DNA of 64,000 nucleotides from Kofleriaceae bacterium (lineage in GTDB: Bacteria; Myxococcota_A; Polyangia; Haliangiales; Haliangiaceae): the NCBI GenBank assembly GCA_965215005.1, contig CBDCCZ010000003.1, forward strand, positions 32,001 through 96,000. Reading direction: 5' to 3'. The notes under the pieces were generated by a model. The model was not told the origin of the DNA and did not search any database. It worked only from the letters and a program-made list of their open reading frames with translations. Shown piece after piece: positions 1-64,000 of the stretch; positions within the stretch are counted from its first letter, which is position 1, and each line of letters opens with the position of its first letter. The translations under genes were made by a program, and so were the position numbers.

Positions 1-3000
1 CCCCGCCATGACCGCCAGCTCACGGGTCACGCGATAGCGAGCGCCGCCCAGCACCTCGAGCGGGCGCACGCCATCCGCGTCATCGACGAGCCCAACGCTA
101 CCGAGCAGCTCGGCAACGGCGGTGAGCGCCGGCACCACCCGATACGCGGCGCCAAAGCCATAGGTGAGCTCACTGCCCTGCGTAACATCTCCAAAGCGAG
201 TCGACTGCCGCGCACGTGCCCCGCCGTTGATCACCAGCTCTAGGCGGGTGGTCTTCACGCCCGCGATGATCCGCGCATGGGCGGTGGGATCGGGGCTGCC
301 GGCGAAGGCGTCTTGCGAGTTCGTCGGAATCGTAAGCGTGACCGAAGCGGCGAGCGACAGCATGGGATTGGCTGCGATGAGCCCTTTGCCGTGCAACGCG
401 ATATCACCCAGAGAAGTTCCTCCAGCGGGCTCGACGCCGCTGAACGTGGGAGCATCACCGCGTTGCACCAGCATTGGCACCATCGCCCCGACCTCGAATC
501 GATCCAGGAGCGCGTAGGCGACCGCAAGCTCGGCTACCGCGCGCGAACGAACCGGAACGTCGGTCATTTCCGACCCCGCCTCTACTACCAGCGGGTTGTG
601 TAGAAACCCCATCCCGAGGCTGAAGGCATAGGCGCCATCGGGTGCCACGCCGGGCGCCTCCACCGCGAACATCCCGCCTTCGACTGTCGCCGCGGCGCGG
701 GTGTTTTGAAGCTCGAGGTTGCGGCTCACGTCGGCTCGCGCGAGCCCGTTCCCGATGGCCCACGCCGCCAACCCTGTTAGAATCGATAGCAGCAATTGGC
801 GCCGCAGCAGCACCAATACCAGCAGCGCGAGCACGCCGCCGAGCCCGCCATCGCCGCCAACGCGGCACCCACCGCCGCGCACCTCGACCGCGATTGCCTC
901 GCCGCGAACGCGGGCAAAGCTCACCCGCTCAGGATCATTGGCTAGATAGATCTCCACGAACACTTCGAACCCACCGGGACGTCGCGCAACGAGCTCGACA
1001 TCGAGGTCGACGCCAGTCATTGGCGGCAGCCCGAAATCGGGCCCGAGGCTCACAACTCGCGCGCCGATCGGCCGCTCACTCGTATCGACCACGCGCACCT
1101 GCCGAACCACATACGACTCAGTTGCATCCATGTTGACCAGTCGCAGCGCAGCACCGAGCTCGGAAAGGCGCACCGGGATGCCAACCCCAACCCGCCCAAG
1201 GTCGATGGCGTCGGCGGACAGCGCCACGTTCGGCAACACACCACGCCCCCGCAATGTCACCCTCGCCATCGGGGTATCGCGATCATCGCTGGTAAGAATC
1301 AGGAATGCCTCGAGCGGCGCAGCATTGGCCACCGACGGCGCGAACCCCACCTCGATCGACTCGGTCTCGCCAGGCGCAATCCGCAGGGTTGCCGCGCTGA
1401 GCAACACGAAGGCACCAGCATCGGCGCCCTCGATGACTATCTGAGAGATCTCGAGCGGCGCATCGCCGGTGTTGGCGACCCTCACCTGGGCTCTTCGCGG
1501 CTCGCTCGGGTTGCGCAGCGTCGGCTCGAACTCTACGACCGGCTCCGGCAATGACACGTTGCGATCGATTCCGCGACCCGTGAGCGGTATCGAGGCAAGC
1601 GCGCCACACGTTGCATCGGCCTCAATGATCAGCCGCGCCTCCGCCTCACCGGCGCTCGCCATCGTCGGGCGGTAGCGCAGCGCGATCGTGACGCTCGCCC
1701 CCGCCGCTAGCTCGAGCGGCAACGCCGGCGGCGAGGCGAGCGCATATACGCCAGCACCTCGGCCCTCGATGCGCAGCGCTCGCACGGTAAGGTCATCACC
1801 GGTATTGGTGATCGTAAGCTCTCGCGTAGCCGGATTTTCAGCCTGCACATCCTGAACGCCAAAGTCGACGACCGCGGCAGACACCGCCAGGTCGGCAGCA
1901 GTCCCAGTAACCACAGCGTCGGCCATGACGACCCGCTGACCGGTGATATCGGTGGTGATGGTCACCGTCGCGCGCCGTATCCCCACCGTGCGCGGCGCCG
2001 CCGTTAGACGGTACTGCGCGAGCTGACCTGGTGCGAGCACGGCGGGTAGGCTTACGGGCTCGAGGAGCTCGAGGGTGAAATCTTCGACATTGTCGAGCGC
2101 GATCGCGCCGAGCGTCCAAGCAGCGGAGCCGATGTTTTCGATCGTGAACGTCTGCGCCACCGGCGGCTCGCACACGCCGATGGCGCCATAGTCGAAGCTT
2201 TGCGGCGTAACCCGCACGGCAGTGCCAAGGCCGGTTCCAGACAGCACCACGCTCTGCACCCCATCGGCCAAGCCGATGTTTAGCGCCCCTTCAAACTCGC
2301 GGGCAGCCGTCGGCGTGAAGGTAACTCCCAAGCTGGCCGTGGCACCTGGCACCAGCACCAGCTGCCCCGGAGGCGTCGTGAGCGCAAACTCCGCGATCGA
2401 GGTCGCAATGGACTCGATAGTGACAGCGGCCTCGCCGTCGTTGCGCAGCATCACCGGCACTTCCTGGGAGGCAACGCCCACCGTCACCCCGCCGAACATC
2501 ACCGCCGCCGGCGTCACCGTGAGCCCTGCGGTGGCCGTAGCAGTGACGGTGATGACCTCGAGAGGCTCGACGGGGTCATTGGCTCGCACCGTGATGGCTC
2601 CGTCGCGCACGCCGGCGGCTAGCGGCTGATACGTCACGACGAGCGCGGCGGTTTCGCCAGGTTCGAGGAGCAACCCGAGGCCGGGGTCAAAGCCGCTCAC
2701 GCTGAAGTCGGCAACGCCTGCATAATCGACAGCGTCGATCATGAGTGGACTATCGCCGGTGTTGGCGAGCTCCACCGTCGCCGTACGCATCGCGGAGCCG
2801 ACCCGAGCCGCCCCAAAGACGACCGCTTGCGGCGAGACGCTGAGCTCGGGCGCCGAGCCTATGCCAGTGACGGCAACGGCAATGGCTTGATCCATCGGGT
2901 CGGGGTCGTTGTTAGGCAGCTGCACCGAGCACGACCGAGCGCCGCGGGTGGTGGGCGTCAGCTCTACGCGGTAATCCACTGCTTCGCCATTGGCCAACCG

Positions 3001-3261
3001 CTGCGGCGCGGCTGGAGTGATCGCTACATCGAGGCAGTCGCCGCTAAGCTGCGGTGTGTCGATGCGCAGGGGCCCGGCATCGAGATTCTCCGCGCGCACC
3101 ACCGCAATGCGACTGTCTCCTACCGCGACCACGCCGAAGTCGACAGTCATTGTCGATAGCCGTATGTCGTCGGCTAGCGCCGTGCGTTCGCCAGCGGCAA
3201 GCGCCACAAAACACGACAGCGCGGCGGCCCAACGCGCAAACGGGGCAAAGTGAGTCATCAT
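1..3261 (-). CDS. Large secreted protein, partial (runs off the window start): signal peptide, tandem choice-of-anchor-D/ASH-type Ig-like repeats, internal MYXO-CTERM-like motif, then an outer-membrane beta-barrel-like region (TraB/OmpA-family N-terminal type)
   Basis: Not in the ORF track because the frame has no stop in the window. Hand translation from ATG 3261 gives MMTHFAPFARWAAALSCFVALAAGERTALA-DD...VDFGVVAVG. The same frame gives GGGCRVGGDGGLGGVLALLVLVLLRR at 876-799 and EVLGGARYRVTRELAVMAG at the window start. Confidence 0.8.
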   Translation of the reverse strand, partial: MMTHFAPFARWAAALSCFVALAAGERTALADDIRLSTMTVDFGVVAVGDSRIAVVRAENLDAGPLRIDTPQLSGDCLDVAITPAAPQRLANGEAVDYRVELTPTTRGARSCSVQLPNNDPDPMDQAIAVAVTGIGSAPELSVSPQAVVFGAARVGSAMRTATVELANTGDSPLMIDAVDYAGVADFSVSGFDPGLGLLLEPGETAALVVTYQPLAAGVRDGAITVRANDPVEPLEVITVTATATAGLTVTPAAVMFGGVTVGVASQEVPVMLRNDGEAAVTIESIATSIAEFALTTPPGQLVLVPGATASLGVTFTPTAAREFEGALNIGLADGVQSVVLSGTGLGTAVRVTPQSFDYGAIGVCEPPVAQTFTIENIGSAAWTLGAIALDNVEDFTLELLEPVSLPAVLAPGQLAQYRLTAAPRTVGIRRATVTITTDITGQRVVMADAVVTGTAADLAVSAAVVDFGVQDVQAENPATRELTITNTGDDLTVRALRIEGRGAGVYALASPPALPLELAAGASVTIALRYRPTMASAGEAEARLIIEADATCGALASIPLTGRGIDRNVSLPEPVVEFEPTLRNPSEPRRAQVRVANTGDAPLEISQIVIEGADAGAFVLLSAATLRIAPGETESIEVGFAPSVANAAPLEAFLILTSDDRDTPMARVTLRGRGVLPNVALSADAIDLGRVGVGIPVRLSELGAALRLVNMDATESYVVRQVRVVDTSERPIGARVVSLGPDFGLPPMTGVDLDVELVARRPGGFEVFVEIYLANDPERVSFARVRGEAIAVEVRGGGCRVGGDGGLGGVLALLVLVLLRRQLLLSILTGLAAWAIGNGLARADVSRNLELQNTRAAATVEGGMFAVEAPGVAPDGAYAFSLGMGFLHNPLVVEAGSEMTDVPVRSRAVAELAVAYALLDRFEVGAMVPMLVQRGDAPTFSGVEPAGGTSLGDIALHGKGLIAANPMLSLAASVTLTIPTNSQDAFAGSPDPTAHARIIAGVKTTRLELVINGGARARQSTRFGDVTQGSELTYGFGAAYRVVPALTAVAELLGSVGLVDDADGVRPLEVLGGARYRVTRELAVMAG

Positions 3262-3406
3262 GTACAAAGCTCCAGCGCGAGGGAGCGAGTGCTACAACTA
3301 ACAACCGCGCAGCGCGCCAACGATGACTCTATCTTGCAGACCCACGATGCGAAAGCCATGCTGTGGTTCGTCGCACAGCCAACCTGTGGAAAGTATAGGA
3401 GTTCCG

Positions 3407-3436
3407 TTGACTGTACTCGCGTCGCGATGCTACCCT
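3407..3436 (+). promoter_or_regulatory. Sigma70-type promoter for the TPR/ABC operon
   Basis: TTGACT(3407-3412)-N18-TACCCT(3431-3436), with TG at the extended -10 position, 51 nt before GTG 3488, which has a GGAGG RBS. Confidence 0.55.
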
Positions 3437-3487
3437 GCAACGCGTCTGAGTTTGTTATCAATCACTCTCGCGTGCATGGAGGAGTAG

Positions 3488-4480
3488 GTGGATCAGAGTC
3501 CACAGTCGCTTGGCCATGCCTGGCAGCGTGAGCTTAGACGCGGGCTCGAATGCCTGCGAGAGGGTCACTACAGTCGCGCCGAAACCCACTTTAGTCGCGC
3601 CCACACCCTCGCCCCCGACTGCCCCGATGCCTGCTACGCGCTTGGACGCGAGCGGCTCCGCGCAGGATGCTTGGGTGACGCTGAGCTGCTGCTCCGCCGC
3701 GCGTGGTCACTGGATACGTCCCTCCTCTCGGCAGCGTGCACTCTTGCCCGCTGCTTGGGGTTGCAACGAGGTAACTACGAGGCCGCGTTTGCAGTGCTAG
3801 ACGAGGCACGCTCCCACCATCCAAACGATGCGGCCCCGCGGATCGTTCGCAGCGAGCTGCTCGTGGAACAGGGTCGGCTTGCGGAAGCAGAGCATGAGGC
3901 GACGGCCGCGCTGGAAATGGTCGAGCTTCGTTCGAGTGAAGCCGACGCGGCGCGGGCAGTGCTAGCCAGAGCAGTCAACCATCGCGGAATGGAGCTGGCA
4001 GCGCGAGGAGATTTCGAGGCGGCGCTGTTTGCATTTCGCCGGGCCAGTGCTCTCGACGCCGCATGGGCCAAGCCGCACGCCAACATGGGGGCGGCGTTCG
4101 TGCGTTTAGGACGCGTGCAACAGGCGCGAGAGTGTTACCGGCGCGCCATCGCCCTCGAGCCCGACGAAGCCGCGGTTCACTTCGACCTCGGCGTGCTGCT
4201 CCGCCAGATGGATGATAGCGATGCCCGCACCGAGCTTGCGCGCGCCGTGGATCTCGACCCCAGCCAAGCCGTGTGGTGGACCGAGCTCGGCTGTGCTCTT
4301 GCTGATTTGAATCAGCGCGAGGAAGCCGAGGCCTGCTGGCGGCAGGCACTCGCGCTCAACCCACAGCACGCCCCCGCCTGTCGCAGGCTAGCCGATCTGC
4401 TGGTTCGCGAGGCGCGGTATCTCGAAGCTGCGGTGCTCGCCCAGCGCGCGGCCGACCTGACACCGGAACAGCAGCAATGA
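3488..4480 (+). CDS. Tetratricopeptide repeat protein
   Basis: 330 aa with many TPR-like repeats (e.g. AHFSRAHTLAPDCPDACYALG, CYRRAIALEPDEAAVHFDLG); GGAGG RBS. Confidence 0.85.
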   Translation: MDQSPQSLGHAWQRELRRGLECLREGHYSRAETHFSRAHTLAPDCPDACYALGRERLRAGCLGDAELLLRRAWSLDTSLLSAACTLARCLGLQRGNYEAAFAVLDEARSHHPNDAAPRIVRSELLVEQGRLAEAEHEATAALEMVELRSSEADAARAVLARAVNHRGMELAARGDFEAALFAFRRASALDAAWAKPHANMGAAFVRLGRVQQARECYRRAIALEPDEAAVHFDLGVLLRQMDDSDARTELARAVDLDPSQAVWWTELGCALADLNQREEAEACWRQALALNPQHAPACRRLADLLVREARYLEAAVLAQRAADLTPEQQQ

Positions 4481-4848
4481 GCGGCGAAAATGACAGCGGA
4501 ACCCGACCTGTCGCCCCCACCTTTCCCGGTGCGGTGCGCCTCACCAGCGAACGCGCAAAGCAGCTTTTGCGTGCTCGGTTTGCCGCCGCGGGCGTGGAGC
4601 TCGAAGCAGACTATGAGCTCCATGAAGGCGAGCTCGCGGTGACGCTAGAGGCCTTCGATCCCCGTCGCCGCATCGGATTTGCATATATCACCGACGGCGT
4701 GATGGAGGTTCGAAGCGAGCTCGACACTGCCCTTGCCGAGTTAGCGCGCCAACACAAGGCATGGGTACTCGTGGTTCATGATGCCGACATTCCCAACGCG
4801 GACGTGCTCGAGCGCCGAATCGACGCCTTCTTTCAGCAATTGCCCTGA
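4477..4848 (+). CDS. Hypothetical protein
   Basis: 123 aa, ATGA overlap with the upstream gene, normal codon usage. Confidence 0.7.
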   Translation: MSGENDSGTRPVAPTFPGAVRLTSERAKQLLRARFAAAGVELEADYELHEGELAVTLEAFDPRRRIGFAYITDGVMEVRSELDTALAELARQHKAWVLVVHDADIPNADVLERRIDAFFQQLP

Positions 4849-5567
4849 TCGAATTTCGTAACATTGGCGTGACGCTTGGCGGCCGCACCGTCATCGATGG
4901 GCTCTCGCTTGCCGTCGAAACCGGCCGCACCACTGTGCTCCTCGGTCGCAGCGGCTCGGGCAAGACCACCCTGCTACGGCTCGTAAATCGCCTGCTAGAG
5001 CCAGGGCGCGGGCAGGTGCACATCGATGGCCGCGCGAGCGGTGCCTGGGACGTGATCGAGCTGCGTCGACGCACCGGCTACATCATTCAAGACGCCGGTC
5101 TCATGCCCCACTACACCGTAGCGCGCAACGTCGGACTGGTGTGTGAGCTGGAAAACTGGCCTCGGCCGCGCATCGAAGCGCGGGTTCGGGAGCTCCTCGA
5201 CTTTGTGTCCCTGCCCTATGATGCCTATGGGCAGCGCATGCCGCACCAGCTCAGCGGCGGCGAACGTCAACGCGTCGGTGTCGCGCGAGCTCTCGGCGTC
5301 GATCCGCCGGTGCTGCTGTGTGATGAGCCATTTGGTGCCCTCGATCCCATCACTCGAAGCGAGCTCGCGCGCGAGTTTCGCGCCCTGGCGAAGCGGCTCG
5401 GCAAGACTATTCTGTTCGTCACCCACGACGTTCGGGAAGCCTTGGCGCTGGCCGATCGCATCGTGCTCTTGCATCGCGGCCGCATCGCGGTCGACGCTAC
5501 CGCCAGCGAGTTTCGCAATAGCAGCGAACCCACTGCCCGCGACTTCCTCGCCAGCATCGAGCCATGA
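4845..5567 (+). CDS. Osmoprotectant (glycine betaine/choline/ergothioneine-type) ABC transporter ATP-binding protein
   Basis: Walker A GRSGSGKT, LSGGERQR signature, LLCDEPF, FVTHD. The frame extends upstream to CTG 4845 (L/M-IEFRNIGVT); the ORF track starts at GTG 4869. Confidence 0.9.
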   Translation: MIEFRNIGVTLGGRTVIDGLSLAVETGRTTVLLGRSGSGKTTLLRLVNRLLEPGRGQVHIDGRASGAWDVIELRRRTGYIIQDAGLMPHYTVARNVGLVCELENWPRPRIEARVRELLDFVSLPYDAYGQRMPHQLSGGERQRVGVARALGVDPPVLLCDEPFGALDPITRSELAREFRALAKRLGKTILFVTHDVREALALADRIVLLHRGRIAVDATASEFRNSSEPTARDFLASIEP

Positions 5568-6238
5568 ACGATTTTCTAAGCTACTTGCGCGCCAGCCAAG
5601 CAGAGCTGGCGACCCAGCTCGTGCGCCACCTCGAGCTCGTAGCACTCGCCTTGACTCTCGCCGTGATCATCGCCGTGCCAGCCGGCATCATCGTCGCCCG
5701 CCGAAGCCGAGCACGGCGCGTGATCATCGGCGGCGCCAACGCCCTCCAGACCATTCCCAGTTTGGCGCTCTTCGGCCTCCTCATCCCGCTGCCGCTCATC
5801 GGTGGCATCGGCGTCCGCACCGCGGTCATCGCGCTGATGCTCTACGCCCTTTTGCCGATTGTAAAAAATACCGTCACCGGGCTTCTCGGCGTTGATCCCG
5901 CCGTCCACGAAGCCGCGCGAGCTATGGGCATGACGCGTCGCCAGCTGTTGCGTCGCGTCGAGCTGCCGCTGGCGATGCCGGTGATCCTCGCTGGCGTTCG
6001 CATCGCCGCGGTGATCACCGTGGGCACCGCGACCATCGCCGCCGCCGCTGGCGCCGAAGGCCTCGGCGTGTTCATCTTTCGCGGCCTCGAGACTACCAAC
6101 AACAATGCGCTCTTGATCGGAGCCATTCCAGCCGCGTTACTAGCACTCTTGCTCGATGGACTTCTCGCGCTCCTCGAACGGCGGCTCGATGTGCTACGAC
6201 CCCGCCATGGCAGTCATCCGCCAGAATCGTCTCTCTAG
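5564..6238 (+). CDS. Osmoprotectant ABC transporter permease
   Basis: LQTIPSLALFG, EAA loop EAARAMGMT, ELPLAMPVILAGVR, hydrophobic helices. Confidence 0.9.
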   Translation: MNDFLSYLRASQAELATQLVRHLELVALALTLAVIIAVPAGIIVARRSRARRVIIGGANALQTIPSLALFGLLIPLPLIGGIGVRTAVIALMLYALLPIVKNTVTGLLGVDPAVHEAARAMGMTRRQLLRRVELPLAMPVILAGVRIAAVITVGTATIAAAAGAEGLGVFIFRGLETTNNNALLIGAIPAALLALLLDGLLALLERRLDVLRPRHGSHPPESSL

Positions 6239-7112
6239 GCGCACGTTTCTGGCCGGAGCAGGCGCGCTGAGCGCGTATTGCTTGGGCGGTTGCAAGAACA
6301 CCGCAGACCTCACGTTCGGCTCGAAGAACTTTCAAGAGCAGTGGATCCTCGCCGCGCTGCTAGCGCTGGTCGTCGAGCAGCGGACCAAACGCAGCGCCCG
6401 CACCCGCGACCTCGGTGGGACGTTCTTGTGTCATGAGGCGCTCCGCAGTGGCCAAATCAATAGCTACGTCGAGTACACCGGCACTGCATACACCGCGGTC
6501 CTCAGACAAGAACCAATTGCCGATGCCCACGATGTCTATGAGCGCGTCAAGCGCGCCTATGCAGACAAATTCGACGTCGTCTGGCTTCCACCGCTTGGCT
6601 TCGGCAACCCCTTCGCGATCGTCGTTCGCCGCGCCGATGCCAAGCGCCATCGACTAGTCGCGATATCCGATCTCACAAAGGTCGCAACCGACTTCCGCCC
6701 CGGCTTTGGCTTTGAGTTCTACGAGCGCGCAGACGGCTATCCGGGTCTCATCGAGACATACGACTTGCGCTTTGAGCAGCAGCCCTTGCAGATGCGCCTC
6801 AGCCAAACCTATCAGGCACTCGCGCAGGGCGACGTTGACGTCATCGCCGGCAGCTTCACCGATGGCTTGATCGAGCACCTCGACCTGGTCGTTCTCGAAG
6901 ATGACCGCGGCTATTTCCCACCTTACGAAGCCGCTCCCCTGGTTCGGAAAGCCGCGATGGAACGCTATCCCGAGGCCATTGCCGCCATCGCCTCCTTGGG
7001 TGGGACCATCACCGCCAAAGCGATGCGACGAGCCAACCTGCGTATCGACCGCGATAGCGTTCACCCCACCACCGTCGCCCGTGAGCTGCTCGCAACGCTG
7101 CCCAGCGCGTGA
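6207..7112 (+). CDS. Osmoprotectant ABC transporter substrate-binding lipoprotein (OpuAC/OsmF-like) with Tat signal
   Basis: GSKNFQEQ, YVEYTGTA and LEDDRGYFPPY motifs; ATG 6207 gives SRRTFL twin-arginine motif and lipobox-like LGGC. Confidence 0.88.
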   Translation: MAVIRQNRLSRRTFLAGAGALSAYCLGGCKNTADLTFGSKNFQEQWILAALLALVVEQRTKRSARTRDLGGTFLCHEALRSGQINSYVEYTGTAYTAVLRQEPIADAHDVYERVKRAYADKFDVVWLPPLGFGNPFAIVVRRADAKRHRLVAISDLTKVATDFRPGFGFEFYERADGYPGLIETYDLRFEQQPLQMRLSQTYQALAQGDVDVIAGSFTDGLIEHLDLVVLEDDRGYFPPYEAAPLVRKAAMERYPEAIAAIASLGGTITAKAMRRANLRIDRDSVHPTTVARELLATLPSA

Positions 7113-7155
7113 ATACCGCTATGGACAGCGCGTCGCCCCGTGATACACGAGAAGC

Positions 7156-7467
7156 GTGGTCCCCCGCCTCGGCCTGCTCCTGGCTTTACTCGGCGCGCTG
7201 CTAGCGCCAAGCAGCCGTTGGAACGCCGAAGGCGCGGCTCACGACAGCCACCCGCTGACCGCAGCGACCGAAGTCAGTGCGCTCGCCATCGTCGCCCTCG
7301 CCGATCCAAGTAGCGATCGGTCTCTGCCGTCCGCCGTTGTGCCGCGACGCCTCGCGTGCCCCTCACCGTCGCGACCAGCCCTTGGGGCCTGCCACCCCAA
7401 CGTCTCTGTGGCCGTCACCCTCGCGGCCCTCGCCCCTCACCGCGCCCGCGCTCCGCCCCGCGCATAG
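7156..7467 (+). CDS. Putative RAPP-type ribosome arrest (leader) peptide with N-terminal signal sequence
   Basis: 103 aa; hydrophobic N-terminus RLGLLLALLGALLA; C-terminus HRARAPPRA*. Confidence 0.65.
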   Translation: MVPRLGLLLALLGALLAPSSRWNAEGAAHDSHPLTAATEVSALAIVALADPSSDRSLPSAVVPRRLACPSPSRPALGACHPNVSVAVTLAALAPHRARAPPRA

Positions 7468-7565
7468 CACCAGACCTCGGCGAATCATCACCTTCCGCAA
7501 TGTTGCGGGGGGTTGGTGATCGACGTGCGTCACGACCACAACGCTATGTCACGCGGAGCAAATTC

Positions 7566-7820
7566 ATGACTACCAACGAAAACGCCTCATCTGCGCCAGG
7601 TGAACCCACACTAGAAGAACAGAAACAATGGAAGCGCCACGAGCTGCGCTTCAACATCTTCTCTGCCCTCCTCCTCCTGCTCATCGCCGGCGTCCTCTTC
7701 GGCACCCTCGGCGAGAGCATGCACTCCGGCCAAGACGATACCCAGCGTCCGGCGCTTACCGCCAAGGCCCGCCCCCCTGCTTCCCACTCCCCCGCTACGC
7801 CCCACGCCACACGCCATTAG
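7566..7820 (+). CDS. Small single-pass membrane protein (84 aa), function unknown
   Basis: GGAG RBS at 7555-7558, ATG 7566, TM segment FNIFSALLLLLIAGVLFG. Confidence 0.7.
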   Translation: MTTNENASSAPGEPTLEEQKQWKRHELRFNIFSALLLLLIAGVLFGTLGESMHSGQDDTQRPALTAKARPPASHSPATPHATRH

Positions 7821-7875
7821 CCTCGCCCGGCAGCCCCTGCCAGCGATTCGCTTTGACACCTGACACACCTTCCGC

Positions 7876-7905
7876 TTGACTACTCACCCCTCGGCAGCAC
7901 AATGT
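7876..7905 (+). promoter_or_regulatory. Putative sigma70 promoter of ssrA
   Basis: TTGACT(7876-7881)-N18-CAATGT(7900-7905), 35 nt upstream of the mature tmRNA 5' end. Confidence 0.5.
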
Positions 7906-7940
7906 CGCAATTCGGCCGCGCGCCGAGCGTTCTGTGACAA

Positions 7941-8300
7941 GGGGGCGAGCTGGTTTCGACGAGGATGTCGAGGCTCGAGCTGCGTGTCGTGGCGCCCGAG
8001 GCCACGTAAAAACGGGCAACCATGCAACTGCGAACGATAACGCTGTTGCTCTCGCTGCCTAACTAAAACGGGTAGTGACGGCGCTGCGGAGCCACCGCCT
8101 GAGGCCCCGTAGCGCTGCCAAACAACCAGGCTGGCCTGCCGGGAACGATCGTCGCCCGGCAGGCGAGATTCAGGACGAACTAGTCGTTGCGGAAGGTTGT
8201 CGATGGCCGTCCGCAACAACGAAAATCAACACACCGACTACACACGTAGACGCCCGTTCGGAAGCATCTTCGGACCCGGGTTCGACTCCCGGCGCCTCCA
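7941..8300 (+). ncRNA. ssrA: tmRNA; tag peptide ANDNAVALAA* (8030-8062)
   Basis: 5' GGGGGCG...GGTTTCGAC; 3' T-arm CCGGGTTCGACTCCCGG and acceptor CGCCTCC-A; tag reading frame ends in LAA-stop. The genome has CTA where CCA would be. Confidence 0.97.
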
Positions 8301-8303
8301 CTA

Positions 8304-8357
8304 TTATTGCGATTTCGTGCAGCCGTCCGGTTATTGCGATTTCGTGCAGCCGCCCGG
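8304..8357. repeat. 27-bp tandem duplication immediately after tmRNA
   Basis: TTATTGCGATTTCGTGCAGCCG(T/C)CCGG at 8304-8330 and 8331-8357, one mismatch. Confidence 0.9.
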
Positions 8358-9261
8358 TGGTCGGGTCCAAGAGCTCGACCAGCGCCCAGGCGGGGTACGG
8401 GTCGGCGTCTGGCAGCGCGCTGAGTGCAAAGTTGCCCCCGGCCACTCCGCATCCGCATCCCGGAGCAAGAGGTCAATTCGCGCCGACGTTCCCAAATCGC
8501 CCTTGTACGATCGTCACAGCGCGCCGGCCTCCGCACCAAACCGCCGCCTCGTCGCCCGCCGCTCTTCGACGAACCGCAACGTCAGAAGGGTGCCCCGGTA
8601 GCAAGCCCCCTGCCCCTCGACACCGCTCATAACTCCGTAATTTATCACAGCAGCGGGAGCGAGCTCGCCTCGGCAGCGGATGGGGTATGCAACCACAGGG
8701 GGCCCTCAGGGCAGCGCGGGCGCGGCAGCCCGCATCCAGCGGACCGCACCACGCCCTGCTCCTCGCCGAGCTAACGGATACACGGGCGCTCGCCACCTGC
8801 GGCCCTCCTCCACCACGCCGCTCTTCCGAGCCACGCGCTCCGGTTGACTCTGTCGCGCGGGCATGACCGTCGAAGGACGAGGACGCCGTTCTCGAATAGT
8901 CGGCGAGCCTTTTCTCCTCACCGGATGGCTTGCCGATGCCGCATGAGCTTTGCACGAGCAGCGCGGGCGTGGCGCGAGCGTGCGCCCGCGCTGAGAGCTT
9001 CTTGCGCGCCTGCTCGCGCGGTCGCGCACGCATATGCATGACGACGGCAACTTCCCTGCACATCGGCATCGCCGCCGCCATCGCGGCACCTACACGCAGC
9101 TCCTCTACGTGTCTTTCGGCTGGCCGCCCACGTGGACGGTCGCAGGGAATTCTGGCCCTCATACCCAAATTCCGCTGGGGCGGCACGCAGCAGCAGCTGG
9201 ATTGGCAGCGGATGCACGGAGCGACTACAGCTTTGGCCGATGCTGCCGTAGGCTCGTTGCG

Positions 9262-12250
9262 GTGGCGATCTCAGCGTCCACGTCGACCGACTCAGCGAAG
9301 CCATCCGGTGCCTCGACGCCCGAGCCGATTCCCGACCTCCAGCTCGAGCGCTATCGGCTGGTCGAATTCCTCGGCGCTGGGGCCGCCGGGCGCGTCTTCC
9401 GCGCCCATGATCAGGTGCGTCGTCAAGAAGTCGCCGCCGCCAAGCTGCTCACGTCGCTGCGCCCCGACGCTCTGCACCGTTTCAAGCAAGAGTTCCGCGC
9501 CCTCGCCGACGTCGTCCATCCGAACCTCGTCACCCTTTATGAGCTCCTCGCCTACCCAGACGGATGGGCGGTCATCATGGAGCTCATCGAAGGCGCGCAG
9601 CCGCTGCTCGACTACGCCATCGTCTTCGCCGGCCGCTGCTACGAGGGTGAGTCGATGCCCTTCAAGGCGCTGGACGCGGTCGTGGATGCCATTGCCTCGT
9701 TTCTACGCGCCAACGACGAGCTGGCCCGCCATCCTACCGCCGGAGATCGAGAGCCTGGTCCACCTGTTCCCGGCGCTCCGCCGAGCGGCTGCCATCGCCG
9801 AGCGGCTGGCGCAGGGAGGGGAGCCGCCGCCGGCCGATACCATCCGCCGAAGCGCTGCCGCCGCCTTGACGTCGCTGCTGACCCGGCTAGCCGCCCACCT
9901 CCCGGTGATCGTCAGCGTCGACGACTTGCAGTGGGGCGACCTGGATAGCGCACCGTTCCTGATCGAGCTCACTCAGGCCAGGGGCGGCGGAATTCTGCTC
10001 CTTGGCACCTATCGCAACGATGGCGCCGCCGAGGCCGAGCTCGTCACCGCGCTGCGCAATAACCTCCGCACCACCGGCGCCGCTCCGCAAGCGCGCGTGT
10101 TATCGCTCGGGCGCCTTCGCGACGAAGACATCGCCGATTTGGTCGCCAAGGTCAGCGGCGAGCCACGAGATACCGCGCTGGTGCAACGGCTGGCGCACGA
10201 GGCCGAGGGCAACGCCTTCTTTGCCGCCGAGCTAGCCTTCGCCGGCGGAACCGTCGCCAGCGCTAGAGTCCACAAGCTCGATGCACTCATCGCGCAGCGT
10301 GTCGACGAGCTGCCCAACGATGCGCAGCGCCTGCTGCAGGTCACCGCTCTGGCCGCCAAGCCGCAGCCGGTCGACATCCTGGTGCGAGCGGCGCGCGTGC
10401 GGGACGTGGCGCGGACCCTGGCGCAGCTGCGTGCTGGGCGCTTCTTGCGCATGCTGCACACCCGCGCGGGCGAGCACGTCACTACCTATCACGATCGCGT
10501 GCGCGAGACGGTCGTCGCCCATATCGACCCCCAGCTGGCTCGCAAGCTCCACCGGCGGCTGGCGCGCGCCTTCGAAGCCGCCCCCGAAGCCGAGCGCGAT
10601 CTCGAGGCCCTGGTCCATCACTGGCGCGGCGCCGGCACCCGCGATCGGGCCCGGCGCTATGCCCTCTTGGCCGCCGATCGCGCCCTCGCCGCCCGCGCCT
10701 ACGTGAGCGCCGCCGCGCACCTCGGCACCGCCATCGAGCTGTCCGCCGATGACGACGATGATGCGCTCGAGCTCGAGCTACTCCGCGCCGACGCGCTGCA
10801 GCGCGGAGGGCAGCTGGCTGCTGCCGCCGCGGCGTTCGCGGCGGCAGCCCATCATGCTCCCGCCGAGCTCGCCGCCGACCTCCACGCCCGCGCCATGGTG
10901 TGCCTGTTGCGAGCCGGCCGCCTCGGAGAGGCGATCGACGCCAGCCGCGCGGCGGCGCCAGCGCTGGGCGGACTCCTGCCGCGGTCGACCGCCGCCGCCG
11001 TCGCCGCGATCACCGGCCAGCGGCTGACGCTCCTGGGGCGACGCCTGGACGTGCGGCGCCCCCGAGACGAGCGCGAGTGCGACCCCGCCGAGCTGCAGCG
11101 CACCGAGGTCGCGCTGGATACCGCGGCTGGCCTCACGTTCATCGATCCGCTGCTCGGCTATGCCTTGCACGGCCGCGCTTTGCGACGCGCCCTTCGCGCG
11201 CGGGAGCCCAAGCGCGTCGTGGTGGCCCTCAATTACGAGGCGCTGCTCAACGCCGCGCTGTGGGGCAAGCGCGGCGCCCGCACCACCAATACTCTGCTCG
11301 ACCGCGGCCGACGCCTCGCCGAGGCCCACGCTCCCACGAGCTACGTCGCTGCCGTGGACGGATGGCGCGGCTTTGCGCGTTTGTTGGAGTACGACGACCT
11401 CGAGACTGGCCTGGCCCTTCTCGAACGCGGCGTGGCGGGTCTCGAGCACGACCCGCGCTTCGCCTACGACGCCGACCAGCTTCGGCTGGCAATGGTCAAC
11501 GTCATGGCCACTATGGGAACCTTCGCGCTGCTGAGCGAGCGGCTGCCGGTCCTGATGCGCAGCGCCCACGAGAGTGGAAATCTCTTCCTGTTCGACAGCC
11601 TCCGCAGACAAGGCGGCGTCTACACCTGGCTCGTCGCCGATGCTCCTCGCGAAGGCGAGAACCAGGCCGGGCTGTCCAGCGATATCCAGGCCAGCCGTCC
11701 AACGCTCAGTGAGTTCTATGGCCGCGCGGCTCTCGCCGAGATTGCGCTCTACCGCGGTCAGCCGGAAGCCGCATGGCAGCACGTCGCGGCGTTCTGGCGC
11801 CGCCTGAGCCGCTCTTCGCTGGCCCTGTGTGCCCTGCCCCGAGGCTACCCGGCGATGATCGCTGGCCGCACCGCGCTCGCTTGTGCCCGCACGCGCCCGC
11901 ACGAGCAAGCGCTGTGGCTCGGCCGCGCTCTTGCCCTAGCGCGCAGCATCCAACGCGAACGCCTGCGGATGCCCACGTTCGCGCGAAGCCACGCCAGCGC
12001 CATCCGCGGCATGGTCGCCGCCATCCGCGGTCACCAGGACACCGCCGTCGAGATGCTCTCGTGCGCGATCGACGCCCTCGACAGCGTGGGTGTGCGGCTC
12101 TGGGAGGGGCCGCTGCGCCTGCGACTCGGCCAGCTGCTCGGCGGCGACGAGGGCGCCGAGCAGATGAATCGCTACTACGCATGGGCGAAGCAGGAATGCA
12201 TCGGCCATCCCGACCGCTGGGCCGCCGCGCTGTATCCGCCACTGCGCTGA
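9262..12250 (+). pseudogene. Disrupted Ser/Thr kinase - AAA ATPase - helical-repeat gene (internal deletion plus +1 frameshift)
   Basis: Kinase N-lobe (LGAGAAGRVF, FKQEFRALADVVHPNLV, IMELIEG) runs straight into AIVFAGRCYEGESMPF at ~9615, with no HRD, DFG or Walker A. An extra C at 9725-9727 shifts into the 8930..12250 frame (ILPPEIESLVHLFP...VDDLQWGD...YHDRVRE). Start is approximate. Confidence 0.8.
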
Positions 12251-12300
12251 CCGACAACTGCATCTGCGCTGCCATGCGCCTCGATGCGTGCTTCAGAGCG

Positions 12301-15300
12301 CTAGTGCGTCGCCAGCCAGGCTTCGACTTGGTCGTGGGTGGCCTTGGCGCGCGGTGCCTTAGTCCGACGCAAGGCGGCGAGGGCTTCGCGGGCCAGGGCG
12401 GCAGCGCGCTCGCGGTGCGGCGGTCCTTTGTCGGCCATCACCTGCGCGTGCATGAACAACGCCTCGCCCAGCGGCTCGTGCGATTGCTCATCGGTGCGCG
12501 CCGCGTCGACTGCACGCTGTGCCGCCGCTTCCGCCGCAGATAGGACGCCGCGCTGGCGGTGGATACGGGCCATGCCCAAGAGCCCGTTCGTTATGGAGTC
12601 GGCAGCCGGTTGGGTGTTGTCGTCGCCTTGCAGCACTCGCACACCTCGCTCGTACCCCGCCAGCGCTTCGTCGAGCTGCCCGTCGAGCTCCTGGGAGTGC
12701 GCTAGCTCGACCAGCGCGTTGCCAACAGTTGCAGGCCGCGACTCATCTCGCGCCAAGGTGATGGCCAACCCTTCTCTCCGGTGCTCGTAGGCTGCCTCAT
12801 GATCGCCACGCTCGAGCTCGATCCAGCCGAGCAGACCGTGGATATCGGCGCGCAGCTGATGGCTCGGGTCGGGCGTGGCCTCGATCGCTGCGAGCCCATC
12901 CACAGCTAGCGCTCGGGCCTCATCGAGCTCACCACGAGCGAAGAGCGTCGTGGCCAGGTTGGTGAGTATCTGCGCCGTGAACAAATGATGGTCACCCAAC
13001 ACGCTCCGAGTGATGGACAGCGCCTGGCGGTTCGCTGCGATGGCTTCGTCGATGAGCCCCGCTCGTTCGAGCGCGACCGCCAGGTTCGACGACACCATGC
13101 CAGTGACGATGTGCGTGTCTCCGAGCGTGGACATCGCGGCGGCAAGAGTCCGGCGATGCGAGTCGACGGCTCGAGCGAAGTCGCGCTGGCGCTCGTAGGC
13201 GATGCCGATGTTGCCGAGCGTCACGACCACCCGGCGATGGTACGGCCCGAAAAGATCCTGGATGATGCGCAGGGACCGGCTTTGCAGCTCCAACGCCCGC
13301 GCATAATCGCCGCGCGCCCATGCCGTGTTCCCGAGATCGCCGAGGGCGCTAGCTACGGACGGATGCGGATATTCCCAGCCCAGGCGGTCCAGGCCGGCTT
13401 CTGCCAGCCGCTCCCAGTCGCCGCTCTCTGCGGCTCGTTCCAGGCGATCAGCCAGCGCAAAGGTGAGATCCGCGGCGGCTGCGGTCGCCATGAGATCATC
13501 GCCGTGTATATAGGCGCTGAAGTACGCCTCCCGCAGATGTTCCACGGCCTTCGTATAGTTGCCCGTGAGCTCTAAGGCTACGCCGGCCGCGTACTGCGCT
13601 TCGGTGACCAGCGAGGGGATCTCTAGCACCGCAGCTCGAGTAACGGCCTCCTCGGCAACCGCGGCGCCGCGCGTGAGCTGCCCGGCGGCAATGAGTGCCT
13701 GAGCCTCGGTGACGAGCCGGCGAACTGGTTGGCCTCGGCGGCGCTCGTCGATGCTTCCGTCGCTCTTCTGTAGCGCCAGCACCTTGTCATCGGTACAGAT
13801 GCTGACCGGCGGCAGCGAGAACGATGCATCGACCGCGTAGCGCAGGGTCGCGGCATCCACGCTCTGCCACTGCTCGATCAGCAGCTCCAGGTAATTCCGT
13901 CCGTCATCGAAGCAGGCCCGCGAGCGGTCTAGGAGCTCTGGGCTGCGACGCTGCTCGAGCTCGGTGGCCCGACACGCTTGCTCTCGCGCCTGCCGCCAAC
14001 TTGCCACGTAAGCGGTAACCTGCTTATCGGTCCGCCGCCAGATGTCGGTGCCAATGTCGGCGTTGGCGGCGGTAAACCTGGCGGCAATTCCTTCGTTTCT
14101 ATCGGCCGTCCATAGCTCCGCGATCGCCGCGCCCTCGGCGGCGCAAGCAGCGGCCACTTGCCGATGATCATGAGCGCGAGCAATTACGCCGGCGCACACG
14201 AGCACCGCCACCACGCCCGCTGCCCCAAGGCGCCGCCGGCGCCGAGTCGGATCGGCGCCCAGAGCACCCGCCAGTGCCATGAGCGATGGCCACCGCACCT
14301 CGGGGCGACGGGCCAGCCCGCGCTCGACGACGCGCCACACCCAACCAGGCACGCCGCTCGTCCGCGGCGGCGGCTCGATCTGGCCGATCGGCAGCGATTC
14401 CACTAGATCCGCGCGGGTCGCGAACCTGTATGGCCGCTGTCCGTAGAGGCTGCGATACAGCGCCACGCAGAAGCTGAACTGATCCGATCGGGAATCGACT
14501 GGCCGCCCTAGCGCCTGCTCCGGCGACATGTACGCCGGCGTGCCCACCACCTGGCCACAAATGGTGAGCGGCGTGTGCAAGAGATCCGAGGAGCTAATCG
14601 ACTGCTCCCCGCTATCCTCCGTGAGCTGTTCGTTGCTCGCCGTATCGCTCTCGCTTCGCGCCAGGCCAAAGTCGAGAACGACCGCGCGCCCGTCGACGTC
14701 GACCAGTACGTTCGATGGTTTGAAATCGCGATGGACGAGGCCCTTGCCGTGGCACGCCGCCAGTCCCGCGGCCGCCTGGCGGTAGATCGCGATGACGTCG
14801 CGCCATGATTTGCCGTCGCAGTATTGGTCTAGGGTGCGGCCTTCGACGTACTCCATGGCGATGTACACATCGCCATCGGCGGTCTGGCCGACGTCATACA
14901 CCGCCACTACGTTGCGGTGACTCACCTGCGCCAGCGCCTGCGCCTCGCGCATGAGTCGCGCCGCTGCCAGCTCCTTTGCCTTGCGGCTTTGGGCCCGCAC
15001 GCGCATCAGCTTGAGCGCGACCCGCCGGTTGAGCTGCGGGTCGTAGGCCAGGTGCACGACGCCCATGCCACCGGCGCCAATGTCGCCGAGGATCACGAAC
15101 CGTCCCACGTGCCCCGCCGCCGGCTGCGCCCCGCCACCATCGGGATGCGTGGCGTCGCCATAGGCAACGCCGCGTGTCAGCTCGGTTTCCTCCGCTCGAT
15201 GTCGGGCGTCCACCCCTTGTGTCGGCGCGTCGAAGTCCGGGTTCTCCAGCGGATCGCCTCTCATCCCTCCGCTTGAATCGGTCACCGCGCGGGCTTCAGG

Positions 15301-15405
15301 AGTGGGGCTGCGTCGAGAAGCGGCGCTCTCCCTCGAGCGGGCAAGCGATACGCGATGCATGCGACGCTGATCGTGCAGCACGGATGGATGGTGGCTCGGC
15401 GCCAC
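12301..15405 (-). CDS. Membrane Ser/Thr protein kinase with C-terminal TPR repeats
   Basis: [33 protein letters not shown], a TM helix, then TPR repeats; true start may be ~15285/15264. Confidence 0.92.
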
Positions 15406-15716
15406 GGGGCGTTCGGTGCGGCGCTCCCCCTCGACTTACGGTTTCCGGTGCCGGCTCGGGCCTGTGATCCTTGCCGGGATGCTTGGCTAGCGAAGGTAAC
15501 CGTGCGGTAGCCGCCGCCGATCCCTCCCCGAACCCGATCAGCGCGATCGAGGCGCATCGCTTCATTGGTGAGATCGATGCGCGTGCCGCCGTTGAGAACC
15601 ACACTGGCCTTGCGTCCTTGACCAGCTTGCCGCCAATCAAGTTGCCGTCACGGTAGTGTAAGTTGTGGCCTTGGATGAGCACATTTCCACGTCAAGCGAC
15701 TCCACGAGTGTGAAGA

Positions 15717-16714
15717 TGAGCGCAAGACATCACGCAATTACTGAGTTATCCACGGCGCGGCTCGCCGACATCGCCCGCACGTACGGCCTCGGAGAGCTCC
15801 GTGATGGGCGGCTCTGCAGCGCGGGGCTCATCAACTCGAACTATCAGCTCACGACCTCGAAAGGCAGCTACCTCGTACGGATCTACGCGCCACCTCGAAA
15901 GCGCGAGAATATCGAGTTCGAGCTATCCGTCCTGCGGTATCTCTCGGCACACGATTTTCCTTGCCAGCGTCCCATCGAAGATCTGGATGGGGAGAACATT
16001 GGCTCCCTCAACGAGCGCCTCTATGCGGTCCTCACTTTCCTGCCCGGAGCGACCATCGCATTGGAGGAGCTCTCCGCATCGATCTGCCAGCAGTTCGGCG
16101 CGCTCTACGCCAAGCTGCAGCGGCTGCTTCGCGACTTCGTCCCCGAAGGCATCAAGCCAGATGCGGACTACGTCTTGGTTCAGGAGCTCGTCTCGAGCAT
16201 TCGCTCGATCTTCCGCGACAAGGGTGTTGCCGAGGCTGACCGTGCCCGCATCGAGGCTAGTTGGAACGGCGTATGGCCTCTCTTCCGGGAGACCGAGCGG
16301 TCGGTCGTGCACGGCGATCTCTATTACCAGAACGTGCTCTGCGAGCATGGCAACGTGACGGGCATCATCGACTTCGACGATGCCTTTCTTGGCTCTCCAC
16401 TACTGGACCTCGCCCTCACCATGATGGAGTTCTCCACCTGGCCGGAGAACGAGCTCGACTTCGAGCTCATGGCCGCGCTGCTGACGTCCTATCACGAGCA
16501 TGATCCCCCTCTCCAGGTCACCCCCGAGCGGCTGTGGAACGCGACCCGATTCCAGTGCATCAAGTTCCTCGGCTACACCATTGACCTCACGGTAAAGGCC
16601 GGAGACAAGCCCACAGAAAACGACTACTACAAGCGACTGCTGCATCTGGAGCAAGCCAAGGTCCAGGCGCGATTCGTGGACACCGTGCGGCGATCGTTAG
16701 GCCATGCGGCATGA
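15717..16714 (+). CDS. Phosphotransferase (homoserine kinase type II / APH family)
   Basis: GLINSNY, FELSVLRYL, Brenner motif HGDLYYQNVL, GIIDFDD; ATG 15717 preferred over GTG 15665. Confidence 0.85.
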
Positions 16715-16761
16715 TCAACCTCGTTCCTGCGCTTTCCGTGGTCAAACGCGCCGCGCCGCGA

Positions 16762-17889
16762 CTAGGGCTGCCAGTGCGGGTCGATGCCTGCGGCTTCGCA
16801 CGCTGCGGCGATCGAGCCGAAGTAGCGTATGCAGGCTTTCCAGAGGCGGGAATCGATGCGCCAGAGGTTGCGCGCGACGTCATCGTTTCGCTCGGCGACG
16901 GCGCGTAGCTCTTCGACGACGCGCTCGGACGTCCAGGAGCGCCTATTGGGCACCGGCAGACCGGCGGCGAGCAGGGCGTCGGTCCAGGTTGGGAAACGCC
17001 GGTAGACGGACCTCTTGAGTCGGGACGGACAGTTTGCGGCGGTGGTCGTAACGGCTAGGTTGTGTTCGACGCGAGAGCGGAGCTCGGTTATCACTTCGTC
17101 GCGGGACATGAGAGGTGGCCGCGCGCTGTGGAAGTTATCGATTCCGGCCGCCTCTGCCGCCTCTCGAGGACCGGCGTAGAACTTCTTCAGCGTCGGCACC
17201 TTGTCCCAAAGCAGGCGCGGCGTCACCTGCGGCACGGTGGTGGCGAGCTGGCGAATCGCCTCGAGAACGTCATCTATGGCGTGAGCTGGCCGGATGATAC
17301 GGATCTCGTCATAGTCGAAGCCGGCGGCCGTCACTGCCTTCTCCCAACTGCCAAAGTAGAAGTAAGCGGCGGAGGCCAAGTCGCTATCCACCCGAGAGGC
17401 GGCAAGAGAGCGGCCTTTGGCGTGCCGCGCTCGAATCGCCTCAACGACCACCTGTTGATCCCACTGCCGGCGCGGCCGCTCGAGGCGTGGCTCGAGCTTG
17501 ATTCCTGCGGCGGCGCGCGCTTTGCGAAATGTGCCGAAGTAGGCCCGCACAGCAGCCGTGAGCGGCTTGTGACTGCTGGCGCGCAGGTTTTTTTCGGTGA
17601 TGCGCATGCCAGCGCGGTCGAGAGTCTGCAGCTCATCGATCACTTTCTGCGCCGTCCAGACGCGATGCCGGTGACGTGCGGGCACCTCCGCGGCCTCGCG
17701 CGCGGCGTCGAGACTGCCGAAGTGAAGGAGAATCGACCTGTAGAGCCCGTGATGAGAGGTCATGAGGTCGCGAGCCGACATCTCGCCGGCTCGGCTCAAA
17801 GCGCGAAGCTGTAAAAGACACTTCTCTGGTGACGCGAGAATCTTCATCCTGCGGTCGGTCGCCCGCTCCGGTCGCGCTTTTAAGCCCAT
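16762..17889 (-). CDS. Protein made of six tandem small helical repeats (homing-endonuclease-associated-repeat-like), probably DNA-binding
   Basis: Repeated W(T/D)xxxV(I/V)xx(L/I)...(Y/H/R)FG(S/T)xxxAxxAAG units; GGAGA RBS before ATG 17889. Confidence 0.75.
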   Translation of the reverse strand: MGLKARPERATDRRMKILASPEKCLLQLRALSRAGEMSARDLMTSHHGLYRSILLHFGSLDAAREAAEVPARHRHRVWTAQKVIDELQTLDRAGMRITEKNLRASSHKPLTAAVRAYFGTFRKARAAAGIKLEPRLERPRRQWDQQVVVEAIRARHAKGRSLAASRVDSDLASAAYFYFGSWEKAVTAAGFDYDEIRIIRPAHAIDDVLEAIRQLATTVPQVTPRLLWDKVPTLKKFYAGPREAAEAAGIDNFHSARPPLMSRDEVITELRSRVEHNLAVTTTAANCPSRLKRSVYRRFPTWTDALLAAGLPVPNRRSWTSERVVEELRAVAERNDDVARNLWRIDSRLWKACIRYFGSIAAACEAAGIDPHWQP

Positions 17890-18143
17890 GGTTCTCCGTA
17901 TCGCTCGGCAGTCGCCATCGGCAACCGCGGGCGCAAGGCCGACAGCATGGAAAGTCCGACTGCCGACGTTCGGCATGCTGCAAAGCGACACTCTATAGCG
18001 TCTGTAGTGGCGCGACAATGGCAAGGCTAGTACCCTGCGCGGCTTCGCGCGTGTAGCTCTTGTGCGCCACAAATGCCGCGGCGCCAGTGTGGTCAGGCGA
18101 TACTTCGGCGAGCTCGCGCAGCGTGAGCTGAGGAGACAACACG

Positions 18144-18968
18144 TTGAACGAACATGTAAAAACGGACGCGGCAGACGTTCGGCTGCTGGAAGGGGAGCCG
18201 AGATTCGACGATACGGCGGATGACTATGCGGCGCATCGGCATGGCTTTCCAGAGGAGTTCTTTGCCCGGCTGGCGGCGAAAGGCCTCTTAAAAGCGGGCG
18301 CGGTGGCGCTAGATGTAGGAACGGGAACCGGCACGGTCGCGCGGGGTCTGGCGAGGCGTGGGCTGCGCGTCTATGGCCTGGATCCGGCGGCCGCGATGAT
18401 CGAGAAGGCCCGTGAGCTATGTGACACAGAGGGACTCTCGATCGAGTTTCGAATTGGCCGCGCGGAAGAAACGGGCATGCAGGACGGGCAGCTCGACCTA
18501 GTCACCGCCGGGCAGTGCTGGCATTGGTTCCTTCATGCCCTAGCGATCAAGGAAATTGTGCGCATCACCAAACCCGCGGCGCAGCTCATCATTGCCCACT
18601 TCGATTGGATTCCGTATCAAGGCGGCGTCGCAGCGTTGTCCGAGGATCTCATCGCTCGACATAACTCGGCGTGGAAAGGCGGCGGCGGAACAGGATTCTA
18701 TCCGGCGTGGGCGATGCAGCTGGGCGAGGCTGGCTTCGGGGAAATCGAAACCTCGACGTTCGACGTCGACTGCAACTATACCCACGCCGGCTGGCGCGGC
18801 AGAATTCGCGCCTCGGCCGGTGTGCAGGGCTCTCTTTGCGCAAGCGAGGTCGCTCGCTTCGACGCCGAGCACGGCCGGCAGCTGTCGGTAGCGTTTCCTG
18901 AGCCGCAGCTCTGCATCCCGCATCGCTGCTTTACCCTCACCGCCCGGCTACCGAGCTCGGCGCGATAG
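18144..18968 (+). CDS. Class I SAM-dependent methyltransferase
   Basis: ALDVGTGTG, GRAEET, DLVTAGQCWHWF; GAGGAG RBS before TTG. Confidence 0.9.
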   Translation: MNEHVKTDAADVRLLEGEPRFDDTADDYAAHRHGFPEEFFARLAAKGLLKAGAVALDVGTGTGTVARGLARRGLRVYGLDPAAAMIEKARELCDTEGLSIEFRIGRAEETGMQDGQLDLVTAGQCWHWFLHALAIKEIVRITKPAAQLIIAHFDWIPYQGGVAALSEDLIARHNSAWKGGGGTGFYPAWAMQLGEAGFGEIETSTFDVDCNYTHAGWRGRIRASAGVQGSLCASEVARFDAEHGRQLSVAFPEPQLCIPHRCFTLTARLPSSAR

Positions 18969-18998
18969 CAAGCGGCTATAGCCAGTGACGCGGCGAAG

Positions 18999-19850
18999 CT
19001 AGTCAACAATGGGTGCAAGCGTGGAAACACCAGCGCCCCACCACTCGGTGGCCCCTTGGCGGGTATCGAGGACAGCGCCCGTCGAAGGGTCGATGCGCAC
19101 GATTTGCTTCCCGTCGGTGAATCCATAGACTTGACCGCGCCAAAACCCAATACCAAAGATCTTAGCGACACCGATGTCGCCCAACAGAGTCGCTTCCCAG
19201 GTTGTTGGGTCTATGCGAGCCAGCTGATCAGCGCTCGAACCAGCAACGCGTACCGTGGCTAGGGTGCCAAATCCGCTAACTGAGACGATGTCTCCGCTCG
19301 ACCCAATGGCAGATCCTGAAGCATTGTAGTTGCCAAGCTCGCTGCGAGCACCGGTGTCGGGATCGATCTCCCATACGACACCATCGAAGTCGGCTGCGAC
19401 CAACCGCTCCTCGCTATCGGGGTTCGACAGGTCGATCGGGACGAACGACAGGCTGGTGAGGCCGCCTTCCCCTTGGGGAAACGTCGACAGGTGGGTTACC
19501 TCGGCAGTCTTTCGATCGACTCGAAAGACCGAATTCAACGAGATCGCCAGCATTCTGCCGCTCTTATCGACAGCGAGGTCGGTGATGTTCTCCGGCTCAC
19601 CGGCGAACGCGAAGACTCCCACGCTGGTCGTGCTGAGCGATGCTGGATCGAGCTCGTATAGCTCGGTCGCGCTGTGAGCGTAGACCGACACGAAGTCCGG
19701 AGGATCCACCGGCCCACTGCTCGTGCGCGCGTCGGCACTGGGAGCTCCCGCGTCCGCATCGTCGCGAACATCATCAGAGTCGGTTTGCGAATTGACGGTC
19801 GGCCCACACGCTGAGATGGTCAGCAAGGTGGCGGCGAGAAGGTTGCGCAT
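18999..19850 (-). CDS. Lipoprotein, probable beta-propeller
   Basis: ATG 19850 with GGAG RBS; lipobox TISAC; repeats such as LYELDPAS, VWEIDPDTG, LARIDPTT, IVRIDPSTG. Confidence 0.8.
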   Translation of the reverse strand: MRNLLAATLLTISACGPTVNSQTDSDDVRDDADAGAPSADARTSSGPVDPPDFVSVYAHSATELYELDPASLSTTSVGVFAFAGEPENITDLAVDKSGRMLAISLNSVFRVDRKTAEVTHLSTFPQGEGGLTSLSFVPIDLSNPDSEERLVAADFDGVVWEIDPDTGARSELGNYNASGSAIGSSGDIVSVSGFGTLATVRVAGSSADQLARIDPTTWEATLLGDIGVAKIFGIGFWRGQVYGFTDGKQIVRIDPSTGAVLDTRQGATEWWGAGVSTLAPIVD

Positions 19851-20062
19851 GTTCGTCTCCCAGAGCCAGAAAGCGCGGAACGTACGCCCTCCGGCCGCTG
19901 GCACCAAGCGATGTTGGTGACGCAACGGCAACACCTGCGAGGAAACGGCGAGACTGCGATGAAACGTTACGTACCTTACGGCTCGCAGCTCGCGCTCGTG
20001 CGTGTAGCGGGAGAGAAGCCGGTTCACCAGAGTGAACCGGCTCCGCAATGAACAACGTCGAC

Positions 20063-23000
20063 TTAGAGCTGCTCGCAGGTCGCGGTGCCGGTCGAGTCGT
20101 CGCAGGTCCCGCTCGGACAGAATAGGCTGCCTTCGGGTCCGCAGTACGAAACGCAGACGTAGCCGTTGATGCTGCCATCGAATTGGCAGTTATCGCCAGC
20201 GCCGGAGGAGATGGAGCAACCTTGGGCGCAGCCGCTGCCCACACAGGCATTGTAGGCGTTGTTCCGAGCGGTCGACCACGACGAGCCTGAGGTCCCGCAG
20301 TTGGGGCAGTTACCAACGTGATAGTCGCCGAGTGCGGCGGCGCAGGTGGGCTCGCAGATGCCGTTGGCGTCGTTGTCCTGCCAATCCGGGCCAATTCCGC
20401 CGACGGCGGGATCGTAGTCGTCGCAGTCCGACGCCAACAGGTAGCCGTCGCCGTCAGCATCTGGATCGCACGCGTCGCCGCGTCCGTCGCCATCGAGATC
20501 GTACTGCTGGAGGTTCGGCACGCCCGGACAGTTGTCCGCGTTCCATATCGCCGCACCGCGCGGCTCGCCATTCCAGACGTCGATCATCGACTCGCAGTAG
20601 AAGATGCCGGGAAGGTCAGACGTGCAGACCTCGAGGCCGTAGACGCCACCGGTCGTGAAGACGAGGTCCGACACGCCATCAAAGTTGATGTCGCCTGCCG
20701 CTAGATTCTTCACATCAGTCGCCGCGACGGTCGGCACGGGTTGACACGTAAAGCTTTCCATCGGCAGGCACATCGACAGCGCTTCCGACTGCGATCCGAA
20801 CACCGATGACGGTAGCTGGTCGCCCATGAAATGATCGAGCACTACCGTTGCCGCTCCCACGCTTCCTTCGAGTGCAAAGGAGTAGTCGCAGGAGAAGGTA
20901 TGCCCGACCGGCTCTTGCCAGCACCCGAGTTGCGTAGCACCCATCGTGCTGTCGGAGATCACGATGTCGAGGAGACGGTCACCATCGAAGTCGGCAAGCG
21001 CCAGGTCGGTCGCCAAGTGCGAGCCGTCGCCCAGGTTCGAGCAGGCGAACCCGCCGTAGCCATCGCCATAACAAACGACGCTGCCGTTGCCCTGCATGAC
21101 TGCTCCAGCCAGATCCACGGTGCCATCGAGGTCGATGTCAGCCGCTGCGATGGAGACCATTGGCCCGACGAACGAGCCGAGTGTGTCGCTACAGAAGAAC
21201 GTTCCATCGCCATTGCCCGAACAAATCTCGAGGGTCCCAATTCCGGCGAACGCGGCGTCGAGCAGGCCGTTGCTGTCAAAGTCGCCCACGGCAACGTCGA
21301 GCGTTTGCGCCGTCGCCGAAGACACCGGCTGGCAGGGCTCGAAGCCGCCGTCGGGACTGCCCAAGCAGATCAAGTTGGTTGCCGATTCTGCGGCGAATAC
21401 CGCATCGACGATCGCATCGCCATTGAAGTCACCGAGAGCCACGTTGCGATTTGGCCCCTCGCTATAGGGTATTTGCACGCAGTCGAGGATCTCGAACGCC
21501 GCGTAGCGACAATAGCGGCTCGGGGAGACCGCATCGGCGACTACGACGCAGCCTTCGTCGCAGACGTAGGGGCACGTGTTGCCAACGTACCGGTCTAGGT
21601 CGTTGCAGTCAGTTGCCGCCAACACGCCATCGGCATCCGCATCGCTGTCGCAAGGGTCGCCGACGCCGTCACCGTCGAGGTCCTGTTGCTCAGGGTTGGC
21701 AACACCGACGCAGTTGTCGATCGCATCGTCGACGCCGTCGCCGTCGCCATCGCCGTCGCACGCATCACCCACACCGTCGGCGTCGCTATCCTCTTGATCG
21801 GGGTTGCTGATGGTCGGGCAGTTGTCGAATGCATCGTCAACGCCGTCGCCATCGGCGTCGGGATCGCAGACGTCGCCTGCGCCGTCGCCGTCCTGGTCGG
21901 CTTGATTGCCGTTTGCCAATACTGGACAGTTGTCGACTGTATCGTTGACTCCATCGCCGTCATCATCCGCATCGCAGACATCACCGATCCCATCCGCATC
22001 CAAGTCTTCTTGATTGGCGTTGGCCAGAATCGGGCAGTTGTCGCTGCCATCCGCGATCCCGTCGCCGTCGTCATCCGCATCGCACACGTCACCCACGCCA
22101 TCTCCGTCGAGATCCGCCTGATTGGCGTTGGCCAGAATGGGGCAGTTGTCGCTGCCATCCGCGATCCCGTCGCCGTCGTCGTCCGCGTCGCAAACGTCAC
22201 CCGCGCCGTCGCCATCTAGATCTTCCTGCCCCGGGTTCGGTATCCATTGGCAGTTGTCGACGACATCATCAATTCCATCGCCGTCGACGTCGGGATCGCA
22301 GGAGTCTTGAATGCCGTCGCCATCGGTATCTGGCGACGAGACTGGGTCGTTGCAAAGATCGCAAGCATCACCAATGCCGTCGCCGTCTTGATCGATTTGG
22401 TCTGGGTTCGAATCGACGGGGCAGTTGTCGCACGCGTCGCCAATCCGATCGCCATCGGCATCGCCCTGCCGCGGGTTGGCAACGGTGCTGCAGTTGTCGC
22501 AGCGGTCGCCAATCCCATCCGCATCGGCGTCAGCCTGCCCGGGGTTGTGAAAGCTCGGGCAGTTGTCGCACGAGCCAGGGATTCGGTCTTGATCCGGATC
22601 GACGCGATCATCGCCGCCCGGGCACTGGTCGCAGGCATCGCCCACGCCGTCCTCGTCGCTGTCCATCTGCGAGGTGTTCGGCTCGCTCGGGCAGCTGTCG
22701 ACGGCGCCGCACACGCCGTCGCCGTCGCCGTCACCGCCGGTGCTAGCCGGACACGCGTCGCAGGTAAGCCCACAGCTCGATTCCGCCAGCGCCAAGCAGC
22801 TCTGAGACCAACCATCTTCACAACAGCTCGCATCGAGGTCGCAAACGCACTGAGCGACTTCTTGCTCGCCGCAGCCGAGCGCGGCATCGCCGTCGGCGAC
22901 GCAACAGTCGCCTTCGCAGCTACCGCAGTCGGTCGCGCAGCTGGCGCAGTTCTCCCCCTGCGACCTATCGAACGGGCTCGATTCGGTCCAGCGCTCGCAA

Positions 23001-26000
23001 ACGAAGTCGCCGCAGACTGGCGCGGAGCCGCAGTCGCCCGCGCACGTAGCGGTGGTCTCACCTTCCGAGCACACGCCATCGCCGCAGGCACACGTGCCGC
23101 AGTCGAGCGCGCAGGTGCTGCACGACTCGCCGTCGCCCGCGCGGCACACGCCGTCGCCGCAGGTGTCGGCGCAAGCGCCGCAATCGGCGGCGCAGGTGGT
23201 ACACGTCTCGCCATCGGTGCGGCTGCAGATCGCATCGCCGCAAGTCGGAGGAACCTCACAAAAGCCGCCAGAGAAGCCGCCGGCGCAGTCGCAGCCGTTC
23301 TCGGTGCAGGTCCCGTTACCCGAGCAGTCGGGCCCGCAGACGCAGTCGCCGCCGTCCCAATCGAGAGACGCGCACGCGGCGAGAGCATCGCAGGTGCCGT
23401 TGCCGAGCAGCGTCGCGCGAATCGTGCACTTGCCATTGCAGTCGCGGGTGTAGCCAGCCGGGCACACCGGCCGCACACACTCACCATCGTCGAAGTTGTG
23501 CAGCTCGCAAGCGAAGTTGGGGCCCGCGCTGCCGTCATCGCACCTGCCATCGGATAGCGTTTCGGAGCTGTCGAAGCAGGCGCCGTCGCAGTCGGCAATT
23601 TGACCCGGAGGACAGAATTCTGGCTCGGGAGCCGCGCAGTCACCAAAATCTGCAGCGACCTCGGCGGCGCCACCGCGACCGGTAAAGTCGGAGAGGAACA
23701 CGCGCATGTAGATCTCGCCGAGACCACGCGCGTCGATCAGCCGGATGGGGTTGTTTTGTGCATCGAGCTTGGGATCTCCAGCAGCGTTGCGCAGGTAGAT
23801 CTTCTCGACGTCCAGGTAGTGGAAATCGATCGGCTGCTGGAGCACGAACGGCAGCGGCGCCCCGGTACGAAACTCCACCGTCTCCTCGTTGCTCAAATAC
23901 ATGCCACGGGGCCAAAGGAGCGCACCGGGCATCAGCGTCCCTTCGGCCACGCCACTGCCGCTACCGAGATAGAGCACGGCCGCGTAGCTTTCATCGTTGA
24001 GCACGTCGATGGTGACTTGCCAAAACCCCGCTTTGAGCTCGCCATACGGTCCCGATGGCTCCGGCACGCACGATAGCGCCGGTGCGCGGCTGTCGGTCTC
24101 GCAAGCATCGCCGGTGCCGTCGCCATCGCTATCGACTTGCTGCGGGTTTGGCACCCACGGGCAATTGTCTCGAACACCCGGACCTTTATCAGGCACGCCA
24201 TCTTGATCGACATCGCCGTCAGCGCAGTCGGGCATCCCGTCGGCATCCACATCCGAGTAACCGGGCGAGCCTGGTAATCCGCAGGCGCAATCGGTCGGCT
24301 CGGAATAGAGCACCGGAATCTCCGCATGTACGAAACGCGGCTCGGTCGGATCGAGACGCACCTCCGCAAACATCAATCGTTGCAAGGGACCCTGATTGGC
24401 CACCACCACCCGCCGATCCCAGTTTCCGACCACCTCACCGTTCCCACCGATTTCGGCGTCGCGCTGGGAGAAAATACGCACCTCGCGCGTGCGCTGCTCG
24501 ACCAGGCCGGCAACGACTCTGGCGCTGGCAACGCGATCAGCCGTCGACGGATCGAGCGCACCGGCGATTTCGGGTCCCGCCTGCGCATTGCAGCTGGCAC
24601 CAGCAGCGACTGGATCAGCGCTGGCCGCTGCCAACGTGTACGTGGCGCCAGGTAGCAGCGACATCAGTGGCAACGCCTCGTTGTCGCGCTCGACCGCTTG
24701 GCCCTCGAATCCCGGCGGATTGGGGGCGCCATCGGCCAGCGCATAGAACGCTTTGAGGAAATCTCGCCACGGAAGACCCTCCCGAACCACATCGTAGCCG
24801 TTTCGGTAGAACGCCTCTTCGGTGGGGAAGTACACGCTCAGGCCGGTTGAGTCACTCTTGAGTCGGCCATAGGCCTCGGCGGCGCGCAGCTGCTGGAGCG
24901 CCGCGACCAGGGCAAGGCGGTGCGGCTCGAACGTCGGGTTTCGAGCCGCGAGCGCGGTCGCAAAGTCGCCCATGTCGATCATCTGAAAATCACTGGTGGG
25001 ATCGACGTGATAGCCGTAGCGCGTAACCTTGTCGCGTGCCGCAGCAATGTCAGTCTTGGCGGCGTCGATATTGGCTGCGAGAGCGCCGGCAAACGCGGCA
25101 AACGCGTCGCGAAGCGCCGCCAGGGCTTCGAGATCGAGCAGGTTCAACGTCACCTTCATATGCGTCCGGTTGGATCGAGCGTGCTGATAGAAGCTCTCGA
25201 CCACCTCACGGCCCAGCTCCGGAGCGGCCATGGCAGTGTTGGCTGACAGGCTGCTGAGAAATGCCGTGTAGTCCCAACCGTGTCCCGGCTCGAGCTCCTC
25301 GCTAGCGACGTAATAACGGGTCAAACTGCTAACCCCATCGGCCATGACATAGGTGCTCATCAAGCAAGCATCGAAACCAATGAGATCCAGCCCGTTGAGA
25401 CCGGCAGCCTCGACGCCAGTGCGAAGTGCCGCTTCGATTTCCGCCTGATCGAGCTGATCGTGGCCGGCGTCGTCGTCACCGCCGTATCCCTGCCATGCGT
25501 TGCCGTGGTTCCAGAGCACGAGAAACCGCCGCTCCGCCGGGAAGTTTCCGAAGCCCCACTCGATGAAGTCGGAGAGAGTATTGGGGTCGCCGGTGTTGCT
25601 CTCGCCAAGGTCTTCGAGCTCCTCGAGTGCGCCGCTGCGCACGCGGAATCGCTTCATCGTCTTCCAATCGGCAACCCCGCCAACACCGAGCTCGTAGTAG
25701 CCCGATGCGCGATCCATCTGAACCAGCACGTTGACGTCATCGCTGATCGTCGCGCCCAGCATCTCGTTCAGATCGTCGATCGCGAACTTCTCGAGATTGT
25801 TATCGGCGGCCATGTAGACCAAAACGGTCCATGCCGCGGGCGCAGGCGCGGCATCGGGCTCCGGCGGAGTGCTTGCGTCTGGCTGCAAAGGTCCGGCGTC
25901 TACGGAGCCAGGCGGCATCGTCATCGCGTCGCGATCCGCTGGGGGATCGCCGGATGACTCGCCAGAGCCACCACCGCACGCGGCGGCGAGCGAGGCCACG

Positions 26001-26032
26001 AGACCAAAAAGAAGCGGTAGACGTCGGGTCAT
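20063..26032 (-). CDS. Giant lipoprotein: clostripain (peptidase C11) domain, Cys-rich/EGF-like repeats, thrombospondin type 3 repeats and FG-GAP repeats
   Basis: Lipobox LAAAC; WTVLVYMAADNNLE, catalytic WNHG and FDAC, ASEELEPGHGW; many DNCP...NxxQxDxDGDGxGDxCD; GDFNGDAIVD; ATG 26032. Confidence 0.92.
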   Translation of the reverse strand: MTRRLPLLFGLVASLAAACGGGSGESSGDPPADRDAMTMPPGSVDAGPLQPDASTPPEPDAAPAPAAWTVLVYMAADNNLEKFAIDDLNEMLGATISDDVNVLVQMDRASGYYELGVGGVADWKTMKRFRVRSGALEELEDLGESNTGDPNTLSDFIEWGFGNFPAERRFLVLWNHGNAWQGYGGDDDAGHDQLDQAEIEAALRTGVEAAGLNGLDLIGFDACLMSTYVMADGVSSLTRYYVASEELEPGHGWDYTAFLSSLSANTAMAAPELGREVVESFYQHARSNRTHMKVTLNLLDLEALAALRDAFAAFAGALAANIDAAKTDIAAARDKVTRYGYHVDPTSDFQMIDMGDFATALAARNPTFEPHRLALVAALQQLRAAEAYGRLKSDSTGLSVYFPTEEAFYRNGYDVVREGLPWRDFLKAFYALADGAPNPPGFEGQAVERDNEALPLMSLLPGATYTLAAASADPVAAGASCNAQAGPEIAGALDPSTADRVASARVVAGLVEQRTREVRIFSQRDAEIGGNGEVVGNWDRRVVVANQGPLQRLMFAEVRLDPTEPRFVHAEIPVLYSEPTDCACGLPGSPGYSDVDADGMPDCADGDVDQDGVPDKGPGVRDNCPWVPNPQQVDSDGDGTGDACETDSRAPALSCVPEPSGPYGELKAGFWQVTIDVLNDESYAAVLYLGSGSGVAEGTLMPGALLWPRGMYLSNEETVEFRTGAPLPFVLQQPIDFHYLDVEKIYLRNAAGDPKLDAQNNPIRLIDARGLGEIYMRVFLSDFTGRGGAAEVAADFGDCAAPEPEFCPPGQIADCDGACFDSSETLSDGRCDDGSAGPNFACELHNFDDGECVRPVCPAGYTRDCNGKCTIRATLLGNGTCDALAACASLDWDGGDCVCGPDCSGNGTCTENGCDCAGGFSGGFCEVPPTCGDAICSRTDGETCTTCAADCGACADTCGDGVCRAGDGESCSTCALDCGTCACGDGVCSEGETTATCAGDCGSAPVCGDFVCERWTESSPFDRSQGENCASCATDCGSCEGDCCVADGDAALGCGEQEVAQCVCDLDASCCEDGWSQSCLALAESSCGLTCDACPASTGGDGDGDGVCGAVDSCPSEPNTSQMDSDEDGVGDACDQCPGGDDRVDPDQDRIPGSCDNCPSFHNPGQADADADGIGDRCDNCSTVANPRQGDADGDRIGDACDNCPVDSNPDQIDQDGDGIGDACDLCNDPVSSPDTDGDGIQDSCDPDVDGDGIDDVVDNCQWIPNPGQEDLDGDGAGDVCDADDDGDGIADGSDNCPILANANQADLDGDGVGDVCDADDDGDGIADGSDNCPILANANQEDLDADGIGDVCDADDDGDGVNDTVDNCPVLANGNQADQDGDGAGDVCDPDADGDGVDDAFDNCPTISNPDQEDSDADGVGDACDGDGDGDGVDDAIDNCVGVANPEQQDLDGDGVGDPCDSDADADGVLAATDCNDLDRYVGNTCPYVCDEGCVVVADAVSPSRYCRYAAFEILDCVQIPYSEGPNRNVALGDFNGDAIVDAVFAAESATNLICLGSPDGGFEPCQPVSSATAQTLDVAVGDFDSNGLLDAAFAGIGTLEICSGNGDGTFFCSDTLGSFVGPMVSIAAADIDLDGTVDLAGAVMQGNGSVVCYGDGYGGFACSNLGDGSHLATDLALADFDGDRLLDIVISDSTMGATQLGCWQEPVGHTFSCDYSFALEGSVGAATVVLDHFMGDQLPSSVFGSQSEALSMCLPMESFTCQPVPTVAATDVKNLAAGDINFDGVSDLVFTTGGVYGLEVCTSDLPGIFYCESMIDVWNGEPRGAAIWNADNCPGVPNLQQYDLDGDGRGDACDPDADGDGYLLASDCDDYDPAVGGIGPDWQDNDANGICEPTCAAALGDYHVGNCPNCGTSGSSWSTARNNAYNACVGSGCAQGCSISSGAGDNCQFDGSINGYVCVSYCGPEGSLFCPSGTCDDSTGTATCEQL

Positions 26033-26156
26033 GGAGCGCGTTTCCTTCATTGAGGAGCTGGCCGTCGGTGGGCGGCAGCAAGCACGTGATTCGTTTCGTA
26101 TGGCAGCGGCACGACGGAGCTCGAGCAAGGGCATCTACCCATCGTTTCGCAATCGG

Positions 26157-28091
26157 CTAGGGAAGCTTGTTTGCGGGCACGTACTGGCCAATCGCCTTGA
26201 GCATGCGCGGATCGCGCTCCTCGCCGTATTGCTTGGCGAGGGCATCCACCGCCGCCGCAGACGATGCCGCCGCCGCGCCAACGAGATGCACGTAGCTTGC
26301 GCGCACCAGCGGGCTTCCTTCATCGCCCAGCCGTGAGACGGCTGCGCTCCAGACCTTGTCCGGCGGTGGTTGCTTCGCCAGCTTGGCCTGATCGGCGAAG
26401 GTCACTGCGAGAAAGGCACGTTGGCGTTCGCCCTTCTCGCCATCTAGAAGACCGGCGAAGAGATCCTCGGTGGCCTCGGGAGGCATGCGTTTGACGGCAC
26501 CGTAGGCATGCTGCCGAACCAGCTCGCTATCCGACTCGAAGAACGGCGCGAGCTCATTGGCGAAGCTCGGATGGCCCGAATTGTGGATTGCATCGAGCGC
26601 AGCGGTCACTTCCACAGGTCCATCACCAGCGGCGAGTTGCTCGCGAATCGCCTGCCGCGCGGTTTCTGCGAGCTGTGGGTGAGACGTCCGCACGTTGTGC
26701 TCGAGCGTGCCGACGCCAAAGCTTGCGGCGTTGCGCAATTGTTGCTCCTGGCTTGCATCGTCGAGACCGGCGCCAACCCGCGACATCTGAACCAGCGCCG
26801 CGAGAGCCTCGTCGTTGGGCTCATCGATGTCGGGCAGCGCCACTGCCGCGCGCATGCGGTTCTCGGGCTGCAGTGCAGCGTCCGCAACACTTTCAATCAA
26901 TACAGTGCGGGCTTCGGGAGTACCGGCGCGCTCGAGGCCAAAGAACACCGCCGAGTGCATCTCGTTTGCCACCTCGCCGTCGCGCACCAGCGCGACCAAC
27001 TCGGCTGCCAACTGCGGCTGAGCGCGCAGCAGCTGCGCCAGCATGTAACCGACTGTGGCGTGCGCGTCGGGGTTGTCGCGCAGCATCGCGCGCGCCATTT
27101 CCATCGCCTCATCGAGCGGCAGCGTCTTGAAACGAGCCGGGGGTTCAGGCTGTTTCTTCGCCATGCGCTCGGCAGGCATAATTCCGCTGGTCCACGCGAG
27201 CGCCTTTAGGTCGGGCAGCGGGCGTCGCTCGGCGTGGTCGCGAACAGCGACTTTGAGTTGTACCGTAACGTCGGCGAGCAGCTGTCCGTCTGTCGATAGC
27301 ACCAGCCGTTCGGTGCCGCTCACCTGCGCCATCCAGACGCCAGCCGCATCCACAACCGCGCTCATCGTGCTCGCGCGGACGCGAATCGAGAGGCTCTCGT
27401 CGGGCTCGGTGGCACCGCGAGCATCGGTGATGACGCCCGGATACACGTGAATGTAGCCAGACTTGATTTTTGAGACGCGGCGGGCGTTGGCGTCTTCGAG
27501 GTGATACTGCGACCAATACTTGCCCGATAGGTCGTGCTCGAGCGCTCGCCAGCTCGGCTGCGCACTCGCAGGATGGAGCACCACCTGAGAGCTCTGCAGC
27601 ATGCCGCGCAGCTGATTTCTTGCCGCCGGAGCGACATCGTTTGCGAAGCCGAAGTCGCGAAACCGACACGTGCGGTCGATCGTGACCGCGAACGGGCGAG
27701 TGATTTGCTCGATGAGCTCGGCGTCGGCGACCCCGACCGTGCTATCGAGCTCGAACTCGACCCCGAGGGTCGCCACGCCGTCGGCGACGACGATAGCGCG
27801 CATGTGGAGAAGACCGCGCATCGTCACGCGCTGTGCGTCGAGGCTGGGCTGCTGCCGAGGATCGGAGGTGGGCATCACGGCGCGGGCGTTGAGCTTGGAC
27901 TCGGCCTCGAGCTCGAAGTCGTAGCTCCGCGCCTGCCCCGGCTCGAATACGCAAGCGAGCGGCGCGGGGCTGCGGCCATTGTTGCGGTCGTCGCCGAGCT
28001 TCCATAACACCGTGGCCACCATCGCAACGGCCAGAAAGCTGGCTCCGGCCAGCAAGAAGCGCATGCGTCTCGCTTTGCTGTTTTTGAACAT
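26157..28091 (-). CDS. Vitellogenin-N / large-lipid-transfer-protein-like protein (N-terminal beta-barrel plus HEAT-like helical domain) with N-terminal membrane anchor or signal
   Basis: FEPGQARSYDF, RPFAVTID, RNQLRGMLQSSQV, EHDLSGKYWSQY, KIKSGY; helical region with ERAGTPEAR and AIHNSGHP; AGGGGAG RBS. Confidence 0.72.
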   Translation of the reverse strand: MFKNSKARRMRFLLAGASFLAVAMVATVLWKLGDDRNNGRSPAPLACVFEPGQARSYDFELEAESKLNARAVMPTSDPRQQPSLDAQRVTMRGLLHMRAIVVADGVATLGVEFELDSTVGVADAELIEQITRPFAVTIDRTCRFRDFGFANDVAPAARNQLRGMLQSSQVVLHPASAQPSWRALEHDLSGKYWSQYHLEDANARRVSKIKSGYIHVYPGVITDARGATEPDESLSIRVRASTMSAVVDAAGVWMAQVSGTERLVLSTDGQLLADVTVQLKVAVRDHAERRPLPDLKALAWTSGIMPAERMAKKQPEPPARFKTLPLDEAMEMARAMLRDNPDAHATVGYMLAQLLRAQPQLAAELVALVRDGEVANEMHSAVFFGLERAGTPEARTVLIESVADAALQPENRMRAAVALPDIDEPNDEALAALVQMSRVGAGLDDASQEQQLRNAASFGVGTLEHNVRTSHPQLAETARQAIREQLAAGDGPVEVTAALDAIHNSGHPSFANELAPFFESDSELVRQHAYGAVKRMPPEATEDLFAGLLDGEKGERQRAFLAVTFADQAKLAKQPPPDKVWSAAVSRLGDEGSPLVRASYVHLVGAAAASSAAAVDALAKQYGEERDPRMLKAIGQYVPANKLP

Positions 28092-28301
28092 TGCTCCCCT
28101 GTTCTACTCGTAAGGTCGAGTGCGCGAAGGCGCCTTCATTCAGCGAAGGGCTACGGCACGAGACTCGGTATCGGCTGCGAGCGGTGATCGCTAAAGGAAC
28201 TTTCGCGGCCCGGCAGCGCGAAAACGTGCCAGGTCACCCACCAGGTATTGAGCGCAGCGAACGCCGCGGGACCCCCAATGTCTACTCGCTCGTAAGGACT
28301 C

Positions 28302-28455
28302 CTAGTACGCCGCCGCGGGATTGATGACGCAGAAATCCGCCGCCCCGATGCGGGGCAAGGGCGGCAGATTTCTGCTGCTCAGGCGCCCCCTTCGGCGTCT
28401 CCCCAAGCGATTGTTGTTTTTCTAGCGGTTCACGACTTCCGCCGTGAACCACTAG
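28302..28455 (+). repeat. Structured dispersed repeat (REP/MITE-like), copy 1
   Basis: ~145 nt nearly identical to 39384-39526; contains hairpins GCAGAAATC.GCCGCCC/GGGCGGC.GATTTCTGC and CTAG(C/T)GGTTCACG/CGTGAACCACTAG. Confidence 0.85.
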
Positions 28456-28587
28456 CCGCACGAGGAATAAATCGCCGAGGAGCGACTTTTCCCCTTTGGT
28501 CTGCAGCACATCGTCCGATTCCGGTGGGACTGCGTAGCTCGGCTGCGCGAACAACCACTCGATTGTGGGGGGCGAAGAAATCAAGGC

Positions 28588-31500
28588 ATGAGTCGATTCA
28601 AACATTCATGGATGTTCAGCGCGTTCATAGCGCTGAGTGCCTGCGGCGGTGACAGCACCGACACGTCCGCGGACGGGCCAACGTGCGGCGAAGGGACCGT
28701 CGAACGAGACGGGATGTGCGTCGCCGTGGGCGAGCCCGATCCGGGCTCCACCTGCGGCGAAGGTACGGTGGAAGTAGAGGGCGAATGCGTTGCCGCCTCT
28801 GATTCCCCTCCAGCCGTGTCCGGATTCACGGTCACCCAGCTGTCGCTCACGGCCAAAGGACGGCCGATCAACGGCGGAGAAGGAGATCCGGTTCTGGCCG
28901 TCGACCATCCCGTCGAGGTGACCGTGGGAATCCGCTACGAAGGCGACGCCATGGAGCTGCCGCTGGTCATGGCTCTCGGCGAAGCCGCGGGCAGTGGCGA
29001 CGGCACCGGCTTGTGTTTGCTCGGCGGTCTGGCCGTCGACCATCCCGGCACCGGTGAGGTCGTGGCGACCGGTCGTTTCGTGCTTTCGGAAACCTGCCTC
29101 GCCGACAACCAGGAAGGCGACACTGCCGGTGCGGCGGTGTCGTCGCGGACGATGCTGCCGGTGTTGTTCGTCGATCCGGACGACACGCTCGGCATCGTTG
29201 GTGACGTGCCCAAGGGCGTCATCTTCTCCGCCGAGCGGCTCGCCGACGCGCAGGTCGCGTTTCAGGCCCAGGCCGAGGCAATCGCCAATGGCGAGCAGCC
29301 GATGGCGCTCGATCCCGAACACGTATCGCTGCTCGCCTGCCATCGATCGGGGCACCCCGACGGCAGCTGCGGCGTCGAGCTGGCCGTGGAGGAGAGCGAT
29401 GGCATCGACTTCGAGCTGACCGCGATGGCGCTCGAGAGCTCGGTGCTGGTTCTCAACCGCTGCTTCGCAAGCCAAGCCGAGCTCAATGCCTACGCCGCCG
29501 ATCCGGCGCGGGGCGAAACGCTTCCGACCGGCTATATCTGCAACCGGTCGATCGTGCGCGGCTTCGATGACGAAGGCAATCCGCTGCCCAAGGGCAACGA
29601 GAAAGACTTCACCTATGGCGCGGCCGACGTGGACGTGGACGTGACCGTGACCTCGTTTGGTCTCGACGACTCGATCATCGAGAGCGCCGACGAGCTCATG
29701 GCGCTCGGCACCGAGACCGACGACGGCTTCCAGCTCAACGTCGCACCCGAAGACATCTCGAACAACGCGCTCGGCGCCGACGGCTCCTACACCATCCAGT
29801 ACTTCCTGCGGCCGGTGAGCGCGCCGCTTCAGACCGCGCAGGACGCGTCGCTGGCGGCGGCGATCGAGCGCCTCGGTGGCCTCGATACCCTCGAGGGCAA
29901 CGGCACGCTCGCGCGTCTGTATCTGCATGCCGAAGGCGAGCAGGCCAAGGCCGGCGATGAGGCGACGGTGGGCGGTCAAGCGCAGGCCTCGCTCGAGGAG
30001 ACCCTGTCGATTCCGCAGGTGCCGACCGAGTACAGCCACGGCCTCTACGTCGAGAACGACTGCGGTCGCTTCAACGACCCGACCCGTCGCCCTGGCGACT
30101 ACAACCCCGAGGTCCCGGCTTGCAACCCGGCGATCAATCCGCGCGATGCTCTGCTCTACGGCGCGATGAGGGACGCCAACGACTTCGTCGTCCTGGCATG
30201 CGTCACCGGCACCATCGACGCGGCTCTGCCCGGCTCCGATGATCTCGACAACAACTGCGTCGAGCAGCCGCTGCGCGTGCTTCGCGCCGAGACCCGCCGC
30301 TCGTCCTGGGCCGCCGCCTACCCGGAAGCAACCCCGGCGGAGAACCCGTACCGCGACGATCCCGACGCGGCCGCGCCCGGACGCACCCGTGACGAGCTAT
30401 TCGCGGCCGGCGACGCCGACGGCTACGCGGCCAACTACGACTGGAACCAGCGCTTCGGCAATAACGAAATTGGCCTCGATCTCCACGCCCACAGCCGCAA
30501 CGGCGTGAGCCTGCAAGGCGCCGGGTCGGACAACGAAGCCAAGCTCAGCCTCAGCAGCAATACCTTCTCGTTCAGCCTCGAGCTGGTGCGCATGTGGGCC
30601 CAGGCCGACGCGCGCTCGATCGTCATCGGCAGCTTCTACGACTTTGGCCTCAGCTTCTTCGGCGCCAAGCTGTGGGGCGAGCGCCAAGAGGTGCCCGAGT
30701 ACCATCGCGAGTGGGACTGGAACGTCACCAAGGAGTGGGGCAAATCGAAGAGCATCTTCGTCAAGATCGCCTGGGTCGATGTCGGCGTGAAGGTCGCCGG
30801 CCAGTCCGGCGTGCGCCTCAACCTCGACATCATCGGCCGCGAGCTCGAGGACTGCTCGTCGCCGGAGTGCAACGCCCTGCGCCAGCTCTACAGCGAGCAG
30901 GGAACCGACACGGTCGGCGAGGCATCGATCACGCTCACGCCGTACGGCAACATCAACGCGAACATCTTTGCCGCGGTCAGCATCCAGGTCGCACGCGCCG
31001 GTGCCGCCGGCGACCTCACCATCGCCAACCTCGAGCTTCCGGCCCGTGGCGCGCTCACCTTCGGCCTGGTCGGCAGCATTCAGGATCTGCAGAATGCGCG
31101 CTTGCAGCTGGCGGCGTTTGCCAATCTCCAGCTGAACTCGCAATTCTTGAATGGTCGTTTGTATCTGTTCGCCGAAAACCGTTCCATCCACTGGTGCTCG
31201 AGCTGGGGCATTCCCTATCCGTGCGGTCTGAGCTGGAACAAGTTCTGGGACCAGACGATCGCGAGCTGGAACGGCTGGAGCTACAACCAGGTTTTGTGGG
31301 CCTCGCCCACCTTCCACGCTGCGCTCACCCGCAACGGTGTCGAAGGCGGCAGGATCGATCATTTCGCCGGGAACTACCAGCTGCGCGCACTGCACTCCAA
31401 CAAGTGCATGGACTCCTACAGCGACGGCAACACCAAGCAGTGGGGCTGCGTCGGTGCTCCGCACCACGTATGGCGTTTCGAGGACATGGGTGACGGTTCC

Positions 31501-31773
31501 TACCGGATCATCAACAACCAGTACAACAAGTGCCTCGATGTGGCCGGTGCGGGTACCCACAACGGTGCCAACGTTATCACCTGGAGTTGCCACAACGGCG
31601 CCAATCAGCGCTTCCGACTCCTCTCGCGCGGCGGCAGCGACTATGCGCTCCAGAACGTTCATAGCGGTCGGTGTGTAGAAGTTGGCGGTTACCGTCATGA
31701 AGACAACGCCAACATGAACCAGTGGGACTGTCATTACGGTCCGAACCAGATCTGGCGGTTGTTTCGCCAGTAG
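28588..31773 (+). CDS. Lipoprotein with a long amphipathic beta-sheet domain (LLTP C-terminal-sheet-like) and a C-terminal ricin-B lectin domain
   Basis: Lipobox ALSAC; two TCGEGTVE repeats; beta-rich region ~30421-31320; ricin QxW repeats (KCLDVAG, NQRFRL, NQIWRL). Confidence 0.8.
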   Translation: MSRFKHSWMFSAFIALSACGGDSTDTSADGPTCGEGTVERDGMCVAVGEPDPGSTCGEGTVEVEGECVAASDSPPAVSGFTVTQLSLTAKGRPINGGEGDPVLAVDHPVEVTVGIRYEGDAMELPLVMALGEAAGSGDGTGLCLLGGLAVDHPGTGEVVATGRFVLSETCLADNQEGDTAGAAVSSRTMLPVLFVDPDDTLGIVGDVPKGVIFSAERLADAQVAFQAQAEAIANGEQPMALDPEHVSLLACHRSGHPDGSCGVELAVEESDGIDFELTAMALESSVLVLNRCFASQAELNAYAADPARGETLPTGYICNRSIVRGFDDEGNPLPKGNEKDFTYGAADVDVDVTVTSFGLDDSIIESADELMALGTETDDGFQLNVAPEDISNNALGADGSYTIQYFLRPVSAPLQTAQDASLAAAIERLGGLDTLEGNGTLARLYLHAEGEQAKAGDEATVGGQAQASLEETLSIPQVPTEYSHGLYVENDCGRFNDPTRRPGDYNPEVPACNPAINPRDALLYGAMRDANDFVVLACVTGTIDAALPGSDDLDNNCVEQPLRVLRAETRRSSWAAAYPEATPAENPYRDDPDAAAPGRTRDELFAAGDADGYAANYDWNQRFGNNEIGLDLHAHSRNGVSLQGAGSDNEAKLSLSSNTFSFSLELVRMWAQADARSIVIGSFYDFGLSFFGAKLWGERQEVPEYHREWDWNVTKEWGKSKSIFVKIAWVDVGVKVAGQSGVRLNLDIIGRELEDCSSPECNALRQLYSEQGTDTVGEASITLTPYGNINANIFAAVSIQVARAGAAGDLTIANLELPARGALTFGLVGSIQDLQNARLQLAAFANLQLNSQFLNGRLYLFAENRSIHWCSSWGIPYPCGLSWNKFWDQTIASWNGWSYNQVLWASPTFHAALTRNGVEGGRIDHFAGNYQLRALHSNKCMDSYSDGNTKQWGCVGAPHHVWRFEDMGDGSYRIINNQYNKCLDVAGAGTHNGANVITWSCHNGANQRFRLLSRGGSDYALQNVHSGRCVEVGGYRHEDNANMNQWDCHYGPNQIWRLFRQ

Positions 31774-31904
31774 CTCGGCCGTGACTCGTTAGACGATGTC
31801 CCGGGTGCGGCATGTGCCCGGGCATCGGTGCTCATCAGAGGGCCGCTCGGATGTTCTGTCCGAGCGGCCCTTCCGTATTTTTAGCGCCGATCCAAGGAGA
31901 CTCC

Positions 31905-33680
31905 GTGAACTTGCGCAACGGCCCGGCGTTTCCATCCAACGCCGCAATCGTCACCTCAGTCGCCCGCGCTGGAGCCCGCGTCGCTGGGCTCGCGTTCTTG
32001 TCCCTTGTCGCGTGCGCGGAGGAGACGGCGATTCCTATCGAAGACGTCGGTGATGCCCCGGCTGGCGTGATGCTGGCTCCGCTCCAGCGCCGCGACGCGG
32101 TAGCGGCCGAGTGGCAGTTCCGCGACGGCAGCGCCGCAGCTGGGGCCGCGGTTGCGCATATGCCGGCGGCGCCGGCCACACCGATCGTGCGCGCGGTGCT
32201 CGCGGGCGTCGCGGCCGGCGACATCGACGACGACGGCGACCTCGATATCTTCGCCATTGGCGGCTCGGCGCCCGATCAGCTGCTCCTCAACCGGGGCGAT
32301 GGCACCTTCGAAGCCATCGACGCCAGCGAGCGCGGCATTGCGCCTGCGGAGCCGCACCCGGCATATGGCAGCGCCAGCGGCGCGCCGCTCCTGGCCGATC
32401 TGGATGGCGACGGCACGCTCGATCTATTCGTGGGCGGCAGCAGCCACGAAAGCGACGCCCTGCTCGCCGGCCGCGTCTATCTCGGCCGCGGCGACGGCAC
32501 GTTTGTGCAAGCCGAAAGCGGCATCGCGCCCGAGCTACGCGCGCCGACCCTGTCGGTCTCCGCCGCCGACTACGATCTCGATGGCGATCTCGATTTGCTC
32601 ACTAGCCACTGGACCGCGCAAAATGGCGTGCAGCTTTGGCAGAACTCGCGCGGCAATTTCGTGGCGGCGCGGCAGCGTGCCGGGCTCGATCGAGAATGGG
32701 CCGGAGCCCTCAGCGGCGCCCTGTCGGCCAACTTCGTCGATCTGGGCGACGACGGCTTCCCCGAGCTGTTGGCGGCGATCGACTTCCGCGAGAGCGTCTC
32801 GTACGCGAATGACGCCGGCCAGCTCAGTTTCATCGCCGAGAACTATCTCGACGACTTCAACGGCATGGGCAGCGCCTTCGGCGACTTCGACGGCGACTTG
32901 CGCATCGACTGGTTCGTCAGCGCCATCGATGAGCAGGATGCCTGCACGGCCTGTCCCATCCAAGGCACCGGCAATCGCCTGTATCGCAATCTCGGCGGTG
33001 ACCGTTTGATGGACATGAGCCAGGCCAGCCCGGTTCGCAGCGGCGACTGGGGCTGGGCGGCCTGCGCCGCGGATCTCGATCTCGACGGCGATCTCGACTT
33101 GGTGCACACCAACGGCATGATCGCCTACGACAGCACCACTGCTGAGCGGGTGGCACCGTTTGCCCAGGATGCGTTGCGCGTGTTTCTCAATGACGGCGCC
33201 GGCGGGTTCGTCCGCCGCGACGTCGAGCTCGGCATCGATGATCGCGATCAGGGACGCGGGCTTTTGTGCGCGGACTTCGATCGCGATGGCGACCTCGACG
33301 TATTCGTCCACAATCACGGGCAGCCGAGCCGCTTCTGGCGGAACGAGCTGAGCAGCGGCCACGCCGTCACAATCGAGCTGCGCGATGACGATCCCAACAC
33401 GCGGGCGATCGGCGCGCGTATCTGGCTCCGCACCGGCGACCGATGGCAGGTCGGCGACGTCACCGCCTCCACCAACTACGCCAGCCAAGGCCCCGCCGAG
33501 GTGCACTTCGGGGTCGGCGCGGCAGCGCGCATCGACGAGCTCTGGATCCGCTGGCCCGACGTCGAGCGCTCGGTCACCGCACTTCATAACCTACCGGTCG
33601 ATCAACTCGTGCACGTCGATGGAGCCGTCGTATCGCGCATAGCGGGCGGCAAGGTGCCCGATGCCGCCGCGCGCGAGTAG
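31905..33680 (+). CDS. CRTAC1-family lipoprotein (FG-GAP repeats plus ASPIC/UnbV domain)
   Basis: AAGGAGA RBS before GTG 31905; lipobox LVAC; GDIDDDGDLD repeats; NTRAIGARI...YASQ...VHFGVG...IRWP. Confidence 0.9.
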   Translation: MNLRNGPAFPSNAAIVTSVARAGARVAGLAFLSLVACAEETAIPIEDVGDAPAGVMLAPLQRRDAVAAEWQFRDGSAAAGAAVAHMPAAPATPIVRAVLAGVAAGDIDDDGDLDIFAIGGSAPDQLLLNRGDGTFEAIDASERGIAPAEPHPAYGSASGAPLLADLDGDGTLDLFVGGSSHESDALLAGRVYLGRGDGTFVQAESGIAPELRAPTLSVSAADYDLDGDLDLLTSHWTAQNGVQLWQNSRGNFVAARQRAGLDREWAGALSGALSANFVDLGDDGFPELLAAIDFRESVSYANDAGQLSFIAENYLDDFNGMGSAFGDFDGDLRIDWFVSAIDEQDACTACPIQGTGNRLYRNLGGDRLMDMSQASPVRSGDWGWAACAADLDLDGDLDLVHTNGMIAYDSTTAERVAPFAQDALRVFLNDGAGGFVRRDVELGIDDRDQGRGLLCADFDRDGDLDVFVHNHGQPSRFWRNELSSGHAVTIELRDDDPNTRAIGARIWLRTGDRWQVGDVTASTNYASQGPAEVHFGVGAAARIDELWIRWPDVERSVTALHNLPVDQLVHVDGAVVSRIAGGKVPDAAARE

Positions 33681-33724
33681 GCCGCTGTCGTACCAGAGGA
33701 ACGCCCGCGCCGAGGGCGATCGCG

Positions 33725-34972
33725 ATGCGCGATTCCATCTATGATCATCGGATGGGGGCGCAGCGAACCAACCGTGCGCGCTGCAGCGGCGCGCATACTC
33801 AATCGATCGCGTTACTGGTGTGCGCAGCGGCGGCTTGTCACGGCAGCGACGCCGCCACGCCGCTCGCCGACGCGGGCCTGCCCGATGCGCTTGCACCGGT
33901 AGACGCGACCGGCGATGACGACGCGGCAACAGAGGCTTGCAGCGATGCATGGCAGCGCGCTGCCGAGGTCACGCTCGATGCGACCGGCCGCAGCGACGTG
34001 GTGGAGATTTCCTTGCCACGACCAGTCACCGCTGTGCAGCTTCGGCTAACAGCCATCGGCGCTAACTCATCAAAAGCCTGCTACGGCATCGAAGAGGTTT
34101 GGATCGATGGTGTCGAATATGTGGGCGCCGGAGCCGATGGCGCGCAAGACGTTTGCATCGACTGCACGCAGCCGGTCCGTTTGCATCCCGAGGCAGGGTA
34201 TTTCGTGCTGCCGAGCGGCGATCCGATCCCGCCGTTTTCACTCGTGCGGCTGCGTGTTGCCCTCCGCGAATGCGACACTCTGCTGCGTCCCTCGGCCTCG
34301 TTTCCGCTACCAGCGCCGAACCAGGTGCGTATCGAGTACGCTGCCCTCCATGAGCCCGCCACCGACGCAACGCTCTTGCTCGAGGTGGTTCCGATCGTCA
34401 CCGCGCGCGCGCTCCTCGAGTTAACGCCGAGTGAGCGCGCCGCCTGGCTCGATACCGTGCAGAAGACAGTGGACGAGGTGTTTGCAAACGCGCGGATCGA
34501 GCTCGCGTGGCAGCCCGCGGTCTTCGGTGCCAGCAGCGAACGTCTGGCGTGGGCCCCGACCGAACGCGCGGCGCTTACCGCACCTTTGGCTGTGTTACCG
34601 GCCCAGTCGCGCACCGTGCCTATCGTGTTCGCGCCGTGCCTCGAGCGCGCCACTCTCACCGGAGTAGCCCGCCCCGAAGGCTTCGCGCCCCATGTGCCTG
34701 GATCTTGTTCCGCGGCGTCAGCGGCGGTTTACGTCGCCAGCCAGCGCTGCGGCGGCGGCCTGAGCTCCCCCGAGCTTGCCGGCGTCGTAACGGCTCATGA
34801 GCTGGGCCACTACCTCGGACTGCTGCACGTCGATGAGTCCACACCGTTTCCGACCGACCGCGAGCCGCGCGCGCCAAACCTCATGTCTGCTACCGCCTCC
34901 GGCCAAACCACGCTCACAGACGATCAAATCGCTGCGCTGCGACGGCATCCGCTACTGCGCGAAGAGCCGTAG
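33725..34972 (+). CDS. Zinc metalloprotease lipoprotein (metzincin)
   Basis: HELGHYLGLLH and Met-turn NLM; lipobox-like AAAC; start uncertain. Confidence 0.82.
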   Translation: MRDSIYDHRMGAQRTNRARCSGAHTQSIALLVCAAAACHGSDAATPLADAGLPDALAPVDATGDDDAATEACSDAWQRAAEVTLDATGRSDVVEISLPRPVTAVQLRLTAIGANSSKACYGIEEVWIDGVEYVGAGADGAQDVCIDCTQPVRLHPEAGYFVLPSGDPIPPFSLVRLRVALRECDTLLRPSASFPLPAPNQVRIEYAALHEPATDATLLLEVVPIVTARALLELTPSERAAWLDTVQKTVDEVFANARIELAWQPAVFGASSERLAWAPTERAALTAPLAVLPAQSRTVPIVFAPCLERATLTGVARPEGFAPHVPGSCSAASAAVYVASQRCGGGLSSPELAGVVTAHELGHYLGLLHVDESTPFPTDREPRAPNLMSATASGQTTLTDDQIAALRRHPLLREEP

Positions 34973-34991
34973 GGCGATAGGGACTCGGTAG

Positions 34992-35024
34992 AAAAAAAGG
35001 CCCACCGAAGTCGGTGGGCCTTTT
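34992..35024. terminator. Bidirectional intrinsic terminator
   Basis: A7-GGCCCACCGA-AG-TCGGTGGGCC-T4 between convergent genes. Confidence 0.9.
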
Positions 35025-35042
35025 GCTAGCTATGAGTACACA

Positions 35043-36824
35043 CTAGAGTGTTTTCAGGTACTCGATGACAGCCATACGCTGGCCATCGGACAATTGCGTA
35101 CCCCAGTAGTGGCCGCCATTGCCGTTGCCAACCAAGGTGGTATCGAGAAGGACAGATTCGGCTTTCTTCTCGGTCGAGAAGCCAACCTTCACCGGGTCGA
35201 ACTTATGACTACCAACGTAGAACTGCTTGGTGCGCTGGTCGGGCGGCAAGAGAAGCTCGTAAAGCGACGGCACCGAGCCATTATGCAGGTACGGAGCGGT
35301 GAAGACGACGCCGTTGAGCGGACGAGCTTTGTAGGTCACGAGCTGCGCCGATGACGGCGTGAGCGACTCGCGGAAACCCAGGTATGCGAGCTTCTGCATC
35401 GTGTCGAGGCCGTTCTCGGCGAAGAACCGCTGGATGATGAGGCTGCCCGAGATGTTGAGCAGAGCGGCCGCCGGCGCCTTGCCCTCGGCGTTGATGAGGC
35501 CTTTGGCACGCACAATTGGCTCGAAGGGGCCGGGAAAAGCGGTTCGCATGGCGAATGAAACCGCCGCCGTCGGGTCGGTTCCCAGTAGCCCCTGGGGCGG
35601 AACTTCGCCATTTGGGCCCGGGAACAGCGGCGTGCTGAAGTCGACCTTGGCGAAGGTCAATCCAAACGCATTGGGTGCGGTGCGCGGTTGCGGGTCGAGC
35701 GTGTGACAGCTCGCGCACTCGCTTGCGTAGAGCTCCGCGCCCTGCGCGGCAAGGGTGACGTCGATTTCCCCAAGCAGCTCCTCGGGCCACGCCGGCGAGC
35801 GCAACGTCTTGAGCATCTCTTCGAGCGCACTGAGATTCTCGATATTGGCGCTCGACTCGACGATGAGACCATACGGATTCGTTAGATCGAGCTGATTCTC
35901 CGCAAACACGCCTGTGGCCTGGCCGACGTTGCGGCCAAGCGGACTGTGAACCGACGAGTTGTACTGAACCCACTCGAAGTCGGGCGTATCCCAAAGATGC
36001 GGGAACTGGGTTGGAGCCACCGCGGGAGTACAGTTGCGCGGGTCCTGAAACATCTCGCAAACGATCTCATTGCCGATGATGGTGAACGCATCCGTGCGGC
36101 TCGGCCCATGAGGAGAGAGGCCGCGGCTGCGCTCGATACGGGCCGCCCACCAGTCGCGAAGCGTCGTCATCTCGGCTACGAGAGCCTCGCGCGCAGCGGC
36201 GCCGGCTCCCGCATCCAGGATCTTGCCAGCAAATCGGTCAAGCTTCTTCGAATCGGCGAGCGTCGCAGCGAGTGAGCCGTGAATGGCCCGCTGCAGCTGC
36301 TCGAGGTCGGCCATCGATTGGCCGCCATCGATTCGAATCACGCGGCCTCCGTACTCGAGCTGGCCCGTGTGGCAGGTGGCGCAGGTGAGGCCGAGTGCGT
36401 CACCACGCACCACGTCGACGTCACGAGTCAAACCGATTGGCAGATGGTCGGGGTTGCTTGCAGCCGCTTCGGCTTCGGACACGAACCCCATTATTGCCAA
36501 GTTCTTCGGATCCCGAAGCGGATCCTTCTTATCTGCTTGCTCGAGGTGCAAGAACCACTTGTACGGCAGTAAACGCGAGCCCTGCGTGGTCTGGTAAAAC
36601 GCCGCTCGCGTGGCTGCGTCCCAGCCCTGCTCGAGGTAGGCCACGCCGTTGCCGCCCGGGCCGGCTGTCGTCGATGTGTCTACATCACCGGCACTGGCGT
36701 CTACGAAACAACCAGTTGCCGACAACGCGGCAGAGACCATTCCGGTCAATACAACTGGCCTGATAGTCAAACGTGCCACATGACTTACAGCTACCGATAT
36801 TGATGCTCGACGCTTTCGAACCAT
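35043..36824 (-). CDS. Di-heme cytochrome c lipoprotein, RoxA-like / cytochrome c peroxidase-like (paralog 1)
   Basis: CATCH and CASCH heme motifs, MauG-type PYLHNGSVP, C-terminal GNGNGGH, lipobox ATGC; GGAG RBS. Confidence 0.88.
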   Translation of the reverse strand: MVRKRRASISVAVSHVARLTIRPVVLTGMVSAALSATGCFVDASAGDVDTSTTAGPGGNGVAYLEQGWDAATRAAFYQTTQGSRLLPYKWFLHLEQADKKDPLRDPKNLAIMGFVSEAEAAASNPDHLPIGLTRDVDVVRGDALGLTCATCHTGQLEYGGRVIRIDGGQSMADLEQLQRAIHGSLAATLADSKKLDRFAGKILDAGAGAAAREALVAEMTTLRDWWAARIERSRGLSPHGPSRTDAFTIIGNEIVCEMFQDPRNCTPAVAPTQFPHLWDTPDFEWVQYNSSVHSPLGRNVGQATGVFAENQLDLTNPYGLIVESSANIENLSALEEMLKTLRSPAWPEELLGEIDVTLAAQGAELYASECASCHTLDPQPRTAPNAFGLTFAKVDFSTPLFPGPNGEVPPQGLLGTDPTAAVSFAMRTAFPGPFEPIVRAKGLINAEGKAPAAALLNISGSLIIQRFFAENGLDTMQKLAYLGFRESLTPSSAQLVTYKARPLNGVVFTAPYLHNGSVPSLYELLLPPDQRTKQFYVGSHKFDPVKVGFSTEKKAESVLLDTTLVGNGNGGHYWGTQLSDGQRMAVIEYLKTL

Positions 36825-36889
36825 TCAGGTGTCTCCCTATCAGCAACGCAGATTACGTCGCGTTTCGCGGGCGAGCCGCCCGTCTGTGC

Positions 36890-36919
36890 ACATTGCCGAG
36901 ACAACGACAGGTCCGTCAA
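36890..36919 (-). promoter_or_regulatory. Putative sigma70 promoter of cytochrome paralog 1
   Basis: TTGACG-N18-CAATGT on the minus strand, same architecture as upstream of paralog 2. Confidence 0.55.
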
Positions 36920-37234
36920 CGGAGACTTTGCCGGCAAGAGGTCCAGTCTAGGTGGAAATCTATTAGACGAGCGTAATTAGCCAGTTGGCGGAGCGCAGAT
37001 TCGCTGATGTCGCCCCACGTGTGAGCAATTATGCTCATCCCGAAGGTTAGTCACCCCACAGACGTTACGCGCGCCGCAATAACGCACTTCGTTTGTCGTA
37101 AGCAATGACACAAATCATCGCGAAGCAAGGGTACAGCAGGGCCGTTTGTGCCGGTAGGTGAGTGGTTGCCACAGCTCGGTACCGCGGTTGCGTCCCGAAG
37201 CCACAGGTTCTCTGTAACGGGCAATCCGTTCGCC

Positions 37235-37265
37235 AAAAAAAAAGCCGCCGGATTGCTCCGGCGGC
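37235..37265 (-). terminator. Intrinsic terminator of cytochrome paralog 2
   Basis: GCCGCCGGA/TCCGGCGGC stem followed by T9 on the minus strand, 30 nt after the stop. Confidence 0.9.
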
Positions 37266-37295
37266 CTCTTCGATCGAGTCGAAGGTGGGGAGAGA

Positions 37296-39089
37296 TTACA
37301 ACGTCTTCATGTACTCGATGACTGCCATGCGCTCGGCGTCGGAAAAGTCGGTACCCCAATAGTGGCCACCGTTGCCGTTGCCGACTTGGGTTGTATCGAA
37401 GAGCGCCGCGTTCTTCTTGTCTCTGGTGTCGAGACCGACGCGGACCGGGTCGAACTTCTTGCTACCAACGTAGAACTGCGCAGACCGCTGCTCGGGCGGC
37501 AGTAGCAGCTCGTACAGCGAGGGCACCGAGCCGTTGTGCAGGTAGGGAGCCGTGAAGACGGCGCCGTTCAGCGGTCGGGCCCTATAGGTGGTCAGCTGCA
37601 CCTGCGTCGGACGGAGCGGCTCGCGGAATCCGAGATACGCGATCTTCTCAGCGTCGGTGAGACCGTTCTCAGCAAAGAAGCGCTTGATGAGAAGCTGACC
37701 TGAGATGTTGATGAGCGCCGCTGCAGACGCCTTGCCATCCCCGCCGACGAGGCCCTGCGCTTGAGCAATGGCGGTAAACGGGCCTGGGAAGGCCTTGCGA
37801 GTCGCGAAGGAGACCGCGGCGGTCGGATCCGTGCCGAGGAGTCCCTGCGGAGAAACTTCGCCGTTCGGCCCCGGAAACAGCGGCGTGCTGAAGTTGGTCT
37901 TGGCGAAGGTCTTGCCGTACGCGTTGGGATCCGTGCGCGGCTGCGGGTCGAGCGTGTGGCAGCTGGCGCAGTTCTCCGCATACAGCGCCGCGCCCTGCGA
38001 GGCAAGCTGCTGATCGATGGCACCGAACAGCTCCTCGGGCCATGCCGGCGACTGAAGCGACTGCACCCAACCCTCGAGGGCGTCGAGGTTCTCGACGTTC
38101 GCGCTCGACTCGACGATCAAGCCGTAGGGATTGCTGAGGTCGAGCGTGTTCTGGGTGAACGTTCCGGTGGCCTGCCCCACGTTGCGGCCAATCGGGCTGT
38201 GCACCGAAGAATTGTACTGTACCCACTCGAAGTCGGACGTGTTCCAAAGGTAGGGGAACTGCGTCGGCGCAATGGCTGCTTGGCAGTTGCGCGGATCCTC
38301 GAAGAGAGCGCAAACGACTTCGTTGCCGATGATCGTGAACGCATCCGTACGACCGGGGCCATGAGGGCTCTGGCCGCGGCTGCGCTCTAGACGCGCCACC
38401 CACCAATCGCGCGCCTCATTAATCTCGACGAGAAGCTGGCTGCGCTCAGCGTTGCCGGCATTGCCCCCGAGGACGTTGTTTGCGAAGCGCTCGAACTTGC
38501 GACTGTCGTCCAACGTAGCCTGAAGAGACGCAAGAATGGCCTCTTGCAGTTGCTCGAGATCGGCAAGGCTCTGACCACCGTCAATGCGGACGGCGCGGCC
38601 CTTATACTCGAGCTCTCCGGTGTGGCAGCCCGCGCAGGTGAGGCCGATGTAATCGCCTCCGGCGAGATCGACGTCGCGCGCGAAGCCAACCGGTAAGCGG
38701 TCAGGGTTAGCCTCCGTGGCCTCGTCCTCGACTAGATAGCCCATCGCGCGGATGTTCTTTGGATCGCGCAATAGCTTTTTCTTATCGGCTTGCTCCAAGT
38801 GAAGAAACCACTTATAGGGGAGCATGCGCGAACCCTCAGACGTCTGATAGAACGCTGCTCGCGTTGCTGCGTCCCAGCCTTGCTCCAAATACACGACTTG
38901 CTTGCCGCCACGATCCCCTTTGGCAGCCGCGTTCTCCGTTAGAAAGCCGTCGTCCGAGGTGGACTCGGCCGCACAGCCCGTGAATGCGATGGCGGCCGCG
39001 GCCAGCCCAGAAACTGCGGCATGGCGCTTGAGACCACCCGCAAGGCCACCGACCGTGCGGGAGCCTACCACTCGACGCTCTTTGAACAT
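37296..39089 (-). CDS. Di-heme cytochrome c lipoprotein, RoxA-like / cytochrome c peroxidase-like (paralog 2)
   Basis: CAGCH, CASCH, PYLHNGSVP; lipobox FTGC; AAGGAGG RBS before ATG 39089; colinear with paralog 1. Confidence 0.88.
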   Translation of the reverse strand: MFKERRVVGSRTVGGLAGGLKRHAAVSGLAAAAIAFTGCAAESTSDDGFLTENAAAKGDRGGKQVVYLEQGWDAATRAAFYQTSEGSRMLPYKWFLHLEQADKKKLLRDPKNIRAMGYLVEDEATEANPDRLPVGFARDVDLAGGDYIGLTCAGCHTGELEYKGRAVRIDGGQSLADLEQLQEAILASLQATLDDSRKFERFANNVLGGNAGNAERSQLLVEINEARDWWVARLERSRGQSPHGPGRTDAFTIIGNEVVCALFEDPRNCQAAIAPTQFPYLWNTSDFEWVQYNSSVHSPIGRNVGQATGTFTQNTLDLSNPYGLIVESSANVENLDALEGWVQSLQSPAWPEELFGAIDQQLASQGAALYAENCASCHTLDPQPRTDPNAYGKTFAKTNFSTPLFPGPNGEVSPQGLLGTDPTAAVSFATRKAFPGPFTAIAQAQGLVGGDGKASAAALINISGQLLIKRFFAENGLTDAEKIAYLGFREPLRPTQVQLTTYRARPLNGAVFTAPYLHNGSVPSLYELLLPPEQRSAQFYVGSKKFDPVRVGLDTRDKKNAALFDTTQVGNGNGGHYWGTDFSDAERMAVIEYMKTL

Positions 39090-39156
39090 CCGAATCGCCT
39101 CCTTAGACAACAGCATCTCGTCGCCAATGGTTGTGCAACGTGCCGTCGCGAGGAGC

Positions 39157-39186
39157 ACAATGAGGGGTTCGGTCTAGTTTCGTCAA
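39157..39186 (-). promoter_or_regulatory. Putative sigma70 promoter of cytochrome paralog 2
   Basis: TTGACG-N18-CATTGT on the minus strand. Confidence 0.55.
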
Positions 39187-39383
39187 GACGGCTGCCTGTG
39201 TGGCCAGTACCGTGAATTCGAAGGGATCCTCGCAACCCCTCTGGATGCCTCATGGTTCACAGGTTCGTCACCATTATGATTTGTTTATTCCGGCCAAAAT
39301 CGCCATGCAAACATCGTAGTTGTGCTCACCTACGTCACAGTCACGCCTGCACGAGCCCGCAGCGTCGACTCAAGTGGACCCGA

Positions 39384-39526
39384 CGCCGCGGGATTCATGA
39401 CGCAGAAATCCGCCGCCCCGATGCGGGCAAGGGCGGCAGATTTCTGCTGCTCAGGCGCCCCCTTTGGCGTCTCCCCAAGAGATCGTTGTTTTTCTAGTGG
39501 TTCACGACTTCGCCGTGAACCACTAG
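39384..39526 (+). repeat. Structured dispersed repeat, copy 2
   Basis: Near-identical to 28311-28455; its terminal CTAG contains the TAG stop of the 39523..42912 gene. Confidence 0.85.
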
Positions 39527-42500
39527 CTCATCCGAAGGCGCGCTCGATCGGTGTCTGTAAACGCCGCCACCGCTGCTGCAGCGCCGAGCTCACGCGCCCA
39601 GGACAGGAACCGAGCCAACGTGTTCTCGGTTTCCTCACCGCAGTTGCCCTCGTGGCGATCGATCAGCACCCGGGCCCGCATGCCGTAGAAGGATGCCCAC
39701 GTGGCGCGAACATCGTCAGAGTAATCCTCGAGCTGCTGCAGATAACGGCGCGCCCGCGGCACGTCGTCGAGAGCAAGTGCTATGTCGATTCCTTCAGTGT
39801 AGACCGGTAGCACGTTGAACGCCGCCGGCAGGCGCAGTGCGTATGCCTCGCTGCGATCCAGCGCCCGTTGCCGCTCCGCGGGCTCCTCGCTCGTCCGGGC
39901 CAGCAGTAAATACGCGTCGGCGCCGCCGAGGAGGCCATGACCATCTTCGGCCATTCCGCATGCCTCAGTGATGACCTCGATAGCTTCGCCGAAGCGACCG
40001 GCGGCAACCAGCGCACGCGCCTTGGTCGCCAATGAGATACAGATCAACCGCGGCAAGCGCACCCGCCGGCTGGCCTCTAGCATGTTCAGCGTCACGGCCA
40101 GTGCCTCTTCATGAGCTCGAGGCTCACGAAGGTAGAGACTATAGATGTGGCCTGTGATCGCAATTTCCCGCGCCAAATCTTCGGCCTGCGCAAGCTCATA
40201 TGCAGTCCGAGCAACCTGCTCGCCACGCTGCCAATCGAGTAGAAAATAGCCGAGACCGGCGTCGACGGAGCTATTGATCACGAAAGCCGCGGCGTCGCCG
40301 AGCTGCTCCGCAAGCGTCTCGGCCGCCGAAAACTGCTCACGTGCAGCGGACAGCTCGCGAATCATCATTAGCGCGTCGCCAATGCCGCTCGTCGCCCGCA
40401 GCTCAGCCTGGCGGTCTCCCACGGCGATGGCCCACTGGCGCGCTCGCTCGTGGTGCGATCGACATCCCGCAGCATCTCCTCTGGCGAAAGCGGCGTTGCC
40501 TCGCAGATTGGCAACTCTTGCCAGCTCGCTCATGAGCTCCCAGCGCTCTGCGATCTGCTCCGCGGCATCTAAATGCGCGGCGATAAGCTGTGCATCTCCG
40601 CCGAACGCGCGGGCCATCGCGGCCAAACCGACGTAAATCTTCGCCCGCAGCTCATCGGAGGCTCGGTCGTCCCGATCCTGCAAAACCGCCAGCGCATCCT
40701 CGTAAATGGCTCTGGCGCGCTCGAACGCGAGCTGCCGCTCGGCCTCCGCGGCAAACTGCAGTGCATACTGCGCGGCGCGAAGAGAGTCGCCACCGGCGGT
40801 GAAATGATGCACCAGCGCCGCTGTCGGCGTATCCGGGTGCCCTTCCAACGCCAAGGCCAAGCGCAGGTGATGATCCTTGCGGCCCATGGGCTCGATTGCC
40901 TCGAGCAATGCGGCACGAATCGCAGCGTGCGCAGATTCGATGCTCATGCTGCTCGTGAGCGAGGAGGTAGCAACGACACCGGCAGCGCGGAGCTCGAGCG
41001 CCGCCCGTTCGCGATCTTCTGGCTCGAGCACCAGCGCAGCGCCCAGCACGACCACGGGCACCGGCTCACCGGCAACCACGACCATCTCCGCCATCCGCTG
41101 AGCGACACCGCCGAGGGCGCGCACGCGCTCGCGAACGGCTTCGTGAAGGTTCCAATCCGCGGCTCCGCCCGCCGCAGCCACATGAGCCGCAAGCTCGATC
41201 AGAAATAGCGGCGATCCCGCGGCAGAGGCCCAGGCACTATCATCCTGACGCGCGACCCCAAACTGCTCGACTAGACGCCGCTGCGACGCTACATCGAGCG
41301 GCCCAAGCTCCAGATGGACAGCGGAGCTCATCCGCGCATCCGTGGGCAGGGTGCGACTGAGCACCATGAGCAGAACCGGCGCGTCCATCGCCGAGAGCGC
41401 ATCGAGCAGCTGTGAGCTCGCCTCGTCTGACCATTGCCAATCATCGATGCACATCAGCAGTGGTCGCTTGCGCGCACACGCGGCGATGACTGCGATCAAG
41501 CGCTCTACCGCCACCGCCCGCGTATGCTCGGGCGACGCTGCCTCTATCAACTTGCGGGCTGGATCCAGTCGTCGAAACACCGGGAACAAATGGCCTACCC
41601 ACGCCGCAGCGTCGCCAATCAGCTCATCGCGGCTGTCGCCATGATGCGAGGCGATGTACAGCGTGAGCTCGTCCATCAGCCCATCAAAGCCATTGTAAGC
41701 CAGACTCTCCCGCTCGTGGCAACGGCCCATGAAGACGACTGGTGAGTTATCGACCCGCGAGAGTTTGTCTATTAGCTCGTGTAGAAAACGTGTCTTACCG
41801 ATACCAGCCTCGCCGCTCACGCGCACGAGAGTGGCTTGAGCCGACGCAGCGACGCTGCGATAACACTCCACGAGTTGCGCAAGCTCGCGCTCGCGACCGA
41901 CGAACTGCCGAGCTCGCCAGTTTTGTCGCGGTGGCGGCAGGTCGAAGGCCGTGAGGAGCTCACTGGCCTGCGGCCTGGCCGCAGGAGACGGGGCGAGCAA
42001 GCGATTGCACAACTCGACGAGGTCGGTCGGCAAGTTGGCCGTGAGCAGGTTTGGATCGATGGGCGTCAAGCCGCCGCACTTGGCCGATAGAATGCTCATC
42101 GTCGGCCCAACGTACGGAGCGGTGCCAGTGAGCGCAGCGTAAAGCAGCACACCTACCGCGTACCAATCGCTTGCCGGCTCGGGCGTGCCGCCCGCGGCTT
42201 GCTCCGGCGCCATATATGCGACCGTGCCGGCAGTGCGATCGTGCAGCCCGACTCGTCGCGCGCGGGGAAGCTCTGCGACCACGCCGAAATCCGTGATCAC
42301 AACGCGACCATCCCGCCGCACGAGAACATTCGACGACTTGATATCGCGATGGACGATATCGGCCTCGTGAAGTGCAGCGAGGCCACTGACGAGCTGGCGC
42401 ATGGCTTCGCGCAGCCGCTCGACGTCCACGACCTCATCGACCGTGGGACGCGTATCGGGAACCGCTGGCAGCGCGATTCGCGAAAGTAGCGTCACGGGAT

Positions 42501-42912
42501 CGCCGAGGATGACACTCGTTCCATCGCCGCCAACATCCCGGGCGGTGGTTCTGGTGGCGGTCTGCATCGCGACCATGCTCGCGACATCGGTGACCGACGC
42601 CGCGGGCGGATTGCGCCCCGCGCGCACATACGAAAGGAAGTCGCCAGCGTCGGCAACCTCCATGGCCAGATACCAGTTGCCGTCCTCGCAGGCGAGGTCG
42701 TAGAGGGCCACGACGTTGGGGTGCGCGAGATCCCCCACCGCCCGATACTCGCGCTTGAAGCGATACAGGTTGACCGGATCGAAGGTTCGCAGGGTCTTGA
42801 GCGCTACAGGAACCCGTCGCTGCTCATCGAACGCTTCGAATACCACGCCCATCCCGCCAGCACCGAGACGGCCACGAATGGTGAAGCGAGAGTTCTGGGG
42901 CAAGGGTTTCAT
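39523..42912 (-). CDS. Ser/Thr protein kinase - AAA ATPase - helical repeat (STAND-like) signalling protein
   Basis: [25 protein letters not shown], Walker A GEAGIGKT, IDDWQWSD. Confidence 0.92.
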   Translation of the reverse strand: MKPLPQNSRFTIRGRLGAGGMGVVFEAFDEQRRVPVALKTLRTFDPVNLYRFKREYRAVGDLAHPNVVALYDLACEDGNWYLAMEVADAGDFLSYVRAGRNPPAASVTDVASMVAMQTATRTTARDVGGDGTSVILGDPVTLLSRIALPAVPDTRPTVDEVVDVERLREAMRQLVSGLAALHEADIVHRDIKSSNVLVRRDGRVVITDFGVVAELPRARRVGLHDRTAGTVAYMAPEQAAGGTPEPASDWYAVGVLLYAALTGTAPYVGPTMSILSAKCGGLTPIDPNLLTANLPTDLVELCNRLLAPSPAARPQASELLTAFDLPPPRQNWRARQFVGRERELAQLVECYRSVAASAQATLVRVSGEAGIGKTRFLHELIDKLSRVDNSPVVFMGRCHERESLAYNGFDGLMDELTLYIASHHGDSRDELIGDAAAWVGHLFPVFRRLDPARKLIEAASPEHTRAVAVERLIAVIAACARKRPLLMCIDDWQWSDEASSQLLDALSAMDAPVLLMVLSRTLPTDARMSSAVHLELGPLDVASQRRLVEQFGVARQDDSAWASAAGSPLFLIELAAHVAAAGGAADWNLHEAVRERVRALGGVAQRMAEMVVVAGEPVPVVVLGAALVLEPEDRERAALELRAAGVVATSSLTSSMSIESAHAAIRAALLEAIEPMGRKDHHLRLALALEGHPDTPTAALVHHFTAGGDSLRAAQYALQFAAEAERQLAFERARAIYEDALAVLQDRDDRASDELRAKIYVGLAAMARAFGGDAQLIAAHLDAAEQIAERWELMSELARVANLRGNAAFARGDAAGCRSHHERARQWAIAVGDRQAELRATSGIGDALMMIRELSAAREQFSAAETLAEQLGDAAAFVINSSVDAGLGYFLLDWQRGEQVARTAYELAQAEDLAREIAITGHIYSLYLREPRAHEEALAVTLNMLEASRRVRLPRLICISLATKARALVAAGRFGEAIEVITEACGMAEDGHGLLGGADAYLLLARTSEEPAERQRALDRSEAYALRLPAAFNVLPVYTEGIDIALALDDVPRARRYLQQLEDYSDDVRATWASFYGMRARVLIDRHEGNCGEETENTLARFLSWARELGAAAAVAAFTDTDRARLRMS

Positions 42913-43195
42913 CTTAACGCAAGCGGCGCCGTTGCACGCAGTCAGCTCGTGCTGCTGCTAAATCAGAAGACCTCGCAGCAGCAGCGAGAGCAGCGCTAGC
43001 GACACCTCTGGCGAGCAGCAAAAGTCGGCCGGTCAGCGGCTGGGAGAAGGTGGCAAAACAATCGTCGTTGCATTTTACTCGTTCAGCCATCACAGTAACT
43101 TCCGATACCTAAAAATACACGAGAGAATTCACCGCGAGTGCTGAATTGCTGAGGCCACGCTGCACAGCCGCCTGATGCGGCCATCGAGGAAGTAC

Positions 43196-44917
43196 ATGTC
43201 ACCGTTGCAACGACCCATCACCGATCTTGGCACTGCGGCCACACACGCCCCTCTCAGTCATCACCTCACGAGCCTGCTAGAAGCACTGGGCATTCGCCAC
43301 GCATTTGGCGTCTCTGGCGGCGCCATCGGCGCGCTTTGGCACTCTCTTCACCAAAGTGACATCGAGGTCATGCACTTCCGTCATGAAGCGGGCGCCGCGT
43401 TCGCGGCAATCGAGAGTTACTTCGTTACCGGTGTTCCGGCGGCGGTCTTCGTGACCAGCGGCCCGGGACTCACCAACGCACTCACAGGCGCCTACGCCGC
43501 TCGTTACGACGGCGCCAAGCTACTACTCTTGTCACCAGCAACGGCAGCGAGCGGTCGCGGGCGGCGCGCATTTCAGGAAACCAGCTCTGCAACGCTACCC
43601 TCGGGGCTGTTCGAAGATGGACCGCTCTTCGACTATGCGACGACGATCAGCTCAGGCGACGAGCTCGGACAGGTTGCCCGGCGGCTAGCGATGGGGTTCT
43701 CGCGGCCAGGAACCTTCGTGGCGCATGTGAGTGTACCTACGTCGCTGCAAACCGCACTCACGGAAGCACGGGCTTGGCCATCCGTCCGCGTGGCGCCGGC
43801 CGCACCATCGGAAGAGTCAGTAAAGGAGTGCGCCTCTCTCCTCAACGAGGCTCCTTTTGTCATTTGGGTGGGGCATGGTGCGCGTGATGATGCTCCATTG
43901 GTTCGCGAGCTCGCCCAACAAAGCGGCGCGGCGGTTATGTGCTCACCCCGCGCGAAAGGGATTGTATCGGAGCGGGATCCGCAGTACTTGGGAGTAACCG
44001 GCTTTGCGGGTCATGAGCAGGTTCTCCACTACATGAGAGAGTCGCGACCGGCTCGGGTGTTGGTACTCGGAAGTCGCCTCGGAGAGCTCACGTCGTTCTT
44101 CGATCAAGAGCTCACTCCAGCCGAGGGCTTCATTCACGTCGACGTCGACGCATCGGTCTTCGGCGCCGCCTATCCCGATAGCGAGACACTCGGCGTCCAA
44201 GCTGACATCGGTGCGTTCCTCCGCGCGCTCCTGCCACATATCGAGAAGCGAGTACCATCCGGCTTACCTCGCCCACAGCCCGAGCCGATGCGTCTCATGG
44301 CAGAAGGACGCGGCGTCGACCCGCGAGCGGTCATGCGTGCCATCCAAGACGTGGTCGTCGACGAGAGCGAGGGAATGGTGATTACCGAGGCCGGGAACTC
44401 GTTTGCGTGGGGCACGCACTGTCTCCGCTTCGAAGACGCCAAGCGCTACCGAGTCAGCACCGGATGCGCCGCCATGGGCCACGCCGCCACGGGTGTACTG
44501 GGTTCGGCGTTGGTCGCCGACCGCCCCTCCGTAGCCGTGGTAGGCGATGGTGCCATGTTGATGAACAGCGAGGTCAGCACAGCCGTTCACTACGGGATTC
44601 CAGCAATCTGGGTAGTGCTTAACGACGCAAGGTACAACATGGTTTGCCAGGGCGCAGCGCAGCTCGGCCTGCGCGGCCTCGACGCAGAGATACCCGCGTG
44701 CGATTTTGTGCAAATCGCCCGTGGGATGGGAGCCAGCGGCATTCGTGTGGAGCGCGAAGATGAGCTCGAAGCGGCCCTACGAGCAGCGCTTGCCGCCAAC
44801 GCGCCTTACGTCATCGACGTGCAGATCGATCATCAGGTTGCGGCACCCACCGGCAACCGCAATGCTCACTTGGCCAGCCAAGGCATCAATCGAAACTTAC
44901 AGGATGGAGCGCTGTGA
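43196..44917 (+). CDS. scyA: ScyA-like thiamine-diphosphate-dependent acyloin synthase (acetolactate synthase family)
   Basis: FGVSGG, HFRHEAGAAFAAIESYF, TSGPGLTN, ThDP motif GDGAMLMN...VLND; GAGGA RBS before ATG 43196; translationally coupled to scyC. Confidence 0.8.
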   Translation: MSPLQRPITDLGTAATHAPLSHHLTSLLEALGIRHAFGVSGGAIGALWHSLHQSDIEVMHFRHEAGAAFAAIESYFVTGVPAAVFVTSGPGLTNALTGAYAARYDGAKLLLLSPATAASGRGRRAFQETSSATLPSGLFEDGPLFDYATTISSGDELGQVARRLAMGFSRPGTFVAHVSVPTSLQTALTEARAWPSVRVAPAAPSEESVKECASLLNEAPFVIWVGHGARDDAPLVRELAQQSGAAVMCSPRAKGIVSERDPQYLGVTGFAGHEQVLHYMRESRPARVLVLGSRLGELTSFFDQELTPAEGFIHVDVDASVFGAAYPDSETLGVQADIGAFLRALLPHIEKRVPSGLPRPQPEPMRLMAEGRGVDPRAVMRAIQDVVVDESEGMVITEAGNSFAWGTHCLRFEDAKRYRVSTGCAAMGHAATGVLGSALVADRPSVAVVGDGAMLMNSEVSTAVHYGIPAIWVVLNDARYNMVCQGAAQLGLRGLDAEIPACDFVQIARGMGASGIRVEREDELEAALRAALAANAPYVIDVQIDHQVAAPTGNRNAHLASQGINRNLQDGAL

Positions 44918-45867
44918 ACAACGAACGCAACACGGTAGCCGTTTCCGCGTACATCGATACCAGCCTAGATGCATCGCTGGCGTACATGCAGAGGCTAGAG
45001 CACCTCAACGATTGGACGCTGTTTAGTCGCATGGTCGAAAAGGTTGACGACTACACCTGGCTAGGCACCGCGTCCTGCTATCAAAGCCAGCTCTACTATC
45101 ATTTGCGCACCATCGATACGCCTCGCTTCACCGGTATCGAGTGGCACTGCGGGCTCGAGTATCAGAACTACTTTCAGGTCTACCCCGCGCTCCTGTTTCC
45201 GCCGAGCTACGTTCGTCCCGGCTCGCAAGAAACGGGCAGCTACCTGCACTGGGTGAGCTTTGTAGATCCCCGGCGCCGCACAGGAATGATGGAGCAGGCA
45301 GTAGAGCTCGTTCACCGTTCCGAGGTCCGGTCGCTCAAGGCGATTCTCGAGCGCAAGGCAGGCCTCTCGCGAGCCGCCGTTGGCGAGTGGGACATTCGCA
45401 GCCAGACGATCTACATAGACGCGCCACTTGCCGACGGCGTGGCCTACCTCGCCGACGTTCGCAACGTTGCCGAGTGGGCCCACCTGCTCCGCGCCGACGG
45501 CCAGCTAGGCAGCGATCGCGGCGTCTTCCGCGACGAATACGATCAAGTCGTAGAGGTCTCGACCAGCGTGCAGGAGCTAGGCAAGTACTTCATCGTCGAG
45601 GAAGATCGGCATTTCCCCCAGCATGAGAAGTGGGAGCGTTGCCCAACTCTACTCATTCCCTGCTCCTACGCATTTGGTGACCCCGAAGCCACTGGCTACC
45701 TGCAGCACCGCATCACCTTCTGGCCACGAACGGAGACGCCGACGCGGGGCCGGCTCCTGCTCGAGGACTACGCTGCAGAAAGCGTCAATATCAAGCGATT
45801 GATCGAAGCTCGCGCCGGGAACCTCGAGACCTTTGCCCGCGGCCTGAGCTACCTGCCCCGCACCTAG
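44914..45867 (+). CDS. scyC: Scytonemin biosynthesis cyclase/decarboxylase ScyC homolog
   Basis: Motifs recalled from cyanobacterial ScyC along the whole length: SAYI, WTLFSRM, TWLGTAS, LYYH, GIEWHCGLEY, YFQVYP, SFVDP, LERKAGL, EWAHLLR, DEYDQ, HRITFW, NIKRLIEARAGNL; GTGA overlap with scyA. Confidence 0.88.
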   Translation: MNNERNTVAVSAYIDTSLDASLAYMQRLEHLNDWTLFSRMVEKVDDYTWLGTASCYQSQLYYHLRTIDTPRFTGIEWHCGLEYQNYFQVYPALLFPPSYVRPGSQETGSYLHWVSFVDPRRRTGMMEQAVELVHRSEVRSLKAILERKAGLSRAAVGEWDIRSQTIYIDAPLADGVAYLADVRNVAEWAHLLRADGQLGSDRGVFRDEYDQVVEVSTSVQELGKYFIVEEDRHFPQHEKWERCPTLLIPCSYAFGDPEATGYLQHRITFWPRTETPTRGRLLLEDYAAESVNIKRLIEARAGNLETFARGLSYLPRT

Positions 45868-46069
45868 GTCGGCGCTCCGAAATAGATGGTCCGTTCTAGG
45901 CGACTGTGCATCCGTGCTGGCGGCGTTGCCTTGCCAGCCCGGCGCACAGACGCCGATCTTCTGACCATTTATTCCTGCGCGCCTCCTAATCTCATTAGAG
46001 TCATTTCGCAAGTCCCCTGCGACGGGCCGGTGTCGACGTCGTCGCCAACCTACTGCCAGGAGCCAAGAC

Positions 46070-46699
46070 ATGAGCATTCGAGTATTTGGAGTCGCCGAGA
46101 GCGCGTGTACCCAGAAGGTTCTACTCACACTTGCCGAGAAAGATGTCAGCTACGAGCTCTGCCGCGTCGACCTTCTCACCGGAGAGCATAAGCAGCCGAG
46201 CCATCTAGCGCGCCATCCCTTTGGGGTAGTGCCAGCCATCGACCACGACGGCTTCGAGCTCTACGAGTCGACTGCCATCATGCGATATCTCGACGCTCGC
46301 TTCCCCGACCCGCCGCTCACCCCATCGTCACTCCAGCAGCGAGCGCGGATGGATCAGATGATCAGCGTCGAGCAATCTTACCTGTCGCGCCACACCAACA
46401 CGCTCATCGTGCAGCTCCTGCTAGCCCCTACCCGGGGCGCCACGCCCGACGCAACCGCCGTGGGTCAAGCCCGCGAAGGCCTTGCGACGTGCGCGACGGT
46501 TCTAAATGACGTCCTCGCGCAGACCCGCTTCCTGGCTGCCGACGAGCGCTCTCTGGCCGATCTGGCCTGTCTGCCGTATGTGGCTGCGGCAATGCGCCTA
46601 GAGGCTCTCCCACCCATAGAACGATCCCCGCACCTGGCCCGCTGGCTGGGCGAGCTCACGGAATCGAAGAGCTGGCGCGCCCTAACGCCCCGCGGCTAG
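46070..46699 (+). CDS. Glutathione S-transferase family protein
   Basis: GEHKQPSHLARHPFGVVP, LYESTAIMRYL, SLADL; AGGAG RBS. Confidence 0.92.
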   Translation: MSIRVFGVAESACTQKVLLTLAEKDVSYELCRVDLLTGEHKQPSHLARHPFGVVPAIDHDGFELYESTAIMRYLDARFPDPPLTPSSLQQRARMDQMISVEQSYLSRHTNTLIVQLLLAPTRGATPDATAVGQAREGLATCATVLNDVLAQTRFLAADERSLADLACLPYVAAAMRLEALPPIERSPHLARWLGELTESKSWRALTPRG

Positions 46700-47379
46700 C
46701 TCTTGCCCGTGCGCTTCTCGGCCACGCCCACGTAGATGGCGTGGCTTCGACCGCCCTTGCCAGCGTGATGCACCGAGGTCGTGAATCCAGCGTTGGCAAA
46801 GCGACGGGCGAAGGCGGCGTCAGGCTCTTCGGACCACACCGCGAGCACGCCGCCCGGGCACAGAGCCCGGCGGGCCCGCGCCAGCGCTTCACGACTATAG
46901 AAAGGATCATCGCGCTGCTGCGTGACCTCGTGAGGTCCTTCATAGAGGTCGAGGATGATCGCGTGGAGCTGCCCGGGCTCAGCGCGGGCGATGACGGCGG
47001 CTACATCGTCTAGCTCGACCCGCACCCGCGAATCGCCCACAGCGTCGTCGGTGAGTGTCGCCCAATGCGTGCGACACCACTGCAGCACCTCCGGCTGCAG
47101 CTCGGCCACGGTAACGCGCGCAGCGGCGGGCAACGCATCGAGCGCTGCACGGAGCGTGTATCCCATGCCAAGACCGCCGATGAGGATGCTTGGAGCCGCC
47201 ACGGCCGGCGTCGCCGCGCACGCGATCGTCGCCAGCGCCTCTTCGGAGCGACGCGCGGTGGAGGTCATGAGCACGCGTCCATCGATGACGAGCAGAAAAT
47301 CGCCGTCCCCGCGCTGCCGCAGCTCGAGCATTCCCTCGCGGGTCATCACTGTCTCGAGGGTCTTCCATGGACGCGCCAT
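46696..47379 (-). CDS. Spermidine synthase-like SAM-dependent methyltransferase-fold protein
   Basis: LIGGLGMGYT, VAELQPEV, IILDLYEGP, LCPGGVLAVWS. Confidence 0.85.
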   Translation of the reverse strand: MARPWKTLETVMTREGMLELRQRGDGDFLLVIDGRVLMTSTARRSEEALATIACAATPAVAAPSILIGGLGMGYTLRAALDALPAAARVTVAELQPEVLQWCRTHWATLTDDAVGDSRVRVELDDVAAVIARAEPGQLHAIILDLYEGPHEVTQQRDDPFYSREALARARRALCPGGVLAVWSEEPDAAFARRFANAGFTTSVHHAGKGGRSHAIYVGVAEKRTGKS

Positions 47380-47508
47380 TGGCGCACCATAACGCAGCCG
47401 ACCCGCTCCTCGGCAGCGCTCGTGGCTCAGCGAAGTCGCGCGAGAGACGCGCCGTCCCAGCGGCGCGAGCTCGTCGCCGACCGGCCACTCTTGTTACCAT
47501 CGCGATTC

Positions 47509-48363
47509 ATGCTCACCGGACCCGAAGCGGCACTGTTGGCGGTCATGTTGCTCGGTTTGATGCTGGGCGTCGGCTGCACCTTATCGCTTCGCGACTTCCG
47601 CCAGGTGGCGGCAGCCCCGTTGCCAATCGCGATCGGCCTGGTGTCGCAGTTGGTCGGTATGCCGCTCCTCGCTCTGGGCCTCGCGGCTGTCTTCGAGCTG
47701 CCCGCCCCGCTCGCGCTCGGGTTGGTGTTCGTCGCCTGCACCCCAGGCGGCACGTTGAGCAATGTCTTTGCCTACCTCGCCCGCGGCAACGTCGCCCTCA
47801 GTGTGAGCATGACCGCGGCTTCTTCGCTGATTTCGGTGGTCGCCATGCCAGTGAGCCTGTGGTTCTACGCCGGCAGCCTCACCACCACCCAAATGCGGAT
47901 CCCATACGGTGGCGTGGCTGCATCGCTTGGATCGGTGCTGTTGCCGGTGGTCGCGGGTATGGCGATCCGCGCGCGCAACGCAGCGCTGGCGGCTCGCATC
48001 GAGCGCCTCGCCAGTCGCATTGCCTTCGTTGCGCTCGCTCTCATGGCGGCGCTGTGGGCACCGAAGTTCTGGACCTATGTCGGCGACACGAACGCTGCAG
48101 GGTTTTGCGCGATCAGCGCACTGGCGCTCGCTGGATTTGCGCTCGGCTTCGGCGCCGCATCCATCGCGCGACTGCCGCTTGCGGACCGCAAGGTAATCGC
48201 GCTCGAGACCGGCATCCAAAACACGACGCTCACGTTTGGCATCATCACGTTGAGCTTTCCGCCCGCGCAGGCTGCAGCGTTTGGATGGGTTCCGCTGGTG
48301 TACGGCGCGCTCACGCTGATCTGGGCAGCCTGCCTCACCGTGCTGCTTCGTCGCGCGACGTGA
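47509..48363 (+). CDS. Bile acid:sodium symporter (BASS) family transporter
   Basis: MLGVGCTL, CTPGGTLSNVFAYLARGNVALSVSMT, LETGIQN; ATG 47509 (the longer ORF overlaps the divergent gene). Confidence 0.9.
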   Translation: MLTGPEAALLAVMLLGLMLGVGCTLSLRDFRQVAAAPLPIAIGLVSQLVGMPLLALGLAAVFELPAPLALGLVFVACTPGGTLSNVFAYLARGNVALSVSMTAASSLISVVAMPVSLWFYAGSLTTTQMRIPYGGVAASLGSVLLPVVAGMAIRARNAALAARIERLASRIAFVALALMAALWAPKFWTYVGDTNAAGFCAISALALAGFALGFGAASIARLPLADRKVIALETGIQNTTLTFGIITLSFPPAQAAAFGWVPLVYGALTLIWAACLTVLLRRAT

Positions 48364-48424
48364 CCATCCAGCGCGTGGGCGCGCCAGCGCCACCTTTCGC
48401 GCGCATTGAGGGTATTCTGCCGAG

Positions 48425-49204
48425 ATGCGATGGCCGGTGCTCGAGCTTGGCGGTGAGGATCGCACCACGCCGCCGCTGGTGCTGCTGCACGGCTTCACCG
48501 GCGTCGCAGAGAGCATGCGCGCGGTCGCGGAGCGCGCGCATGCGCCCGCGGTGAAACGCGCCCTGGCGCTTCCTGGGCATCATCCTGCGGCGCCCGTGGC
48601 AGGCTCGTTTGCCGCCAATGTCGCGCAGCTGGCGGATGCGTTGCGCGTTCTTGGACCGCCCGCGCATCTCGTTGGCTACTCGCTCGGCGCACGATTGGCG
48701 CTCGGACTGTTGGCTGAATATCCAGCTCTAGTCGCCCGAGCGACTCTCATCGGTGTGCATCCGGGATTGATCGATGAGCAGCAGCGAGCAGCGCGGCGCT
48801 CTCACGACGAGCGCTGGGTGCGACTGCTCCGCGAGCATGGCATTGCCGCGTTCGTCGCCCAGTGGGAGGCCCTGCCGATGTGGCGCACGCAGCATCGATG
48901 CAGCGGCCGGGCGCTGGCCGCGCAGCGCGCGGCTCGCTTGCAACACGACGCCGAGGCGCTGGCGAGGAGCCTCGAGACGATGGGGCTTGCCGAGATGCCG
49001 AGCTACGTCTCGGCGTTGGCCGCAACCGAGAAACCGGTCGAGCTGGTGACGGGCGCTGCCGACGCAAAGTTCACCGCCATCGCCCACGACTTGCTCGGCG
49101 TTGCTCCTCAGCTCCGGCATCGGAGTATCGCCGACGCCGGCCACAACCTCGTGCTGGAAGCGCCCGTCGCCATCTGGCCGGAGGCGAATTATAGTGCCCA
49201 ATAA
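48425..49204 (+). CDS. Alpha/beta hydrolase, MenH (SHCHC synthase)-like
   Basis: LHGFTG, GYSLGARLAL, FVAQWEALPMW, DAKF, AGHN. Confidence 0.8.
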   Translation: MRWPVLELGGEDRTTPPLVLLHGFTGVAESMRAVAERAHAPAVKRALALPGHHPAAPVAGSFAANVAQLADALRVLGPPAHLVGYSLGARLALGLLAEYPALVARATLIGVHPGLIDEQQRAARRSHDERWVRLLREHGIAAFVAQWEALPMWRTQHRCSGRALAAQRAARLQHDAEALARSLETMGLAEMPSYVSALAATEKPVELVTGAADAKFTAIAHDLLGVAPQLRHRSIADAGHNLVLEAPVAIWPEANYSAQ

Positions 49205-49447
49205 GCACGTTCCGCTTCGGCGCTCAGCCTCTCGAGCTCTCTTCGCACATCGTACGACCCTCCCCACCTCTTCGAATCTTCGACGGCGAAAGCTCACGCC
49301 AAACATAGATGATTCGATGGAAGCCGCTGTAGCCACTGAGATGTTCGCGAAGCATCAACTGGCTAGTCCACTCGTCACTTTGGCACTTTAGTGCCAGTAA
49401 ACGTAAGATGCCGTACTGCTACAACAGCAGCTTCACTGCGCCGCTGA

Positions 49448-49463
49448 TGGCCCGCCGGTTGCT
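49448..49463 (+). promoter_or_regulatory. Putative sigma54 (-24/-12) promoter
   Basis: TGGCCCGCCGGTTGCT, with GG and GC separated by exactly 10 nt; predicted start ~49474, just before ATG 49476. Confidence 0.55.
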
Positions 49464-49475
49464 CTGTGGCGCTTC

Positions 49476-50519
49476 ATGCACCCTACTCAATCGCTTCGCT
49501 TTTTAGCGCTGGCCTTGGCCGGCGTAGGCAGCTCCGTCGGCTGTGCCGAACCGCTCTCGAACGACGCCACTGCTCTGGCGGCAACCGCCGATAGCGAGTC
49601 CGGCGCCGGCTCGATCACGTTCGCGGTACCGCGCCGCACCCGCGTCCAATTCGCAACGCTTCCGGCCGGACCGATCAACATCGAGCTCGAGCTCCGGTCC
49701 AGCACCGATCTCGATCTGCAAGTATTCGACGGCCAAACCCCCGTGGTCCAGTGGCCTGCCGGTGTGCTTGCCGGCGAGACCGGCGCCGCGGTGGAATACG
49801 ACGGCGCACTCATCACCTATAGCGGGTACGGCGGCGACGGCAGCGGCACCGGCAACGAACGGCTCCACATCGGCGGCAACCTCGCCAGTCCCCTCACCGT
49901 CCACGTATTCGGCTATTCCGCCGGCGTTGCGACCGTGAATTACGAGTTTGGCCAGAGCGGCGTTGGCGCCAGCTGTGGCAGCCGCGGCCTGCCGCCGTGC
50001 GCGCCCAACCTGGTGTGCAAGAACGGCGACGACGGAGCCATCGAGCGCGACGTGCCCGGCACCTGCCAAACCGAGACCTGGTGCGAGAGCGAAGCGAGCG
50101 CCGCCAGCGACTGTGAAGGCCTCGTCCATGTCGCCGTGCCGGGCCGCTGGGGCTGCGAATCCTTCGAGTGCGTATGGCGCACCGATGAGGACGCCGCCCC
50201 GCCGCAGGCGTGCTCGCTCTATGGCGATGCATGCGCCGCCGGAAGCGTTTGCGACTACGAATGCCCCACCGCCACCAACTGCGGCATCAATCCGCAGGGC
50301 ACCTGCCGCCTCGAGTGCACCTCGGCCGTCGACTGTGACGCCGGCCAATACTGCACCACCACCGGCGTGTGCCGCGCCGATAGCACCTGCGGAACGCCAG
50401 CCGACTGCACCCAGCCCGACAACGACTGGGACTCTGGCGCCTGCATCGCCACCCGCCGTTGGGTGCCGACCTGCGAAGCCCAGAGCTGCGGCTTCGGCTG
50501 CGCTCCGCTCGAGCCGTAA
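49476..50519 (+). CDS. Lipoprotein with a PPC-like beta-sandwich and Cys-rich C-terminal repeats
   Basis: Lipobox SVGC; DLDLQV...GNERL; >20 Cys in the C-terminal half. Confidence 0.78.
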   Translation: MHPTQSLRFLALALAGVGSSVGCAEPLSNDATALAATADSESGAGSITFAVPRRTRVQFATLPAGPINIELELRSSTDLDLQVFDGQTPVVQWPAGVLAGETGAAVEYDGALITYSGYGGDGSGTGNERLHIGGNLASPLTVHVFGYSAGVATVNYEFGQSGVGASCGSRGLPPCAPNLVCKNGDDGAIERDVPGTCQTETWCESEASAASDCEGLVHVAVPGRWGCESFECVWRTDEDAAPPQACSLYGDACAAGSVCDYECPTATNCGINPQGTCRLECTSAVDCDAGQYCTTTGVCRADSTCGTPADCTQPDNDWDSGACIATRRWVPTCEAQSCGFGCAPLEP

Positions 50520-50647
50520 GCGCGATCGAACCAGACGGCGGTGACCTCGGCATCGCCGCGCCGCGCTCCCGATCAGCCGCGGACCGCGATTCGGGAGCGC
50601 GCTCGCTTCCACTCGAATTTGGTGGGTGTTACAGTGAGTTAGCGCTC

Positions 50648-53600
50648 ATGTCGATGCGCGATACCCTCACGCCGAGCAACCCCCGAACAACCGACGTGCT
50701 GAGCGCGCAACTGGAAGCGTTTCGCAGGAACCCGACCGACGGAGCGCTGTTTCACGAGCTTCGGGCGGAGCTGCGCAAGAGCGGCCAAGCAGAACCGCTT
50801 GCCGATATCGGCGAGCTTCACGCGCCGCACGAGCGCGATCGGCTGCGCGCCGCCGAAATCTGGAGCGAGGCCGGCGAAGCGCGGCTGGTGCTCGGTCACG
50901 AGCAACAGGGCGAAGCGGATTTGCGCCGGGCTCTCGAGCTCGACCCGGCGAACGAACGCGCGGCGGCACGCCTCACCGAGCTGCTACTGACCGCGGAGCG
51001 ATTCGCAGAGGCTGCCGAGGTTCTCGAGGTCGAAATCGAGGAGCTCGAGCGCCGCGCTGGCGCCTCAAGCGACAGCGCCTCACTCAACGCTCGACGCGGC
51101 CAGCGCCATCGCACGCTGGCGCAGCTTTGGGACGAACGACTTGGCCGCGTTGACTTGGCCCTGCAACACTGGCAGTGCGCCTGGCAGCTCGACCCCGAAT
51201 GCGGCGACGCACTCGAAGCCGCGCGCAACATTTATACGTCGCTGGGCGACGACGCCATGGTGGCCCGGCTTTACGAAGCCGAAATTGCCGCCTTGGCAGC
51301 CGATGCGCCGGCCGAGCGCCGGGCCCGCCTCGAGCACCAGCTCGGGCGAATCTTGCACCGCCAAGGACGAGCAGCGGACGCCGCTGAGCGCCTCGAGCGC
51401 GCGCTCGAGCTCGCGCCGCGCTCCCCACAAATTCGCGAGGCCCTCGCCGAGGTCTATGCCTCCAATGAGCTCGTTGGCGACGAGCAGCATCAGCACCGCG
51501 CTAGCGAGCTGTTCGTCGAGCTCGGCCGGCATCGCCTCAGCACCCAACAAGGCGAGGCCGCGATCGTCTATCTGCGGCGCGCGCTGGGCGTCGATCCATA
51601 TTCGCAAGAAGGCAGCGCCGCGCTCGAAGGAGCGCTTGCCGCCGAAGAGCGCTGGGACGAGCTCGAGCGGCTGTATCGCCACCGCTCGAGTCTCGCCGCG
51701 GATCCTGGTGAGCGGCGCGCCATCACCCACAAGCGCGCCGAGCTCTATGAACGCCAGCTCGGCGATCGCGATGCTCTCAAGACGGCGCTTGCTGAGCTCG
51801 TCGCCGAAGAGGCGCCCGGCGGCGACAGCGCGGCGCGGCTGCGCGATTTGTACCGGCAGGACCAGGACTGGGCGCTGCTCGCCGGCCTCATCGAGCGCGA
51901 GCTGCCGGCCGTCGAGCACGATCGCGCGCGGTTGTGCGCCGAGCTTTTAGAGCTCGCGACCATCGCACGCGAGCATTTGAGCGATCGCGATCGCGCCGCT
52001 GAGCTCTTGCACCGCGTGCTCACCATCGATTCACGCAACGCCGAGGCGCTGGCTCGCTACGGCGAGCACTTCCGCGAGCGCCGCGATTGGCGCGGTTTGG
52101 CCGACTTGCTCGAGTTCGCCCTCGACAATGCCCGCGAAGATGGCGCCACCGCGGAAGAGCTGGTGCGCCAGCTCGAAGACCTCGCCAAGCTCGCTGAGCT
52201 GCGGCTCGGCGACGTCGAGCGAGCCATCAACGCCTGGCGTCGCATTCAGGAACTCGAGCCCGACAACCGTAAAGCGGGCGAAGCGCTGCGGCGGCTGATG
52301 TCGCAGGCAAAGATGTACGAGTCGCTCGTGGGAATGCTCGAGGGCGAAGCAGAGCGCGCGCAGAGTCCCGTCGAGCGCGCCGAAGCGCTGCGCCGCATCG
52401 CTCAGGTGTATCGCGAGCGGCAGGTCAATCCGCGCCGCGCCATCGCGCTGTATGAAGAGGTTCTAGGGCTGTTTCCCCGCGATGAGGCGGTGCTCAAAGC
52501 GCTTTCTGAGCTCTATGAGCGCGAAGGCGATGACGCGGGTCTGGCGCACACGCTGCGCCGGCAGCTCGATCTCGACCTCGAGAAGATGCAAGCCGAGGTC
52601 GACGGCACGCGCGCGATGACGGCTCGCGATTGGCCGGTTGCCAAGCGTTCCCAGCGGCTCACCGCGCTGCGCCGGCTGGCTTCGATGTACGAAGATCGCC
52701 TCGATGACCCCGAAGGCGTGGTGTATGCGTGCACCGGCATCCTCGAGCTCATGCCCGGCGATCGCGATGCGCTCGATCGCATGGAGCGCGTTCTCGACAA
52801 AGCCGGCGATGCCGAGCGTCTCGAGCAGACGCTGGAATATCACGCCTCGTCGGCAACCGGTCCCGCTGAACGCGCCAAAGTCCTTCGCCGCCTAGCGCGG
52901 CTCGCTGCCGATCAGGGCGATGAGGTCAAGGCGATGGAGCGCTGGGAAACCACGCTCAAGGCGGCACCGAGTGATGCGGAGGCGCTGGAAGCGCTGGGCG
53001 CACTTTACGAAGCCCATCAGCGGTGGGGGGAGCTGGCAACCGTGCTCGAGCGCCAGCACGCTTCGCAGAAGCTGCCCACCCCCGGCTCGGCCGCTGCGGC
53101 GCTCGCCGCGGTCGAGCTCAAGCGTTACGCCCACGTGGTGGATGCCGAGCTCGGTGATACCCCGCGGGCGCTGCGCGCGTGGCAGCGAGTGCTCGAGGTT
53201 CAGCCGCGAGACCGGCAAGCACTCGATGCCCTCACGCGGCTCTACGAAACCGCCGGTCGGTGGCGCGACTTAGCCGAAATTCTGGCCACGCAAGCGCCGC
53301 TCTATGTCGACGATGAGCCGCAAAAGGCAGCGGCGGTGGGCCTGCGGCGAGCACGCCTTCTCGAGGAGCGCCTGGGCGCCCCCGCCGAAGCCGCCAAGGC
53401 GCTCGAAGCACTGCTCAGCGACCTCGACCCGGCGAACCTCGATGCTCACAAGGCGCTGCGCCGCCTCTATGAAGCACGCGGCGACTTCGACGCGGCGGTG
53501 CGGATCGCCGAGCGCGAGATGTATCTTGCGACCGAGCCCAGCGAGAAGATCGCTCGTGGGCTGGAAATCGGGCTTCTGTGCCGCGATCGCCTCAGCGACC

Positions 53601-56600
53601 CGAAGCGGGCTCTGCAGGCGTTCGAGCGCGTGCTCGAGCTGTCGGAGGGCCACGAAGAAGCCATCACCGCCGCCGCGGAGCTCTACGCGCGGGTCGGTGA
53701 CTGGGGCAAGCACATCGAGCTGCTCGAGCGTCGCATCGAGCGCCTCGACAGCCCGCGCGCTCGCCGCGGACTGATGTTGCGCATCGCCCAGGTAAGCGCG
53801 GAACGGCTCGAAGATCCCGAGGCCGCTTTCGGCTGGTATCGCGCCGCCCACGAAGCCGCACCCGATGCCACCACCATTGGCGAGCTGCGCCGAGCCGCCG
53901 AAGCCTTTGGCCTGTGGCGCGAGCTAGCGGAGGTGTATCGCGCGGAACGCGATCGCCTGCGCGAGGGCGAGCTCAGTCCGCAGAGCGAGGGCGCCTACGT
54001 TGCTGCCAGCCGCGAGCTCGCGGCGATCATCGAGCATCGGCTCGGCAACCGCGCCGATGCGATGACCGTGCTTCGACAAGCGCTCGAGGTGCGCCCCCTC
54101 GATGACGTGTTGCGCGCGGAGTGTGAGCGCATCGCGCTGGAAGCCGACGAGCCCGAGCTTTGGAAGGAGCTGCTGCAGTGTCTCGACGTGCCGCTCGCGA
54201 CCGCCGACGCGGCAACTCGGGTATCGCTGCATCGTCGTCGGGCGCGCATCCTCGAGGAGCGCCTCGCGGATGGCCAAGGCGCCATCGAAGAGCTGTTGCA
54301 CGCGTTCTCGTGGGCTCCAGAGCGCGATGAGACTCGCCTTGCGCTCTACGATCTGGCGGAGAACACCGGCAACTGGGCCGAGGTCGTCAGCGTCGAGTCT
54401 GCGTTGCTCTTGCGTGCTCCGACCACAGGTCGCCGAATCGAGGCGTTGCGGCGCCGAGCGCACGTGATTGAAGAGCATCTCGCCGACTCCGTGCGCGCGT
54501 TTCGCACCCATTTGGTCGCGTTCTTGCTCGCGCCGCAGGACAGCGAGACCGTGGCGCATCTGTGGCGGCTGGCGCGCCAAATTGACCGCTATCGCGAAGC
54601 CGACAAGACGCCGCGGCCGGAGCCCGCCCCCGCCTTCGTGCAGTCGCCCGCGGCAATCACGGCGATCAACCGCGCCGCCATGCGCCCCAGCAAGCGCCAC
54701 AGCCGCTTGGCGACGCAAGAGCTGAGCGTGGATGATCTGCTGCCGAACTCGATGCGACCACCTTCCGCTGACTTCGTCGATGACGATGCCGAGGATGCGG
54801 AATGGAGTCAGCGAAAGCTGGGAGTGGGCGACTCGACCATGCCCATCGACGTTGGCGACCTCGAGGATATCGTCGAGGTCGAGAGCGGCGCTCAGAAGCC
54901 GCATCGAGATGATCCAACGATCGAGCTGCGCACCGAAGATCTCATCGGGGCCCTGGGCGCGCGCCGCAGCTCCGGCCGTCCTGGCCTTCCCGGCCTCACG
55001 CCGCGCGACAACGCACCACCGCCGCCACCGAAGAAGGCGCTCAAGCGAGTCTCGCCACCGCCGGCGCCCGCACCGCTGCCCTTGCTACAAACGCTGCCTG
55101 TGCGCCCGTATCAGTCGCCGTGGGAAGAGCTGGCAACGGGTTACGAGCGTTTGCCCGCGAGCACCGCGGACGGCAAGCTGCGGTGGATCTTTCGCGCCGC
55201 CGAGGTGTGGGAAACCGGCGCCGGCGAAATCGGCCGCGCCTTCGATACCCTGTCGCTGGCGCTCGAGCTGTGTGAAGGCGATGACGCGGAGCCACGCGCG
55301 CGGTTGCATCGGCTCGCTGCCGCTCACGACGCCTGGGATCGGCTCGCCGCGCTCTACGAGAACGCCGCCGAGGAGGCCCGCACCGGCGAGGCAGCGGTGA
55401 ACTTGCTGATGGAGGTTGGCGAGATTCGCGCGCGGCAAGGCCGCGATGCCGAAACCGAGGCGACCTATCGCCGGATTCTCGGCATGCGCCCCGATGATGC
55501 CGTCGCGCGCGAGCGCCTCGAGGCCCTCTATCGACGCGCCGACCGCTGGGTAGATCTCGCCGCGTCGCTCGAAGAACGAACCGACCCTCGCTTGGGAACC
55601 GCGGCTCCCGAGCCGGAGCGTCCGGCGCTCCTGCGCGAGCTGGCGGCGATGTATCGCGATCGACTCGGCCGCCCGCACGATGCCATCGATGCACTCAATC
55701 GCCTGCGGCAGCTCGCCCCCGAGGACATCGAGCTGCTGCGCGAGTTGGCCGAGCTCTACGCCACCATCGGGCGCTGGAGCAAAGTCATCACCATGCTCGG
55801 ACGCATCGCCGAAATTGCCGACGGCGGCGAGGCAAAGAGCGCGCTGCGGCGCATCGCCGAGATTTACGAACGCGAGCTCGAGCTGCCAGATCGCGCAATC
55901 GAAGCGTACACGCAGCTGGTATCGTCTTGGCCCGACGATACCGACGCCTACGCCGCCCTCGATAGCCTCTATCAATCGCACGGCCGCTGGCACGAGCTTT
56001 CAGAGATCCTCCGGCGGCGTGCTGGACTGGCGCGTGATCCGCAAGAGCGTTCACGGCTGCTGCGACGCCGCGCTCAGGTGTTGCTCGAGTGGCTCGATGC
56101 GCCGGAGGAAGCGGCGGCGGCACTGCGCCACGCTCGCACCATCACGCCCGATGACGTGGAGCTCGCGGGAGAGCTGGTCGCGGCGCTCATCGCTGCGCAC
56201 CGCGAGCGGGAAGCAGCGGCGGTGCTCGAGGCCCGCATCGCCAGCTTGGACGATAGCGGCGGGCGCGGCGACAAGGCAGCCCTGCTGATTCGGCTCGCCA
56301 ACCTGCGCGCCGAGCATCTCGCCGATGCCGATGGTGCGCGGCGTGCGCTGGAGCAAGCGCTCGAGGAAGTTCCCGAGCATCCCACCGCGCTCACGACGTT
56401 GGCGCGCCTGGCCGAGAATCAAGAAGATCCGCGCGCCTTTGCCGAGGCCAAGTTGCGCGAAGCCGATGCCCTCACCGATGTCGATGCCCGCGTCGAAGCG
56501 CTCATGGCAGCCGGCATCGCGCTGCGCGACCGGGTCGCCGATGCCGACGCTGCGCGTGCTGCGTTCGCCAAAGTGATCGAGCTGCGCCCGTATCACTCGC

Positions 56601-59029
56601 GCGCCACCTGGGCGCTAGCGGGATTGGTCGAGCAAGGCGGTGACCTCGAGACCGCGACGCGGCTGCTCGAAGCGCGCCTTGAGGATCCAGCCGTCGAGGC
56701 GGAGGAGCGCGCGCTCATTCTCACCCAACTCGCAGCACTGGCGCGTCATGCTGGGGTTGCCGCGGTTGCCGAACGCCGCCTCGATGAGGCGCTCGCGGTA
56801 GCTCCTAGCCATCTTCCCGCGGTGCTTGCGCTGAGCGACATGCTCACCGAGGCCGGGCGCCAGAGCGATCTCGAGGAGTTTTTGCTCGAGACCATTCCCA
56901 AGCTCGAAGACGCGCCGCCGGCGGCGCTCGCTGAGCTCCATCGCCGGCTCGCGGCGGTCTACGAAACGCTTGGCCGCAGCGACGACGCCTATCAAACGCT
57001 GCTCAGTGCCGATCGGCTGCACCGCAACCACCTTCTCGTCAAGCTCGCGCTCGGCGAGAACCGCTATCGCGCGCGACGCTGGCGCGAAGCAGCGCTGCAT
57101 CTCGCAACGCTTGCCGACCATCCCGATGCCGGCAAGTTTCCCGCCGAGGTCGCCGAAGGCCTTTACCACGCCGCTCTCGCCGAAATTCGCTCGCTGCGGC
57201 CGGAGAAGGCGGGTGCTCTCTACGAGCGCGCGGTCGAGCTCAAGCCAAACTACACCCCCGCGTTACACGCTCTGGCCGAGCAGGCGATGGAGCGCGGCGA
57301 TCATCGTCGCGCCGCCGATTTGTTGACCCGCCAAGCCACCGCTACCGACGAGCCGGGCGAGCGCATGCGCCTGTTCGAAGCGCTTGGTGATATGGCGCTG
57401 ATGACCTTGCACGATGAGGATCGCGCTCGAGTCTGCTTCGAGGCAGCCGTGCAAGCGGCATCTCCGCTCGAGTCGCAGCATCTGCCACTGCTGGAGAAGC
57501 TTCTCGAGCGGCAAGACCTCGCGGGCGATCATGCCGGCGCCGCGCGCACCGCTGAGCTCATGGCTTCGTTTGGCAGCGATGAAAGCGCCCGCGCCGCTCG
57601 CTATACCGCGGCGGCCGAGAGTTACGCCGCCGCCGGCGATAGCACGCGCGCGCGCCTCGCCGCCGAGCGCGCCGTGGAAGCCCATCCCTACGACCTCACG
57701 GCGGTCACCGTGCTCGCAAATCTGCTCCTGGAAGAAGCCGACCACGAAGCCGCCGCGGCGATCCTCGGTCGCGCGCTCTCCGGCTCCGATGACGCCGATG
57801 ACGAGCTGACCCGGGCACGCAAAGCCCAGCTGTGGGTCCGCTTAGGGCAAGCACGGCTGGAGCGCGGCGACGTCGGCGGCGCCAGCTCGGCACTGGAGAA
57901 GGCCGTATTTCTGGCCCCGGACTCCGACGGCGCCATGCAAGCCCGACGACATCTAGTCGAGGTGTGGAAAGACGAGCCCAAGCGAGCCGAGGCAGTCATC
58001 GACTATCGCCGGGAGCTCGCGGCCGACAGTCTCGAGCTCGCAGATGTGCTCGCCTATGCTCGCATGCTTCGTCGGGCCGGCCACGGCGACGGCGGCCGCG
58101 CCATGCTCGAGGTCGCCACCACGCTCGGCCACACCCTCGATGTACACGACAGCGCGTTCTTGGCCGATCATCCCGCCGCGCATCTCGCCGAAGACGAAGC
58201 CTATCGCGGCACCCTCGATGAGGAGCTTCGCGCGGCCCTCATCGCCGACCGCGATGAGCAGCCACTCGGCGAGCTCCTAGCAATGCTATGGCAAGCGGCG
58301 CCGCTGCTTTGGACCGAGGCCGAGGAAGCACTCGAGCGCTGCGGCGTGGTCGGCGCCACCCGCGTCACCGCCAAATCCGCGGCGCCGGCGATCAACATCT
58401 TTCCGCGCGTGGCCGCCGCACTCGGACTTGGCGCGACGTTGCTCTATCACACCGAGCTTCCCGACGCCCCGGACGTGCAAGTCGTCTGTGTCGCGCCTCC
58501 CATCATCGTGCTGGGGCCAAGACTCACGGCCGCCAGCGAGCGGCCTAGCGATGCACAGCTGCGGTTTCTTTTGGGGCGAGCCGCCGAAATGGCGCGACCC
58601 GAGCGCGTCATCGCCATGGGGCTTCCCGAAGAGGATTTCATCAACCTACTCGCATCGCTGGTTCGCTGCTTTGGCCCGCCCGGCCTTGCCGCCAGCATTG
58701 GCAGCGGCATCGACGACCGCGACGTCATGCGCGCGCACGACGCGCTGTTGCGCACCACGTTGCCGGTAAAGCTGCGCACGCGGCTCGAGCAGCTGCTCGC
58801 GCATCGTCGCGCCGGCGACCTCTCAGCCGAGCGTTTCTTCGCCGCCGCCGATCGCGCCGCCGATCGCGCCGGTCTCTTGGTGTGCGGCGATTTCGCCACC
58901 GCCACCGCTCACGCCGGCGCCACCAGCGCCGAGGGCCGACGACTGACGCGACATCTCGTCCAGACCGCTCTGTCTCGCGCCTACTTGCCAGCGCGCGCCC
59001 GCCTAGGAGTCGGCGTTCGCAGCGCCTAG
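50648..59029 (+). CDS. Giant tetratricopeptide-repeat protein (AgmK/GltI-like myxobacterial type)
   Basis: ~2790 aa of TPR-like repeats (ALxRLY...WxxL), central acidic/Pro-rich linker, C-terminal ADRAGLLVCGD domain; ATG 50648 preferred. Confidence 0.88.
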   Translation: MSMRDTLTPSNPRTTDVLSAQLEAFRRNPTDGALFHELRAELRKSGQAEPLADIGELHAPHERDRLRAAEIWSEAGEARLVLGHEQQGEADLRRALELDPANERAAARLTELLLTAERFAEAAEVLEVEIEELERRAGASSDSASLNARRGQRHRTLAQLWDERLGRVDLALQHWQCAWQLDPECGDALEAARNIYTSLGDDAMVARLYEAEIAALAADAPAERRARLEHQLGRILHRQGRAADAAERLERALELAPRSPQIREALAEVYASNELVGDEQHQHRASELFVELGRHRLSTQQGEAAIVYLRRALGVDPYSQEGSAALEGALAAEERWDELERLYRHRSSLAADPGERRAITHKRAELYERQLGDRDALKTALAELVAEEAPGGDSAARLRDLYRQDQDWALLAGLIERELPAVEHDRARLCAELLELATIAREHLSDRDRAAELLHRVLTIDSRNAEALARYGEHFRERRDWRGLADLLEFALDNAREDGATAEELVRQLEDLAKLAELRLGDVERAINAWRRIQELEPDNRKAGEALRRLMSQAKMYESLVGMLEGEAERAQSPVERAEALRRIAQVYRERQVNPRRAIALYEEVLGLFPRDEAVLKALSELYEREGDDAGLAHTLRRQLDLDLEKMQAEVDGTRAMTARDWPVAKRSQRLTALRRLASMYEDRLDDPEGVVYACTGILELMPGDRDALDRMERVLDKAGDAERLEQTLEYHASSATGPAERAKVLRRLARLAADQGDEVKAMERWETTLKAAPSDAEALEALGALYEAHQRWGELATVLERQHASQKLPTPGSAAAALAAVELKRYAHVVDAELGDTPRALRAWQRVLEVQPRDRQALDALTRLYETAGRWRDLAEILATQAPLYVDDEPQKAAAVGLRRARLLEERLGAPAEAAKALEALLSDLDPANLDAHKALRRLYEARGDFDAAVRIAEREMYLATEPSEKIARGLEIGLLCRDRLSDPKRALQAFERVLELSEGHEEAITAAAELYARVGDWGKHIELLERRIERLDSPRARRGLMLRIAQVSAERLEDPEAAFGWYRAAHEAAPDATTIGELRRAAEAFGLWRELAEVYRAERDRLREGELSPQSEGAYVAASRELAAIIEHRLGNRADAMTVLRQALEVRPLDDVLRAECERIALEADEPELWKELLQCLDVPLATADAATRVSLHRRRARILEERLADGQGAIEELLHAFSWAPERDETRLALYDLAENTGNWAEVVSVESALLLRAPTTGRRIEALRRRAHVIEEHLADSVRAFRTHLVAFLLAPQDSETVAHLWRLARQIDRYREADKTPRPEPAPAFVQSPAAITAINRAAMRPSKRHSRLATQELSVDDLLPNSMRPPSADFVDDDAEDAEWSQRKLGVGDSTMPIDVGDLEDIVEVESGAQKPHRDDPTIELRTEDLIGALGARRSSGRPGLPGLTPRDNAPPPPPKKALKRVSPPPAPAPLPLLQTLPVRPYQSPWEELATGYERLPASTADGKLRWIFRAAEVWETGAGEIGRAFDTLSLALELCEGDDAEPRARLHRLAAAHDAWDRLAALYENAAEEARTGEAAVNLLMEVGEIRARQGRDAETEATYRRILGMRPDDAVARERLEALYRRADRWVDLAASLEERTDPRLGTAAPEPERPALLRELAAMYRDRLGRPHDAIDALNRLRQLAPEDIELLRELAELYATIGRWSKVITMLGRIAEIADGGEAKSALRRIAEIYERELELPDRAIEAYTQLVSSWPDDTDAYAALDSLYQSHGRWHELSEILRRRAGLARDPQERSRLLRRRAQVLLEWLDAPEEAAAALRHARTITPDDVELAGELVAALIAAHREREAAAVLEARIASLDDSGGRGDKAALLIRLANLRAEHLADADGARRALEQALEEVPEHPTALTTLARLAENQEDPRAFAEAKLREADALTDVDARVEALMAAGIALRDRVADADAARAAFAKVIELRPYHSRATWALAGLVEQGGDLETATRLLEARLEDPAVEAEERALILTQLAALARHAGVAAVAERRLDEALAVAPSHLPAVLALSDMLTEAGRQSDLEEFLLETIPKLEDAPPAALAELHRRLAAVYETLGRSDDAYQTLLSADRLHRNHLLVKLALGENRYRARRWREAALHLATLADHPDAGKFPAEVAEGLYHAALAEIRSLRPEKAGALYERAVELKPNYTPALHALAEQAMERGDHRRAADLLTRQATATDEPGERMRLFEALGDMALMTLHDEDRARVCFEAAVQAASPLESQHLPLLEKLLERQDLAGDHAGAARTAELMASFGSDESARAARYTAAAESYAAAGDSTRARLAAERAVEAHPYDLTAVTVLANLLLEEADHEAAAAILGRALSGSDDADDELTRARKAQLWVRLGQARLERGDVGGASSALEKAVFLAPDSDGAMQARRHLVEVWKDEPKRAEAVIDYRRELAADSLELADVLAYARMLRRAGHGDGGRAMLEVATTLGHTLDVHDSAFLADHPAAHLAEDEAYRGTLDEELRAALIADRDEQPLGELLAMLWQAAPLLWTEAEEALERCGVVGATRVTAKSAAPAINIFPRVAAALGLGATLLYHTELPDAPDVQVVCVAPPIIVLGPRLTAASERPSDAQLRFLLGRAAEMARPERVIAMGLPEEDFINLLASLVRCFGPPGLAASIGSGIDDRDVMRAHDALLRTTLPVKLRTRLEQLLAHRRAGDLSAERFFAAADRAADRAGLLVCGDFATATAHAGATSAEGRRLTRHLVQTALSRAYLPARARLGVGVRSA

Positions 59030-59078
59030 CGGTTCACGGCGGAAGTCGTAAATCGTTAGAAAAACAATAATCGCCTAG
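59026..59078 (-). repeat. Structured dispersed repeat, partial inverted copy 3
   Basis: Reverse complement CTAGGCGATTATTGTTTTTCTAACGATTTACGACTTCCGCCGTGAACCGCTAG matches the 3' third of copies 1 and 2; its CTAG overlaps the TAG stop of the TPR gene. Confidence 0.75.
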
Positions 59079-59079
59079 C

Positions 59080-59565
59080 TCACAGCCGTGCCCGCCGCCC
59101 GCTGTGCTGCTCGATTAGGCTGCGCAGGTACTTCGCCAGAGCGATCACCTCGCGGTCGTCATCGTCGTGGTGAACATACGTGACGTAGAGCTCGTGCTCG
59201 TCTTCGCCGGGTACACGCAGCCGCAACACCACTCCGCCCTCGTCGTCATCGAGCGCGCCTTCGTCCCGCGTGGGTACATCGACGAGATCGACCAGCTGCC
59301 ATAGCCGTTTGATTTCGCGCTCGGTGAGCCGGTAGGTGCCGAGGTCTTCGAAGCGTTGGCCGCTCGAATAGGCAACCCACATCGAGTTGCCGCGGAGTCG
59401 GATCGTCCATTCGCTCTTGGGCTTGATGCTCACGAAGTCGAAGGAGTGCCCGTTGACCTCGCCTCGCGGCTGCTCCGCCGGCGCCACTGGCTGGGCGCCG
59501 CAACCGGAGCTCGCGATTATTAAGATCGTCATCAGCAGCGCCCGCACGCATCCATCATGAAGCAA
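59080..59565 (-). CDS. Hypothetical lipoprotein
   Basis: Lipobox-like SSGC after a hydrophobic stretch; start uncertain. Confidence 0.7.
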   Translation of the reverse strand: MLHDGCVRALLMTILIIASSGCGAQPVAPAEQPRGEVNGHSFDFVSIKPKSEWTIRLRGNSMWVAYSSGQRFEDLGTYRLTEREIKRLWQLVDLVDVPTRDEGALDDDEGGVVLRLRVPGEDEHELYVTYVHHDDDDREVIALAKYLRSLIEQHSGRRARL

Positions 59566-59762
59566 AACGCGGGCCCTAGGAAAGGCCCACCGAAGCGCCG
59601 CGCGCCGCTCCTTACCCGGGGCCGTGCGCCCCAGTTGTCGGCGTTGCTAAACATGTAGGTGACAGGCCCAGAGTTGCCCGCAAGGCGGCAAAGATTGGCG
59701 TTGTGCCGGCGGCCGCGGGTCAACATCGAGGCACCCGGCTTCCGCGCTGCTATGGTCGCGCC

Positions 59763-61121
59763 GTGCCACGCGCGCTTCGGTTACCTCCGGGACCTCCTGC
59801 CCGCCGCGGCGGCGTGCTTGGCAACGCGGCTTACTACCTGCGCTTCGTCGCCGACCCGCTCGCCTTCGTCGGCGCGCGCTTCGACCGTTACGGCGACCTC
59901 TACTGCGCGCCCAACCCCGATGGGCTGTTGTTCGTGTTGCGCCACCCCGATCACTTGCGCGAGGTGCTGGCGCAGAAGAGCGGCGTCTATCGCAAGACGC
60001 ATAGTCTGTTCGATCGGCTCGCGCGCGTGCTCGGTAACGGATTGGTAACGACTGACGGCGACGTATGGCGACGCCATCGGCGGATGATTCAGCCAGCGTT
60101 TCACCGCGACCGTCTCGAGGATTACGCCGAGCCCATCGTCGAGGAAGCCGAGCGGGCTACCGAGCAGTGGCAGAGCGGCACCATCCGCGATGTCGGCGCC
60201 GATCTGATGGCGCTCACGCTGCGCATCGTGAGCCGGCTGCTGTTCTCCCACGATGCCTCTTCCGACATCGCCACCGTCGCCGCGGTCATGGCGGAGTTCC
60301 AACGAGCCATCGCGCGTCCCGAATTGGCGCCGCCGTGGCTGCCGAGCCCGCAACGTCGGCGGATTCAGCGCGCCACCACCGCGCTGGATACGATGCTCTT
60401 CGGCATGGTCGATGCCCGTCGGCGCGCTTTGGCCGCAGGCGGTGAGCGGCCCCGCGATCTCTTACAGCGCCTCATCGATGCGGTCGATGAGCAAGATGGC
60501 GCGGGCCTCAGCCGCCAAGAGCTCCGCGATGAGCTGGTCACGCTGCTGCTCGCCGGCCACGAGACCACCTCGCACGCGCTGTCTTGGACTCTCTATTTAT
60601 TGGCCGAGCATCCCGCGGAAACCGCCTTGCTGACCGCAGAGCTCGATTCTCGGTTGCATGACAGAGTGCCGAAGCTCGCCGATCTCGCAACGCTGCCGCG
60701 TACCGGATGGGCCGTGGAAGAAGCGATGCGGCTGTATCCGCCGGCTTACATGCTCGCGCGTCGCGCGGCGGCCGATACCACCATCGGCGGCTATGAGGTC
60801 CCCTGCGGCAGCGAGATCACCATGTGGACCTATTTCACCCATCGCGATGCGCGGTGGTTTCCCGAGCCCACCGCCTTCCGCCCCACGCGGTTCGAGAGCG
60901 CGGCTCGGCAAGCGCTTCCCAAGCTCGCGTATCTGCCGTTTGGCGGCGGCCCACGCGCGTGCATCGGCGCGCAGCTCGCGCTACTAGAAGCTCGTCTGAT
61001 CCTCGCTTCGTGGCTGCGGCGGTGGCGTTTTGAGCGGCTACCTGAGCAGCAAGTGCAGCCGCAGCCGCGCATTACGCTGCGGCCCAAGCACGGCTTGCGG
61101 ATGCGCGTTACTCGCCGCTGA
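59763..61121 (+). CDS. Cytochrome P450
   Basis: PPGP, AGHETT, EAMRLYPP (ExxR), FGGGPRACIG heme ligand; GTG 59763 likely start. Confidence 0.93.
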   Translation: MPRALRLPPGPPARRGGVLGNAAYYLRFVADPLAFVGARFDRYGDLYCAPNPDGLLFVLRHPDHLREVLAQKSGVYRKTHSLFDRLARVLGNGLVTTDGDVWRRHRRMIQPAFHRDRLEDYAEPIVEEAERATEQWQSGTIRDVGADLMALTLRIVSRLLFSHDASSDIATVAAVMAEFQRAIARPELAPPWLPSPQRRRIQRATTALDTMLFGMVDARRRALAAGGERPRDLLQRLIDAVDEQDGAGLSRQELRDELVTLLLAGHETTSHALSWTLYLLAEHPAETALLTAELDSRLHDRVPKLADLATLPRTGWAVEEAMRLYPPAYMLARRAAADTTIGGYEVPCGSEITMWTYFTHRDARWFPEPTAFRPTRFESAARQALPKLAYLPFGGGPRACIGAQLALLEARLILASWLRRWRFERLPEQQVQPQPRITLRPKHGLRMRVTRR

Positions 61122-61129
61122 AACTGCGG

Positions 61130-62698
61130 CTAGAAGCGTGCCTGCAGCGTCGCGTTGAATCCGAGCTGGTTGAACTCGCCAAATTCGCGGCGCAAGAGCT
61201 CTTCGGGCCCTTCGCGCGTGAGTCGGGTTTGATTGGCGTCGCGAGTGTAATAAATCTCGAGGATTGCCGCGAAAAACTCTGCGAAGTCCAAACGTCCAGT
61301 TAGCTTGCTGGCGAACAGCGGCACCGCCTTCTCCCCTTCGGGCAAAATCACCAGATCGCCCTCGCTGCGAATCACCGCGGTCGATCGGCCCTTACCTTCC
61401 ACGGTGTCAAACGACAGCGCTCCAGTCGGAGTCTCGAGAGTCGCGGGCATCTCGACGCCAAGCACCACGCCGAGCGTAAACGTATCGGCCCAGTTCTGGT
61501 CGACGCCAGCCGCAGCAAACAAGTTAGGTCCTTGATCGTACTCGCGGGGAAAGTCGGTGTAAGTCGGCAGCGAAGGCGTCGAATGAAGGATGTACGCGAG
61601 GTCGCGGTATTGCAGATCCAATCGGAAGCGGGTGCGGTTCCACTTCAAGCGCGCGTTAACGTCGCCGGCGCTGGCCCACTGCACGGTCGTCGAGCCGGTG
61701 GCTTCTGGATCCTTGAGCGTCTGCCCGAGCACCGTCGCCTCAGCCGCGACTAGCCACGAAATGCCGCCCGGATACACCGGCGGCTGGAACAGGCGGTCCA
61801 CGCGGGTGGGATCGTTGCGATACAGCAAGTAATCGATGGAGCTGCCGATCGGCATGCCGTCGTGGAGCGCGACTTGGCCGCTCACGCCAAACAGCTGCAC
61901 ATCTTCATCGACTACATCTTGCAGCTCGTTGGAGCCGCGATTGAAGTAGCCGCCGTTGATGTCCAGATGCAGCAACTCGGTGACGTCGACACCGGCGCCA
62001 CCGAGAAATCCCAGTACCGCTTCTTGCTCGGAGGTTGCGCTATCGAGCTGCACCGCCGATTTGGCGCCGACGTAAGCATAGGCGCGGTCAACCTCATACT
62101 GCAGCTTGAATCCTGGAACCGCACTCCTGCTCCGGCGATACTCATCCGAGCCGCCCCACGACAACCGATAGCTGTAGCCGAGTCGCATGCGGTCCGAAGA
62201 AGTGGGAAAGGCGACGAAATCAACGCGCGCCGGGCTGCGACGCGACGGATCGAACCAGTAGGCGACGCGGATATAGGATCCTGCATCGGACAGATCAATG
62301 GTTCGCTCGGAGAGGTCGTTGATGCGCAACACCAGCGCACCTTCGACTTCGTAATTGTCAGCGTTGTAGCGGCGATACATCACCGCATGCGCAAGCGTTT
62401 CATAGCCGGAAAAGCGGGTGTCGTAGTTGTCGAAGAACAACACGCCCAGCGAGTTGGGCCGACCAAACCGCCAGCCGGGCACGCTGGGAATCGTCTCGCC
62501 CGGCTCTGCAAAGATGTTCTCGTTGACGAAGGTGAAGTTTAGGCGAACGTCCATGAACCCCGACTCGCCGGTGACCACCGGCTCCTCGGTGCCTTGCGGA
62601 GATTTGGCCGGATCGTCTGCGCCCATCGGTTCGGCGGGCTGTGCATGCGCCGCGGCAGACGCAAGAAGGACCATGGAGATGACAATGCAGCGCTTCAC
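61130..62698 (-). CDS. Probable outer-membrane beta-barrel protein
   Basis: Signal peptide AAAHA-Q, amphipathic strands, C-terminal LGFNATLQARF (BAM signal); GGAG RBS. Confidence 0.8.
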   Translation of the reverse strand: MKRCIVISMVLLASAAAHAQPAEPMGADDPAKSPQGTEEPVVTGESGFMDVRLNFTFVNENIFAEPGETIPSVPGWRFGRPNSLGVLFFDNYDTRFSGYETLAHAVMYRRYNADNYEVEGALVLRINDLSERTIDLSDAGSYIRVAYWFDPSRRSPARVDFVAFPTSSDRMRLGYSYRLSWGGSDEYRRSRSAVPGFKLQYEVDRAYAYVGAKSAVQLDSATSEQEAVLGFLGGAGVDVTELLHLDINGGYFNRGSNELQDVVDEDVQLFGVSGQVALHDGMPIGSSIDYLLYRNDPTRVDRLFQPPVYPGGISWLVAAEATVLGQTLKDPEATGSTTVQWASAGDVNARLKWNRTRFRLDLQYRDLAYILHSTPSLPTYTDFPREYDQGPNLFAAAGVDQNWADTFTLGVVLGVEMPATLETPTGALSFDTVEGKGRSTAVIRSEGDLVILPEGEKAVPLFASKLTGRLDFAEFFAAILEIYYTRDANQTRLTREGPEELLRREFGEFNQLGFNATLQARF

Positions 62699-62711
62699 GA
62701 TGAGCTCCGAA

Positions 62712-63884
62712 TTAGGGCAGATCGAGGTCTTCGACAGCCCGCGGATAGACGATCCACACGTTGAACGAGCCGATATTGATCGGCCGCAAGGTGCCCACGA
62801 CGCGTGGAATCACAGCCCCTACGTAGTCTGAGGGCATAAACTCGGCGACTTGACCGGCGGTGATGATGTTGATCGAGTTGCGGTCGCAGCCGAATCCGAC
62901 GTCGAGCTTCCATTGTTTGAAAGTCTGCCAATCGTCGTCTAGTGGGCACACCGTGGCGTTCTCGATGGCAATCAGCGCTGCTTCATTGCGCTCCATCTCG
63001 ACCCGCGACATGAGCCACGCTGGATCAAGGATCACCGGCGCCGGCACCTGCGCCGGCGTGGGCTCGGGATCGGCCACGAACGACTGCGGAAAGTTCACCT
63101 CGGTGAGACCGTTGAACTCGCTCACCGCGCCGGTGAGGCGGGTGACCGTCTGCCCGACTTTCATGCGGCGAAACTGCTCGTCTTCGGGTCTGCTGAAGCT
63201 AAAGACGAAGATCGAGTCATAGTCGCCCGTGGTGCATGGCGGCGTGCCCGCGGCGTCGGCGCACTGCACGTCTGCTAGCGTGTAACCCTGCGGATAGATT
63301 CCCGTGACCACCAATCGACCGCGGGCGCCGTAGCGGGACGCGGTAACGTTGATTTGCTTGGCCTCGAGCGGCGAGCGCTCCAGCGCATCCAAAGCGGTCT
63401 CATCGGCAGGCTGCGAGACATCGGCGAGAAACGGATCCCGATACCACAGCGTATCCGAGGTGCCGGTGGCGAAGGTGGCGCCATCGCCGGCATCTTCGAC
63501 CCACAAGAACGTCGGACCAAACACGCGCGGCAGCTCGAGTGTGACCTCATCGGAAACGCCGGCCTCGATCTGCACCGAGCCCAGCGCCCGACCTTGATCG
63601 AGCGCCGGCGTGAGGCTGCCGAGGTAATGCGCGAAGATGTCGACCTCGCCGGAAAAACTGCTGTCGAGGTCGCCTTGCTCGTCGAGCGCCTCGACCTGCA
63701 ACGTCACGGCGCGTTGCTCGTCGAGGAGACGATCATCGCTCGTGCCGTAGCTCTGCGGCTCGAGCAACGTCACCCGCAGGGAGGTCGTCCCCTCGACGCC
63801 GGCCAGCTCTTCGTTGCACCCGAGCACGAGCACGGCAGCGACGAGCGCTGCGCTACTCGAAAACCGGCCGAATGCGTCCATCAT
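62712..63884 (-). CDS. Lipoprotein with an OB-fold-like nucleic-acid-binding region
   Basis: Lipobox VLGC; LVVTGI...VGQTVTRLTGAVSEFNGLTEV; VVGTL...IVYPRAVEDL. Confidence 0.72.
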   Translation of the reverse strand: MMDAFGRFSSSAALVAAVLVLGCNEELAGVEGTTSLRVTLLEPQSYGTSDDRLLDEQRAVTLQVEALDEQGDLDSSFSGEVDIFAHYLGSLTPALDQGRALGSVQIEAGVSDEVTLELPRVFGPTFLWVEDAGDGATFATGTSDTLWYRDPFLADVSQPADETALDALERSPLEAKQINVTASRYGARGRLVVTGIYPQGYTLADVQCADAAGTPPCTTGDYDSIFVFSFSRPEDEQFRRMKVGQTVTRLTGAVSEFNGLTEVNFPQSFVADPEPTPAQVPAPVILDPAWLMSRVEMERNEAALIAIENATVCPLDDDWQTFKQWKLDVGFGCDRNSINIITAGQVAEFMPSDYVGAVIPRVVGTLRPINIGSFNVWIVYPRAVEDLDLP

Positions 63885-64000
63885 GAGCCTCGAATTTGTC
63901 GTCGATGCACGCAACTCGTCCCCAACGCTCGGCGACCGTCTGGCCTTCGGGCGAGGTGAAATCGACGATGCTGGCGTCGCAGGGCGTTTGCTGCCGCATG
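63853..64000 (-). CDS. C-terminal end of an upstream gene, possibly a 5'-nucleotidase/metallophosphoesterase (partial)
   Basis: Hand translation MRQQTPCDASIVDFTSPEGQTVAERWGRVACIDDKFEAHDGRIRPVFE*; the terminal DGRI is typical of 5'-nucleotidase C-termini; overlaps the next start. Confidence 0.5.
   Translation of the reverse strand, partial: MRQQTPCDASIVDFTSPEGQTVAERWGRVACIDDKFEAHDGRIRPVFE

Follow-up and report, generated by a model that had tools for sequence, protein, structure and literature searches.

What might a myxobacterium synthesise with a ScyA-like ThDP-dependent carboligase and a ScyC-family cyclase encoded side by side? In the cyanobacterial paradigm, the substrates of ScyA are indole-3-pyruvate and p-hydroxyphenylpyruvate. 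We examined this question in a 64,000-nucleotide stretch of DNA (hereafter, the window), for which a preliminary description had reported a ThDP enzyme joined by a GTGA overlap to a full-length ScyC homolog, a GST downstream and a divergent kinase-ATPase; all were recovered in that arrangement (Table 1). Cyanobacteria use both enzymes at the start of scytonemin synthesis, yet the bare pair suggests a short and probably borrowed pathway to some indole-type compound rather than to that sunscreen. Specifically, we assign a probability of roughly 0.6 to the two overlapping genes forming a self-contained two-enzyme pathway, in which arylpyruvate coupling would be followed by cyclisation and decarboxylation. 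Of the interpretation offered earlier, the identity of ScyC, the scyB-less pair and the probable horizontal relation of ScyC to cyanobacterial genes stood, and the role assigned to the GST and the name ScyA did not.

Table 1. Features of the ScyA-like/ScyC locus, with positions counted within the window.
Feature	Position	Strand	Details and basis
ScyA-like ThDP-dependent carboligase	43196..44917	+	573 aa from ATG 43196; Pfam and NCBIfam profile scores
ScyC-family cyclase/decarboxylase, predicted	44914..45867	+	317 aa, GTG start, tandem SRPBCC di-domain; NCBIfam NF035924
GTGA overlap of the ThDP stop codon (TGA) and the scyC start codon (GTG)	44914..44917	+	read in the sequence; GGATGGAG upstream
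Shine-Dalgarno-like GAGGAAG 5' of ATG 43196	43183..43189	+	sequence; putative ribosome-binding role
Divergent intergenic region between the kinase and ThDP genes	42913..43195		283 nt; presumed promoter region of the pair, from position only
GST	46070..46699	+	202-nt gap after scyC
Kinase with AAA_16 ATPase domain, divergent from the pair	39523..42912	minus	Pfam domain match

The ThDP open reading frame extends over 43175..44917 of the forward strand, an upstream in-frame ATG at 43175 providing an alternative start that would yield 580 aa. The GTGA overlap is the predicted point of translational coupling between the ThDP gene and scyC. Scanning positions 42800-46900 with a sigma-70 consensus revealed no promoter-like site, and a terminator scan of the same interval returned a single site, on the minus strand (42989-42971), below the level of shuffled sequences; such consensus models say little for a myxobacterium. 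A search for mobility scars found no tRNA near the pair, with the only match being a tmRNA at 7941-8301, and the repeats around the pair were short, imperfect and chance-like.

The assignment of ScyC is well supported across the entire protein. Residues 4-315 aligned to positions 1-312 of the 312-position NCBIfam equivalog model NF035924 with a score of 480.7 bits, above the curated cutoff of 400, in agreement with the homology first proposed for this frame. Furthermore, 94 of the 104 columns conserved at a level of at least 97% among 59 low-GC ScyC sequences are retained, with the 10 changes being mostly conservative. An AlphaFold2 model (pLDDT 94.8) revealed a tandem SRPBCC fold, and Foldseek matched this model to DynU16, CqsB2, BexL and StfQ. 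Among solved structures, di-domain aromatase/cyclases ranked highest together with the carbazole synthase CqsB2, which aligned with a TM of 0.57 on the target and an rmsd of 2.9 over 168 columns. A sequence search of the PDB with ScyC gave no match at E values up to 1. We know of no residue-level mechanism for ScyC; the modelled fold is consistent with cyclisation and decarboxylation of a ScyA-type beta-keto acid.

The ThDP enzyme is less easily named. It possesses all three Pfam TPP_enzyme domains (N, M and C), together with a GDG-X25-ND motif at residue 450 and an RHE glutamate motif, which we take to be diagnostic of ThDP binding and of the catalytic glutamate, respectively. Against the NCBIfam subfamily model for ScyA-related proteins (NF035927) it scored 761 bits over positions 3-550 of 551, below the cutoff of 1000, and against the ScyA equivalog (NF035923) it scored 758.7 bits, below the cutoff of 1020; Capilliphycus ScyA, our positive control for the latter, scored 1055 bits. 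The ScyA alignment begins only at model position 58 of 623, such that the first ~57 positions are missing. As the protein fails both curated cutoffs and has no counterpart to the N-terminus of the ScyA model, the name ScyA given in the preliminary description was not retained. The next NCBIfam family scored 197 bits, ~560 bits under both models, and ScyA-related is the best-fitting predicted architecture, though under its cutoff. From comparison with 48 low-GC ScyA sequences, the enzyme was found to keep 157 of 177 columns conserved at a level of at least 97%, and to alter 20, among them the non-conservative changes W124R, H261D, R375D and E377R. Nor is it closer to any one of ScyA, ScyA-related or high-GC relatives, with 52-59% identity to each.

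Given the scores below both cutoffs and the changes at 20 of 177 conserved columns, the substrate pair of the ThDP enzyme may differ from that of ScyA. This raises an alternative with unchanged enzyme logic but other substrates: the 2-oxo acids coupled might be two pyruvates of the phenyl type, say, or an indole-pyruvate and an aliphatic acceptor, and ScyC would form another ring, giving no scytonemin-type monomer. In addition to the scores, the non-conservative substitutions and the equidistance described above, this alternative is favoured by the varied contexts of ScyA-like genes in other myxobacteria (beside a KAS III ketosynthase, a hydrolase or a luciferase-like monooxygenase), and by a class of metagenomic loci, here termed type II, in which ScyC occurs with 2-oxo-acid chain-elongation enzymes. 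Related ThDP enzymes such as NzsH also take other acceptors, according to an excerpt of a published account (PMC9822442). Nevertheless, we consider this reading unlikely: ScyC falls well within its curated family and, with 94 of 104 conserved columns kept, would be expected to act on a substrate of similar shape, while its nearest relatives reside in clusters that include the tryptophan dehydrogenase ScyB.

Returning to the favoured two-enzyme pathway, we investigated which other scytonemin genes accompany the pair, all genome-wide absences being bounded by an assembly that is 92.8% complete and from which 8 kb of contig C12 is withheld. In scytonemin synthesis, ScyB is a Trp dehydrogenase, and ScyD/ScyE-family proteins are needed for the late periplasmic steps. 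The earlier claim that scyB, scyDEF and ebo genes are missing from the window was borne out among the window open reading frames scanned, and also extends to the assembly. No ScyB was found in either (NF035922; genome best 79 bits, cutoff 600), with tblastn of ScyB recovering only three generic Glu/Leu dehydrogenase-family genes at 25-28% identity. Likewise, the best genome score for the ScyD/ScyE family was 30.5 bits (NF033206; cutoff 80), a tblastn search with the ScyE-family protein of the low-GC cluster L060 returned no match, and EboE (NF035939) was matched neither in the window frames nor in the whole assembly. Homologs of accessory genes from other types of ScyC cluster were also absent from the genome. 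Tyrosinase (PF00264) gave no match in the window, the assembly or the control genomes, in a search that lacked a working positive control. Lacking the late genes, the genome is predicted not to yield the dimeric pigment scytonemin.

In the proposed route, the ScyA-like ThDP enzyme would decarboxylate one arylpyruvate and join it to a second, forming a beta-keto acid, which the tandem-SRPBCC ScyC would cyclise and decarboxylate to a tricyclic ketone of the cyclopent[b]indol-2-one type. If the substrates are indole-3-pyruvate and p-hydroxyphenylpyruvate, the formula calculated from the published scheme would be C18H15NO2. In the absence of ScyB, the keto acids would have to be supplied by general aminotransferases or prephenate metabolism. 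Feeding by aminotransferases, as suggested previously, is plausible, with 15 class I/II matches (PF00155) in the genome, 10 of which score at least 114 bits. Since no ScyD/E-family, ebo or P450 partner accompanies the pair, the pathway would stop at the monomer or a spontaneously oxidised derivative of it, rather than at scytonemin. A P450 elsewhere in the window (59703..61121) was considered as a partner and rejected, being only 25-26% identical to the P450s of the L029 and L051 clusters and 14 kb away. The downstream GST had been proposed to conjugate glutathione to the product, and its position 202 nt from scyC on the same strand would suit a pathway member. Such a role is nonetheless very improbable: no GST homolog occurs in any of 94 other ScyC loci (the myxobacterial locus G051 and 93 further loci), the protein falls under every GST equivalog cutoff (the best NCBIfam match, maleylacetoacetate isomerase, scoring 81.7 bits against a cutoff of 171), it lacks translational coupling to scyC, and its homologs in related genomes are only ~40% identical. 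A comparison of the GST protein with 30 relatives, made to test for an insertion by synteny, yielded at best ~40% identical paralogs and no orthologous flank, the genus having no other genome.

Phylogenetic reconstruction revealed a probable source for scyC. The window protein is 53-62% identical to cyanobacterial-type ScyC, 62% being its highest identity to any known sequence, and forms a five-row clade with L060, P0083, L029 and P0084 (99% SH-aLRT). It nests among low-GC cyanobacterial-type sequences, with alternative placements rejected (p-AU 0.002 and 0.011), among them a clade of the low-GC rows excluding the window sequence (p-AU 0.0023). All trees, for ScyC and ScyA alike, came from a short "quick" search, and better ScyA trees were missed by that search. 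These findings suggest that scyC was acquired from a variant scy cluster of low GC and cyanobacterial type, and the horizontal link to cyanobacterial genes postulated in the preliminary description appears to hold for this gene. The pair has a GC content of about 60-63%, compared with a genome mean of 0.656 and 40-45% in its nearest relatives, and in GC3 scyC ranks at the 43rd percentile of long open reading frames and scyA at the 5th; judging from this composition, scyC has since adapted to the codon usage of its host. The locus probably reflects gene flow from cyanobacteria to a predatory bacterium.

A cyanobacterial fragment joined to a myxobacterial contig during assembly or binning could also give ScyC cyanobacterial-type relatives and a GC slightly under the genome mean. 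We find this scarcely credible, considering the distance of the pair's GC from the 40-45% of its nearest relatives and an identity of at most 62% to any known sequence. The pair also lies midway in a 388.6-kb contig without N, among myxobacterial-type genes that include an MtsC-like protein, and its composition profile runs on without an abrupt break. None of this points to the chimera that had been named as a possible refutation. By its RpoB, which among named sequences is closest to Haliangium sp. (88%) and to MAGs labelled Kofleriaceae bacterium (82-85%), the genome belongs with the Haliangium/Kofleriaceae-like myxobacteria, in line with its initial description as myxobacterium-like.

The origin of the ThDP gene is less sharply defined. 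In a ScyA tree rooted with the genome's own acetolactate synthases, on outgroup branches ~9.5 long, the window enzyme was placed basally with those of L029 and L060 (98%); this placement was discarded, as it disappeared once the long outgroup was removed, and AU tests did not separate the alternatives. A grouping with eight myxobacterial ScyA-like genes was not rejected (p-AU 0.54 and 0.70), its tree being only ~4.8 lnL worse than the one joining L029/L060. The ThDP gene may have been transferred together with scyC or may descend from myxobacterial ScyA-like kin, as both fit the trees. Terminal branches of both window proteins are long (0.7 to 1.0), which, along with the absence of scyB and downstream genes and the standing of the pair as a singleton without close relatives in a phylum where ScyC was found in only 2 of 401 sampled genomes (the present one and G051), might indicate a silent or decaying leftover of transfer with no current role. 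We regard this as improbable, given that both frames are intact, full length and predicted to be translationally coupled, 89-90% of conserved columns are kept, the ThDP motif is preserved and codon composition resembles that of the host. These features argue for long residence under purifying selection.

The distribution of related loci is informative regarding the extent of the functional unit. G051 carries the same bare ScyA-like/ScyC pair with no neighbours in common with the window, which argues that the unit comprises two genes; L092 is likewise a bare pair. Among metagenomic loci, 32 of the 80 retrieved were high-GC and lacked scyB (0/32), with a ScyA-like gene abutting ScyC in 14 of these, whereas scyB was present in 59 of 61 low-GC ScyC loci. 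The minimal pathway envisaged at the outset is thereby seen to recur, and scyB-less ScyA-like/ScyC cassettes appear common in high-GC uncultured bacteria. At least three architectures were distinguished among the high-GC loci. In type I cassettes, a CDPS-associated-like P450 directly follows ScyC (20/32), often succeeded by an SRPBCC protein, an unknown 219-aa protein and a di-haem cytochrome c, and ScyC-P450 fusions also occur. To our knowledge, no product of these scyB-less cassettes has been described. Taken together, these observations suggest that the carbon-skeleton-forming core can exist without a dedicated tryptophan dehydrogenase or dimerisation machinery, and provide a candidate two-gene route to a cyclopent[b]indole-type scaffold that is concrete and easy to test. 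As a broader and decidedly tentative scenario, a soil predator myxobacterium might have captured a cyanobacterial scytonemin-variant cyclase, perhaps with the whole two-gene core, and, feeding it through housekeeping transaminases alone, produce a monomeric alkaloid of the cyclopent[b]indolone type that is new for myxobacteria; the pair could then be the tip of a large undescribed non-cyanobacterial ScyA-ScyC family (bare, P450-coupled or chain-elongation-coupled) with products unrelated to scytonemin.

Comparison with known systems places the locus between several precedents. Like cyanobacterial scyABCDEF clusters of the Nostoc punctiforme type, it combines a ThDP carboligase and a ScyC (53-62% identical) in one operon, but it lacks scyB, ScyD/E-family, ebo and trp/aro supply genes, and its host is a myxobacterium. 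Closest in ScyC are the variant low-GC clusters of the 99% SH-aLRT clade (62% identity), of which P0083 carries a Moorea MAG annotation. In L060 a ScyA-like gene also abuts scyC, and the ThDP enzymes of L029 and L060, like that of the window, score higher against ScyA-related than against ScyA, and those of L029 and L060 group with ScyA-related proteins in the tree. These clusters differ in their GC (0.41-0.46), in retaining scyB (655 bits in L029; 490 bits in L060), and in possessing a P450 and a methyltransferase (L029) or a ScyD/E-family gene (L060). Type I high-GC cassettes share a non-cyanobacterial setting, the absence of scyB and a ScyA-like gene abutting ScyC, but carry the P450, and their ScyC proteins form a separate 23-row clade (99%) that excludes the window. 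The bacterial carbazole pathway (NzsH/CqsB3 with CqsB2) similarly follows a ThDP enzyme acting on indole-3-pyruvate with an SRPBCC-fold cyclase, and one ScyC domain finds one of its best structural matches in CqsB2; unlike ScyC, CqsB2 has a single domain, and the two share only 17% identity. As far as the excerpted account describes, the carbazole pathway depends in addition on a KAS III enzyme, and its acceptor is pyruvate (PMC9822442). ScyC itself is portrayed as essentially cyanobacterial in the available portion of a further report, where the methanotroph Methylocaldum marinum, with homologs of ScyA, ScyB and ScyC, is the only non-cyanobacterial case (PMC9796282). On that description, M. 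marinum resembles the present genome in bearing ScyC outside cyanobacteria and is set apart by its ScyB, and the myxobacterial locus would add to this picture a ScyC that occurs as a stripped-down two-gene unit.

Open reading frame listing and sequence reading reproduced the anatomy given in the preliminary description, in which a gene for a thiamine diphosphate (ThDP) enzyme is coupled through a GTGA overlap to scyC, with a glutathione S-transferase (GST) gene next and a kinase-ATPase gene diverging from the pair (see table). The ATG of the ThDP gene is preceded by GAGGAAG, with a second in-frame ATG at 43175, and the GTG start of scyC runs into the stop codon of the ThDP gene. The first protein comprises three ThDP-enzyme domains (Pfam) and contains GDG-X25-ND and RHE motifs, which we take to represent ThDP binding and the catalytic glutamate, respectively. 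For the second protein, the only Pfam match was a weak one to an SRPBCC family (Polyketide_cyc2), under its cutoff; it nevertheless proved to be the full-length ScyC homolog previously proposed, matching the entire NCBIfam ScyC equivalog model at 480.7 bits (cutoff 400). The ThDP enzyme scored 761 bits on the ScyA-related model (cutoff 1000) and 758.7 bits on the ScyA model (cutoff 1020), reaching neither cutoff, with the next-best NCBIfam family approximately 560 bits lower; its alignment to the ScyA model begins only at position 58, and a bona fide cyanobacterial ScyA, serving as control, scored 1055 bits in the same test. Since ScyC lies above its cutoff and the ThDP enzyme below both of the ScyA cutoffs, we refer to the proteins as ScyC and ScyA-like.

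ScyC of the window retains 94 of the 104 columns showing 97% conservation or more among 59 ScyCs from low-GC loci (GC below 0.55), the ten changes being F8V, T10V, N30H, V92A, L227I, Y234F, Q241E, I263L, K280R and Q282L. The ScyA-like enzyme retains 157 of 177 columns conserved at 97% or more, and some of its changes are non-conservative, such as W124R, H261D, R375D and E377R. Sequence searches of the PDB found no relative of ScyC. Its predicted model (pLDDT 94.8, pTM 0.92) consists of two tandem SRPBCC domains, and the best solved Foldseek matches were DynU16, the carbazole synthase CqsB2, and two di-domain aromatase/cyclases, BexL and StfQ; CqsB2 shares 17% identity and aligns with a TM of 0.57 on target and an rmsd of 2.9 across 168 columns.

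The window covers positions 32001-96000 of its contig (388.6 kb) and is free of N. The contig belongs to an assembly of 6.2 Mb in 62 contigs, 92.8% complete and 2.2% contaminated, and its myxobacterial taxonomy was upheld by RpoB relatives and gene content. RpoB is nearest to Haliangium sp. (88%), many Kofleriaceae bacterium entries (82-85%) and Myxococcales. Genes fitting a myxobacterium include kinases with STAND/TPR parts, FG-GAP/ASPIC proteins and ricin lectins; the clostripain-family peptidase resembles the MYXO-CTERM cohesion protein MtsC at 306 bits, under the cutoff of 350. GC content of the pair is 61-63% against a genome mean of 65.6%, and the GC3 of scyA and scyC falls at the 5th and 43rd percentiles among long ORFs, respectively. 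A chimeric contig is unlikely. The same slightly lower-GC stretch (0.61-0.63) also holds two paralogous genes, arranged in tandem, for di-haem cytochrome c peroxidases; seen from the ScyA-like/ScyC pair, they lie immediately beyond the kinase gene. Downstream of the pair, the longest ORF of a methyltransferase on the minus strand overlaps that of an SBF-family transporter on the plus strand; because their domain matches do not overlap, the transporter probably starts downstream of its listed ATG.

Features of the window and of compared loci; positions are those of the window unless a locus (L) is named.
Feature	Position	Strand	Remarks
tmRNA gene	7941-8301	+	tag peptide ANDNAVALAA
Clostripain-family peptidase	20063-26134	-	2023 aa; thrombospondin type 3 and FG-GAP repeats
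Di-haem cytochrome c peroxidase	35043-36824	-	RoxA-like domains
Di-haem cytochrome c peroxidase	37296-39158	-	RoxA-like domains
Ser/Thr kinase fused to AAA_16 ATPase	39523-42912	-	divergent from pair
ScyA-like ThDP enzyme	43196-44917	+	573 aa; ATG start; TGA at 44915-44917
ScyC	44914-45867	+	GTG start
GST	46070-46699	+	202 nt 3' of scyC
Spermidine-synthase-like methyltransferase	46696-47379	-	
SBF-family transporter	47065-48363	+	
TPR-repeat protein	50459-59029	+	2856 aa
TnpB-family RNA-guided endonuclease	L029:11515-12912		about 4.6 kb downstream of scyC
ScyC-P450 fusion	L098:147-2321		
ScyC-P450 fusion	L107:6082-8259		
LeuD/LeuC-type architecture	L101:2435-9178		
Recurrent high-GC P450 operon	L046, L051, L052, L054, L056, L058, L091, others		
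ScyA-like loci without ScyC	L110, L111, L113-L118		genomes G045, G360, G383, G140, G258, G250, G230, G150

ScyC constitutes a small family, with 81 of 1.84 billion cluster representatives (50% identity) reaching E 0.001 or better. The window protein is a singleton, and its best relative shares 62% identity with it; all named relatives among its best 120 matches are cyanobacterial, and the same holds for the nearest clusters in the ESM Atlas. From 401 sampled genomes of the phylum, only two carry ScyC over cutoff, that of the window and G051, a member of another class. In G051 a ScyA-like gene (747 bits) lies directly 5' of ScyC (495 bits), and no ScyB was found (best match 217 bits). Its neighbours, a histidine kinase upstream and, downstream, genes for an HMG-CoA-synthase-like protein, a thiolase and an acyl-CoA dehydrogenase, are unrelated to those of the window, and include neither a GST nor a STAND kinase. 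As the two loci share no neighbours, the conserved unit consists of just these two genes.

We also surveyed 93 other ScyC loci, comprising 13 from named genomes and 80 metagenomic loci (the best 80 of 122 relatives, a scope that applies to all metagenomic counts below). ScyB occurs in 59 of 61 low-GC loci, usually in the order scyA-scyB-scyC, the exceptions being L073 (a 1.7-kb fragment) and L107; it was found in none of the 32 metagenomic loci whose GC is at least 0.55. In 19 of these 32 high-GC loci we found a ScyA-like gene, which adjoins ScyC directly in 14, lies on the other side of a DUF4386 gene in two, and sits approximately 4.2 kb downstream in three; among the other 13, twelve have at most 1,364 nt upstream, and L105 has 6 kb with none. 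Directly 3' of ScyC, 20 of the 32 possess a P450 resembling the cyclodipeptide-synthase-associated type, under that cutoff, and the genes that commonly come next encode an SRPBCC protein, a 219-aa uncharacterised protein and a di-haem cytochrome c. This P450, also found fused to ScyC, might substitute for a ScyE-type oxidative step. A further architecture (L101, L102, L103 and L106; GC 0.69-0.71) places ScyC beside an isopropylmalate/homocitrate-synthase-like gene and an aconitase-family gene that is a LeuD/LeuC-like fusion, with the distant ScyA-like gene present in all but L103, which suggests a chain-elongated 2-oxo acid as substrate. Only L092 represents a bare pair with ample flanks among the high-GC loci. 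One low-GC locus, L008 (GC 0.43), titled as a Candidatus Gracilibacteria MAG, holds a canonical scyA-scyB-scyC cluster with a ScyC sister to that of Hydrococcus (100% support); this contig is probably cyanobacterial and wrongly binned.

None of the 93 loci, nor that of G051, encodes a homolog of the window's GST, leaving its proposed role in the pathway unsupported. The absence of scyB, previously noted for the window, extends to the 92.8%-complete assembly as searched, save for 8 kb on another contig; here the ScyB model matched nothing beyond three genes of the generic Glu/Leu dehydrogenase family (best 79 bits, cutoff 600; 25-28% identity). For the ScyD/E family and EboE the absence likewise held across the assembly, the former matching at 30.5 bits at best (cutoff 80) and EboE not at all. 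A tyrosinase search of the assembly, run without a positive control, gave no match, and accessory genes of the other ScyC loci were not found in this genome. Class I/II aminotransferases gave 15 matches, 10 of them strong, and such general enzymes could supply arylpyruvates to the pair.

Phylogenetic comparison with cyanobacterial ScyC (two trees of 66 and 61 rows; short IQ-TREE searches, LG+C20 PMSF) placed the window protein, on a long branch (0.7 to 0.95), with P0083 (annotated as a Moorea MAG), P0084, L060 and L029 at 99% SH-aLRT. This clade nests in the low-GC group, outside the main clade of high-GC sequences (23 rows, 99%), and its four other members have low-GC DNA or low-GC-type amino acid composition and belong to variant clusters retaining scyB. 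The L029 cluster comprises scyA, scyB, P450, methyltransferase and scyC genes; that of L060 comprises a ScyD/E-family gene, scyB-like, scyA-like and scyC, the latter two abutting. L029 also carries a TnpB-family gene. Constraining 23 low-GC rows to a clade without the window protein and L092, a group partly set after viewing a tree, costs 29.4 lnL (p-AU 0.0023), and uniting the two myxobacterial ScyCs costs 22.5 lnL (p-AU 0.011). Given the 99% clade and rejection of both constraints, the window scyC is best interpreted as a descendant of a variant cluster of cyanobacterial type, with an origin separate from that in G051.

The position of its partner varied with the tree. Of the 401 genomes sampled in the phylum, 15 carry ScyA-like genes at E 1e-120 or better; 13 of these lack ScyC, and two belong to the window's own family. 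When the genome's acetolactate synthases served as root, the window enzyme grouped with L029, P0323 and L060 (98%), while eight myxobacterial ScyA-like genes formed a separate clade (97%); forcing the enzyme into that clade gave a tree 2.7 lnL better and was not rejected (p-AU 0.54). Once the very long outgroup was removed, no placement of the enzyme had support, and on this dataset constraints to L029/L060/P0323 and to the myxobacterial clade were 14.5 (p-AU 0.76) and 9.7 lnL (p-AU 0.70) better than the free quick tree, respectively, thus about 4.8 lnL apart. These quick searches evidently missed better trees. The ThDP gene may have been inherited together with scyC, a reading compatible with the data. 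The ScyC-less genes adjoin luciferase-like monooxygenases, an alpha/beta hydrolase with KAS III, or a ketosynthase; because these partners differ, they belong to other, perhaps acyloin-type, pathways of myxobacteria. The ORF in G250 spans 906 aa with an N-terminal extension.

Taken together, these findings retain a minimal scyA-like/scyC unit, lacking scyB and horizontally related to cyanobacterial genes, from the original proposal, and leave the GST unsupported. As the pair has no ScyD/E-family, ebo or P450 partner, it would be expected to yield a monomer rather than scytonemin. The literature searched, which covered few subscription journals, yielded no description of ScyC or a ScyA-ScyC pair in myxobacteria. 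ScyC is reported only from cyanobacteria and Methylocaldum marinum, the latter having homologs of ScyA, ScyB and ScyC (PMC9796282), and scytonemin is called exclusive to cyanobacteria, with scyB always adjoining scyA (PMC6939163). The locus represents a known enzyme pair in altered form in an unexpected host. By analogy and from the predicted fold, the ScyA-like enzyme would most likely couple two arylpyruvates in a ThDP-dependent step, with ScyC then catalysing SRPBCC-type cyclisation and decarboxylation. According to PMC9822442, ScyA couples p-hydroxyphenylpyruvate with indole-3-pyruvate, and CqsB2 of the carbazole pathway likewise follows a ThDP enzyme, one using indole-3-pyruvate.
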